The notes below the pieces were generated by a model. The model searched no databases and was not told the DNA's origin. It was given only the letters and a program-made list of their open reading frames with translations. A DNA stretch of 63,193 nucleotides, counting the filler, from Dugesia japonica (Eukaryota), in assembly GCA_001938525.1 (NCBI GenBank). It is 6 parts of 6 records of this genome, joined end to end, with 100 filler letters (N's around TTAATTAATTAA, not from the genome) between each part and the next. Parts side by side here need not be neighbours in the genome. Positions count along the whole stretch, not along the records: positions 32,291 to 43,190 come from MQRL01612179.1; 5 more parts are not named here. The stretch is one strand, 5' to 3'. Both the position numbers and the translations under genes were made by a program. Below, one piece after another: positions 1 through 63,193 of this stretch. The first letter of the stretch is position 1. Each line of letters starts with the position of its first letter.

Positions 1-14077: not shown

Positions 14078-14760
14078 CAGTAGAACCTCTGTAAATTGAT
14101 TAATATTTATTTTTTGATTGTAAAATACGGGAATAGGCTTTAAAGTCAAAATTTGGCAAAACTGACCATTGATAAAAGATTTTTTAATAACTTTTACTTA
14201 ATTTTGAAAATGTTGAAACTAAAAAATATAAGGTCGAAATTGATAAATAAAAAGTAGAAAATTTTGTTTCAATAAATATTTTCCGTGTATTTTTAATTTA
14301 AAATAGAATGAAAAAAATGTCACAGAGGAAATTGACCGAAGAATATGGCGTTATTGAAATAGCTATCCAAAAGATATGGGCCAATAAAAATTTGAATAAT
14401 ATGCAAAATAAAAATAAGGTTAAAAATAAAATTTCCCGTTTAGAAATAAAAATGATATGTTTGATAAACTAAAAAGTTACGGCATTTTTATTTTTGGTCC
14501 TATTAACGATTTTAAGTATTTCTCTAAATGGTTACATAAATAACATTCTTGTCTTCAGAAAATTGATAGGAGATGTAGTATTTCCAACTTACANAATGCG
14601 ATTATAATTGTAAATATTATTAAATGAAAGTTATCAAAAATGTTTCCAAAGAAACTGCTTTATTTTAAAAAAACAATGGCTTTTTCGAAGAAACTTGAGT
14701 GTTAAAAATGTGAAGTGTGCAAAGGATTTTAGCGATTTTAAATTGGGACACTCTTTTTTA
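14078..14760 (+). mobile_element. Highly decayed pogo/Tigger element, 5' part
   Basis: ta-cagtagaacctctgtaaattga end; KKMSQRKLTEEYGVIEIAIQKIW resembles a CENP-B/psq HTH. Confidence 0.55.
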
Positions 14761-15362
14761 TGTGGCCATAAATCTGTCATGTCCAACACTCTGATCCTGT
14801 TCTTTTCGTATCATCTTCGATATTTCTGTTCCTGTTTACAGTAACTTCTCCACAAGCAATTCCCGCGTAACTCTTCACTACGGTAATTAGTTTTCTTCTT
14901 TCTATTTTCTCTACTAAAGATAGATTTTCTTTTATATCTTCAACTTCCTTCAATTTCCAGATAATCGTTTCTTCTTCTGCTTCTTTGCTATCTGAGCAAA
15001 TTATTAGCATCTTTGCCATGAATTTTTAATTGGATCGATAAGTATTTCAAACTCATCTATGCTAATAATTTGAAATTTTTAAATTTTCTAACTTTGTTTT
15101 ATGAAGTTAAGTAAATTATTTATTAAACTATTTTAGTTAACAGCTTAGGTAGAATTATCAAAAAATTTAACTGTCTCAAACTATTATTATATTATTATTA
15201 TTATTATATTATTATTTTATTATAATTATTGTTAATATTATTATTAATAATAATAATCTCTAAAATGAAGACTGTGAATCAAATAAAGAAATTTATTAAA
15301 TTAAACTATAAATAATTCTATTTGTTTTTCTTGATTCATTTTGTACTTCAATTCATTTCCCC

Positions 15363-15385
15363 ATAATAATATTAATAATAATAAT

Positions 15386-15436
<51 letters not shown>

Positions 15437-15486
15437 NNNNNNNNNNNNNNNNNNNNNNNNNNNNNNNNNNNNNNNNNNNNNNNNNN

Positions 15487-15538
<52 letters not shown>
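15363..15538. repeat. (AAT)n microsatellite spanning a gap
   Basis: Direct repeat. Confidence 0.95.
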
Positions 15539-15539
<1 letters not shown>

Positions 15540-15986
15540 TAATTTATACTAATCATAGTGTAGAACAAAAACTCGTATTACGTATTCATCACAATCTCTG
15601 AAGTTATTCTTTACAGCTTTCTATGAAAAAAATCCTTTCTCTTAAATTTTAAATTATTTCCCTTAAAATTTATTCCTATCAACACTTCATCAAAAAAATC
15701 CACCTCTTGACACGTTAATTGGTTGTTGGAAATCATTTTCAAGAAATGAGATTTTACAAAGTTAGTGTAAAAATATTAATTAATAATATAAATTAAAAGA
15801 AGTCAAACCTAAAATGAGTGAAAGTAAACTTTTTGTCAAATCAATATAACCAGATATATTTTCGAATTAAAATTATATAAATTAACTGAATATATTCAAT
15901 ATAGGCACGATTTTGATTTTAGTTGTTTTATTCTCATAATTCATGTTGAAAAATCTATTTTTTTAATAATAAATACAATCAATTAC

Positions 15987-16154
15987 TTTTCAATTGTTTA
16001 ATAGAAAATTCCGAATCGAAATAAAATGCATCGTCGAGAGGTGAACAAACTGGTTTGAACGGTGGTGAAATTTGACGGTTGTATAATTGAGTCCAATTAA
16101 TTGTAGAAAAGAATGGATGATTTTTTATGTCATCAATTCCATTTGTCCCATAAC
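15987..16154 (-). CDS. RPS6KA: Exon of p90 ribosomal S6 kinase (RSK)-type AGC kinase
   Basis: AG/GT bounded, phase 1-1; [50 protein letters not shown] matches the RSK N-terminal kinase end and AGC tail. Confidence 0.9.
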
Positions 16155-16411
16155 CTGTAATATTTAATCAATAATTTTACTAATCTCGAAAATCAATTAA
16201 TATTTGAAATTATTTTCAATAAAAAATAATAGATACTAAAAAATTTACATTTATTTACGATCGATAAATGGCATTGATAAATACCATTTTATCATGCACT
16301 AAAATTTAATTATAAAAGTTGACTTTAAATTATTTTACAAAAATCGATTAATAAACGATGAGTCATATCCAGGAAGAAATTTATTTTCATGCATTACACA
16401 AGTACAAATTA

Positions 16412-16591
<180 letters not shown>

Positions 16592-18279
16592 TTATATTTT
16601 TTTATTTTGATTGATTNTTAAATATTTCTTCATGCTTTATTTCATGGAGAACTCATGAATATCACCGCGAACAAAAACAAATAGTTTATTGATAGTAAAT
16701 ATATTAAACCAGTTAAAGTCTCAACAAAATGAATGCTTAGATTTAGAATTATGAAAGAGCCCAAAACGAAGACAGGTGTTGATGCACTCCGGTACGGATT
16801 AGACTTTATGACACTTCGAAGATCAACTAAAATAATATTCGGTTCATTTCTTGCGAGTATCTGATGGATTCTGAGGAGGATTGAGAAATGTAACTACTAA
16901 AGCTAGTTAATTGATCAGGAAGTCAATTAATAATAAAATAATCCACTTGTATATTATTTCGGTAGTTGTTTTTATATCAAGGATAAGCGAGCTTTTATTA
17001 NAAAGAGCCAACTACAAATTTAAAAACAAATATTCGGATCGAAACATTAAAATATGCACATCATAACAACCTTTTAACAAATTAGAATATTAGTGGCCAA
17101 GCATACATATTTATTCATAAAAAACTCCGTCATAAATTAACAATATTTATGCATAAACAAATAAAGTTGAATTTTGTAAATCTCCAATAATTTCCACACG
17201 AATTAGTATTGACTGTTTATATTGTTAAAATAAATAAAAACCTGCGTATTCCAATCGCAATTTTATAATTGATAAAAAAATATTATCTTCAAGAAAATAT
17301 CCAAATTGTAGTTACATGTTTCTTTTAAATAATTTCACAATTTCAGAAAATCTTAATGTTTAAAGAACTAAGGTTTTTTTAATATTCATAATTTCTTAAT
17401 AATTAAATTAATTTAAATTGAAAACTGGAAATATTCAGTTATTTATCCTGAAAAAAACAGTAAAAGATTATTATTATGGAAAATATCTTAGATAAATTTT
17501 AATGAGAAGTTTGGGATTGCTTCTTTGGTGTATATTTGTTGATATAGGTCATTCAGCCTCAAATGGTTGTCGATTTTAATTATTTTCATAGCTAAAAATA
17601 ATTGCTCACAAATATAAGTACTAACATAACTTGACATGATTTGCATTACATACGTGAATAATCGTCAAAAATTCAAAAATCCTGTAATTTCGATAAAATC
17701 TTTGGATGTTCACAATATGAAAGTTATTAATCAGTGTTGTTTTGAAAATTTATTAATTTCATTTGTAACTTGCTTTTTGCTTGTTTTTAGCACATTTTTT
17801 GGATAATAAAATTGCATAAATGCTTATAAAAATCACAAAATTTATTTTTGATCAATGCAATCAATATTGAAAATAAAATATACTGCCTATTTTTTTAATT
17901 AAAATGACAAACTAACAAGTCACAAACATAGTCAGGGCAAAAAACACAGAAAAAGGTTTTTTGATTTGTGAAAAACTTTTAGTTTGAGCCAAATAAAATA
18001 CAATGAATTCTAGTAAAACGCGATGTTTCGCGTTTTAAAGAATCGCGTTATACGAGATATATATTATNNNNNNNNNNNNNNNNNNNNNNNNNNNNNNNNN
18101 NNNNNNNNNNNNNNNNNNNNNNNNNNNNNNNNNNNNNNNNNNNNNNNNNNNNNNNNNNNNNNNNNNNNNNNNNNNNNNNNNNNNNNNNNNNNNNNNNNNN
18201 NNNNNNNNNNNNNNNNNNNNNNNNNNNNNNNNNNNNNNNNNNNNNNNNNNNNNNNNNNNNNNNNNNNNNNNNNNNNNNA

Positions 18280-18690
18280 TTAAATCACGAAAGGCGTTTT
18301 TAGCAGACTCTTTAAATTTGAATAATTTTCCCACCAAGAAGTTTTCGAATGTTTTGAAGAACTGATAGTCCATTAGAGAAAGGTCGGGTGAATACGGTGG
18401 GTTGTACAGATTTTCTAACTCAAATCCCCGCAGTTTGAACAGCGGTTGCGTAGCCAACATGTGGTTGAGTTTTGTCTTATTAAAGAATTTGCCTGTCTCT
18501 ATTGACCGATTTGGGCTACTTAATTTCAAGCAATCTCATCATGTCGTCATATTGGTTGCAGTAGACATCTGTTTAACAGATTGACCAGATTTCAAAAAGT
18601 TGAAATGGATAATATCAGCGCCAGACCACCAAACAGATAACATTAACTACTTTTCAAGAATATTCGGCTTTGGAATTTGTTTTGGTACTT
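18280..18690 (-). mobile_element. mariner transposase remnant
   Basis: PPYSPDLSLMDYQFFKTFENFL and upstream MLSVWWSGADIIHF. Confidence 0.9.
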
Positions 18691-19724
18691 CATTTTAATA
18701 AGTGTTAAATAATGAAATAATTAAAAAAACTATTTTTTCTCTTAAATATTCAAATGTGTACATGTATTATTTTTATTCTTTTTATAAACTATATTTTTAA
18801 ACTGTTGGCTTCACTTTGGTTTTCCTTTCAAAAAATCTGAAACTTTACGAAAAAGTTAAATTTATCTTGCGCGTTATACGGGTATACACTGTTTATCTAT
18901 TTTTTTAATCACAGTAAGCTGTGACAAGCCGTGTGTTGCTTATCCAGGTTTTATATGTAAACATTGTTTTAAAACTTAAATATTTTGTTAAGTTGCTCCT
19001 TGGTGCCTAAAAGTGTAGTTCTATATAAATCCACATAATTTTATTGGGTGATCTTTGTTTTATATTTTTTAGCTCAAAGATGTTTTTAAAATTAAATTTG
19101 ACTTTGGATTTATGTATAGTCTTCAATAATAATTTATTTTTGTACTGATTTGTTATATTGTACATTTTAAAGTGAAGAATCATTACCTATAAATCGATTT
19201 TTTATAAAGATGTTAAGGCACAATTAAAAATATAAATAAAAAATTATGGTAATATTAATTTTTCAAAGTCTGAAATATTAAGCTGTTGATCGTATTGAAT
19301 AATATAAACATATTGGCATGAGATTCGTTCCCAGCGGTAATCGATAAAATGGATATTGGGGATAAATTCATTATTTCATTTGACATAAATTGAATTAGTT
19401 GAAATTTTTTTTTTGTCGTTCAACAAATACAAATAATAATTTTAGAAAATTAATTTTTATGATAACAATAAATGAAAAATAAATAACCACAATAATGTCA
19501 AATAATTAATATTCTTCATAGACAATTATTTATATTAGTATTTGGTCATAATAAATGAAATTTGAAATCAGACGACCTAGTAAAGAAGAATACAACTAAA
19601 AATTAATAACAGCAATTGTACTAATTAAAAGAATAATCCAAAAAAATAGAAAAAAAATATTATTAATTATGATAAATATTATTATGAAAAAATGTCAAGT
19701 TTCCACTAATAACAATTGAATCAA

Positions 19725-19756
<32 letters not shown>

Positions 19757-20914
19757 TAATAATAATTCATTTAAAATAAAATCAAAATTTGTTTTTTTTT
19801 GTTTTTGATAACAATTCTATATTTCGCATTTGTCTTCGTCTAAAAATTACTAAATAATAATAATAATAATTATAGGAATAATAGTATTAATTATATTAAT
19901 ATAATTAATTAATATTAAAATTAATAATTTTAATATCAATATTATTATTATTATTTATTATTATTATTATTATATCAATAATAAATATATTTTTCTCTGT
20001 AATATATATTTAATCCGAATAATATTTAAATAAATGCATAAAATGAAGATAATTTTTTCAACGTAAAATAAGTCTATTAATTGATTTTACTATTGTGAAT
20101 ATTACGAATGCTTAAATAAAACTATTAAAAACTATTTATTTTAATAAAATATATTTATTTTCATTTTCTAGATTTCGTTTTTATTGCTTCATAATAAAAA
20201 ATTAAAGAATATTCAAAAAACTTCACTAAAACATCTTCAAATTTATGGATTATCCAATCAAAATTTTCTTTTTTTCTAAAATTCGTAAGTACTTATTTGG
20301 ATTAAAAATTTAAGCTTTTTAAATAATTTTAATTAAAAAAACATTTCATTAAATAATATTCCTTTATTTCTAATTATATTAAACAGATTTTTCATAGAAC
20401 AATATACAAAACAATAGCGTTGTAAAAAAGAATATTTCTTTAATCATAATCAAATAAAAATTTGGAGAGTTGCCAATTTAGATTTCAATTTAATTTAAAA
20501 TTCCACCAATAATAAATTGACCTTCATACAGATATTAAACATATAAAAATTATTTATATGAATATTGACTTAAGTATTTTAAAAGAAATTTTCAATAAGG
20601 TTTTTTTAAAGGTCTAGTAGATCGTTAAAATCGGCATAAGTTCGTAAAAATGAATTTCCGTTACATAAATGATAATAAAATCTATTACAATGGACTTGGT
20701 AAATTCAAATTTGTAACAACTCCCACACTGTAAGTTGACAAAGATTTCATTTGTCGATTCATTTTCTATGTCATACAACGAAAAACTGACAATTTTTGTT
20801 TCTATTTATATCCATTGTTTTATTATTTATGTATTTCATTTTTAATTTTAAACATAGATTAATGATTTTTTTGGCATTTCAATTTTAATTCACTGTAAAG
20901 AAATATTATACAAT

Positions 20915-21350
20915 TGGTTGTCAAAGAGCCACTTTTGTGGTGAAACTTGTCCGACGTGATTCTTTCAGCTTGTAAACAGACTTTCGTCGATTTAAATTGT
21001 TGTACTAGGTTCTTCAATAATAACAGCATTTTATATAAGTGTATCAACACCTATCTTCCACACGTAATTGTTCCAATCGATAACTACTTGCAGTGTAATT
21101 AAGATTCTCAAAATTTAATGCTTGTCATCTCTTTCGACAAACAGTATATGAAAAGAATGATGTCTGTAAGTGAGACGTGATGCCTCNAGCCAAGTGTCCT
21201 GCCAAACAGGGATATCGTGCTGGCAGTTAGTACGGTGGCATCTCCAATGATCCTGTCGGTAAGTCAACGATAAAATCATGATAGCACATCGTCAGAAATC
21301 ATGTGAGTTGCTGTAGAAACAAGACGCTATTCACTTTATCATGAACCAAC
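20915..21350 (-). mobile_element. Merlin / IS1595 (ISXO2-like) transposase remnant
   Basis: Minus strand gives TWLEASRL, VVIDWNNY and EPSTTI*IDESLFTS*KNHVGQVSPQKWLF, matching Merlin VEIDES...WVFG; multiple stops. Confidence 0.75.
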
Positions 21351-22206
21351 GCTGAAATTGTCAAAAAATCCGTGGCATCTATAAAAGCATGTTTTATTAT
21401 TTAACCGGAAAAAATAACATGGATAAAAATAAATAAAATTAAACTTAATAGTCAAGTAAATAAAGAATACAGTGAAATAAAATAGAAAGGCTAATAATTT
21501 TTTTGTGGTGAATTAAAATTGAAGTCCTCATTTTATTCCAAAAATTGACGTTGAATTTATTTTTCAATCAATAAAATCAATTTTATTATTCTTTAAAATA
21601 TAATTTCATCTATCAGTTAATGTGATACTGTCAACTCAATTTTCCATTAAAATTATCAGTATTTTTGAACACTTAAACAAATTAATTCACTTTTTAAACA
21701 TCTTTCATTAATTTTTATTTAAAAATTAATTTAATCAAACACAATCTAAGATGAAAATCAACAACCAATTTTAGATTCATCAAAATTTAAGAAAATAATT
21801 TCAGATTAAATTTATGTAAAATAATTGCAATCAAACAATTTATAATTATTCAAAATATAAAAGAACATCTAAAAACAATTTGAAATTAATTTAATTATTT
21901 TGTACAATTATCCAATCTAATTAAATTTTAAAAAAACCAAATTTAAACCTAAATTTTTAAATAAAATTATTTTAAAAATTCCTTCCAAAAAACGTGTTAA
22001 ATTAAAAAATTCCAAAGGTTAAGATTTTTATCACCTTAGAGATTAAATTTAAATTTTTACTTAACATGTTTCTGGTTGCTATGTTCGAATTATTATAATA
22101 TCCATTACAAATAATTGGGAAAAAAACAAAAGAAACACCAGAAAATTCAAATATATATATAAAACATAAAATTTTCAAATGACATAAATCGAAAAGTTTT
22201 TTAACT

Positions 22207-22363
22207 AGATTTTATTAAATTAAAAGCTTCGATCAAAATGTTGTTTTTTAAATATTTTTTAAAATTTAATTTATGAAGAAGACAAAGGTTGAAAATTCAA
22301 AATACTAACTAAAAAATATTTATAAAAAAAATTTTGATCGAAGTTTTTAATTTAATAAAATCT
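22207..22363. mobile_element. Foldback MITE (related copies near 55923-56060 and 58326-58463)
   Basis: About 30-bp inverted ends agattttattaaattaaaagcttcgatcaaaa / ttttgatcgaagtttttaatttaataaaatct. Confidence 0.8.
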
Positions 22364-22369
22364 CATACA

Positions 22370-23010
22370 CGATCAGCAGTTACGTTAAAAAATTATTCTT
22401 CCAATAATTGTAATTGCTTAACTATATTGTCCAACGTATTCCAGCCATGAAATTCTGGATTGTAAAATTGATCTGATCAAAACAATTGCGATAATTTAGA
22501 TGAAAAGAATTGNNNNNNNNNNNNNNNNNNNNNNNNNNNNNNNNNNNNNNNNNNNNNNNNNNGGTAATTTATCTTTTCAACTAAAACTTTTAATCAATTA
22601 AATCTACTTAAAGTTAATTTTTAAAGTAGCCATATATGAATATTCTATCAAGTAAAAAAATAGAGGCAAGACTCAAATGGTTATATTTACCATAAAAACG
22701 GTGTTTAAAAAAAGCTGTTACATGACTTATGTCTAAATTCTTCCCATGCTCCCAAGTTGTTGCGTGTGGACCTGCTTCAATTATCACCTTCAAATTGTTC
22801 TTGACCAACTTTTGATTGACGTTTCCGACCTTCGCCATCTTCAAGGCTCTCATCTCCACTCCTGATTTTTTAAACCAAAATTGCACCGTTCTTTCTTTTG
22901 CAGTTTAATTGCCGAATGCGTTGTTGAATTTCAGAGTCGTCTCTGCTGATTTAGATTCAAGTTTAAATTCATATAGGAATATTGTTCGTATTTGATATTT
23001 GCAACAATGT
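22370..23010 (-). mobile_element. mariner element remnant (N-terminal HTH and C-terminal end)
   Basis: QIRTIFLYEFKL...NNAFG..TAKERTVQFWFKK resembles the Hsmar/SETMAR HTH. Confidence 0.82.
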
Positions 23011-23152
23011 GGGATGGCAGAACGGACACTGTAATGGCAAATTGCAAGTAATCTAACTTTTTTAAACATACAATATTTAATTTAGTATTTTCACTTCCTA
23101 GATGAATAACAAGTTAGCATGTATTCATGAAAACTTTATATTTAATTGCACT

Positions 23153-23252
23153 NNNNNNNNNNNNNNNNNNNNNNNNNNNNNNNNNNNNNNNNNNNNTTAA
23201 TTAATTAANNNNNNNNNNNNNNNNNNNNNNNNNNNNNNNNNNNNNNNNNNNN
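23153..23252. other. Artificial 100-nt contig spacer
   Basis: N44-TTAATTAATTAA-N44. Confidence 0.95.
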
Positions 23253-26200
23253 TTAAAATAAAAATCAACCCCCCTAGTTATTGAACCAAGTAAATTACAA
23301 AATTAGAAAGGGTAAAACCCCAACATTATTATTATAATTTATATTTATAACCTTACGCGCATATAATTTTCGAAGTATAATTTGGAGTCAGATTAAATAA
23401 ATGATAAATTGTTATTTCTCCCCACAAGATCTAACAAAACGAAAAAATAATATAATGTAAAGTTGCTATTTTTTGGCTAAGGATATGAGTAATTCACTAC
23501 TTACTGTCTTTGGATAAGGATTTCAGTGATTAATTTCTTTTTCTGTTATTTTCGGCGGTTTTCCGGATTTGTAATTTAATTTTTTATTCCAATTTAAATG
23601 TAGTGAAATATAAAATACAAACAATAGCATTACATGCAGTATGAAGAACAAGTCGATTATGTTGTTTATCATTTTTTCGCACAGTAGACTATAGACGCAC
23701 TGTCCTTTTGAGAAAATACGACACCATTGTTATATTTTTTCTAAAACAAAAATAACTGCTATTTACCAGTCGGGTCTTTTTTGGTAAGAATTCTCTTGGT
23801 ATACACTGCTTATTTTTCTAAAGTTCTAACTAGAATCAAACAATTTGATAAATGTGATTCCACTAGTGGTATATTAGTGATAAAATTGACGAATGTTAGG
23901 TTTCAATAAGCTACAAAATATANTTCACATAGTTTTTCTATAATATTTTGTGCCTAGTTCTGGGCTCAAACTCTATGCTCTTTACCTAATTATGGTATTC
24001 CGAGAAGTAGGTAACTTGTTGCAGTATCACAGATCCACCACACTTTCATATCTTATTTGTCTGACATGTTAGGTATATTTGGAATTAGCTGCTCGTTCAT
24101 TATTTACTTTGAACCTGGCATATAATATTTCTGCAAATTTGTTGGGGGTTCATCTAGGTGGGTTAAAATTTAATTGTGTCTAAGGTGGTCTGACCTAGTC
24201 AAACCCCGCGAAGAATTTGATCTAGTGTCCGAAAAACTAGATTTTCGGAATAGAGCCCGACAGACTCGCATTCCTTTGGTTTGGGCTCTTATTTAATTAT
24301 ACTTGCTTTACGCGATGAAGCGCACTTAATCCTNNNNNNNNNNNNNNNNNNNNNNNNNNNNNNNNNNNNNNNNNNNNNNNNNNAATCATAATGATATCAG
24401 ATCTCTGTTGCTCTTATAGCTATCCTGTTGTTAGATCATCGGAAGATTATTACGAGAATTTTTAGAATTATCTTTAAAGGTTGTTGGTGGGAGTTAAAAA
24501 TCGTGTCATATGGAACGTTGGAGTTTATTATTATTTCCATCCCAACGCTATATTCTCATTAATTAGTTCAATTATTATAGATTGGTTGATTATAAATTAT
24601 GGTACAATCGCAGACTATTCCGGCTAGTATTTGTCTGCTATTGAAGACTAATTTTACAATTATTAGAATTTAGCACTATTCTTTAAGGAATACTATATCG
24701 GGTAACCCTATCATGATCATTCATTTATTAACAGTATTAATTATTAGAGTTTTGATATCATTTCTATATTTATTATCAATACTACGTACCCCAAAGATTG
24801 CCCAGTAAGGTTTATTCACTATTGTTTAATTTAAACGGGGAATATATTTATTTTATAATTAAAGATCATTATCGTTATTGGTCAATATCAATAGAATCAT
24901 TATTGAGCATTATTAATAAATCGTTTATAAATATTTTAATTAACGTATTTCATTTACGGAAAGTCATTTAACATTATTCAACTGTAATATTAACATTGAA
25001 TAACTTTAAGAATTATTTATTATTATCTTTTATAAAAGAATGTTACTTAACATTATCAGTTAATGGAAATTTTTTATTTACTTTAATAATTACTAATGCA
25101 TTATAAAAAGAAATCAATTATTGAAAATTATATTAATAGTAAAACTTTATTAACTGTTAAATTACAAAATTACACAAATAAACAATAACTAACATGGGCC
25201 ATTGATCGATCCGGAGCAAGCGCCTGATTGATTGATGTTACCATGACGACCTGGTTGCACTAAATCTACTTGATATTGATTGTTTTTCTTATACCCACTC
25301 ATGCGCAATTAGTTATTTTACTACTAATCCAATGGATTTTCCGCCAACACACCAATTCATTCTGGCAACAACTTGTTTATTCTACATGCATCCATGTGCC
25401 ACTAGTCATCTTACGACTAATCTATTTTTAGTTGTCATGCCAACTGGTTAATTTAATTTTTATATGTGTTGGTTCTGCCAAGTCGGAAACCGTTGTTGAA
25501 AAATAAAAAATTAGACAATTTCTTACCGCTTCAAAANNNNATAATTTCAATTGTTTATTTTAGTTGAAAATTTTATGATAATTGATGTCCAAAATTGAAT
25601 GGTATTTATACTAAATTCTAGTATGCTTTCTTTTTTCTCATTGGCCAGTGCATATGTTCTGATTTTTCTTGCGTTTCCATTCGACAAGATACTCAAATTC
25701 TGTCACCTGACTTCTTATTATTGGAAAAACNNNNNNNNNNNNNNNNNNNNNNNNNNNNNNNNNNNNNNNNNNNNNNNNNATCTAGCCATGGTCTTCTGGT
25801 TTAGATTTTTGAAATCTCTGATTTTTTCTGAACTATAATTTTCTTTAGCGATAATTTTTTTCTTAACCGTAAGCCTTTTTTTTGATATTTCTGTATAAAT
25901 TAAATTTTTTTTTATAATAAATTATTTTAATTTATATAATTTATTCTATTTAATAAAATAAATGATTTATTTTCTTTTCTTCATAATTCATTAATTGGAT
26001 TGTCGATTTTCGTTTTTAAATTGAATTTTAATTTAATTCAGTCGTTTTATTTTAATAATTGATTTGTTAAATTATTTTCTTCCTCTTCAATTATTATTTT
26101 AATTTAATTTTCTTTATTTCGCCTAATGAATTGATTGCTTGGTTATTGTTTGTAATTTTCTTTGTCTTCTATCTGTAGTTTGTTTCTGTCGTTTCTGTTC

Positions 26201-27488
26201 TTTTCGTTTACTAAGTTATTCCTTTTATTTCCAGATTTTTTTAGTTATGGCACAGTTTTTAATTTTCTACTCATTTCTTCTTCAACTAATTTTTCCCGAC
26301 CTTTTATCGGTTAGATTCTTCCTTTTTCTTTTTCATGTCCTTTTTTCAACTTCTGTCCTATTCATTGCCATTATTATTTCTTATACTAGGTGTTTCACCC
26401 CAACAAATTTATCTCAATTTATCTTTAGCTTGTCTCTAAGATCAAATCTTAAAAACCAATTCAACAAAATTTAACCTTCTTTGCCTATTGTGGTCTAGAA
26501 TAATAGGTTTCCGAAAATCGGATCCTAAATCTTTTGAAATCTAAACTTTACTTTGTTTATTTATTCCAACAGTAAATAATAAACCTAAAAACGTTTTTAA
26601 TTCGTTTAGGTCTGTATTTTTCCATTTCGTTCTAATTGTTCAATTAGTTTCAAAATGTGTAAAGAATACTGTTTTATTGTGATCCTCAGCATAAGCATGG
26701 TGGAATTAGAATTTGGGCAAACATGCTTTTGCTAAAATGAAAGACAAAATGGGTGAAATACAGACTACAGCAACCACAGTGACATGTTCTGTAAGTATGG
26801 AGCTTCAATCTGATGTTCTTTTAGCTTTAACAAAAAAAGATTCTCTTAAGCAAACTTTGCAGCGAAAATGCAGTCGGATTCAGAATTGACATATCTTCTT
26901 TCATATGTATTTAATAAAGTTTTTAATGATTTCCCACCAGTTTCCACATATTCCTACAAACATGGTTGAAAGGCCAACAAGACATTTCTAGCAATACCAA
27001 TCCAGAAATTGACATTTTGTGAAGTGTGGACTTTAAATGATAAAGCTTCGGATTTTTTGGTGCTACATATTCAACAATTATACCGATTTACAAATAATTT
27101 TCCTTTTTGTTTAATTTCCAACGAACCTGGATATACGATTGATGCCGAGATATCAACGACACAATTTCCATCATTTATTTAATAGTCAGCATTTTAAATT
27201 TTGGTTTCTCGAATATTAAAGCAAATGACAATTTGATATACTTTAACTAAATGAAAACTGAAAATGTCAATATTATTAATATGTATGCATCATACAATCC
27301 TATATTTTTTTTATTATTCAGGTAATAAAAAAATATAGGAGAAACTTATCAAACACAAAAAATAATAAACCAATATAATAAATATATTTCATTAAAAAAA
27401 TTCACAGCCTTTAAAAATTGATTATTGGATTCCTTTCGAAAATTGAGCATTTATAAAATGAAAAATATATAAAATTAAAAGATATGTT

Positions 27489-27588
27489 TCATCGAAGCAT
27501 CGACGTAGAGTGAAATTCGCCTAAAGATACCGTATGCAAAACTTGACGAACAGCTTCTTTGCCAGCAGACCCACTTTGAAGATAATCA
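27489..27588 (-). CDS. Possible terminal exon of an unidentified host gene
   Basis: Strong acceptor ttattttttcag followed by an open frame DYLQSGSAGKEAVRQVLHTVSLGEFHSTSMLR-TGA with raised GC; no family recognised. Confidence 0.35.
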
Positions 27589-29073
27589 CTGAAAAAATAA
27601 GATAATTAAAAAAAACAAAATATGGTTTCTAATATTTTAATCCGGGGAAATAATTTTAAAGTTATTAAACAGTTTTATAATAAATTAAAACTAAAACAAC
27701 TAAATTTTGGGATTTATCTTGAAAAACACAAAAATAAAAGCCGTTTTTTTAAAATTAAATACGCAATCAAAACGTCATTTTCAGCATTATTAAATTTTGG
27801 CCCATTTCAATCAAACTAAAATTTTGTTCATTTAAGCGGAATTTATATCAATATTAAACAGCAAAAATTGGCCATTAAAAATAGCCCCAGTTGATTAATT
27901 GGAGGTTAAAACTAAGTGGATAAATTTCACTCGTTTAACCAGATTTCATTGTATTTCTAATGAATCAATAGAATATCAATATAGATCGTTTTCGTTGTAT
28001 GTTTGTAGGGAAATAACGCTTTAGTTAAACAAAATATTATTAAAACAATGAATACATTTTCTAGAAAAAATTAACCCTTTGTGCAATAATCACGAGTCTG
28101 ACTCGTGTAGAGTTAAATGTGCTTTGCGAAACAATCACATGTTAGACTCGTGATAATAATCTAAATAAAATGAATACAATTTTTTATTTTGCTGTTATTA
28201 AATTTCTTTTAAATTAATAAAACCACAAGACAAAATTATGCACCATATATAATTGAAATAGAAAAAAACTATAATATGGATAATAAGCTTAGCCATAAAT
28301 AGAGAAGTTTATACATATTTTAAAAGATATTATTACAGTAAAACTCAACTTTAAATAGAAAATTAATTAAAATTATTCAATTGAAAATATTATTTTGTAC
28401 TGTAAGAAATTAAAGTCGAGCATAAAATTAAACTTCGAATTTAATAAAATTAGAAATTAAATGGAATTTACTATTAATTTGTTAGAAATATGTAAAAATT
28501 ATTAATGTTTGAAACATTGAATATTTTAGAAGTTCTGAAGCAGGAGAATCAAAAATTCTAAATACATAATTTGCTACGCCAGTGTGCGAATTGTTCTGAA
28601 CGCTCGAGTTAATATCAATTTTAATTTTGAAAAATTTCAATAGTATAAATAAAAATTATTTATATATATATATATAAATTTATTATTTTTTTAGACCATC
28701 ATGGAATTGTTAAACAACTAAAATTTCCCTTAAAAACCGTCATTTTTGACGAGTAATAAAATAAAATTTATTAAAAACATTTGTCAGCAGTTGTCTCATC
28801 CTTGGATTAATAAAATAATTCGAATTATACAAAAGTTATTATTAATAAATTTAGAAAATTAAATTCATTTAAAAATGAAGATATTACGAAATATTGGTAT
28901 ATTAAAATTCTGGACACATACAAACTTTATATGTTGTGAGAATAGAAGCTGTAAAGTCAATAAGTCATATTAGTGAACAAATAAAAATACAATTTAGGAC
29001 AATCATGGAAATGTAGTTCAAGTGTATTTTATCAACATAAAGCATTTAGAATATATATAATTATTAGCAAATA

Positions 29074-29160
29074 TAGTCGAACCTCCTTATAACGTCATCC
29101 ATCGGGACCGGGACTGAGTGACGTTATCGGAAGGTTTGATGTTATAGAGAGGTTCGACTG
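29074..29160. mobile_element. 87-bp pogo/Tigger-type MITE
   Basis: TIRs tagtcgaacctc..tataac / gttata..gaggttcgactg, flanked by TA. Confidence 0.85.
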
Positions 29161-29892
29161 TAATTATTCAATAAAAATTTCATATGCCGTTTTAAAAATA
29201 TTTCAAAAATTCTCAATATTCGAGTTTTATTGTGGTATTTTTCGAGCCCTCAAATTTTTAATAATTTCCGAAAATAGAACTTCATATTTAACATGGATTA
29301 TTTTAATAATAAAAATTTTACTCCAAAAAGAAATACACTTACATTTATGTTTGTTAGATTTATGATTAACAGACACTAATGAGTTGCAAATCAAAAATAA
29401 CTCACAAGATCAGTAAATAAAAACACTGCTTAGTGAAGCTAATCAATCAATTTTTAAAATTGAATACATCGAAAAGAAATAGACATCAATAAAAATAGAT
29501 GCACACACACACACACACACTCAAACCTCGATATATTGAAATTGCTGGGAATGGTTTAAATAATTCGATCTATCCGTATTCACTTCTTATACAATTTTCA
29601 TTAAAAAACTTTTAAAATAGAAATAAATAAATAATTTTTTTTATTGAAAATAAGATGGCATAGTTAATTTTATAAATAAGATTTTAAAAAAAGTCTATTA
29701 TATTGGATTGATGTAATAAACGAGATTTAATAATAAAAAACTCAAGCTGAGCTAAAATGTCAAATTTAGAATTATCCTAGTTTGAATTTGATTCAAACCA
29801 GTTTCGTAAAATATTTATTGCATCAATTTTTGAAACCTCTTTTTACTCGATACTAACATCAATTTTATCGATTTCAAAATTTTAATTATTAA

Positions 29893-30123
29893 CCCGTTAA
29901 CACCCAATTTAATTTTTTTAAGAATATTAAGCTAAATGTTTACAGAAGTTTAAAGGCGAATGACACTAACACTAAAATACATCTGATAAAAGTAATACAT
30001 GCCAAGTGTAGGCATATTATTGTTTATTATTCTTATTCTAAAATTAGAATGGAATAAGGTTTAGGTAGAGTACTAGAAAAATTATAAAGCGTGTCCTCAA
30101 AAGAGGACGCTGGATGCTAATGA
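29893..30123. mobile_element. piggyBac-like MITE
   Basis: ttaa-cccgttaacaccca and tggatgctaatgag-ttaa form imperfect TIRs with TTAA on both sides. Confidence 0.55.
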
Positions 30124-30189
30124 GTTAATAGAAGAGTTTTTACGCTTTAGCAAAACGACCTCTAGAATATCATTGTCTGTCGATTTTTC

Positions 30190-31610
30190 ATTCACAGCTA
30201 ATTCATTATCCACGAAACCAAATTTTTCGAATGATAAATAATAAATCATTCCATGTATATTCAAGATCAGATTTAAATGCCTCTATTAATATTTGGTTGC
30301 TTGATGAATTTTCCGATTTTATAGACATTATTTCATTTGAATTACTAGTTTCAAAATAAAAATTTGCAAGTCCAAAACAATCTTTTATTGTTTTTGGTTT
30401 AACTTGAAGCCAGCCGAAATGAAGAAATCTAACTGCATCTTACAGAGTTATTGTATTACTATCAATAGATTGTTTTACTTCAAGTCCTTGCAAAATTCGT
30501 TCTACTACTAAACTTCTATAAAGTATTTTAAAGTCTTGTATAATGATCCATGATCTATATTTTGCAAAAGAGATACAGTATTTAGCGAAAAATACTTTAT
30601 TTCAATTGCTTTTACGTTTTTAACGATTTTCAATTAATAATAGAATTTTTCTTCACTCTCATAATTTTTTTTTGTTCATTTTCCTTATAAAGTTCTCAAA
30701 CATTTCTGAAGTCATCCAAGCTTTTTTAGTAGCTTAGTAATCAATTGGTAATATTTTACTGTATTAAAACAACGTGGGTTTTGAAAGTTTCCTATAATTA
30801 GAAGCTCGAATTTTTCTGAACCACCCATATTTAAATAAACCGCAAAGGTTATTCGTTCTTTCTATATTTTTCCACCACGACATGTATCTCCTTTAAATGT
30901 GAGAATCTTGTCATGCATCATACAAAAAATATACTTGTTTCATCCATATTAAAGTATCTTGTGGATTATATTGTTGTAAAGGTTTTGAAATGATTGTAGT
31001 CTTCCATTTTGTTGATACTTTAGTATTTATGGCGGCACTTTTTCCTACTATAACTTTTTCTGAAATTCCATGTCTTCTGTAAGGATTAAAAATTGAAAAT
31101 CGCAATTTAAAGTTTGAAGAAAATGTTTCAAAAGATTTCAAGAAATTTTAAAAATGTTTGTTTAAATATTCAAATTTTAAAAACAGAGTTTTTTGGAAAA
31201 TTTGAAGATTTCAAATTTTGTGTTATAAATAAAAATTTATTGAATTTAATGGACTTTTCAGAAAGTTTATCAGTAACCAACATCTTCCAAACGATCAAAC
31301 CAACCTGAAGAGCATTGAAAATCAGAGTAGCCTAAACCCTCAGCAAATCTTTAGCTTGTGCAATGAAAATAGGCCCACTAATGGAAATCAAATTTGTTTT
31401 GACATTCATAAACCAACTCCATAAAGCCTCTTCAACATCTGCATAGGTAGAAATTCTAATTAGTTTTCTGTTAGGACGATTTATGTTATAGGTGTCTGTA
31501 ATTTTTCCTATTTTCATCCACATCGACAAAGTATTTATTGGAATTTCTATTTTTTTATTTTTTATCTACGGCTAAAATGACATCCATTTTTTAACCACTG
31601 ATAAATTTTT
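30190..31610 (-). mobile_element. Tigger/pogo transposase pseudogene (CENP-B HTH + DDE)
   Basis: EEALWSWFMNVK...ISGPIFIAQAK, RRHGISEKVIVG, TFKGDTCRGGK, NMGGSEK, NPRCF, KKAWMTSEMFE; frameshifted; TIR-like ctcaaacctcgatatattgaa near 29520. Confidence 0.9.
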
Positions 31611-32190
31611 ACGTGTAATTTGGATTAAAACGAAGTAGAAAAAGTTTTCAAAATATTTTACAAGGGTTAGAAAGATATATTGACACTTTAAATCGAATTT
31701 TTTAAAAATTATCAATAGTTTATTACATATAATTGATAATATATTAGTGTTTGAACTTACTTCGCTTTGGGTTTTCCATTATCATTAGATGCTACTTTAA
31801 ATGTTACCATATTAGGTCCAGCTGCTCTAAACTATAAAAAAATATTTTAAATAATACAAATATAAATTTATTTAATAAATCAACGTTAAGGATGCATATA
31901 ATGATTTTATTTCTTTAATAAAGAGTCGTGAAATTTTTGTATCCTGGCTGGATTTAAATGACTTAAAGGTTCACAGATCAAAACAATGAAAATGAAAATC
32001 ACATATTTATTATAATCACTGGTATGACAAATTTTATTTTATTTATTGCATTAATATTATCTACGAAATTGTTTTTCTGATTATATATAATTCTTTAATT
32101 TCCTGTGTATAATTAGTACTGCTAATCATCATTATTGAATGTAAACTTTCCCCTTTCAATTTTAACATATTTCAATTTCGTAAATGCATT

Positions 32191-32290
32191 NNNNNNNNNN
32201 NNNNNNNNNNNNNNNNNNNNNNNNNNNNNNNNNNTTAATTAATTAANNNNNNNNNNNNNNNNNNNNNNNNNNNNNNNNNNNNNNNNNNNN
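32191..32290. other. Artificial 100-nt contig spacer
   Basis: N44-TTAATTAATTAA-N44. Confidence 0.95.
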
Positions 32291-32616
32291 CGTAAGAGTC
32301 TGTGACATCTCCTGATATTATTAGGTAATTGAACTCTAGGCACTAAAATATAAGAACATTAAGTGGACGTAAGGTAGGTCAAAATTTCACACAATTCTAT
32401 CATTACCAACAAGCTTAAAACTCAAATTGATCAAGTAACAAAAATTCATATTTATATTCACACAAAAGACAAGATCAGGGTCGAGAAGCATTTTTAGTTT
32501 GTGTGCCCTTATCAATCATAAGGGGCTCAAGATAGGACTTATCTTTTAACAACAAAATGTCNNNNNNNNNNNNNNNNNNNNNNNNNNNNNNNNNNNNNNN
32601 NNNNNNNNNNNNNNNN

Positions 32617-33388
32617 TCGACTTGGGCCTTCCAGGCTCATTCCTGCTCTTGGACAAGCCGCATCTCTTCGCGAATACTGGTACACTTATTTTTGTACCTT
32701 TTTACTTTCGCGGTTGCAGTTGCTACGTCGGCCTCCCAACGCCGCTTGGCTAGGCGATATAGGCTCCAGGACATCTCTATGTCCACACTATTCTCACTGA
32801 TTTTCTTAGTCGGGGCGGGTGGACGATTTAGTAATGAATGCACTATAGGAAAATAAAGTATGATTAATTCTTATTAAATAGTTAGGCAAATATTCTATTA
32901 AGGTCACAAAGAATTTATTATAATGGATTAAAATAAGACAACACAAATTGAATGTCACATTCTCATAGAGGAAANNNNNNNNNNNNNNNNNNNNNNNNNN
33001 NNNNNNNNNNNNNNNNNNNNNNNNTCCGCGAATGATTCGACTTGGGCCTTCCAGGCTCGTTCCTGTTCTTGGACAAGCCGCATCTCTTCGCGAATACTGG
33101 TACATTTATTTTTGTACCTTTTTACTTTCGCGTTTGCCGTTGCTACGTCGGCCTCCCAACGCCGTTTGGCTAGGCGATATAGACTCCAGGACATCTCCAT
33201 GTCCTCGCTATCTTCGCGGATTTTCTTAGTCGGGGCGGGTGGACGATTTAGTGATGAATGCACTATAGGAAAATAAAGTATGATTAATTCTTATTAAATA
33301 GTTAGGCAAATGTTTTATTAAGGTCACAAAGAATTATAATGAATTAAAATAAGACAACACAAATTGAATGTCAAATTCTCATAGAGGA
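32617..33388 (-). repeat. Diverged ~355-bp tandem duplication carrying a coiled-coil exon-like ORF
   Basis: 32617-32972 matches 33037-33388 with many substitutions; acceptor ttattttcctatag precedes NRPPAPTKK...WSLYRLAKRRWEADVA. Confidence 0.85.
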
Positions 33389-33469
33389 GACACAGAAAGA
33401 AAAAATTATAAGTTCTCCCTAGACATATTTTCGTCATTTCGATAATTACATCACTGTTTACATCTCACT

Positions 33470-34100
33470 TCTAACCGTCTAAAATAACCAATCTTTTTAC
33501 AAACAGAACATTTTGTTGGTTTTTTATTTGGACAATGTCGACTTATATGTCCTGTTTTACGAAAATTCTGGCACTCTTTCACTTTTTTGGTTGGACAATT
33601 TGCTTTAGTATGACCGATCTTTAGACATAAACACCATTCAATATTTTGTTTTTCTTCTCTTCGATTGAATAAAAATTGTCAAGATAATTTTTTTCAATCT
33701 AACATCAACCAATGAAAATGTTTTAGCTATACTGATCTCCAATTGGTCGCNCATCAATTTTCTATTTTTCATTACCAGAAAGAGGTTCCGGATCGAGTCC
33801 GTTAAATTTTATAATAATCCTATATTTTAATAGAATAGTCAACAATTCTCGTTATAACTTATTTACTATGTTTAATGTATTTTAATTAATTGTTTCATTT
33901 GAATTTTATCCCTCAAACTTTCACAACATGTAATTTCCACATTATCATTTATTAGAATGATTTCGCATCATTTGAAATGATTTGTGGTTTTTACTTTGAT
34001 TCGTATTCTAATACAACATATTCATTTTCTGTCATTATTTTACCGATTTGATAGATTTACATGTTACTCAGTTTTACTTGGGTATTTTGCCCACTTTATA
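33470..34100 (-). mobile_element. Decayed gag-like / non-LTR ORF1 with three CCHC zinc knuckles
   Basis: CLCLKIGHTKANCP, CQNFRKTGHISRHCP and CSVCKKIGY near 33490-33640; stops upstream. Confidence 0.7.
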
Positions 34101-34601
34101 TTAATTCTGATTCATAACAATGATTGAACTCAATGTTGTTCATTATTTCATAATCTATTAAATACTGATTTATACATCTTTACATCATTTAACATTTCAC
34201 TATCGTAAATTATTGACTGGGATATTTAAAATTCATTATACAATTTTTCCTTTCAATAAATTTTATTTTGGTTTTCTATTTATATTAATATACATCTTTA
34301 CATTACTATCTAGACATGTAAATACTGTTACAAAGATGTCTAATATTGTTTGAGCATTTATAAAAATTTAAGTGATATGTAATTTTATTACTAATTTAAT
34401 TTTTCATTTCCTATTTTTTATTCCTACTTCTTAATACGACTATTTATATCTGATTTACCTTTTTATTTGATCTATGGATATCTTTATATCCATAGATTTT
34501 TATATTATCATTATATAACTTTATATATAAAAGTAATAGAGAAACAACGATTTGACGTCGAGGGGCTACCCTTTAAAAGAAACGATTTAAATTCGGGGTG
34601 A

Positions 34602-34792
34602 AAATGTGAAATGTAATATGCAAATATGTGAAATGTAATATGCAAATATGTCATATGTCATATGTAATATGCAAATATGTAATATGCAAAATGTGAAATG
34701 TAATATGTAATATGCAAATATGTGAAATGTAATATGCAAATATGTCATATGTAATATGCAAATATGTAATATGCAAAATGTAAAATGTAAAT
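34602..34792. repeat. Subterminal 7-9-bp higher-order tandem repeat
   Basis: Mixed units aatgtga / aatatgt / aatatgca / catatgt; a block of about 85-90 bp is repeated twice. Confidence 0.9.
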
Positions 34793-34896
34793 CCTATATC
34801 TCGCGCTTTAAATTTGCGCATTATTTATAATAAATCCTCTTAAATAACAAAATATCCTCTTTTTACTCTCTATGATTAAATTAATTCTATATAAAA

Positions 34897-37800
34897 ATGC
34901 CAACGGAAATAATGCTGTGTGATAATTGTAATAAAACATTTAAAAATAAAGCCGGACTAAAAGGGCATCTCGCATCTAGAACTTGTTATAAAGATGCAAC
35001 ATTTTAATGTGAAAAATGTAATAAATCATTTAAAAGAGAAAGTGATTTACGGTCACATTTAAATACATCAAGTTGTGGAAACAATGAAATTTTCCCATTA
35101 TTCTGTGAAATTTGTGATAAAGCATTTAAAAAACAAAATAATGCAAGAATACATTTTAATTCTTTAAACCACAAAGAAAAAGTTATTAAATTAAATTTTG
35201 ACCAACTTCCAGGTGAAGAAGCAATTGATTACTCAGTAGAAATAAGAGAAGCATTAAGAATGTATAAATATCACAAAATAACTTATTTTTTAGAAAGTAA
35301 AGTGGAAATGTTTTATGATGCCGAGGATTATCCTTTTCCAATTAGAGATATTTTTTGGTTTAAAGATGAAGTAAGACAAATTGTTATGAAATATTATAAA
35401 TGTGTAAAACAACCAATTATAAGTATGATAGTAACATGTAGATATGAAAAAGATGATACTGAAAGAAATTTTAAATCATATTCAATTAATAAAACAATTA
35501 CAATTAAAAGTGAAATTAATAGCCGTGTCAATGAAATGTTTAATGATTTAGATAAATATATTGAAGATGATGATCTTGAAGGTTCGGGTTGGACAATGAT
35601 GTTTATTACTGACTATACTTTATATTTAAGTAAATATCAAGCAAAAGCCGGAGCAACATATATTAAATTACCATTTAAAAAACCAGGTGTAATCAACATA
35701 GAAAATAAAGATGATAATAAATGTTTTCTATATTCAATTCTAGCATATAAACACGTATTTGATAATCCAACACGTGTAACTAATTACATTCCATATTTAT
35801 CAGAATTAAAATATTCAGATTTTACATTTCCTATGAGCATCGGCGAAATACATTTATTCGAGAAATTAAATAACTATAAAATAAATGTTTTCGGTGTAGA
35901 TGCTAACAAGAAACTTGAACCACTTTACATTTCACATCACATATCAAAACCTTCAACAGAAGAAAATAAATGTAATCTCTTGATATATAAAGATCATTAT
36001 GTTCTATGTCGAGATCTAACCACANTTTTTACAAGAAACAAAAATAAAAATTATCCATGCATACGATGCACGAATTGTTATTCAACTGAAGAACTCCTAA
36101 TTAAACATCAAGAAGCATGCATTAACCATAGACCAAATAACATTGTATTTGATTTTAAAAATTATTATTTCTTTAATAAATTTTATCAGAAAAATAAAAT
36201 ACCTTTCATATTAATAGGTGATTTTGAAGCATACACAAATTCAAATAAAAAACAAAAAGCATTATCATTAGGAATTTATCTTCACAGTGAGCACCAAGAA
36301 TTATTAGAATCTAAATATTATTGTTTTACAGGTGAAAATATTTATCTAGAATTCTTTGAATTTTTAAATGACATTAATAATAAATTAGAAGATATAAAAG
36401 AAAATAAATTAATATTAGAATTCTCAGGAACATATCCCAAATTCGAAAATCAATTATGTTTTTATTGTGATAAAGAAATAAAAGAGAATCCAGTTATAGA
36501 CCATAATCATTTCACAAATGAATTCCGTGGTTATGCACATGAAAAATGTAATTTATATGATTTTAGTGTAAAAAATCTATTCATCCCATTTTANTTTCAT
36601 AACGCATCCGGCTATGATAATCATTTATTTTTCAGAGAACTACTAACAAAATTTCCAGGAAAAGTAAAAAAGATAATTCCACATACATCAGATAATTATA
36701 TTTCATTTCAATATGAAAATATTAAATTCCTAGATTCAGCTAGATTACTACCATTCACATCTATAGAAACAATGGGTAATTTATTAACATCTTCCAATAA
36801 ATATCCAATATTAACATCATTTAACCTTAGACCAAAGAAAGNATTATTTCCATATGAATATGTAAAAGGAAACACTATCCAAGAAGTCATAAAATTATTA
36901 AAATCAAATCGAACACCAACTAGAAAAGATTTCTTTAATACACTAACACAAAAAGAAATATCTAACGAAGACTATGATAAATTTTTAATAGATTATTTAG
37001 ATTTTAAAAATCTCTGGGATTACATGCTACATTACATGAAACTTGATGTTTTAATTCTAACTGATTTCTTGGAAAATTTTAGAAATTCATGTTTAAATAA
37101 TCTTCTTAGATTAGATCCTTGTTATTCATATTCTGCACCAGGATATTCATGGGAAACTGGAATGTTAAATGCAAATATTTACTTAAAATATGCTAAACCT
37201 GAAACCTATGATTTATTCTTATTAATTGAATCAGGAATACGCGGTGGCTATTCAGGTGTCTTAGGTGAACGTCAAGTCTTTTCAAATAATAAAATCTCAA
37301 ATCCTAGTTTTGGTAGTAACAGACGATTAAATAAAACACAAGTCTCTGAGATATTATATTCATTAATTAAAAATAAAACTCCACCAATAGATTGGAAAGA
37401 AGAAACATTTATAAAATATATAGATGAAAATTCTCTTTATGCATCATGCATGACAAGACCATTACCAACAGGTGAACTTGTTAATTGTGAAGATTTAATA
37501 TATGAACCACCAACTGAAAATATGAATTTTATCTACGAAGTTGATTTAGAATATCCTAAAGAAATCCATGATAAAACTAAATATTTTCCATTAGCACCAG
37601 AGAGAATAAATATTACAGAAGATATGTTAAGTAATTATCAAAAAAGTTTTAACAAGAAAATATCAAAAGATAATATTAAACTAACTCTTAATCAATTTAA
37701 CAAGAAAAATTATACAGTTCTTGGATCAACTTTAGATCTCTATTTAAAACTAGGAATGAAACTTACAAAAGTTCATAAGAAAATTCAAATGCCAGTTTCT

Positions 37801-39413
37801 ACATGGTTTAAAGATTATGTTCATAGATTAATATCCCTAAGAAAAGAATCTAAAAGAATTAAAGATGTCTTTGGAGATTATATTTATAAATTAATGTTAA
37901 ATGCCTTCTATGGCAAAACACTAGAAAATATTAGAAATCGATGTAACATAGAAATTGTTGATACCGACAAAGATTATCAAAGACTTGCAGCTAAACCAAC
38001 ATTTAAATCATCTAAAATCTTTAGTATAAATGATTCAAATGAAGCCACAGTTGCAGCAATGCAAATGATAAAAGGAAAATTAAAATATAATAAATTTCCA
38101 TATATTGGATTCACAATCCTCGAATATGCAAAAGAAGTTATGTATGATTTTGTATACAATCAAATGCAACCGTTGATTGGTGAAGATAACTATAAAATTC
38201 ATTACACCGACAGTGTTACCCATGACACTCCAATATTACTAAGAAAAGATCGCGAAGCTCATCAAAAAGGAAATAATAAAGTTGAAATAAAAAAGATTTC
38301 AGAAATATCAACATGTTATGAGAAAAATATTTATGACGGGAAATATTATTCTTATCCTGAAAACCTTGAAATATGGACTAAAAGTAATTGGGTTCCACTG
38401 AAAAAAGTAATTAAACATACTACAATTAAAAAGATTTACAGAGTCAGAACACATCTTGGAATTGTTGATGTAACAGAAGATCATTCATTATTAAATGATA
38501 ACAATATAGAAATTAAACCAACAGATTTAACATTAAACCCTAAATTATTACATAATAAATTTAAAACATTAATATCTTTAAATAATACATTTTCATGTGA
38601 CATTTTAAATAAAACAATTCAAGATAAAATATCTTTATCTAAAGCTTATTATTTAGGAACATCTTTAGGAATGAATTTAATTATTACAGAAGACAAACCA
38701 AATTGTTTCGATTTAAAAGAATCAACTGGAGAAATTGAAACTAATGTCCAAACCGTAAGATTTTTAAGAGAAAATCTAGAAGATGTATACGACATTGAAA
38801 CTGAAGATGGAACATTTAACTGTGGATTTCCATTGATAATAAAAAATACGGACTGTATCTTTGTTGAAATAAAAAACAGAGATAATTTAATAAAATTAGA
38901 AAGCCTACTTGGTGATAATTTATTTCAAATGAAAGATGAAAAACCTAATTGTGAAATAACTCAAGGTAATTTTATAAAANNNNNNNNNNNNNNNNNNNNN
39001 NNNNNNNNNNNNNNNNNNNNNNNNNNNNNCCTAATTGTGAAATAACTCAAGGTAATTTTATAAAAGCAAAATCTTATGCTTATTCATATGCAAGCACAGG
39101 AGATATGGGCTATGATTTTAGAAATAAAGGTGTCAAGAAAAATAATAAATTATTAATGACAGATTTTGATTCAGTATTAAATGATCCTAAGAAAATAATT
39201 TATGGAACAAATTATTCATTAAAATCAGATTGCCATGAAATTGAATTAATTTCACAAAAGAAAATTGCATTAATGGCCTATGATGATAAAAGAATAATAG
39301 AAGATGATGCAACAAAAACATGGCCACATGGAAATCAATATCTCTGTTCTTTGTGCACACAATGGCATTTAAGATTAGATAAAATAAATCACTGCACTTC
39401 TTGCTCTCGTTAG
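34897..39413 (+). CDS. polB: Protein-primed DNA polymerase B polyprotein with N-terminal zinc fingers and an intein (about 1476 codons after closing the false gap; one in-frame TAA)
   Basis: Exo motifs GDFEA, FHNASGYD, FLDS; pol motifs YIDENSLY, KLMLNAFYGK, YTD/TDC, KAKSY, KGVKK, YDDKR. ATG 34897 is in frame with 35260. 38944-38979 is repeated at 39030-39065, so ORF 39105-39413 is the C-terminus. Confidence 0.95.
36457..36552 (+). other. Endonuclease VII-like His-Me finger inserted in the exonuclease domain
   Basis: CFYC...VIDHNHFTNEFRGYAHEKCN fits CxxC-DHxH-RG-H-xxCN, common in one Polinton pPolB group. Confidence 0.85.
38212..38847 (+). mobile_element. Mini-intein (212 aa) in pPolB motif C
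   Basis: Starts SVTHDTPILLR (block A); has VTEDHSLL (block B TxxH) and VYDIETEDGTF (block F); ends IIKN followed by Thr+1; removal restores HYTDTDCIF. Confidence 0.95.
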
Positions 39414-39450
39414 ACAAAATATAAAAATGTAAATATTTTAAATAAAGAAA

Positions 39451-40236
39451 ATGTCATAAGCAACAGAAGAAGAATTAATTAAAATTGTAAATTCTAAAAA
39501 ATGTAAATCTGTAAAAATAAATGGTAAAAATTATTATATCTCCAAAAAAGTTAAAGATGAAGCCAAAAAAGCTAGCGAAGCCCATAAAGGAGGTAATAAA
39601 GAAGGTGGATTTGCATTCTTAGCTGCCATACCATGGGTAATTGGCGCTTTAGCAAGTTCAGCTGGAGTTGCATCTGGTATTGCAAATACAGTTGCAAATT
39701 CTAGAGCCGCTCAGGCACAAGCTTTGGAAAAAATCAATAAACAAAAACAAGGTGAATTAATTGAATTACAAAAACAAAGAACCATAAAGGAATCTGCTCC
39801 AGTTTCAACTACAAGCGAAGCCAACAAACAAACATCTGGAACTGGAATTAAAAACCATAAAGATAAAAACCAGCGAAGCCAAAAACCACAAGGGCAACAA
39901 ACAAAAACCCATAAAGGAAGAAAGTGCACAAATAAAGGCAAAAATCATAAAGACAAAAACCATAAAGGCAAAGGAATATTTTTAAATCCATATCAAGGCA
40001 CAGCAATTCATAAATATTTAAAAAATATTGATCCTAAATTTAAACTCCTAACTAAAAAATTTAAAAAAGGAACCCACATAATTCAACATGGCCGTGGAAT
40101 ATATTTAAATCCATATGCAACACATAAAGGTGGAGAAATAGAAGATGAAATTGATGAAGATGAAACTGAAACTGAAACCGAAGATGATGAAACTGAAACC
40201 GAAACCGAAACAGAAACAGAAACTGAAAATCCATAA
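39451..40236 (+). CDS. Adenovirus pX/core-like virion protein (in-frame TAA at codon 3)
   Basis: Frame of ORF 39724 extends upstream to ATG 39451; KEGG-FAFLAAIPWVIGALASSAGVASGIA resembles the adenain-cleaved pX hydrophobic segment; GKGIFLNPY and GRGIYLNPY repeats; acidic (ET)n tail. Confidence 0.75.
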
Positions 40237-40278
40237 TGCTGGAAATTAAATCTTTATAAAAGAACCATAAAGGAGATA

Positions 40279-41247
40279 ATGTATGCTAGAATTAAAGAAT
40301 TAAAAGCTTTAATTAAAGCTCAAGAAGAATATAATGATTATTTTTCTAATAAAATTCTTGATTATAATACTTTACAAACTAACTTATCCACTTTACAAAA
40401 ACCAACAATAACTGCATTAGAAAAACTTACATTAGAACCAACAATAAAAACAGAACCCATAACAACAGAACCAGAAATTGATTTATTTAAAAAAGATGTA
40501 ATTACTCTCACATTACTTGCGTCTAAAGATGTATCACCATTTAAACCTGATAATTTAACAATAAATAATACAAACATATCACCAACAATAATTCCACAAT
40601 TTGATGAAATACCTGTAACACCAGATAAAACTTACACAAGATTATTTTTTAACCAAACAAGTGTATCAATATTTTTCTTTATAATTAAAGATATAAAACA
40701 TTTATCAATAAATAATAAAATTTATGAAGATGAATATCAAGATAAATTTGTTGATTTAATGATGGGTAATCTACATACAGATTATACTTTATATGAAAAA
40801 GATGATATTTTAAGAAAGTTTATACTTATATATTTAACAGAAATAATAAAACCACCCCCGAGAAATAATTATTGTGAATTTTTTAAAGTAATATCTGGAT
40901 ATGATAAAATTAAAAGAAAAAAAAGTAAAATTGAACAGACAGATCTTGATAAAGCTTTTAAAAAACAAGAAATAGAAGATGCTAATCAAATTTTAAAAAA
41001 AGAAAAAGAAATGGAAGAGGAACATATAGAAAAAAGAAGGGTACAAAGTGGAAAAGGCAACAAAAACCATAACAACAACAATCCAATTGCATTATTTGAA
41101 AAGTTAACATTGTTAATTTCAGCTGTAAAATCTGGACATAATAATCTCTCATCTGAAATTAAATCTCTGTGTAAAAATTTAAAATCTCAAGGTTTATTAT
41201 CTAACAAGATATATAAAAAATATAAAATGAAATATTTCAAAAATTAA
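40279..41247 (+). CDS. Conserved Polinton-associated protein, 322 aa
   Basis: Intact ORF; C-terminal GKG...NPIALFEKLTLLISAVKSGHNNLSSEIKSL matches the Polinton DPNELxxRLxLLxxxxxAGN-NEI motif as I recall it. Confidence 0.75.
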   Translation: MYARIKELKALIKAQEEYNDYFSNKILDYNTLQTNLSTLQKPTITALEKLTLEPTIKTEPITTEPEIDLFKKDVITLTLLASKDVSPFKPDNLTINNTNISPTIIPQFDEIPVTPDKTYTRLFFNQTSVSIFFFIIKDIKHLSINNKIYEDEYQDKFVDLMMGNLHTDYTLYEKDDILRKFILIYLTEIIKPPPRNNYCEFFKVISGYDKIKRKKSKIEQTDLDKAFKKQEIEDANQILKKEKEMEEEHIEKRRVQSGKGNKNHNNNNPIALFEKLTLLISAVKSGHNNLSSEIKSLCKNLKSQGLLSNKIYKKYKMKYFKN

Positions 41248-41300
41248 ATAAACAAAATAGCGAAGCAAAAACAAAAATCCATAAAGGAAGAAAGTGCATT

Positions 41301-42096
41301 ATGTCTCATCAATTCTTAGTAGTTGGAAAAGAACAAGATTTAAAAGTAAATTTAGATTATCCTATAAAATTAGATTCAGAATATGAACTTGGCATGTTAT
41401 ATTTTTTATGTTACAATATTATATTTAACATCACCAATTTAAATAATAAATTTATTATCAATGGAATTGAACAAGAAAAAACCGGAGCCATAAAGGCCGA
41501 AGGAGCCATAAAAACCGAAGGAGCCATAAAAACCGAAGGAGCCATAAAGTCCGAAGGAACCGAAGGAGCCATAAAAGAAAAAACAATAAAAAAAATTAGA
41601 ACCAGGATCTTATGAAGTAAAAGAAATATCAAAACGTTTAGAAAAACATCTTGAAATTACACCTGATCTTGCAACATCTAAATGTAACATGAAAATATTA
41701 ACTAAAAACACTCTAGAGTTTGATAATAAATCATTCTTCCATGGAATCCTAGGATTTAAACCTGGAAAATATGAACCTGGTAATTATTATTCAGATACTA
41801 AAATTGACATTATAAATTCTAACGCGTTAAATATTACATGCAATATTGTTAAAGGTAATTATTCTACTAATAATCAACAAACAAGAAATATTAATCTTTT
41901 ATATTCATTTCCAATAAATACAGTTCCATTTGGATATAAAATAGTAGAAAGGCCATCACCAGCTATTTATTCTAAAATTAACACAGATTACATCGATGGT
42001 TTTAAATTTAATATCGTAGATGAAAATTTTAACACAATAGATTTTAACCAAGAAACAATTACAATTTTAGTTCATCTACGTAAGTATCGACTTTAA
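41301..42096 (+). CDS. Minor capsid (penton) protein, split by a +1 frameshift in A8 at 41588-41595
   Basis: PIKLDSEYELGM..YNIIFNITNLNNKF, then LEPGSYEV, ILGF, ITCNIVKGNY, VPFGYKIVERP, IVDEN..IDFNQETITILVHLR. Confidence 0.85.
41481..41576 (+). repeat. 18-bp in-frame tandem repeat (GAIKTE) inside the penton gene
   Basis: About 5 copies of ccgaaggagccataaaaa. Confidence 0.92.
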
Positions 42097-42136
42097 AACT
42101 TAAAACTTAAAACTGATATTTAATAAATAGCGAAGA

Positions 42137-42622
42137 ATGAGCGAACATAGAGGACAGAATTTTTGTTTATTAGATTTTTTAAAAACATTTGGAATTAACA
42201 CAACAACAAATTTTGATTTATATTCAATTGCTAACTTTTTAAAAATGCCATTAGAAATTTACATGAAAAATGAGACACCTAAGATATTACCTTCAAAGAA
42301 TATGAATTTTATTTTTAATTATCAAAATTCAAATCAAAATGGAACACATTGGACAGCCTATTATGAAAGATATTATTTTGATTCTTTTGGTTTAAAACCA
42401 TTAAAAGAAATCCCGGGTGTAAAAGTTTATAATAAAATTCAAGTGCAACATTTTAACACTGAAATATGCGGCATTTTATGTATTTATTTTTTATATAAGA
42501 TCCAATATGTAAAATTTAATCTAACGAAAGCAAGGAGTGCATTTGATACTATTATATCTGAAATGAAATCTTTATGTAATGAGCTACGCGAAACCATAAA
42601 AGGAGATGAAATAGTCGAATGA
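42137..42622 (+). CDS. Adenain-type cysteine (maturation) protease
   Basis: GTHWTAY (His), YFDSFG (Asp), QVQ (Gln), ICGILCIYFL (Cys). Confidence 0.93.
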   Translation: MSEHRGQNFCLLDFLKTFGINTTTNFDLYSIANFLKMPLEIYMKNETPKILPSKNMNFIFNYQNSNQNGTHWTAYYERYYFDSFGLKPLKEIPGVKVYNKIQVQHFNTEICGILCIYFLYKIQYVKFNLTKARSAFDTIISEMKSLCNELRETIKGDEIVE

Positions 42623-42687
42623 AATCACTTTATAATTCAATATTAGAAAATAGCGAATAAAAATCCATAAAGGAAGAAAGGAAGAAG

Positions 42688-43190
42688 ATGAATAAGTTTG
42701 GTGCTACTGCTGATTCCGGTGATTCAACAGATTTATTAAAAAGTGTTGATGCTAAAATTAGAACCTTAGATGCGACAAATGAAAATAAATATGTAAATGA
42801 AACTGGTGACACAATTACATCTTTAAAAATAAAAGAAGACCCTAAGGATCTTCAAGATGCAGTTAATTTAAAATACATAAAGAAATCAGAAGAAGATAAT
42901 TTAAAATACATAAAGACTCTTGAAGATAAAATACAAAAACATGAAATAATATTCAGTAGATTATTAAAAGTTGATGGTTTCACAGCAAACAAATTATATT
43001 TAGAATCTAAAATTCAAGAATTAAAAACTTTGAATGTTGATATTTCAGGTTTGAATGATAAAATTAAAAAATTAACAAAATCTTGTAACCAAGAAACATT
43101 TGACAAAATCAACACCGAAATTAAAAGATTAAAATTATCAGTTTTTCCATTTAAAAAAAGTGATTTATTAGTTAAATTAAAAGAAATAAA
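42688..43190 (+). CDS. Fibre-like coiled-coil protein, 3' truncated
   Basis: MNKFG start, KYVNETGDTI and PKDLQDAVNLKYI motifs resemble viral fibre/stalk repeats, followed by heptads. Confidence 0.6.
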
Positions 43191-43290
43191 NNNNNNNNNN
43201 NNNNNNNNNNNNNNNNNNNNNNNNNNNNNNNNNNTTAATTAATTAANNNNNNNNNNNNNNNNNNNNNNNNNNNNNNNNNNNNNNNNNNNN
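43191..43290. other. Artificial 100-nt contig spacer
   Basis: N44-TTAATTAATTAA-N44. Confidence 0.95.
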
Positions 43291-44054
43291 GCTTGTGGTT
43301 TTTAGGTATGCCCCTAGACGAAATATATCGGATTTATTTAGTTGCGGAAATAATTGGATAGGAATAGTGCAGATATTAAACCCAGATATTCAAAATCCTA
43401 AAAACCCAACATTTTCATTAATTATTGTATAAGTCACTTAATAAACAAGAGAACAATTCATTAAACTTCAAATGTATGTGTATAGTATAATAATAATAAC
43501 ATGCTTGTATTTATTATTGTCTACCTCTAGATGTTTTCTATAATTTATCCACTAACTAAACTTTAAAAATCATCTAAAAATTAAATTTTTTGTATAGGCG
43601 TCCAATCAGGTTTCAAGGCATTAATATTAGGTAATTCGTCATTTTTATTTAACACTTATTAAACTGTATATATAGAAGTATTAAATCTTTAAAAATACTT
43701 GAATTACAATAATGATCAGGCTAGCAATTCATATTTGAATTTAAGTTGCATCATTCTTTGTGAAGAAAATAATTCACTGTTTTAATAAATTTTCACTGAA
43801 TTTCAATGAAACCATTTTGAAACAACTGTTAAACATAACTAAAAATAACATTGTAAAAAATTCAGGGTGCTTATCCACTTTTTCCCCGCAAAATGCTCGT
43901 CAAATAATTCATTCAAATTGTAAGTTAAATCAAAAGTCTTATTTTCCATAACAAATTTATTTAATAAGTTCAAAATATAACTGAATCTTAAAAAACAATA
44001 TTTAAACAAATATTCAGTTTTTTAAATATTCAACTTCTCCCCCTCTTTCTAGAA

Positions 44055-47030
44055 TCAGCATCTCTTTAACCATTCGATTCTTCTAAATCTGGTACCTTGT
44101 GGAGTTTCTAACCGAACTTAGTGAGGTGTTAGAAATTCAGTAATTTTATATGGACCTTCATAGAGTAAATCATTCTTCTTTAGTTTCTGAGGGTCTTTTC
44201 TTACTAACACATCTTTGCCTACTTCGAATTCGCGACTAACACGGTTTTCCCTTGATTTATCATTGTCTGCTCGTTTAATATTATCGTAAGCTTTATTTAT
44301 AATTGCATACTCTCCGAAGTTGTGTTCCTTATTTGTGTGAATATTTATCTTCCTCCTATAAATGATTGCCATTGGTTTTCCCGTTGACTTTGATACATTA
44401 CCATTGAATGCAAACTCTACTCTAGGAAGAATCTCATCCCAAGATTTTTCCTCCTCTCCTGCTTTCATTGAAATCACTATCAGGTCTCGAACTGTTCTGA
44501 TTGCTCGTTCAGCAAATCCATTAGATTTATGTTCATATGGAGAGAAAAGATCCATGAAATATTAAGCTTACTAGCTAGATTTTGTAATAATTTCCCTTCA
44601 AATACTTTACAACGGTCTGACACGATTTTCTGTGGTTTTCCAAATTTATAAATCCAGTGGTTTAGTAGAGTGCTTTTGACAGCGGTTTCATTTTGATTAT
44701 TTGTTGCAGTAAGACTAATCATTTAACTAATTTGATCGATGATAACAATCATATATCTTTTATTTGATCGACCAATATCCATATATGCTATATCCATAAC
44801 GATTTGTTCAATAGGATTACTTACTTCACGCGTAATAAATTTCTCTTGAACCTTTTCACTACTTATTTTCCTGCGCATGCAAAATTGACATTGTCGTATT
44901 ATATGTTGAATATCTCTTATTATATTTGGCCAGAAAAAATAATCTGATACATATTTTATAGTTTTCTTCATTCCATCATGACATAAATCTTTGTGTACTT
45001 TATTAACAAAGTCAATTATTTCATTTGTTAGTACTGCAATCTCTTTATCTTCTCCAGAGAGGTATTTTTCCCTTTAACAAACAATTCATTGCTCTTAAGT
45101 CTGTTAATATAGCTATCCATATTGCCTACCGAATCATCTAAAACACTCAAATATTTTACTTTAGACATCTTAACTTTAGCATCGACATATTCTGTTTGAC
45201 ATTGAGAACAATAACTTGAAAGAATACGAGACATACCATCTNNNNNNNNNNNNNNNNNNNNNNNNNNNNNNNNNNNNNNNNNNNNNNNNNNNNNNNNNNN
45301 NNNNNNNNNNNTTTGAAATTGTGGCGTAATTGGTTTATGTGAACGCTTAATAAATTCCAATGCCTTGTGATCAGTTCGTGCTACAAAATTTTTCCCATAT
45401 AAATAATGACAAAAATGTCTGATAAATTGATATAACGTCAGCAATTTTTTACGTGTCACGCAATAACCTTTTTTATAAGCATTTAGTAGTCTTGAGCCGT
45501 ATGAAATTACCACTTCACGACCGTTTTGAATTTGGCTCAATACTGCACCGATCCCACTAAAGCTAGCATCAGGATCCAATATGAATTGGTTGCTTGAATC
45601 CGGAAAACCTAATATTTGCGCAGTACATAAAGCTTGTTGGATTTCATTAAAGCTGGTTTTGCCCTCTTTAGTCCATTGGATTTCTCGTTTATAGCCTTCG
45701 GTTGCAGTATATAATGGTTTTTCAAGTAACGAAAAATTCCTAACAAACTTCCTGTAATAGTATGACATGCCTAAACAGGAACGTAATTGTTTAGTGCATT
45801 GTGGTATTTCTGCTTCTGAAATTTCTAAGACTTTCTCTGAATTAGACCTCAATCCGTCTTTGCTAACTATATGGCACAAAAATAACAATTCACTTTAATA
45901 TAATTTACATTTATTTGGATTGATTTTGAGACCAGAATTCTGAATTCTTTGAAATAGATTTTCAAGTATGTTATNNNNNNNNNNNNNNNNNNNNNNNNNN
46001 NNNNNNNNNNNNNNNNNNNNNNNNNNNNNNNNNNNNNNNNNNNNNNNNNNCAAAATTGTATTCATCAATTTCTGAAATGTAGCTGGAGCAGATGATAACC
46101 CAAATGGCATACGATTGTAGCAATATTGTCCCTTTTATGTTGAAAATGTCGTTTTAATCTTATCTTCTTCGTTTAATTCTACTTGATAATAAGCTTGTCC
46201 CCTATCCAACGTTGAAAATATTGTACAACCACAAACGTGGTCAAACAAGGTTTGTGGATCTGGCATTTGGAATGAAAACTTTTTGTAGAATCATTCAATA
46301 TTCTAAAGTCTTTGCACATTCTGATCGCACCATTCTTTTTACCAACAATTACTATCGAAAAATTCCCAGCACTTCTAAATTGACCTTCTCTACTGTTTTG
46401 GGAATCATTAAATTCTTCAGCAATTGGAATTGCCTTTTCAATTTCATTATTACTAAGTTTATAATAGTTAAAACCTTTTAAATCGGTTTTCTTAATTCTC
46501 GGGTTGTAACTTGCAGCTGCCACTTCTGAGTAAGTCAACTTATTTATCTGTGACCCACCAAAACTATCATCGTTCTTCTCAAAATACTCAGCCAACTTTC
46601 TCATTTCATCCAGTTTAATTTCTGGTTTAACAGCAAATGATTTTCTTAGCTCTTTCGGAAAAAACTCTTTTCTTGATTATTTGCTGAGCAATTTCCTCCA
46701 CAGTCAATCCTGATTCAAATATTTATTTGACTGATCTTAAAATTCTTAATTCAAAGTTTTCAAAATGTTCATTTTCTTTTTGTCAAATTCCACTACATTC
46801 TTCAATAATTCGGAGAAATGACTTTTCTTTTATAAATTTTCCTTTAAACCATTCACTAGCCATTTTATCGTTAACATTCTGCTGGCTTTTAACTGCATCA
46901 CCGTCTAATAAAAAATCTAAGGTTGATAATAAATCAAAACTGTTTGATTCTGCAAAAACTGAAATTTCATTTAACCATTTTGCTGGGTCAAAATATTCAG
47001 ACTCATACTGATTATTCAAAGACGGCAAAA
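44055..47030 (-). mobile_element. Ty3/Gypsy LTR retrotransposon gag-pol remnant
   Basis: RT (IRMCKDFR, MPFGLSSAPATFQ), RNase H (DASFSGIGAVLSQ, RTDHKAL) and integrase (MDIA, VSDR, SNGFAERAIRT, GPY) in RT-RH-IN order; stops and frameshifts; LTRs not identified. Confidence 0.95.
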
Positions 47031-47605
47031 ATGTTACAGCCTTGACCATTGATGAAAAAATAAAAATAAACCTAAGAACCATACCATACAAAAAATGAAA
47101 TAAAGAATGTAACATTCAGAGCACGAAACCAAANNNNNNNNNNNNNNNNNNNNNNNNNNNNNNNNNNNNNNNNNNNNNNNNNNNNNNNNNNAAAACTTTT
47201 TCTTTAATGTAAACATTTTTTTAAAACTTTTATTTTATGTAACTGAGTTTAATATAACCCATCACAGATTAAGATTCTAATTATTCGGCTGTTGTACTAC
47301 AGGCGTAAAAATGTAATCATCATAATGATGCATATACCTAAATGTACATATTTGAATGTTTTATAAAAGTTTTTTTTTTATTGTAAGTTGTAATTTATAT
47401 TGATAATGTGAACTAAATTTAATATGAATTTGTTTTATTGCGATTTTTCGAGCATTTTCAATCGCGATAAATTTAATATCTTACTTATTTGGTTTCAATC
47501 GACACTTGCGTTACGACGGTATAAATTTCTATTTAATTCAACAATCATTACATTTTCAGTTTTTTAATTAAATTTAATGTAGAAAAAGTAAAAAATTATT
47601 TAATT

Positions 47606-48110
47606 ATGGATAAGAGAAAAAAATTATCTGGTGCTGAATATCGTAAACGAAAAGTTCAAAAGGAGTTGTCCATGAAAAAGCAAAAAAAAGTTTAACAAAA
47701 TTTCTAAGCACAACAGCTAAAGTCGAGACTTCAAGAATATCTTCTGATTGTACTGTAAGTCTGAGTATGAACATGGACGTGAATAACGAAGATGATCATA
47801 TAGAAATATTAGTTGAAAATCCAATAAGTGACAATATTATCAATGAAAATAATAAAACTGGACCAAACGATTATTCGGATATCGGGAAATGGCTAGAAAA
47901 TACGGCACCAATAACCGATTTACTTGTTGAAATTGGTGCTGTAAGAATTTTAGATTATGATTTTCCTGTATCCATTGATAAAGATGGAAATAAAAGGAAA
48001 TTTTTCACTGAAAACTATTTTGAAAAACTTCCTAATGGAGAGAAATACAGTCGCAATTGATTAATATATTCCAAAGTGAAAGACGTTTTATTTTGTTTCG
48101 GTTAAGTTGT
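47606..48110 (+). mobile_element. hAT transposase N-terminal remnant (TTF-type zinc finger region)
   Basis: MDKRKKLSGAEYRKRK and KRKFFTENYFEKLPNGEKYSRN*LIYSKVKDVLFCF; hAT-like end agccggcgctg near 48266-48277. Confidence 0.8.
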
Positions 48111-50775
48111 TCTCCAAAAATAACTTTGCATATATTGTTAATGGATTAAATGAACTGTTAAATATTAAATAAAAATTATGATTATAATTCTAAAATTTTT
48201 ATAAAAATTTCCAGTATTTTTATTATTAAAAATTTTTTCAATATGAATATGGTGCCACAACTGTTTAGCCGGCGCTGTATATTATATTATAACAATAATT
48301 ATGTTAATAAATATTATCGACAGCACAATTTAATTTTTAATTATTTGTAAAAACCTTAACTTGGCAACCACCAGAAGAGAGAAAAGAAATTTCATGAATT
48401 TAAAAACTAATCGAACAGAAATAAATTTAAAAATTAAAATAATTGAAAGACAACAAACAAAGCAACTATTTGTTAGCTAAAGAAACTGTTTTCATTCCAA
48501 ATTCAAAAAGAAAATAGAACATAATAAGAAACTAATAAAAGAAACTGAAGTTCAGAGACGTTTTAATTGTGCCAAATTTTGAAAAAAGTCTAAGAACGTG
48601 CAAAACGTAACAATCGTTTGAAACGAAAGAGAAATATCGAGAATTACCAACCTCGTTTCAAAATAATTTATTAAGTAACTAATTTTGTTCTAGTTAATAA
48701 AATTCGTTAACATTTCTTAGTAGATTCATTGTTAATTTTTATTTTCTTTGTGCCGATTAATAAAACTTTTCATACTACAATTACTCATACAACATACACT
48801 CCAAGTGTTCTTACACGAGCACTATTTTTGGTGACTCTTGAAGACAACAAATTTTTTTAACACAAAATTGACAAATAAAATAATTATAACATTAAAATAA
48901 GATAATCTAACAAATAGTATATAAGAAAAATTACAGTAAAGTAAAATAAATTGTGGGAAAGATATTTTTAGGTTATAAAATATAAAAAACTAAAATACGC
49001 AGCCTCAACACTAATTAATTGTAAAATTTGATGAGGTTTTTAGAGAAATGTTCGTTAAATGTGAAAATNNNNNNNNNNNNNNNNNNNNNNNNNNNNNNNN
49101 NNNNNNNNNNNNNNNNNNNNNNNNNNNNNNNNNNNNNNNNNNNNNNNTCTAAAACTGTTTCTTTAACGATTAATTCTAAATACTCCCTATGATATTTTAA
49201 TTTTAAAATATTTCATTTCACTTCTTAGACACTGACAACTGAGTTTAAAAATGAGACTAAGTTTTCGTATAATAATTGCTGTTTATTGCAAATTGAAATG
49301 CCTACAGAAATATCAATGAATTTATATAAATTATATTAATTAATCGTAATAAATTATTTCCTTTCAAATTTAATTGTAAGGCCTAAATTAATCCCGTTCC
49401 TATTTTCAATTATTATCATAAATATTTAATCAGGTTTTGTCTTATCTTTGAAAGACTGGCAGAAGTACAATTAGAATTTTGATATTTGGTGTTTCAAACA
49501 AGAATGCTAATTTTTTCGGTTAGGATTATTAGAAAATATATCATTTTAATTATACAAAAATAATATATATGAAAATCAATTTTATTAACACATTTTATTC
49601 GAAATTCTCTTTTTAAAAAGTACAAATTTTATTTGAATTTTTTTTAAATATCAATAAAATTTACTATCTATTTATTGCGTTAAATTTAAATTTAAAATTT
49701 TTATAAATTTTTAGCATTGTTTGGATCCATTCAAATACAAAACATCACAAACATTCATATATATATTTCATATATATATATATATATTTTTCTCATACAT
49801 TTTAAGTTCAAATAATGTTAAATTACATTACATTATTTATTAAATATTTCAATAACAATATAAGCCCTTATAATTAAAAGTAATTAGAGGAGTTGGCTTT
49901 TTTTTGCCAAAATTAATAGGATTCAGCCGTAGTATTTTGAGATTCGTAAGGTTATTAAGTATTTCAAATAAACAGGAATGAAATTCTACTAATGTTACGA
50001 TTTTCAGTCTTTCAGTTTATCTTCTATTGTTGCAAATCCGAATTATTGAATCTTAACTTCTTCAGTAAAGAAATTTTTGGATTTTAAAAAGACATGATTG
50101 TAAGAATTATTCATAGATTTAAATATCTCAGAAATCTTTCTTTAATTTATATATAATATTCATATATAATATTAAAATTTATTTTTAAAACATAAGTAAA
50201 ATGAAATATTTCAAAAAATTTATTTATTGAAATTATTAGGTAAACTATTTATGAAATTTTTATATTTCAAAAAAATTTATTTGATGGAAGTTAATATTTT
50301 TAAAATATTTTATAAATTTTTATGTAAAGTAAAATATTTATTATTTTATTGAAAATTTTCTCAGATTANNNNNNNNNNNNNNNNNNNNNATTCTTGATAT
50401 AATTTTTATTTTAATCAAATACACTTGTAATAATAAATACAATTTATGGAGAGTTGCGAAGTTTTGAATTTAACTAATAATGATAAAAAATGTTCATAGT
50501 TCTTTTTTGATAGACCGAAACGAGAATAACTATAAAGTAATTATTACTTTACTTTAATCTAAAGAGTTATAAATTTAAATCTTCATTTAAATAAATTAAT
50601 AATTTGGTGAATTTTAAAAACATGTTATTTGTAAATTATTAACTTGTTCTACTATAAATTTATGACTCAAAATGTTGTTCTGACTTTGCGTATATGAACA
50701 CACACATGCATATATATATATATATATATAACAAAATATATTTTTGTTAATAAAAACTTGATTTTAAAAAATTAC

Positions 50776-51017
50776 CTTTAAACAGTTTTGATGTACATAT
50801 TTTAAAGTACCAGAACAATAGCAAGGAGAAATTAAAAGATCAGATTGAGTGTTCTTTGACAAATGACAAAATCTACACATCGGATCGCTTAAAATAGACC
50901 CGTTGCTGTAAATACTGTTGTCCTGTTGATCATCGATACTTTTGTCAGGAGAATCAATTGAATCTTGATGAATTTGTGCTTGTGAATTCGGAGTAGTTTT
51001 GGGAAGGAAGCATTTTT
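50776..51017 (-). CDS. Exon of a MARCH-family RING-CH E3 ubiquitin ligase
   Basis: AG/GT-bounded open exon ending PMCRFCHLSKNTQSDLLISPCYCSGTLKYVHQNCLK (C4HC part of RING-CH). Confidence 0.9.
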
Positions 51018-51274
51018 CTGGAAAAATGTAATTAATTATTTACAACAATTTTTGACGTATTGAAAATTTTATTTTGGTTAATAATTAATTTGTTATAATA
51101 ATGTAATGTAAAACAATGGATAAATGACAACCAAATGACTTTCCCATTATGGAATGGAACAGGCCAATCTGAAGGATGTGCCAATTCGGAAGTATATACG
51201 ATACGCGAAACAAAATCCGATCAAATTCCAAAATAAGACAAAAATCTTGAAACAATTTATTAAAAATAAATTTT

Positions 51275-51800
51275 AATATTTGGTTGGCATTTCTCCGTCA
51301 TTGTTAATAACAGCTTGGCATCTGCGTTGCATGCTTTTAACATAGATTTGTGAGAAAAGTTGTTGGTAAATTCCACACAACTTCTAAAATTGGAAATACT
51401 TCATTTTGATTTTGTGGATTTCTGTCTGCCACTTGTTTANNNNNNNNNNNNNNNNNNNNNNNNNNNNNATTTAAATCTGGACTTTGAGATGGCCAATCCA
51501 AAATTTTAATATTTTTTCTCTCCAAATATTTTTGAATAATTTTCGCTTTTGTTGTCATGCGGGAAAATTTAATTACCATCTGGGAACAATTTTTTTGCTG
51601 AAGGTGCCATTTGCCTAATTAATATTTGGCGATATTGTTCATTGTTCTTTTTTACCTACAAAGGCTTCCAACGCCATGTGAGGCAAAGCATTCCCAGACC
51701 ATTATTCTTTTACCTTGTTTGACTGTTCCTATCATGCATGATTTGGAAAAACGCTGATTTTGAAGTCTCCAAATGCGTTTTGAGTGCTGAAACCATAACA
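51275..51800 (-). mobile_element. Tc1-like transposase remnant
   Basis: TVKQGKRIMVWECFASHGVGSL and LDWPSQSPDLN. Confidence 0.92.
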
Positions 51801-51974
51801 AGGAGAGGAATGAGTAGCGATCAAAATGAAAGTTATAGGGTGCGATTCGGTGATATATATTCATTTAAGTGACTCTTTAAAATTTGAAAAAACTTTGAAA
51901 AATATACAATTTGATGGAAAATAATTTATTATTAATATTTGTCATTTTCAAATATAACATAAACCAGCATAGTA

Positions 51975-52400
51975 ACATTAATGATTGTAAGTTATAAGCT
52001 CGGAATAAAGAAACCACAATCAGATCCTGAAGATATTATATTGCCGCCGTTGANNNNNNNNNNNNNNNNNNNNNNNNNNNNNNNNNNNNNNNNNNNNNNN
52101 NNNNNNNNNNNNNNNNNNNNNNNNNNNNNNNNNNNNNNNNNNNNNNNNNNNNNNNNNNNNNNNNNNNNNNNNNNNNNNNNNNNNNNNNNNNNNNNNNNNN
52201 NNNNNNNNNNNNNNNNNNNNNNNNNNNNNNNNNNNNNNNNNNNNNNNNNNNNNNNNNNNNNNNNNNNNNNNNNNNNNNNNNNNNNNNNNNNNATTACTCA
52301 TTTTTTCTGTTGCCAATTAAAAGAAAGCACTATTGGCGAGGAAATAGTTAATTTAGTAAATGCAAACATCGAGAAAAGTTTTCAATAGTGGCTACGTATC
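51975..52400 (+). mobile_element. hAT-Charlie/Buster transposase remnant
   Basis: VSYKLGIKKPQSDPEDIILP and FFCCQLKESTIGEEIVN on either side of a gap resemble the KKPHTIGExLILP and FLFC..TTGxDIF motifs. Confidence 0.6.
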
Positions 52401-53641
52401 CACCAATTAGAATGCAGCAAAATTCGTTTTTCTAAACCGTTAAAGACAAATATGACACCAAAGCCGTGTATGTATCTTTATGTATCTAGAGTTTCAATCG
52501 AGCGATGAGACATTTCTTGCCTCTCGCTGTAAGTGTGTGAATGCCTCACATTTGGCTGGTTATTTAGCTACTTGCAAATTATTTTCATTTTTGTTTGGGG
52601 AATTTTGGCGTACAATTTTGACTTGAATGTTTTCGTCAGAAAATATTTTTAATTTTCATAAGTAATAAATTTTAAGTGAAATCTTTTTTGTTTTGTTTTA
52701 ATTTTAGAAATTTATTTTTTTTAAATCATTGCTTTGTTATGTTGCACATGTATTACATCTTTAAATAAAATAATTAGATTAAGTGGGAAAATGGTTGCAG
52801 GATAAGATAGATCATAATATTTAAAAAATAAATCAAGATGTCACGGGGCAGACGTTAGACTCAAAACTTATTGTACATTTCAATGAAAATAATACTTATA
52901 AAGTCATGAACATTTATAAAATTTGTGAAATTTTCATTAAATTGATGTATATTATTGAAAATTATGTAATTTTGTATGAAACTTATGTATTTTAAAATAA
53001 ATTTAGTTAAAACACGATATGATTTTATCGAAATTGAGTTATATTTCTTATAAAACTATTCATGCAACTTATTGAAATTACCGTTTACTTAGGATATCTA
53101 TGTAAAAAAATAAAATTAGTACATGTAATGATGGAATTAGTATATATTTAAGTGAAATTTGATGTACAACTAACTCTCTTAAAATGCGGTTCAGAAACTA
53201 CAGAAATTTTCCTATAACTCGGTACTCCTACAACGCGGTTTATTAAAATACATATATATGTGAATAATTTTTTTAAAATATAATTTATTTTTGCAGCGAA
53301 AGCCTTCTATAATAAAGTTTTAATTTTTATTTAAATGCATTTTCTTTACAAAAAATTACGCATCTATATAAAAAAATTTTTTTGTGTTATAGTATTATAT
53401 GTTTAATACGGTAATAAGTAGTGATGAAATTTGTAATATAGGTTTTAAAAGCTGATCTAAATTTTTTGTATTTTGAAGCGGAATTTATTGAAATCAGATT
53501 TGTTAAATATTTAAATTTGTCATAAAATTATTTATAAAAAAAAATTTTTTAAATTTTATTTTGTACAACTAGCGAATGTGAAATTTATAATTTGTGTTGA
53601 ATATAAAATTTTAATTTACAATGTATATTAAAATTTTTGTA

Positions 53642-53741
53642 NNNNNNNNNNNNNNNNNNNNNNNNNNNNNNNNNNNNNNNNNNNNTTAATTAATTAANNN
53701 NNNNNNNNNNNNNNNNNNNNNNNNNNNNNNNNNNNNNNNNN
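53642..53741. other. Artificial 100-nt contig spacer
   Basis: N44-TTAATTAATTAA-N44. Confidence 0.95.
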
Positions 53742-56507
53742 TTTTTAGTAACAGGGGGGGAGGGGGGGGTAGAAAAAGTGGAGGTTCAGTGCGGACATGT
53801 CTCACTACTCACTACCACTATCGATTATCAGTGGGCTTAAAGTTACGTCAGCTAGAGCTTTACACATATTCTGTAAAGCTAACTCCCACCTCTGCATCTT
53901 CCAATTTTTTTCCTGTAGTTTTTGGCGCGCTTAAGTAGCGATTTTATCCGAGCAACTTTTCTGCGTTGTTTGTGTTCCGCCAACAAAGGAAGTGATACCA
54001 TTTCTTTATCTTTGGCTGACACTAAAAGAAAACAAAAAACATAGTTTATTGATAATCAAGTGAGATGTTTAAATAATCCCACCAATAAAAACAATAACGG
54101 ATGTTATTCGTGTCGTAGAGATTTAACTTTAAAAATGTACAAAACGGTTTCTTAGTCAACAAACATAATCAATATCAATACTTACTGATTTACGCTTAAA
54201 TTCAGAATCACCACACGAAAATCTGTCGCTGAAGAATAACAGAAAGATTATAAAACGTAACGACTCAAATTACCTTCGTAACTATAACCTGTGTTACCTT
54301 ATTAAATAAGATGAGACTGGGTTTATCATTTAGGACAAATAATTAAAAAGGTTTAATTGTTTCAATACATTTACTACACACTACTAATTGACAACAGGAA
54401 GTCCAGAAAGTCCTCTCCTGAGATAGATTCTACTTTGATTATTTTATATTTTTGTCCAGCTTCCACTGCAAACTCTTCTGTCGGCCCAGATGGCTCGTAT
54501 TTCTTCAACTTCTGACGAATTCTAGTTTTTTATTTGCCATATCTTTATACCTAGTTATTTATTATTATTATTGTATTATAATTTAATTATAATTATTAAA
54601 GTAAATTTTTCATTAAGAACTTTAATTCTTTAGTTAGTCTTGTTTACTTATTTGTGACATATTTATTTCCATTTTGGGGCTTATGGATTGTCTTCCTCGT
54701 TTTGTTCATCTAAACTAATTAATATTCCTGTCTAATTTGCATAATTGCTGTCGCTTTCGTATTATAATCGATGCTCATCATCATCTTAACAAAAAGATAT
54801 AAATACTCATTATTTCATTTACTTTATTACCGGGTTCTTCGCTCGTCCCACTGCCGATATTATTATTCTTTTTTAATTTTTTTTATATATTTTTAATTAT
54901 TTTTTATACTTAAAATCAATTTCTTTCGTAATCTCATTATGCATTATTTCAACTTTATATTATTATTTTTATTAATTTTCTACATTTGGTTTTCAATACA
55001 TTATTCTATTATCATTATTCTGATTCTACCTAAATTATAAATATCAAATTTTCATAATCTTCTCTAAATATTTCATTGAACCATGTTAGAATTATTATTT
55101 CTTAGGTTTAAAGAATTCATTAAAAACCAAGTTCTGATAGAAAAATATATATTNNNNNNNNNNNNNNNNNNNNNNNNNNNNNNNNNNNNNNNNNNNNNNN
55201 NNNNNNNNNNNNNNNNNNNNNNNNNNNNNNNNNNNNNNNNNNNNNNNNNNNNNNNNNNNNNNNNNNNNNNNNNNNNNNAAATTTATCTAAACTATTTTTT
55301 ATTTCAATTCATTAAATTATTATTTTTGAAACTAATTTAAATTCTATATATTATATTTAAATTTGTAAATCTCACAAACCATATTAAATATTTCTTTCTT
55401 TTCCGTTAAAAAAAACTCCAAAATTTTTTTGTAAAACTATGAAATTAATATAGAAAATTTTAAATTTCACCAAAAAATCGTATATTACTGAGATGTGTTA
55501 ATTTATAAAATTTCAAATTAAATCAAATTTTTCATATTTCAAATCTTTTCTTTCTCTGTATTCAATATACAAATAAAAACTATTTTAAATCACTAATTTC
55601 TTATTGGTAAAGTGAAAAATTAACATATAAAACAGTCACGCATTTGATTAATACCATTTCATTATAAGTTGATGAAGATTGAAATAATTTATGTATTCCA
55701 TTAGTCAAATTCAAAACCTCACAACTTTACATAAGTTTTTATTTATTCTCACAAATATTTGATTAAAGTTTAAGAAAGATGAAGAATAATCTATAGTATT
55801 TAAACAAATAATCAGTGAAATTTAAATTTAATTATTATATCGATTTTCTATTTAAAAAAGAAATATATTTTAATCGTTTTTCAAAAAAATTTCTTTTAAT
55901 AATTTTTACTTTTATAATTTTAGAATTCATTTAATATAAAAGATTTGATCAAAATTTTGGTTTTTTTATTGATATTGGATAACAATTCGATATTTCGACC
56001 TTTTCTTCATCATGAATTGACTTTTTTATAATTTTACTTAAAATAAATATAGAAATTATTTAAATCAATTTGCATTTAAAAATGTTTTATATATTAAAAA
56101 TCTGCTATGTACTTTTTTACTATAATATTTGAATAATATTTAAATGTTTCAAAAAATAAATTTTAATGCGATATAATATAATATATATAAAAATTAAAAT
56201 TTTCCCAGATATGTATAATCTATGAATCACTCTTACATATTCTACTCGTAAATATGTGTTTTTTAAAAAATTATTTTTATTATTATTTCTTTTTATTAAG
56301 ATGTTTGATTGTATCTAGATATTTCGTTATATAAATTCATGTCACAATATCTCTTTCAAAACTAATTGTAAATATTTGCCTTATTTAATTATTCTTATAA
56401 GTTTTAAGTCTATCAAAATTTTATCTATCTTCAAAATTCAAAATTAATGTTCCTTCTTCTTCTCAGATTTTTATGTTTTTTCTATCACAAATAATTTTCA
56501 CTTAATA

Positions 56508-56688
56508 CAGACATAACCTCGTTTTTAGCTCTCAGGATATTTTCTTCGAAAAAGAGCGTTAATAGGGGCGCGTTTTTTTAGGAGTATCTTCCGATTGTGA
56601 TGCAGTCCGTAATTTCTATTGGTACTTATACCAAACTATCAACAAGGTCTTCGAACGATAAAAGAAGTAGCGTTAAACGAGGTTGCTG
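56508..56688. mobile_element. pogo-type MITE
   Basis: ta-cagacataacctcgttt ... aaacgaggttgctg-ta. Confidence 0.65.
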
Positions 56689-57239
56689 TATTTTATATTT
56701 AAAATATAAATAATTTGGCGCATTGCATAATTTTCAAAGTTTATCAATTTTATCTTTTAGAATCGATTCCCTCAACACACAAATTTCAATTTTATCAATC
56801 AATTATCATGTCTTACCTGTAAATTACAAATTGTTTCAAATGAATCCATTACGTTCATTGAGAGGTTTGTTCGTATCTCCAATAGTCATTACATACTACG
56901 AAATTATTAATAAATTATTGATTTCCAAATGTCATTTTTTCAGATAGTTCAGGCGTTCTTACCTGAAATTCTTGCTAGAAATAGTGGTCAAATAGTAGCA
57001 ATATCTTCAAATACTGGATTAATAGGTTGCCGAAAGCTTGCAGATTATTGCTCAACTAAATTTGCTGTTGTTGGTTTTCAAGAAGCACTGATGAGCTAAA
57101 TTCAGACATTAAAAAAATATGGTTTACAATTATTAACAGTTTGTCCTTTTCATATCAAAACTTCAATGTTTGAGCAATACCAGTTCAAGTAAATGATTAT
57201 AATGTTTCAAATGATTATTTGACACCAACTGACAAAATA

Positions 57240-58075
57240 AATAAATTTGTGGCTTTATCTGAACATTAAATAATTATGAAACAACAGCCTACAAAAGACT
57301 ACCAACTAAAGAAGAAATTAAATTCAAAAAAACCATTAATTCAAATAGCGGGAAAATATGATGACCTAATAAAATCTTTACTTTTAACTGTTAAATGTCA
57401 CTAACCAGTTCCATCTTCGATGTACTGTGTTCCCAAAGATCATAAAACGACAATAAAAGGAAAATCTATTGTCAACGATTCTGACACTACCCAAATAAAA
57501 TTATATCAAAATATTTATCTTCTAATACAAAACAAAATAAAATCAAACCAGAAAAAAATACAATAATTAAATTACCTTTTATTACTGAGAAATGTAGCCA
57601 AATCATGCAAAATGTAATAAAATAATCGAAACTCAAACATAATCCAACAATTATATTTCAAACGCAAGCACTTTTGGGCATTCAATTACAGAAACCAAGA
57701 CAAAACTTTTGTGGTCCCAAATATATTTGTGATGGTAAAAATTTTTTACTAAAATATTTTTACTAAAAATATATGCAATAAACAAAATTTCATTTATAAA
57801 CTAATATGCACCATTTGTCAAGAAACATAAATAGGTGAAACATGCAGAACCATCCGAACAAGAATTAAGGAACATCTCAAACAGAAAGAAAGTGACGTCT
57901 TCAAACACTTTCAACACAAATTAAAATTGTCACCAGAACAACATCACATTACATGGAAAACACTAGGAACAGGCTACAAGTGCACACTTTAACGGAAGAA
58001 ACGTGAATAATTAGTAATAATTACGGATAATTACTAAAGAAGATAAACCTAAAATCAATATAATTTATAATAATT
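57240..58075 (+). mobile_element. Penelope-like retroelement remnant in the SDR intron
   Basis: RT-like MYCVPKDHK...IV and GIY-YIG endonuclease IYKLICTICQET*IGETCRTIRTRIKEH...VFKH. Confidence 0.85.
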
Positions 58076-58325
58076 AAATAAATTAATCAGTTAAAATTCT
58101 ATAAAATAAATTAATTTCAAAGAAATATTTCTGTTGTAACAATAAATACTGAATAAATGAAAATGTCAATTTCTGACGAAAATAAAGTCGAAAATTTGAA
58201 GTACTATCAATAAGTACTATTATAATCAGTAGATGTACAAAATCCGAGACATTAGTATCAGTATTTATATTACAATTACAATTATTGCGAGAATAATTTA
58301 GGGACGTACCATTTATCGTTTTTCA

Positions 58326-58463
58326 TAATTCATTTAAAATAAAAGCTTCGATCAAAATTTTTTTTTTTTGGATTTTGAAAATTATTATATATTTCTACTT
58401 TGTCTTCTTCAGGAATTAACTTTTAAAAAAATTTTTATCGAAGCTTTTATTTTAAATGAATTA
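58326..58463. mobile_element. Foldback MITE (same family as 22207-22363)
   Basis: taattcatttaaaataaaagcttcgat / atcgaagcttttattttaaatgaatta; shares the internal ctttgtcttcttc in the opposite orientation. Confidence 0.85.
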
Positions 58464-58476
58464 GTATTTAAGTAGA

Positions 58477-58479
<3 letters not shown>

Positions 58480-58536
<57 letters not shown>

Positions 58537-58995
58537 NNNNNNNNNNNNNNNNNNNNNNNNNNNNNNNNNNNNNNNNNNNNNNNNNNTTATTATTATTAGT
58601 ATTTGCTAGATGAGTTCAAAGTACTCATTGGATCATTAATATCAAAACTCGATTCCATAGAAAATTTATTCACAAAACAAAACTATATCTGACACTATTT
58701 GTTTATTCAAACAAATTAAAATCCCATGTTTTAATGGGTGATCAATTTTCAAATTATTTATCATATTCATTTTAAGTTATTTAAAAATTTTACTTTATTA
58801 TTAAATGGTCATTCAAAATTTAAAAATTTTACTTTATTATTAAATGGTCATTCAAAATTTAAAACCAAATATTCATTATTTAAATTTTCCATCTATAATT
58901 TAAATCTTTTTAAATAAAAGATTTTAAGACAAATGATCACCAACCACACAAAAATTTCAACTCACTTTTCAAAATACTCACAGTATTATTATTAG

Positions 58996-59055
<60 letters not shown>

Positions 59056-59105
59056 NNNNNNNNNNNNNNNNNNNNNNNNNNNNNNNNNNNNNNNNNNNNN
59101 NNNNN

Positions 59106-59170
<65 letters not shown>
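58480..59170. repeat. (TAT)n microsatellites flanking a dispersed repeat
   Basis: TAT runs at 58480-58597 and 58998-59170; the interior resembles 7434-7720. Confidence 0.85.
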
Positions 59171-59173
<3 letters not shown>

Positions 59174-59646
59174 TTAGTTGCCCAATTTTACCAAGTCTTG
59201 AACTGAATTACGTTGCGTGTAAAATCGAAGATGCAATTCTTACTAATGCCAGCGTACTACATTTACCAAGATTTGTGTACTTCTTGGTGATTTTAAAACA
59301 GTATAATTATTTTATGTGAGAATTTTAAATATTATTAATCATGTTTTAGCATACTTCCCTCTAAGGCTTTTGTTACACTGATAAATTTGTTGATTAGTGT
59401 TACCACTACTAAAAAAACTCTGAAGGAGAAATAGAAAGAATTGAAAGGATAAATTTGGTGATATGCAAAATGGCATACTTTGGTTGTATTTTTGGATTTG
59501 AACTGTTTTTTTTCCTAAAATGTATAAGTTATGTTATAATTTTATTTCTAATTTTTTAAATTTGATTTAAATGATTGGTTGTTTAGTCACTGAAAAAATA
59601 ATATTTAATTTTGATATATATTTAGAAAGTGTTTATCGATGTAGAG

Positions 59647-60017
59647 CAGTAGTTTTTAACCGATGCACCGTGAGCTTGTTGCAAGTGCACCGCAGAAATA
59701 TGATTAAAGACTTAAATACGCGAAATGTGAAAACCTAAAACTTCTTCACGAAATTATGACAGCCGACGAATCGGTTTTATCTAATCGATCCCACGTGTTG
59801 TTCCCACCCGTTTTATACCCCAGAAGAAGAATTGGTATCTTTGTCAACAAATTGTAATCTCCAAATTAAATTTTCCGAGGTAACTATGGAAGAATTTTGG
59901 ATTTATTATAACGTTTAGAAAATTTATAATAACGTTTATGTTCACATATTTTTCTTTGTTTTTTACCTGTTTGATTTTAGTGCACCGCCATGACTTCTAG
60001 ATGGTTAAGAATGACTG
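59647..60017. mobile_element. hAT-Charlie-type MITE with 8-bp TSD
   Basis: TIRs cagtagtttttaacc / ggttaagaatgactg; perfect TSD atgtagag at 59639-59646 and 60018-60025. Confidence 0.9.
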
Positions 60018-61419
60018 ATGTAGAGGAACGTATGTCGTGACCAATTACTATATTAATTAAGGCTTAAATAATACAATATGCTACAAAAGTAGGTGTTGGG
60101 AAACATCACATGCAAACCATCACATACGAAACATCACATGCATGCAAAGCGAAACATCCAAAATATGTATACACAAACAAGCATCAACTACAAATTTAAA
60201 TACATAACCAGAAACTCCCAATCAATTCAATCCAAAACAACTTCTGCGAACGAAGAATCAAATGATGAACTAGACATTTTATCGTTGAACATTATTACAT
60301 GTGAAATCGATTTATAAAACATTATTTTTGCTCTTTGTCATGTGTAAAATAATTTCGTTTTGATTTTTAATAATCCAATTTTTAACTTTTTATTTATGTG
60401 TATATTGTTAATTGATTAATTAAGTAATCAATATTTTATTTCATTTTATTTAATAACACCGTGTGGATTTTATTTAACTTGCATGTAGATTGGCTTAAAG
60501 TATGAAATTTTTCTATAAAATTTTATTGATTTTTAATAATTATAAAACTTTTTCTGCTAGATTTTATTCGTAATCACATTGATTTTAATATTTGTCAGTG
60601 TTTTGTTATCGTGGGTGGCAGCTAAAATTTTGTATAAATATTTTTAGTTTTCAGTAGCTAAACACCCTTAAATTTTTATATCTCAAGTGAAATTGATGTT
60701 TACCGAACCAACACTTCCGAGATCAAAATATAAATGCATATTTTTATTATCAACGTGTACAATATTTAAGTTGTCAATATTATTTTTAAAAGAGAAGTAA
60801 TTCTATCATTATTTAAATAGCTGACTATAGTGTATTTATAATCATTTTTTCATATATATTAACGATATTAAGGTTAAATAAGGAAAACATATAAGTATAA
60901 TATATCTGATTCGGATTGTTTAAGGACATATTAAAAGAGACTATTAAGCTCATGCAATTGCTGATTTGCTTTGACAACAATCCTCAAAGCATCTCAACAT
61001 ATGTATAAACTATATCTAAACAAATGAGCGGCCAACTTTCAATATTTTTCTGGCCAGCGAGATTCATTACATTTTTACAAAATAAATTTATTTTATAATC
61101 TTCAAAGTAATTAAAACCCATGTGTGATGAACCATTATATGTTCATGAAAAAGTTAAGAAATCTAAGTAAAAATTAATTATATAAATAGGACATAAATTA
61201 TATAAATAGACCTGTAAAATTTAATAATAATAATAACTCATTATGTTACAATTTTTTACTCCAAAAAATGCATATAGTGGGTCTAAAATGGGGTTATAAT
61301 TTTTTATGCGGTCCGCGGAGTTATGATACATTTTCAAAGTGGCCTTTATGATCATTTGGGTTGACTACCCATGTACTATATAGTAATCATTACTCTAAAA
61401 AATGCTTGGATTAAATTAC

Positions 61420-62201
61420 AATAAGGATTTATCATCATAAAGCAATAAGCAAGAAATTCAGTTGTATACAGTCTTTGAGGTGCTGAAATTATTAGCCTTT
61501 AGTATTGAAACATTCTTGTAGCCTTTTTTAACCCTAGAAACAGTTTTGAGCAGAGTTTTTTATTACTACCAGTTTCTTATGAATTGAATCATGTTATCAA
61601 CAGTAAGTTTCTCTCTTGAAAACCCTTTAGTTTTGATAATACTCTCAAAGAAGAAATCTATTGTGATGAGGTCATTCAATAGCTCTTCATCAACCTATGC
61701 ATTTATGGGTTAATTCTTCGTCGAGAAATTTACACACTTTTGTAGCACAGTTGGGAGGATAAAGTCTCTATTATCATGATGTAGCTGTAATTGTGGAATC
61801 ACAGTATCTCTCAAGAGGTTAAGAGACAGGTCAATCTTTTCATTTGAAAGTTTTGTAACAGTTACTAGCCGACCACTCTTTGGCGCATTACAGAATGACC
61901 ATGTTTCATCAAATTTCTCTCGAAATATGGTTATTGTAATTTTCGATGGTGCAAACGGTTCAAATTCCTCATCTCATTTCTACATAACCATTTTGCGTTC
62001 ATTATCTTCTAATATTGCTTAAATAACCACTTTCGTTGATCGATACTTAAATTACCAGTCGTGATTACCTAAGATAAATTAAAACTAAAATATTTCATCG
62101 AAACAAATAATAAATTTTTAATATTTAAACGAATACAAATTGTATTGATATATTATTTCTTACAGTATTGATTACTAAATACCTACTTTTCCACCACCCT
62201 G
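61420..62201 (-). mobile_element. Tc1/mariner-superfamily remnant
   Basis: End ta-cagggtggtggaaaagt; PSKITITIFREKFDETWSFCNAPKSGRL HTH region; LNLLRDTVIPQL and KFLDEELTHKCIG DDE-region traces. Confidence 0.75.
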
Positions 62202-62497
62202 TATTTAATTAGTTCGTAATAATTAATCAACATTTTAATGTGGAATTGCTTTACTAATTAATCATTTTAAGAGAATTACTTTTTCTTTTACATAAACAAC
62301 TATTTTTCAAAATAAAGAAACGATGATAAAGTATTATATAAAGAAAGAAAATAAAATGTTACTAAATAAAATCGACTAAAAAACTTATTAAAACTAAATT
62401 ATTATTAAATATTTAATCAAAATCGAATAGTTTTTTGACCGAATAAATTTCCCTGCAATCCTGTCGATTTTACTTCTTCATAATGACACTTCATTAA

Positions 62498-62727
62498 CCC
62501 TTTCAGACCTGACTTTATTTTTGATTGAAAAAAATATTTTTTTTATAGAATTCTGTTAAATGGGACAACATCGATGAGGAAAATAATGTGAATATGATAT
62601 CAGCAGAGGAATAAATAATGTGTGCACTACGATGTACTAAATGTACAAAGATAATGAAACGTAAAATAACCTTCAAAACCAACGTTCAAATTATTGTACA
62701 TTGCAATGTGCTCTGCATCTGTAAGGG
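62498..62727. mobile_element. piggyBac-like MITE
   Basis: ttaa-ccctttcaga ... tctgtaaggg-ttaa. Confidence 0.75.
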
Positions 62728-63193
62728 TTAAGCAAATAACTTTAAATTCCTTCAAGATGAACATCTGATATCTTCATTTAACAACAAATGATAATTTGGA
62801 TTTGGAAACCATTCTTTAATAATTATTCAAATCAATAAAACTCAATTATAAGAATTTATTGGCCTACATATTGATGATTCCTATAATACAATTCCCTTTC
62901 CGTTTCAATACTACGTTTTATATTTTGTAGTGTCATTGAAAAATCAATTTGCTTATTAATAAAATCTCAATTTCAAATACCATTTATCTCAGTTAAAGTT
63001 AAAGTAGTTACTCTGTCATTTCTTTTAAATGTCTTAATTACACTACTGATAATCTCGTAATTTATTTCGAGTTCACTGCTAATCACTGTAGGCAACATTT
63101 TCCTTTCATACTTTTATACTATTTTTTGTATTCTATTCAGCAATATATTAGTTTATATGTGGATTAATTTTAGAAATCGCCATTCTGAATTTT

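Follow-up and report, generated by a model that had tools for sequence, protein, structure and literature searches.

Polintons replicate as linear DNA, with their polymerase polyprotein serving as primer, and build capsids that are processed by adenain. An element of this kind was analyzed within a stretch of DNA of 63,193 nucleotides, which is referred to here in its entirety as the window. With Polintons in general, and with the Beta-PolB adintoviruses (PMC8502044) and pPolB2 Polintons (10.1101/2023.08.22.554363), the window element has in common an HNH-inserted pPolB polymerase, adenain, penton, a putative pX-like gene and an AGT-type start. It differs from the latter two in carrying a Hint-domain intein in polymerase motif C, and its contig is without capsid, ATPase, integrase and right end. 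The word “intein” is absent from the main texts of both reports. Because 134 intact Polinton elements have been reported from vertebrates alone (PMC8097293), a near-intact Polinton fragment is commonplace; the unusual feature of this locus is the intein. According to passages in two reviews (PMC5784728, PMC8529194), metazoan genomes lack inteins. The literature searched did not describe a splicing-type intein for any Polinton polymerase; such inteins may be on record in sources beyond this search (Repbase, InBase, bioRxiv supplements and subscription papers).

The Mimivirus PolB intein and other Pol-c inteins of Nucleocytoviricota (PMC549080) likewise have canonical Ser...Asn/Thr junctions and block B Thr/His residues, and occupy the same motif C site of a family B polymerase. 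Identity in alignment between the window intein and inteins of the giant-virus type is 38–47%. Unlike that of Mimivirus, however, the window intein resides in a protein-primed polymerase rather than a PF00136 polymerase, is carried by an integrating element of the 15–25 kb type, and is without an endonuclease (212 aa against 351 aa). Inteins in nuclear genomes, likewise within the polymerases of endogenous viruses, have been described from Klebsormidium, Tetrabaena and a labyrinthulomycete (PMC10710043). Algae and a protist are the hosts in these cases. The main text of that report does not contain “polinton”, “metazoa” or “animal”, and two of its supplements do not contain “polinton”, “maverick” or “metazoa”. 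It has also been proposed that endonuclease insertions in polinton pPolBs stem from intein invasions (PMC11161782). This proposal anticipates intein traffic through pPolBs but covers endonuclease domains and names no splicing domain, whereas the window has a complete Hint domain with its junction residues at a site different from that of the HNH insertion. Adenoviridae have an adenain, a penton, a pX-like protein and a protein-primed polymerase homologous to those of the window element. In Adenoviridae, however, the terminal protein is separate and the vOTU is inactivated (PMC11161782), whereas the window element has a single long pPolB frame, the N-terminal region of which aligns with Polinton pPolBs.

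Gene content and left end of the element

Judged by its genes, the segment 34532-43190 represents the left arm of an adintovirus-type Polinton/Maverick, classed from sequence as Beta-type (pPolB2-like). The Beta assignment is suggested by a weak PF03175 match and by the lack of similarity to the pPolB P0006. The genes are intronless, lie all on one strand, and comprise pPolB, the putative pX-like gene, penton, adenain and two further ORFs. A sequence-only reading had named the element both a Polinton/Maverick and adenovirus-like. The former name is upheld by separate matches to pPolB, penton and adenain, with the pX-like protein as a lead. The latter is not: pPolB has a long fused N-terminal region containing Cys/His motifs, and Polintons are the closest relatives.

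The pPolB gene begins with a C2H2 zinc-finger piece (34897..35007, + strand; Pfam zf-met/zf-C2H2_jaz at cut-off) in the same frame as the main pPolB ORF (35008..38979, +), which matches PF03175 (E 3.3e-19) and in which the polymerase motifs were located. The N-terminal region, where Polintons have a terminal protein and vOTU fused to pPolB, aligns with Polinton pPolBs, and Cys and His motifs were placed in it by eye. A full-length alignment with P0009 gave 33% identity over 1,142 columns; identity is 37% with P0008 and 27–30% with the pPolBs of Polinton loci L001 and L002. The HNH/endonuclease-VII-like insertion (36442..36558, +) matches PF02945 with an E value of 0.0099, below cut-off, and this match is stronger in the relatives P0002, P0008 and L001. 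Such an insertion is a trait of pPolB2/Beta-type polymerases. The C-terminal part (39030..39413, +), which has a Cys/His-rich tail, was assigned by similarity: over 55 aa it is 44% identical to P0009 at the C-terminal end of the latter (E 3e-10). P0008 and P0009 are the nearest polymerases, grouping with the window pPolB at 100/99; both are intein-free, and motif C reads through without interruption in each.

The candidate gene for a pX-like virion core protein (39451..40236, +) contains a premature TAA. It is a lead from atlas clusters in which 19–20% of members carry Adeno_PX (PF05829), with a score of 0.89-0.90 and low recognition. An open ORF of 322 aa (40279..41247, +), presumably “PZ-like”, has no Pfam families above cut-off. 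Its C-terminus bears a weak resemblance to a gene conserved in Polintons, which in L001 is the ORF flanked by ATPase and penton (26% over 57 aa, with a pairwise E value of 0.009). Penton is present as two pieces (41301..42096, +), assigned with a family profile and the structure model of a relative. The pieces match positions 4-81 (E 6e-16) and 85-251 (E 2e-52) of the one profile. Note that this family was missed by a word-index search and recovered by a full HMMER search, which gave 666 relatives at E<=0.001. The fold comparison used relative P0152 (46% identical) rather than the broken gene of the window; against mavirus penton, its model gave Z 13.6 and rmsd 6.6 with 218 residues aligned. 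The frame of the adenain-type maturation protease (42137..42622, +) is open and matches Peptidase_C5 with an E value of 0.0054, below cut-off, and the L001 protease with 35% identity over 125 aa (E 2e-13). Comparison of the adenain sequence with the PDB gave no useful match. The last ORF (42688..43190, +) runs into the scaffold gap with no stop before it, and profile searches found no family for it. A fibre-like protein, considered for this ORF from a resemblance by eye to a fibre-like ORF of L002, was rejected at a best E value of 0.74.

The candidate left terminus (34532..34545, +) was read from the sequence; it begins AGTAAT, the same six bases with which locus L002 starts, and has no matching right end. 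Vertebrate Mavericks begin with (AGT)2 or (AG)3 (PMC8097293). AT skew changes from negative to positive near this terminus, at ∼34.6 kb. Subterminal tandem repeats with periods of 7, 22 and 87 (34601..34792, unstranded; Tandem Repeats Finder) probably lie inside the left terminal repeat. At the left junction, non-viral flank of ∼1.5 kb joins the element without a gap. For the right terminal repeat, proposed earlier as a reverse complement of the left end, a long inverted copy of 34401-34900 was not found in the window, where the contig ends within the element.

A 100-nt spacer gap (43191..43290, unstranded), consisting of N44, a 12-base stop linker and N44, cuts the element off at 43190; the window has five such spacers. 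Capsid, ATPase, integrase and right terminal repeat were not found anywhere in the window, nor was a target-site duplication (6 bp in Polintons), the right junction lying outside it. We searched with the 21 long ORFs of L001 and L002, two related Polinton loci whose genes include capsid, ATPase and integrase. The matches were confined to segments already assigned to pPolB, penton and protease, and the L001 capsid (PF21738), ATPase and integrase had zero matches in the window, where the contig ends within the element. That the contig is without these three genes had been stated before and agrees with the searches; the further statement that they lie beyond 43190 gains no support from the window. 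The missing genes would have to sit in the gap or be lost. L001 and L002, both of them intein-free, were the two Polinton loci given by a scan of genome contigs.

The intein in polymerase motif C

Of the sequence previously read as pPolB, 636 nt were overlooked as an intein. They encode a 212-aa mini-intein in polymerase motif C (38212..38847, +), recognized by TIGR01445, by its residues and by its fold. The TIGR01445 score is 26.2 bits (cut-off 24.5). The residues are Ser1, Thr88/His91 of block B, Asp194 of block F, Lys211-Asn212 and Thr+1; Ser1, Thr88, His91, Asp194 and Asn212 are invariant across a 53-row alignment. The structure model has a pLDDT of 92.6, and Foldseek returned 32 matches at E<=0.001. 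Among the matches listed, all are inteins or intein-like domains, the best being 5o9i (E 4.7e-8). By its residues and modeled fold, the insert is a canonical class 1 intein of the Pol-c allele with a Hint fold, and is predicted to splice. A spliceosomal intron was rejected due to the open frame, the lack of GT-AG ends and the intein fold, and a Hedgehog-type or free Hint domain due to the location in motif C at the allelic intein site.

Neither a LAGLIDADG motif nor a Pfam endonuclease match was found in the window's intein; LAGLIDADG domains are kept in 7/7 of its pPolB intein relatives. Its length falls ∼138 aa short of that of its sister, the P0006 intein, and the sequence comparison indicates that the homing endonuclease was lost in frame. 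GC3 is 0.12 for the intein and 0.14-0.16 for the exteins, a similarity consistent with long residence. The residue at motif C +3 is Cys in the window pPolB, as opposed to Ser in 103/104 intein-bearing relatives.

Intein relatives and a proposed course of events

The insertion site is identical in 104 extracted inteins among 120 matches listed. These comprised the 104 inteins extracted by pattern, P0001 (added by hand), six intein-free pPolBs and nine for which extraction failed. Seven other pPolBs (P0001-P0007) have endonuclease-bearing inteins at this site. For the 102-row intein tree, inteins longer than 480 aa (n=4) were removed beforehand; the outgroup was 94 inteins, 34 of them hand-picked. 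All eight pPolB inteins (8/8) are on one side of a 98/88 branch, among giant-virus-type Pol-c inteins, and the window intein had zero matches in a phage collection. It is sister to the P0006 intein (99/96), with 57% and 55% identity in two blocks; the exteins of the two have no significant similarity (best E 0.57). Keeping the seven Beta-host inteins together was rejected with a p-AU of 0.032, for a grouping chosen after the first tree had been seen. The intein and polymerase trees disagree, both being unrooted and P0006 being a very long branch of the extein tree. Because the trees are unrooted, the direction from giant viruses is assumed.

In a related polymerase family designated cluster 4 (136 members; best 15 listed, 13 of which span the intein site), an exact 346-aa insert is present in 7/13 informative members, which are near-identical copies. 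The intein-free copies are 94–98% identical, with 9-11/30 residues differing around the site versus 1–5% elsewhere, and this tract appears co-conversion-like. Motif C is variable in the intein-free copies also. As it has copies both with and without the intein, this family allows homing to be tested directly.

Taken jointly, the locus is likely to be a disabled, integrated Polinton of the Beta type, with a pPolB intein that came from a giant-virus PolB, was spread by homing and subsequently lost its endonuclease. The element would have inserted into a genome with spliceosomal introns, probably that of an animal, and have been disabled recently. The two motif C aspartates are split apart by the intein, and the precursor should polymerize only after the intein has excised itself. 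The conserved residues and fold suggest that excision would proceed by an acyl shift at Ser1, attack by Thr+1 and cyclization of Asn212. The intein most likely entered pPolBs once, with giant-virus PolB, where this site is commonly occupied, as the putative source. LAGLIDADG homing may then have passed it between Polinton lineages, as suggested by the trees and the polymorphic family. The window lineage would subsequently have dropped ∼138 aa of endonuclease in frame, giving a mini-intein that no longer homes and is maintained because a working polymerase results only from versions able to splice. Retention of the splicing domain after in-frame endonuclease loss argues that the polymerase stayed under selection.

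A broader and more tentative reading, to which we give somewhat less than even weight, is that giant-virus-derived Pol-c inteins colonized Polinton polymerases and home among copies and distant classes inside animal genomes. The window locus would there be an end-stage member without endonuclease. If this reading is true, protein splicing and intein homing take place in animal nuclei, against the statement that metazoans lack inteins. Should the host be an animal and the intein splice, inteins would have a route into animal germlines through endogenous viruses. Sharing of an allele-specific intein with giant-virus polymerases would also be a genetic trace of an encounter between Polintons and giant viruses in the same cell, and is relevant to the question of virophage-like behavior in Polintons.

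Lesions, host and alternative readings

The near-intact coding capacity reported earlier, with TAA 35005, TAA 39457 and a frame change at 41588-41595 as its lesions, was seen again in full. The coding stretches amount to 2,641 codons (7.9 kb) and contain 2 internal stops, against ∼246 expected from base composition, so that the openness of the reading frames is far beyond chance. The TAA at 35005-35007 is in frame between the zinc-finger piece, which starts with an ATG at 34897, and the long pPolB frame. The TAA at 39457-39459 lies two codons past the ATG at 39451, and the next 258 codons contain no other Met. Reassignment or read-through of TAA at these two stops was rejected, as three other ORFs end normally in TAA. 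The penton frame changes at an A8 run (41588-41595), and since the two pieces align with neighboring parts of the same family profile, this break falls within a single gene; it may be biological or a homopolymer sequencing error. Directly before it is a low-complexity stretch of ∼100 nt with 18-bp repeats (41484-41558), which has no match to the penton family profile. The assembly gap at 38980..39029 (50 N, unstranded) is an artefact with 36 nt duplicated on both sides, and was rejected as a fourth lesion due to these duplicated flanks. The contrast drawn earlier with decayed neighbors also stands: the LTR-type retroelement at 44.1-47.1 kb, supported by Pfam matches, is in ∼7-8 pieces over 3 kb.

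Two nonsense codons correspond to ∼0.5–0.7% substitutions per site (95% range 0.06–2.4%), a value that holds only for one real locus and not for collapsed multi-copy sequence. Recent inactivation of the element is plausible, as is the earlier reading of a young insertion of a possibly still active family. The window polymerase departs at 44/183 columns that are invariant in four relatives; corresponding values for the relatives are 7–27%, confounded by relatedness. Given these departures and the motif C Cys, the polymerase may be more degraded than the three lesions suggest.

The contig could instead be a collapse or composite of several copies, or its breaks could be sequencing errors, in which case youth and lesions describe no single locus. 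We consider this unlikely, even with three single Ns (all inside pPolB) in 8.7 kb versus 6 in the other 54.5 kb, an overlap-type 50-N gap within pPolB, a contig end within the element and one break at a homopolymer. Majority collapse usually hides private stops, yet two are present, and at the left junction the element passes with no gap into flanking sequence that looks unique. Such a reading would leave the intein unaffected. The family, if the contig were collapsed, could be fully intact or older. A further alternative is that the insert is a dead, non-splicing relic in a polymerase that was already inactive, the element having been moved, if at all, by the polymerase of a helper. The loss of the endonuclease, the unusual motif C Cys and long terminal branches in both the intein and polymerase trees would fit such a relic, but it is very improbable given that the five invariant residues and Thr+1 are present, the deletion is in frame and the model is confident. 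Moreover, the penultimate Lys is the family norm (90/104), and cluster 4 intein-free copies likewise vary in motif C.

The disabled Polinton and its intein could also be real but belong to a non-animal host (a unicellular holozoan or other protist), or the 10.9-kb contig could be foreign DNA among host contigs. The window's host genes are represented by GT-AG exons of RINGv and SDR genes and by a PTB gene above the Pfam cut-off, and all sit on contigs other than that of the element, with 100-nt spacer gaps between. PTB domains are also present in unicellular holozoans, which counts for a non-animal host, as do the lack of a named close relative for any host gene and the inteins known from endogenous viruses of Klebsormidium, Tetrabaena and a labyrinthulomycete. 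Among solved structures, however, the SDR exons best match 17-beta-HSD13/11 and the RINGv exons a MARCH-type protein, which ranks above yeast Doa10, and GC content of the element contig equals that of the window. Relics of mariner, Tc1-like, LTR and Penelope-like elements also fit an invertebrate genome. We regard a non-animal host or a foreign contig as improbable, and from these sequences the host is probably an animal. A non-animal host would extend the known intein-bearing viral polymerases of algal and protist genomes and leave the metazoan rule unbroken.

Protein searches found no homologs of the PTB protein, exact look-ups of four window proteins and of names for six penton relatives gave no lead to the host, and the Rfam and tRNA scans were without a match. 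Short ORFs were also compared with Pfam in two sets, one of 131 and one of 140, the second chosen from 329 as the most coding-like. Together these scans recovered five families, spread over four ORFs, and a single RT fragment.

The element and its motif C intein

The sequence-only reading had called the element at 34532-43190 a Polinton/Maverick, and matches to pPolB, penton and protease bear this out. That identity is ordinary; what is unusual, and was missed in the reading, is that the polymerase harbors an intein. Against PF03175 this polymerase scores E 3.3e-19, and it aligns with the intein-free pPolB P0009 at 33% identity over 1,142 columns. Like the pPolB2 class described in 10.1101/2023.08.22.554363, it has zinc fingers and a weak HNH match besides its exonuclease and polymerase motifs. 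Past the part alignable with P0009 is a Cys/His-rich C-terminal tail (39324-39413, plus strand), possibly a fourth zinc finger.

The C-terminal piece of the penton has 666 relatives. The predicted model (pLDDT 94.9) of the nearest penton relative, P0152 (46% identical), best matches the mavirus penton (Z 13.6, rmsd 6.6, 218 aligned), followed by PBCV-1, Sputnik and aviadenovirus capsid chains (Z 13.4-11.6). The protease is 35% identical over 125 aa (E 2e-13) to that of L001, a related intein-free Polinton locus. The pX identity of the pX-like gene is a lead only, and the 322-aa ORF is presumptively labeled PZ-like by its motifs. Genes missing from the element had been placed beyond 43190. The capsid, ATPase and integrase in the L001 gene set match nothing anywhere in the window, so the missing genes are absent from the sequence after the gap, and no long inverted copy of the left end was found within the window to serve as right TIR. 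The contig therefore holds the left arm of a Polinton.

In motif C of the polymerase, a 212-residue insert (38212-38847, plus strand) separates the first aspartate from the rest of the motif; it starts with Ser and ends with Asn, and the next residue is Thr. The insert scores 26.2 bits against TIGR01445 (cut-off 24.5). An alignment of 53 rows shows no variation at Ser1, Thr88, His91, Asp194 and Asn212, and the residues kept here are the ones that PMC549080 gives for the PolB intein of Mimivirus. Foldseek matches to the predicted intein model (pLDDT 92.6) were inteins, 32 of them at E<=0.001 (best 5o9i, E 4.7e-8). No LAGLIDADG motif is left in the window's intein, and ~138 aa are missing, in frame, relative to its sister in the intein-bearing pPolB P0006. 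Its penultimate Lys is the family norm (90/104), GC3 is equal in intein and exteins (the polymerase parts outside the intein), and three residues past the junction is a Cys where 103 of 104 relatives have Ser. We consider it improbable that this intein is dead.

A literature search that did not extend to Repbase, InBase, bioRxiv supplements or subscription journals turned up no paper on a splicing-type intein of either a Polinton polymerase or an animal genome; an earlier notice of a Polinton intein may exist elsewhere. A sentence in PMC11161782 suggests that endonuclease insertions in pPolB stem from intein invasions, and PMC5784728 and PMC8529194 state that inteins are absent from metazoans. 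A term search of PMC10748475 and 10.1101/2024.03.25.586562 gave no match, and passages of PMC10710043, PMC8502044, 10.1101/2023.08.22.554363, PMC8097293, PMC12220804, PMC5718144 and PMC3671162 describe no splicing-type intein in a Polinton polymerase.

Intein relatives and a possible history

The search was made with the intein region, a query that favors intein-bearing proteins, and 8,000 candidates were scored. Among the matches listed (the best 120 of 427), seven are pPolB-type and carry, at this same site, an endonuclease-bearing intein of 337-350 aa; another six are pPolBs that lack an intein, and most of the remaining 107 are PF00136-type polymerases. One PF00136-type match is named as a Mimiviridae polymerase, and we infer that the others are giant-virus proteins. 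All eight pPolB inteins fall on one side of a branch in a 102-row intein tree (SH-aLRT 92), and the same branch is found in a tree of 42 rows whose 34 outgroups were picked by hand (98/88). The closest partner of the window's intein is that of P0006 (99/96). The exteins of the two show no significant similarity (best E 0.57), and the window's extein joins those of P0008 and P0009, both intein-free, at 100/99. Four changes are needed on the extein tree to explain intein presence. An AU test rejected the seven inteins of Beta-host (pPolB2-like) polymerases as one group (p 0.032, for a grouping picked after the first tree).

Cluster 4, the pPolB family containing P0004, has 136 members on contigs of up to 1 Mb. 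Among the 15 members listed (P0004 and P0124-P0137), 13 span the site, seven with an intein, which is of the full homing type, and six without; in the copies lacking it, motif C residues vary and the sequence flanking the site is divergent. The five of these that are near full length match P0004 at 94-98% identity outside an exact 346-aa gap. In all six, the 30 residues within 15 aa of the site include 9-11 differences, versus a rate of 1-5% in the rest of the protein (Fisher p 2e-5 to 7e-12, calculated on copies that are not independent). As a sequence pattern, this fits either the homing of an intein from a diverged donor, the flanks being co-converted with it, or escape alleles. Active intein homing among Polintons inside animal genomes is a tentative proposal, to which we give somewhat less than an even chance.

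According to PMC11161782 and PMC8502044, Polintons replicate by protein priming through a pPolB polyprotein, mature their capsids with adenain and integrate by means of an rve integrase. In the history that we propose, the window's polymerase would be made as a precursor, with splicing needed before motif C forms. The intein would have originated in a giant-virus polymerase and then spread among Polintons through homing; because the trees are unrooted, the argument for this direction of transfer is that the allele is more widespread among PF00136 polymerases. The window's lineage would later have lost the endonuclease while keeping the splicing domain and, last, two stops and a frame change would have inactivated this copy.

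Note that L001:1-11720 (protease, ATPase, penton, capsid, PLA2-like, chromo-integrase and pPolB genes) and L002:1-9222, a second related locus, are Polinton sequence within records titled as bacterial MAGs, and are probably mis-binned eukaryotic elements. The intein-bearing P0001, too, takes its name from a bivalve-symbiont MAG.

Coding state, assembly and host

Six genes, all on the plus strand, occupy 34897-43190. Their coding stretches comprise 2,641 codons with 2 internal stops, versus ~246 expected from composition. The near-intact module with three lesions described earlier was recovered: stops at 35005-35007 and 39457-39459, and a frame change in the penton at an A8 run (41588-41595). 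The penton pieces fit neighboring stretches of a single profile derived from 107 relatives (positions 4-81, E 6e-16; positions 85-251, E 2e-52), in which ~100 nt of repeats ahead of the break have no match. If real and neutral, the two stops correspond to 0.5-0.7% substitutions per site (95% range 0.06-2.4%). The contrast drawn with decayed transposons elsewhere finds support too, the adjoining LTR-type retroelement (44118-47115, minus strand; RT, RNase H and integrase pieces) being in ~7 or 8 pieces over 3 kb. A 50-N gap (38980-39029) was rejected as a lesion; it is an artefact, with 36 nt duplicated across it.

Three single Ns in the element and a contig end that falls inside it would favor a collapsed or erroneous assembly, which we regard as unlikely. 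To the left, ~1.5 kb of non-viral flank with decayed zinc-knuckle fragments runs on without a break, and for this reason integration of the element is supported. Less probable than an assembly fault is that the contig is foreign or the host not an animal. Judged from RINGv, SDR and PTB genes, which spacer gaps part from the element's contig, the host is probably an animal with fast-evolving proteins, but searches brought up no named relative. The RINGv (MARCH-type) ligase exon (50767-51039, minus strand) and the SDR exon (17-beta-HSD11/13 type; 56914-57096, plus strand) are isolated, have spliceosomal borders, and find their best solved matches in a MARCH-type protein and 17-beta-HSD13/11, respectively. 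The SDR frame meets a stop shortly past the matched part, and may represent a pseudo-exon or an earlier splice. An intronless gene (13001-13627, minus strand) encodes a 209-aa PTB protein that scores above the PID_2 cut-off (E 3.8e-8), had no homolog in a word-index search and, we assume, resembles FAM43 genes.

Transposon relics are mariner-like (18035-18535, minus strand), Mos1 HTH (22908-23081, minus), Tc1-like (51263-51864, minus) and Penelope-like (57387-58003, plus), the last two labels being presumptive assignments by motifs; an RT fragment lies at 10547-10717 (plus). The six contigs are joined by identical 100-nt spacers with a stop linker (at 13792, 23153, 32191, 43191 and 53642), and adjacency across these five reflects joining only and is no proof of neighborhood. 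Two 299-nt copies at 32617-33335 (94% identical, 420 nt apart, GC above surroundings, N gaps on the flanks) are possibly a scaffolding duplicate.

The window contains 11 copies of the 8-mer CCATAAAG, against an expectation of 1.96. Ten of these, all on the plus strand, are within the 3.1 kb of 39582-42672, and three of the ten are 14-23 nt upstream of the ATG of the 322-aa ORF, the penton and the last ORF. Judged by sequence, it is possibly a late-gene promoter motif; some copies in the pX-like gene may merely encode repeated His-Lys-Gly motifs.

What the first reader, a model, noticed from the sequence alone, without database searches (positions are those of the whole stretch)
38212..38847. 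Self-splicing mini-intein in the active site of a Polinton/Maverick DNA polymerase within an animal-like genome
Seen: the catalytic YTDTD motif of the pPolB is split by an uninterrupted 212-codon insert. It has Ser1, block A SVTHDTPILL, block B TEDH, block F VYDIETEDGTF, terminal Lys-Asn and Thr+1. Established: this is the pol-c site (YxD/TDS) used by archaeal and giant-virus family B polymerase inteins. Cis-splicing inteins are essentially unknown from animal nuclear genes, which carry only Hint relatives such as Hedgehog. From memory, the sequence closely parallels the mimivirus PolB intein (SVTGDTPI, VIRHKTVKKIYRV, DVTEDHSLL, VYDLETESG, IVKN). Inference: an intein moved from an RNA-primed NCLDV polymerase into a protein-primed Polinton polymerase, possibly during co-infection, and was endogenised, so replication depends on protein splicing. 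I am not aware of a description of this, but cannot search.
Basis: partly seen in the sequence, partly recalled or inferred. Interest (0 to 1): 0.95.

Follow-up and report, generated by a model that had tools for sequence, protein, structure and literature searches.

The report
Mini-intein splitting a Polinton DNA polymerase
A 212-residue self-splicing protein insert (intein) of the kind known from giant-virus DNA polymerases sits inside the catalytic motif of the protein-primed polymerase of a Polinton/Maverick-like element.

Summary
Window 38212-38847 is an uninterrupted 212-codon insert between the two catalytic aspartates of motif C (YTD|...|TDC) of a protein-primed family B polymerase (pPolB, PF03175).

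- **It is a real intein.** It passes NCBIfam intein_Nterm. It has 1514 relatives in 1.8 billion proteins. Its AlphaFold model (pLDDT 88) matches only solved inteins. It keeps Ser1, block B Thr/His, block F Asp, terminal Asn and Thr+1.
- **It belongs to the giant-virus pol-c family.** 211 of 254 relatives examined sit in RNA-primed PolBs, mostly at YGD|S...KN|TDS. Named structural matches are polymerases of Megavirus, Pithovirus, Heterosigma akashiwo virus and others.
- **It is not unique among pPolBs.** Seven other protein clusters, three of them in Polinton-like gene contexts, carry related inteins at this site, all with a homing endonuclease. One 136-member cluster holds both intein-plus and precisely intein-minus alleles.
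- **Intein and extein histories disagree.** The closest intein (about 56% identity) sits in a pPolB with no detectable extein similarity. The closest extein relative has no intein.

Not shown: an animal host (only intein-free relatives are named, in a snail and a brittle star), the direction of transfer, and actual splicing.

The parts
35260..39413 (+). [quoted passage not shown] One part as required. State of this copy: no stop and no frameshift from the ATG through the intein. Three isolated N letters give three X codons. There is one interruption, which coincides with an N run in the C-extein, and the frame differs on its far side.
   Evidence: Pfam PF03175 DNA_pol_B_2 at 2.8e-19. N-extein relatives reach up to 602 bits. 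The distal C-terminal stretch matches the C-termini of many pPolB relatives.
35260..38211 (+). N-extein (984 codons): exonuclease and palm parts of the pPolB, ending ...HYTD.
36442..36558 (+). HNH / endonuclease VII-like insert inside the N-extein (residues 395-433). It has no Hint domain and is not part of the intein.
   Evidence: Pfam PF02945 at E = 0.0051, below the cut-off. The same family is precomputed in relatives P0255, P0256, P0258, P0301, P0326 and others. This matches the HNH-bearing 'pPolB2' class of PMC10748475.
38212..38847 (+). Class 1 mini-intein, 212 codons, with no homing endonuclease domain.
38212..38241 (+). Intein block A: Ser1 nucleophile and SVTHDTPILL.
   Evidence: Ser at residue 1 in 123 of 123 aligned relatives.
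38464..38490 (+). Intein block B (residues 85-93), with Thr88 and His91.
   Evidence: Thr in 172 of 175 and His in 175 of 175 relatives. These residues are invariant in alignment A1.
38782..38847 (+). Intein blocks F and G (residues 191-212): Asp194, Lys211 in place of the usual penultimate His, and terminal Asn212.
   Evidence: Asp in 213 of 213, Lys in 132 of 134 and Asn in 117 of 117 relatives.
38848..39413 (+). C-extein, beginning Thr+1 (TDC...). It contains the N run.
34897..35259 (+). Upstream stretch in the frame of the polymerase that encodes three C2H2-like zinc fingers. One stop codon separates it from the polymerase ORF. It may be the true N-terminus or a separate small ORF.
   Evidence: The snail relative carries zf-C2H2 together with Endonuclease_7. 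No direct similarity to relatives was found.
42137..42622 (+). Probable adenain-like cysteine protease, a typical Polinton gene.
   Evidence: Pfam Peptidase_C5 at E = 0.0054, below the cut-off. Homologues lie in two related Polinton-like loci, L001 and L086. A three-sequence profile hits only adenoviral proteinases in the PDB, weakly (E = 0.17-0.37). In those printed alignments the motifs holding His71, Asp82, Gln104 and Cys111 line up with conserved adenain motifs, and all four residues are invariant across the three homologues.
41301..42096 (+). Homologue of a 345-residue ORF of the related Polinton locus L001, function unknown. In this copy it lies in two reading frames (one frame change, or an intron). 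It contains an 18-nt tandem repeat.
40279..41247 (+). 322-codon ORF of unknown function within the element.
   Evidence: no significant match
33401..35259 (.). AT-rich region (25% G+C) to the left of the polymerase, including a block of overlapping tandem repeats at 34580-34811. It probably holds the left terminal region of the element; the exact end is not defined.
32291..33400 (.). Flank of different composition (38.6% G+C) with a 420-bp tandem duplication around N runs. Decayed CCHC zinc-knuckle codons follow on the minus strand at about 33451-33642, in the next part of the sequence. This looks like host chromosomal repeat DNA.

Best explanation
The insert is a genuine class 1 mini-intein of the 'pol-c' lineage that is abundant in giant-virus (Nucleocytoviricota) RNA-primed PolB genes. 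Here it lodges at the equivalent point of motif C (YxD|TDS) of the protein-primed PolB of a Polinton/Maverick-like element that appears to be integrated in a eukaryotic chromosome.

Mechanism (inferred). The polymerase is translated as a precursor whose two metal-binding aspartates are 212 residues apart, so the precursor should be inactive. Ser1 makes an N-O acyl shift. Thr+1 attacks the resulting ester. Asn212 cyclises and releases the intein. An O-N shift then restores the motif-C peptide bond. This is an all-oxygen (cysteine-free) splicing chemistry with Lys in place of the usual penultimate His, as in nearly the whole lineage.

Spread (inferred). The intein has no endonuclease, so it cannot home on its own. 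It now travels with the element, or by recombination between copies. It most likely descends from an endonuclease-bearing form like the one in P0001, and it reached this polymerase by transfer rather than by co-descent.

Shown: intein identity, fold, site, family, intact catalytic residues, and intein/extein incongruence. Inferred: splicing activity, dependence of the polymerase on splicing, and route of acquisition.
For: - Position and open frame.
- HMM match above the curated cut-off.
- Sequence matches to solved PolB inteins (Nanoarchaeum split intein at E = 0.0015; Aes123 PolB1 only at E = 0.12, not significant).
- 1514 relatives.
- Among 254 relatives, the N junction is YGD|S in 132 of 155 and the C junction is KN|TDS in 138 of 160. 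Intein sizes range from 200 to 420 residues.
- 211 of 254 relatives are in RNA-primed PolB.
- 506 IMG/VR contigs encode relatives. Of the best 80, 74 are rPolB and many are giant-virus MAGs.
- AlphaFold model with pLDDT 87.8 and pTM 0.85.
- All top PDB fold matches are inteins.
- The top BFVD matches are giant-virus polymerases with TM-scores of 0.72-0.86.
- The window agrees with the family residue at 27 of 28 columns that are at least 90% conserved, including every catalytic position.
- The extein is a pPolB. Its relatives sit beside rve integrase, Pox_A32 ATPase and a double-jelly-roll capsid gene.
- Other pPolBs carry related inteins at the same site (P0001, P0012, P0014, P0300-P0303).
- The P0014 cluster has intein-plus and exactly intein-minus alleles.
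- Incongruence: the intein is 57% and 55% identical to that of P0001, while the exteins are not detectably similar (best E = 0.57). The nearest extein relative, P0304 (602 bits), has an uninterrupted motif C.
Against: - Splicing was not observed.
- The penultimate His is replaced by Lys. This is family-wide, so it is probably tolerated.
- Pfam Intein_splicing does not match this copy.
- The last residue of motif C is Cys rather than Ser.
- This copy of the element is not pristine. The polymerase frame is interrupted once at an N run. An upstream in-frame zinc-finger stretch is cut off by one stop. A neighbouring gene lies in two frames. The copy may therefore be decaying.
- Only part of the element is in the piece. 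No integrase, ATPase or capsid gene and no terminal repeats are seen here.
- Intein G+C equals extein G+C (0.250 against 0.253), so the acquisition is not recent and its source cannot be read from composition.
Confidence: 0.8

Rival explanations
1. The intein is a dead relic. The copy is a decaying endogenous element whose polymerase is never made or never spliced, and the open frame merely reflects a recent insertion.
For: The element copy shows damage elsewhere: one interruption of the polymerase frame at an N run, one stop ahead of the polymerase ORF, and one frame change in the 41301-42096 gene. The intein has no homing endonuclease, which is the usual late stage of the intein life cycle.
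Against: About 1240 codons are open in 25% G+C DNA (p = 5e-53 by chance). All catalytic residues are intact, and 27 of 28 highly conserved columns are kept. The same 36-nt string stands on both sides of the N run and is in frame with the ORF on each side, so that interruption may belong to the assembly rather than the gene.
Confidence: 0.17
2. The host is not an animal. The piece comes from a protist genome, from a protist or virus contaminating an animal assembly, or from a free Polinton-like virus.
For: The source could not be identified. No window protein is on record, and no near-identical polymerase exists in the 5.8-billion-protein collection. The giant viruses that hold most relatives of the intein infect protists. 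Several intein-bearing pPolB relatives come from marine or unlabelled metagenome assemblies.
Against: The left flank changes composition (38.6% against 25% G+C). It carries a 420-bp tandem duplication and decayed CCHC knuckles, as chromosomal repeat DNA does, so a free virus is unlikely. Intein-free relatives of this polymerase clade are annotated in Biomphalaria glabrata and Amphiura filiformis on chromosome-size contigs. One intein-bearing relative lies on a 2.5-kb contig binned with a clam-gill symbiont. None of this names the host of this piece.
Confidence: 0.35
3. One reading: the intein jumped directly from a giant-virus RNA-primed PolB into this Polinton lineage during co-infection.
For: The family is hundreds of times more frequent in giant-virus PolBs than in pPolBs. 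After P0001, the next nearest inteins are in RNA-primed PolBs or in proteins left unclassed, at about 50-57% identity over the aligned blocks.
Against: The nearest intein by a wide margin is in another pPolB (172 bits against at most 129 bits). It pairs with the window intein in 153 of 200 bootstraps on the N part and 80 of 200 on the C part. Monophyly of all pPolB inteins is neither supported nor excluded (10 and 20 of 200 bootstraps, yet they form one clade in the C-part point tree). The last step was therefore more likely from pPolB to pPolB. Junction DNA gives no donor signal.
Confidence: 0.2

Closest known systems
Giant-virus PolB 'pol-c allele' inteins: Mimivirus PolB intein (Ogata et al. 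2005, PMC549080) and those of Megavirus courdo11, Heterosigma akashiwo virus 01, Pithovirus LCPAC302, Klosneuvirus and Marseillevirus LCMAC201
   Same: The same sequence family and fold (BFVD TM-scores 0.72-0.86). The same insertion point between the Asp and Thr of motif C. Ser1 and Thr+1. Lys-Asn end in 132 of 134 relatives.
   Different: Their extein is an RNA-primed, delta-like PolB (PF00136 and PF03104). Here it is a protein-primed PolB (PF03175), whose N-extein shows no detectable similarity to an RNA-primed PolB (no rPolB in the N-extein search; no cross-hits between the two classes). The Mimivirus intein has 351 residues and a homing endonuclease; this one has 212 and none. The carrier is a Polinton-like integrated element, not a giant virus.
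Uncharacterised pPolB inteins found here (P0001; the P0014 cluster of 136 members and P0012; P0300-P0303)
   Same: The same site in motif C of a pPolB. Polinton-like gene context where context is visible (rve and DJR capsid in L001, DJR capsid in L086). P0001 is the nearest intein (57% and 55% identity).
   Different: All of them carry a LAGLIDADG/Hom_end endonuclease and have about 346-350 residues where both ends could be placed. All except P0001 end in His-Asn. The P0001 extein is not detectably similar to the window's extein.
HNH and VSR nuclease inserts in Polinton pPolB2 (Jeong et al. 2023, PMC10748475; read as traces of intein invasion in PMC11161782)
   Same: These are also selfish-nuclease-type inserts in Polinton polymerases. 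The window polymerase belongs to this HNH-bearing class.
   Different: Those inserts have no Hint domain, are not at motif C, and are not proposed to be spliced out. The insert here is a complete Hint splicing domain without a nuclease.
Solved PolB and mini-inteins: Nanoarchaeum equitans split Pol intein (5oxw), Aes123 PolB1 cysteine-less split intein (9hth), TFIIB Mvu mini-intein (5o9i)
   Same: The HINT fold. For 9hth, Ser-based cysteine-free chemistry as its entry title states and a PolB host.
   Different: Two of them are split, trans-splicing inteins of archaea or phages. Sequence identity over the structural alignments is 14-16% (9hth, 5o9i); 5oxw matched only by sequence, over residues 25-95.
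Hedgehog/Hog Hint domains of animals
   Same: A distant HINT fold (1at0 and 6tyy at E about 7e-3).
   Different: Hedgehog domains are C-terminal autoprocessing modules with no C-extein ligation and no terminal Asn/+1 nucleophile pair. The insert here has both splice junctions.

Membership tests
Intein (class 1, HINT superfamily) | In-frame insertion inside a conserved site of a host protein, with the host frame continuing on both sides | tested here: met
   HYTD|intein|TDC within a pPolB ORF. Intein-free relatives have a contiguous YxDTDS or FxDTDS.
Intein (class 1, HINT superfamily) | Nucleophile (Cys/Ser) at residue 1 and Ser/Thr/Cys at +1 | tested here: met
   Ser1 and Thr+1. Ser1 in 123 of 123 relatives.
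Intein (class 1, HINT superfamily) | Block B Thr-x-x-His | tested here: met
   Thr88 and His91.
Intein (class 1, HINT superfamily) | Block F Asp and C-terminal Asn | tested here: met
   Asp194 and Asn212.
Intein (class 1, HINT superfamily) | Penultimate His (block G) | tested here: not met
   Lys211. Lys is the family residue here (132 of 134). From general knowledge, inteins without this His are known to splice, so this is not disqualifying.
Intein (class 1, HINT superfamily) | Match to curated intein HMMs | tested here: met
   TIGR01445 at 26.2 bits against a cut-off of 24.5. Pfam PF14890 gives no hit on this copy, although relatives match it.
Intein (class 1, HINT superfamily) | HINT fold | tested here: met
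   AlphaFold pLDDT 87.8. Of the 29 PDB matches at E <= 1e-3, 28 are inteins and one is a bacterial intein-like domain.
Intein (class 1, HINT superfamily) | Protein splicing actually occurs | not testable with these tools
   No expression or proteomic data are available.
pol-c allele of family B polymerase inteins | Insertion between Asp and Thr of motif C (YxD|TDS) | tested here: met
   Window YTD|TDC. Relatives have YGD|S in 132 of 155 and KN|TDS in 138 of 160. The site is defined in PMC549080.
pol-c allele of family B polymerase inteins | Closest sequence relatives are inteins at that same site | tested here: met
pol-c allele of family B polymerase inteins | Extein is an RNA-primed family B polymerase (archaeal PolI or viral/eukaryotic delta-like) | tested here: not met
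   The extein is PF03175, protein-primed. This is the novel aspect.
Polinton/Maverick element | Protein-primed PolB | tested here: met
   Relatives lie in Polinton contexts.
Polinton/Maverick element | Retroviral-type (rve) integrase | tested here: inconclusive
   None was found in 32291-43190. The piece ends inside the element, so the gene may lie beyond it.
Polinton/Maverick element | Double-jelly-roll major capsid protein and A32-type packaging ATPase | tested here: inconclusive
   No match in the piece. Both are present next to related polymerases.
Polinton/Maverick element | Adenain-like cysteine protease | tested here: inconclusive
   ORF 42137-42622: Peptidase_C5 at E = 0.0054, below the cut-off. 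Only adenain appears in the PDB, at E = 0.17. His, Asp, Gln and Cys are invariant in three homologues. The single-sequence AlphaFold model was too poor to use.
Polinton/Maverick element | Long terminal inverted repeats and 6-bp target-site duplication | not testable with these tools
   The right end lies outside the piece. No convincing inverted repeat is present within it.
Animal nuclear genome as host | Element joined to identifiable animal DNA | tested here: inconclusive
   The flank is repeat-like DNA of different composition with no diagnostic gene. Rfam finds nothing. Only relatives are named, in a snail and a brittle star.

The most novel reading that the evidence does not exclude
This is a resident, still splicing-competent intein in an animal nuclear genome, carried by a Polinton. 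It belongs to an intein lineage that moves between giant-virus RNA-primed polymerases and Polinton/virophage-like protein-primed polymerases, using only the shared catalytic motif as its landing site. Inteins would then mark gene flow between giant viruses and the small DNA elements that share cells with them. The statement that metazoan genomes lack inteins would need qualifying.
Probability: 0.35. Interest if true: 0.8.

Novelty: new variant of a known kind. Interest (0 to 1): 0.62.

Why it matters
1. It extends a well-known intein lineage to a different class of polymerase. RNA-primed and protein-primed PolBs share little beyond the catalytic motifs. Occupancy of the same point in both shows that this site is effectively defined by motif C. 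It also gives a concrete case for how inteins cross between very distant homologues, the puzzle raised for Mimivirus against archaea in PMC549080.

2. The intein/extein incongruence, and the intein-plus and intein-minus alleles inside one Polinton family, show that inteins are, or recently were, mobile among Polinton polymerases. They are also shared with giant viruses. This fits a shared cellular arena, although the direction of transfer is open.

3. A survey of eukaryotic inteins states that metazoan genomes lack them and uses this to justify intein inhibitors as antimicrobials (PMC5784728). If the host is an animal, this is an exception, though in a selfish element rather than a host gene.

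4. A compact intein with Ser1, Thr+1 and no catalytic cysteine, from a presumably mesophilic eukaryotic setting, is of the type sought for protein engineering.

Tried and rejected
- **Pfam-A on the insert:** no hit even at E <= 10. NCBIfam and the large searches settled the question instead.
- **Rfam on the piece:** nothing.
- **Exact look-up of a window ORF:** not on record, so the source assembly stays unknown.
- **Pfam on flank ORFs:** only sub-threshold coiled-coil and zinc-knuckle hits, which do not identify a host.
- **Kapitonov and Jurka 2006, Krupovic and Koonin 2015, Feschotte and Pritham 2007:** not held. I could not check my vague recollection that inteins were mentioned early for Polintons.
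- **Single-sequence AlphaFold of the protease-like ORF:** pLDDT 40. It was unusable, so no fold search was run on it.
- **Co-conversion footprint idea.** The five codons at the junction all end in G or C, in a gene with GC3 = 0.146. Other intein-plus pPolBs use GAT/ACxGAT, and giant-virus flanks vary freely at synonymous positions. I dropped the idea as evidence and kept it as a curiosity.
- **Neighbour-joining bootstraps, run separately on the N and C splicing parts:** they do not resolve one or several origins for pPolB inteins.
- **Alternative genetic code (TAA read as a residue).** I considered this because of the in-frame stop upstream. I rejected it because the 1240 codons that follow contain no such stop.
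- **No contig was taken for human.**
Full report
**1. The observation**

The piece (32291-43190) contains one long ORF that starts at 35260. Translated, it reads straight through 38212-38847. The junctions are HYTD|SVTHDTPILL...GFPLIIKN|TDCIF.

The DNA is 25% G+C, so a random codon is a stop with p = 0.0925. A run of 212 open codons has p = 1.2e-9, and the roughly 1240 open codons of the polymerase up to the N run have p = 5e-53.

**2. The insert is an intein**

- Pfam-A gives nothing on the insert.
- NCBIfam TIGR01445 (intein N-terminal splicing region) scores 26.2 bits against a curated cut-off of 24.5.
- A sequence search of the PDB finds the Nanoarchaeum equitans split polymerase intein at E = 0.0015; the Aes123 PolB1 intein appears only at E = 0.12, which is not significant.
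- A full HMMER pass over 1.84 billion representative proteins finds 1514 relatives at E <= 1e-3 and 675 at E <= 1e-10.
- An AlphaFold2 model built on a 14-sequence alignment has mean pLDDT 87.8 and pTM 0.85. The only low-confidence segment is residues 124-127.
- In Foldseek against the PDB, 28 of the 29 matches at E <= 1e-3 are inteins and one is a bacterial intein-like domain. The best is the TFIIB Mvu mini-intein at 4.7e-8, followed by the Aes123 PolB1 cysteine-less intein, Pab PolII and RadA. Hedgehog appears only at about 7e-3.
- Compared column by column with relatives, the window has the family residue at 27 of the 28 columns that are at least 90% conserved. The catalytic positions are Ser1 (123/123), Thr88 (172/175), His91 (175/175), Asp194 (213/213), Lys211 (132/134) and Asn212 (117/117).
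- The usual penultimate His is therefore replaced by Lys across the whole lineage, not only in this copy.

**3. Which intein family**

I located the splice junctions in 254 relatives.
- The N junction is YGD|S in 132 of 155 cases.
- The C junction is KN|TDS in 138 of 160 cases.
- This is the pol-c site of RNA-primed family B polymerases, as defined for Mimivirus (YGD/TDS) by Ogata et al. 2005 (PMC549080).
- Intein sizes run from 200 to 420 residues. One group of minis has about 213-235 residues, and a larger group with a homing endonuclease has about 360.

By similarity of their exteins, 211 of the 254 are RNA-primed PolBs, 3 are pPolBs and 40 are fragments or other proteins, including type II topoisomerases.

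In IMG/VR, 506 viral contigs encode relatives. Of the best 80, 74 carry an RNA-primed PolB and none carries a pPolB. Many are giant-virus metagenome bins.

Foldseek against BFVD names the best matches as polymerases of Pithovirus LCPAC302, Megavirus courdo11 (a mimivirid), Heterosigma akashiwo virus 01, Marseillevirus LCMAC201, a phycodnavirus fragment, Klosneuvirus and Pandoravirus hades, with TM-scores of 0.72-0.86.

**4. The extein and the element**

The ORF matches Pfam DNA_pol_B_2 (PF03175) at 2.8e-19. It also has a sub-threshold endonuclease VII/HNH match at residues 395-433. This fits the HNH-bearing 'pPolB2' class described in nematode, oomycete and mollusc Polintons (PMC10748475).

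N-extein relatives are at most about 40% identical. Where their context is visible, they sit next to typical Polinton genes:
- rve integrase (L001, L003, L004);
- Pox_A32 ATPase (L003);
- a double-jelly-roll capsid gene (L001, L086).

Downstream ORFs in the window support the same picture.
- ORF 42137-42622 has homologues in L001 and L086. It has a sub-threshold Peptidase_C5 match. As a three-sequence profile it hits only adenoviral proteinases in the PDB, at E = 0.17-0.37. In those printed alignments the motifs holding His71, Asp82, Gln104 and Cys111 line up with conserved adenain motifs, and the four residues are invariant in the three homologues. It is probably the Polinton protease.
- The gene at 41301-42096 matches a 345-residue ORF of L001.

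No integrase, ATPase or capsid gene lies in the piece, which ends inside the element.

**5. State of the genes in this copy**

- **Polymerase:** no stop and no frameshift from its ATG through the intein. Three single-N codons. One interruption that coincides with an N run in the C-extein, beyond which the frame differs. The stretch beyond it matches the C-termini of many pPolB relatives, so the gene runs to 39413. The same 36-nt string stands on both sides of the N run (family D9) and is read in frame with the ORF on each side. The interruption may therefore belong to the assembly.
- **Upstream stretch 34897-35259:** it lies in the polymerase frame and encodes three C2H2-like fingers. One stop separates it from the polymerase ORF. 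The snail relative combines zf-C2H2 with Endonuclease_7, so this stretch may be the real N-terminus.
- **Gene at 41301-42096:** it lies in two frames, with one frame change.

**6. Other intein-bearing pPolBs**

The searches returned seven other pPolB protein clusters with a related intein at the same point of motif C.
- P0001 has junctions YLD|S...KN|TDS and a LAGLIDADG endonuclease.
- P0012 and P0014 carry an endonuclease as well; P0014 has junctions YMD|S...HN|TDS (P0012's junctions were not read out).
- P0300, P0301, P0302 and P0303 all end in HN|TDS and carry an endonuclease.

P0014 stands for 136 near-identical proteins on many contigs of 0.1-1 Mb. That cluster holds 1537-residue intein-plus forms. 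It also holds forms of roughly 900-1190 residues that lack exactly residues 1042-1387. In these forms the motif reads FDTDA, GDTDA or TDCDS. This is the presence/absence polymorphism expected of a mobile intein in a multicopy element.

P0300 is deposited as a protein of a clam-gill symbiont bin (MBV2113503.1) on a 2.5-kb contig. It is almost certainly mis-binned eukaryotic or element DNA.

**7. Intein and extein histories disagree**

- The window intein is 57% (N part) and 55% (C part) identical to the P0001 intein. Their N-exteins, 984 and 1110 residues long, show no significant BLASTP similarity; the best E-value is 0.57.
- In P0001 the endonuclease lies between the positions matching window residues 126 and 135. 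This is the low-confidence linker of the model, as expected if the window form lost the endonuclease.
- The closest extein relative, P0304 (602 bits, 40% identity), has an uninterrupted FSDTDS.
- The next closest relatives, P0301, P0302 and P0014, carry the other (His-Asn) intein type.
- In neighbour-joining bootstraps run separately on the N and C splicing parts, the window and P0001 pair in 153 and 80 of 200 replicates. All pPolB inteins form one group in only 10 and 20 of 200 replicates, although the C-part point tree does unite them.

The robust conclusion is that the intein moved between divergent pPolBs and belongs to the giant-virus radiation. The number and direction of jumps between polymerase classes remain open.

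Intein and extein have the same composition (G+C 0.250 against 0.253; GC3 0.123 against 0.146). The acquisition is therefore old enough to have equilibrated.

**8. Host**

G+C changes from 38.6% (32291-33400) to 25% (33401 onward). The flank holds a 420-bp tandem duplication, and decayed CCHC zinc-knuckle codons lie just inside the AT-rich part on the minus strand. This looks like chromosomal repeat DNA, so a free virus is unlikely.

The organism cannot be named. Nothing from the window is on record, and no near-identical polymerase exists in the collections.

Intein-free relatives of this polymerase clade are annotated in Biomphalaria glabrata (XP_013067210.2) and Amphiura filiformis (XP_072018277.1). 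Many more lie on multi-megabase contigs. An animal host is plausible but is not shown.

**9. Literature**

No searchable paper that contains both 'intein' and 'Polinton', 'Maverick' or 'pPolB' describes a Hint-type intein in a Polinton polymerase.
- PMC11161782 remarks that endonuclease inserts in Polinton pPolBs suggest intein invasions. It cites PMC10748475, which reports HNH and VSR domains only.
- The founding Polinton paper is not held.

**10. Verdict**

The object is a new variant of a known kind: a pol-c-lineage mini-intein in a protein-primed Polinton polymerase. Splicing competence is likely, because all catalytic residues are intact and the long frame is open, but it is untested.

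- While reading the sequence I worked out, in my own reasoning, where the upstream stop and the N run lie.
- Scripts printed labels of sequence pieces whose ends abut those interruptions.
- My reasoning also recalled short motif strings of the adenovirus protease from memory.

Noticed in passing
window 39903-39924, 41273-41294, 42659-42680: An exact 22-nt motif (AAAAAYCCATAAAGGAAGAAAG) occurs three times on the + strand, against 0 expected from shuffles. Two copies end 6-7 nt before the ATGs of ORFs 41301 and 42688. It may be a promoter or leader motif of the element.
   Followed up: partly
window 34580-34811: A block of overlapping tandem repeats built from ATATGCAAATATGT-like units, about 450 nt upstream of the polymerase ORF. 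It may be subterminal or regulatory repeats of the element.
   Followed up: no
window 34897-35259: Three C2H2-like zinc fingers are encoded in the polymerase frame just upstream of its ATG, cut off from it by one stop. The Biomphalaria relative of the polymerase has zf-C2H2 fused to the HNH-bearing polymerase.
   Followed up: partly
window, C-extein of the polymerase (within 38848-39413): The N run is bracketed by two identical 36-nt strings (repeat finder family D9), each in frame with the ORF on its own side. This looks like overlapping contig ends rather than a real gap.
   Followed up: partly
window 38200-38211 and 38848-38856: The five extein codons that abut the intein (TAC ACC GAC / ACG GAC) all end in G or C, in a gene with GC3 = 0.146. 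This could be a co-conversion footprint, but other intein-plus pPolBs and giant-virus PolBs show no shared junction DNA.
   Followed up: yes
window 41484-41573: An 18-nt tandem repeat (about five units) lies inside the gene at 41301-42096 and encodes a repeated hexapeptide.
   Followed up: no
window 32617-33388: A 420-bp tandem duplication (94-96% identity) in the flank, with each copy next to an N run. One open frame on the minus strand looks like a coiled coil. Three decayed CCHC knuckles follow at about 33451-33642 (minus strand).
   Followed up: partly
P0014 cluster (for example L001 10001-14614; P0289-P0294): One 90%-identity pPolB cluster of 136 members, on many 0.1-1 Mb contigs, holds both intein-plus alleles and precisely intein-minus alleles. 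The intein-minus alleles have altered residues at the insertion site (FDTDA, GDTDA, TDCDS).
   Followed up: partly
P0300 (NCBI MBV2113503.1): A pPolB fragment with an intein and LAGLIDADG endonuclease is deposited as a protein of a clam-gill sulphur-oxidising symbiont bin, on a 2.5-kb contig. It is probably mis-binned host or element DNA.
   Followed up: no
P0039, P0085, P0089, P0355: The same intein lineage also occurs in type II topoisomerase / gyrase B-like proteins. Junctions such as DQD|S, DSD|S and EGD|S, seen among the non-polymerase relatives, were not assigned to particular proteins. The lineage is therefore not confined to polymerases.
   Followed up: no
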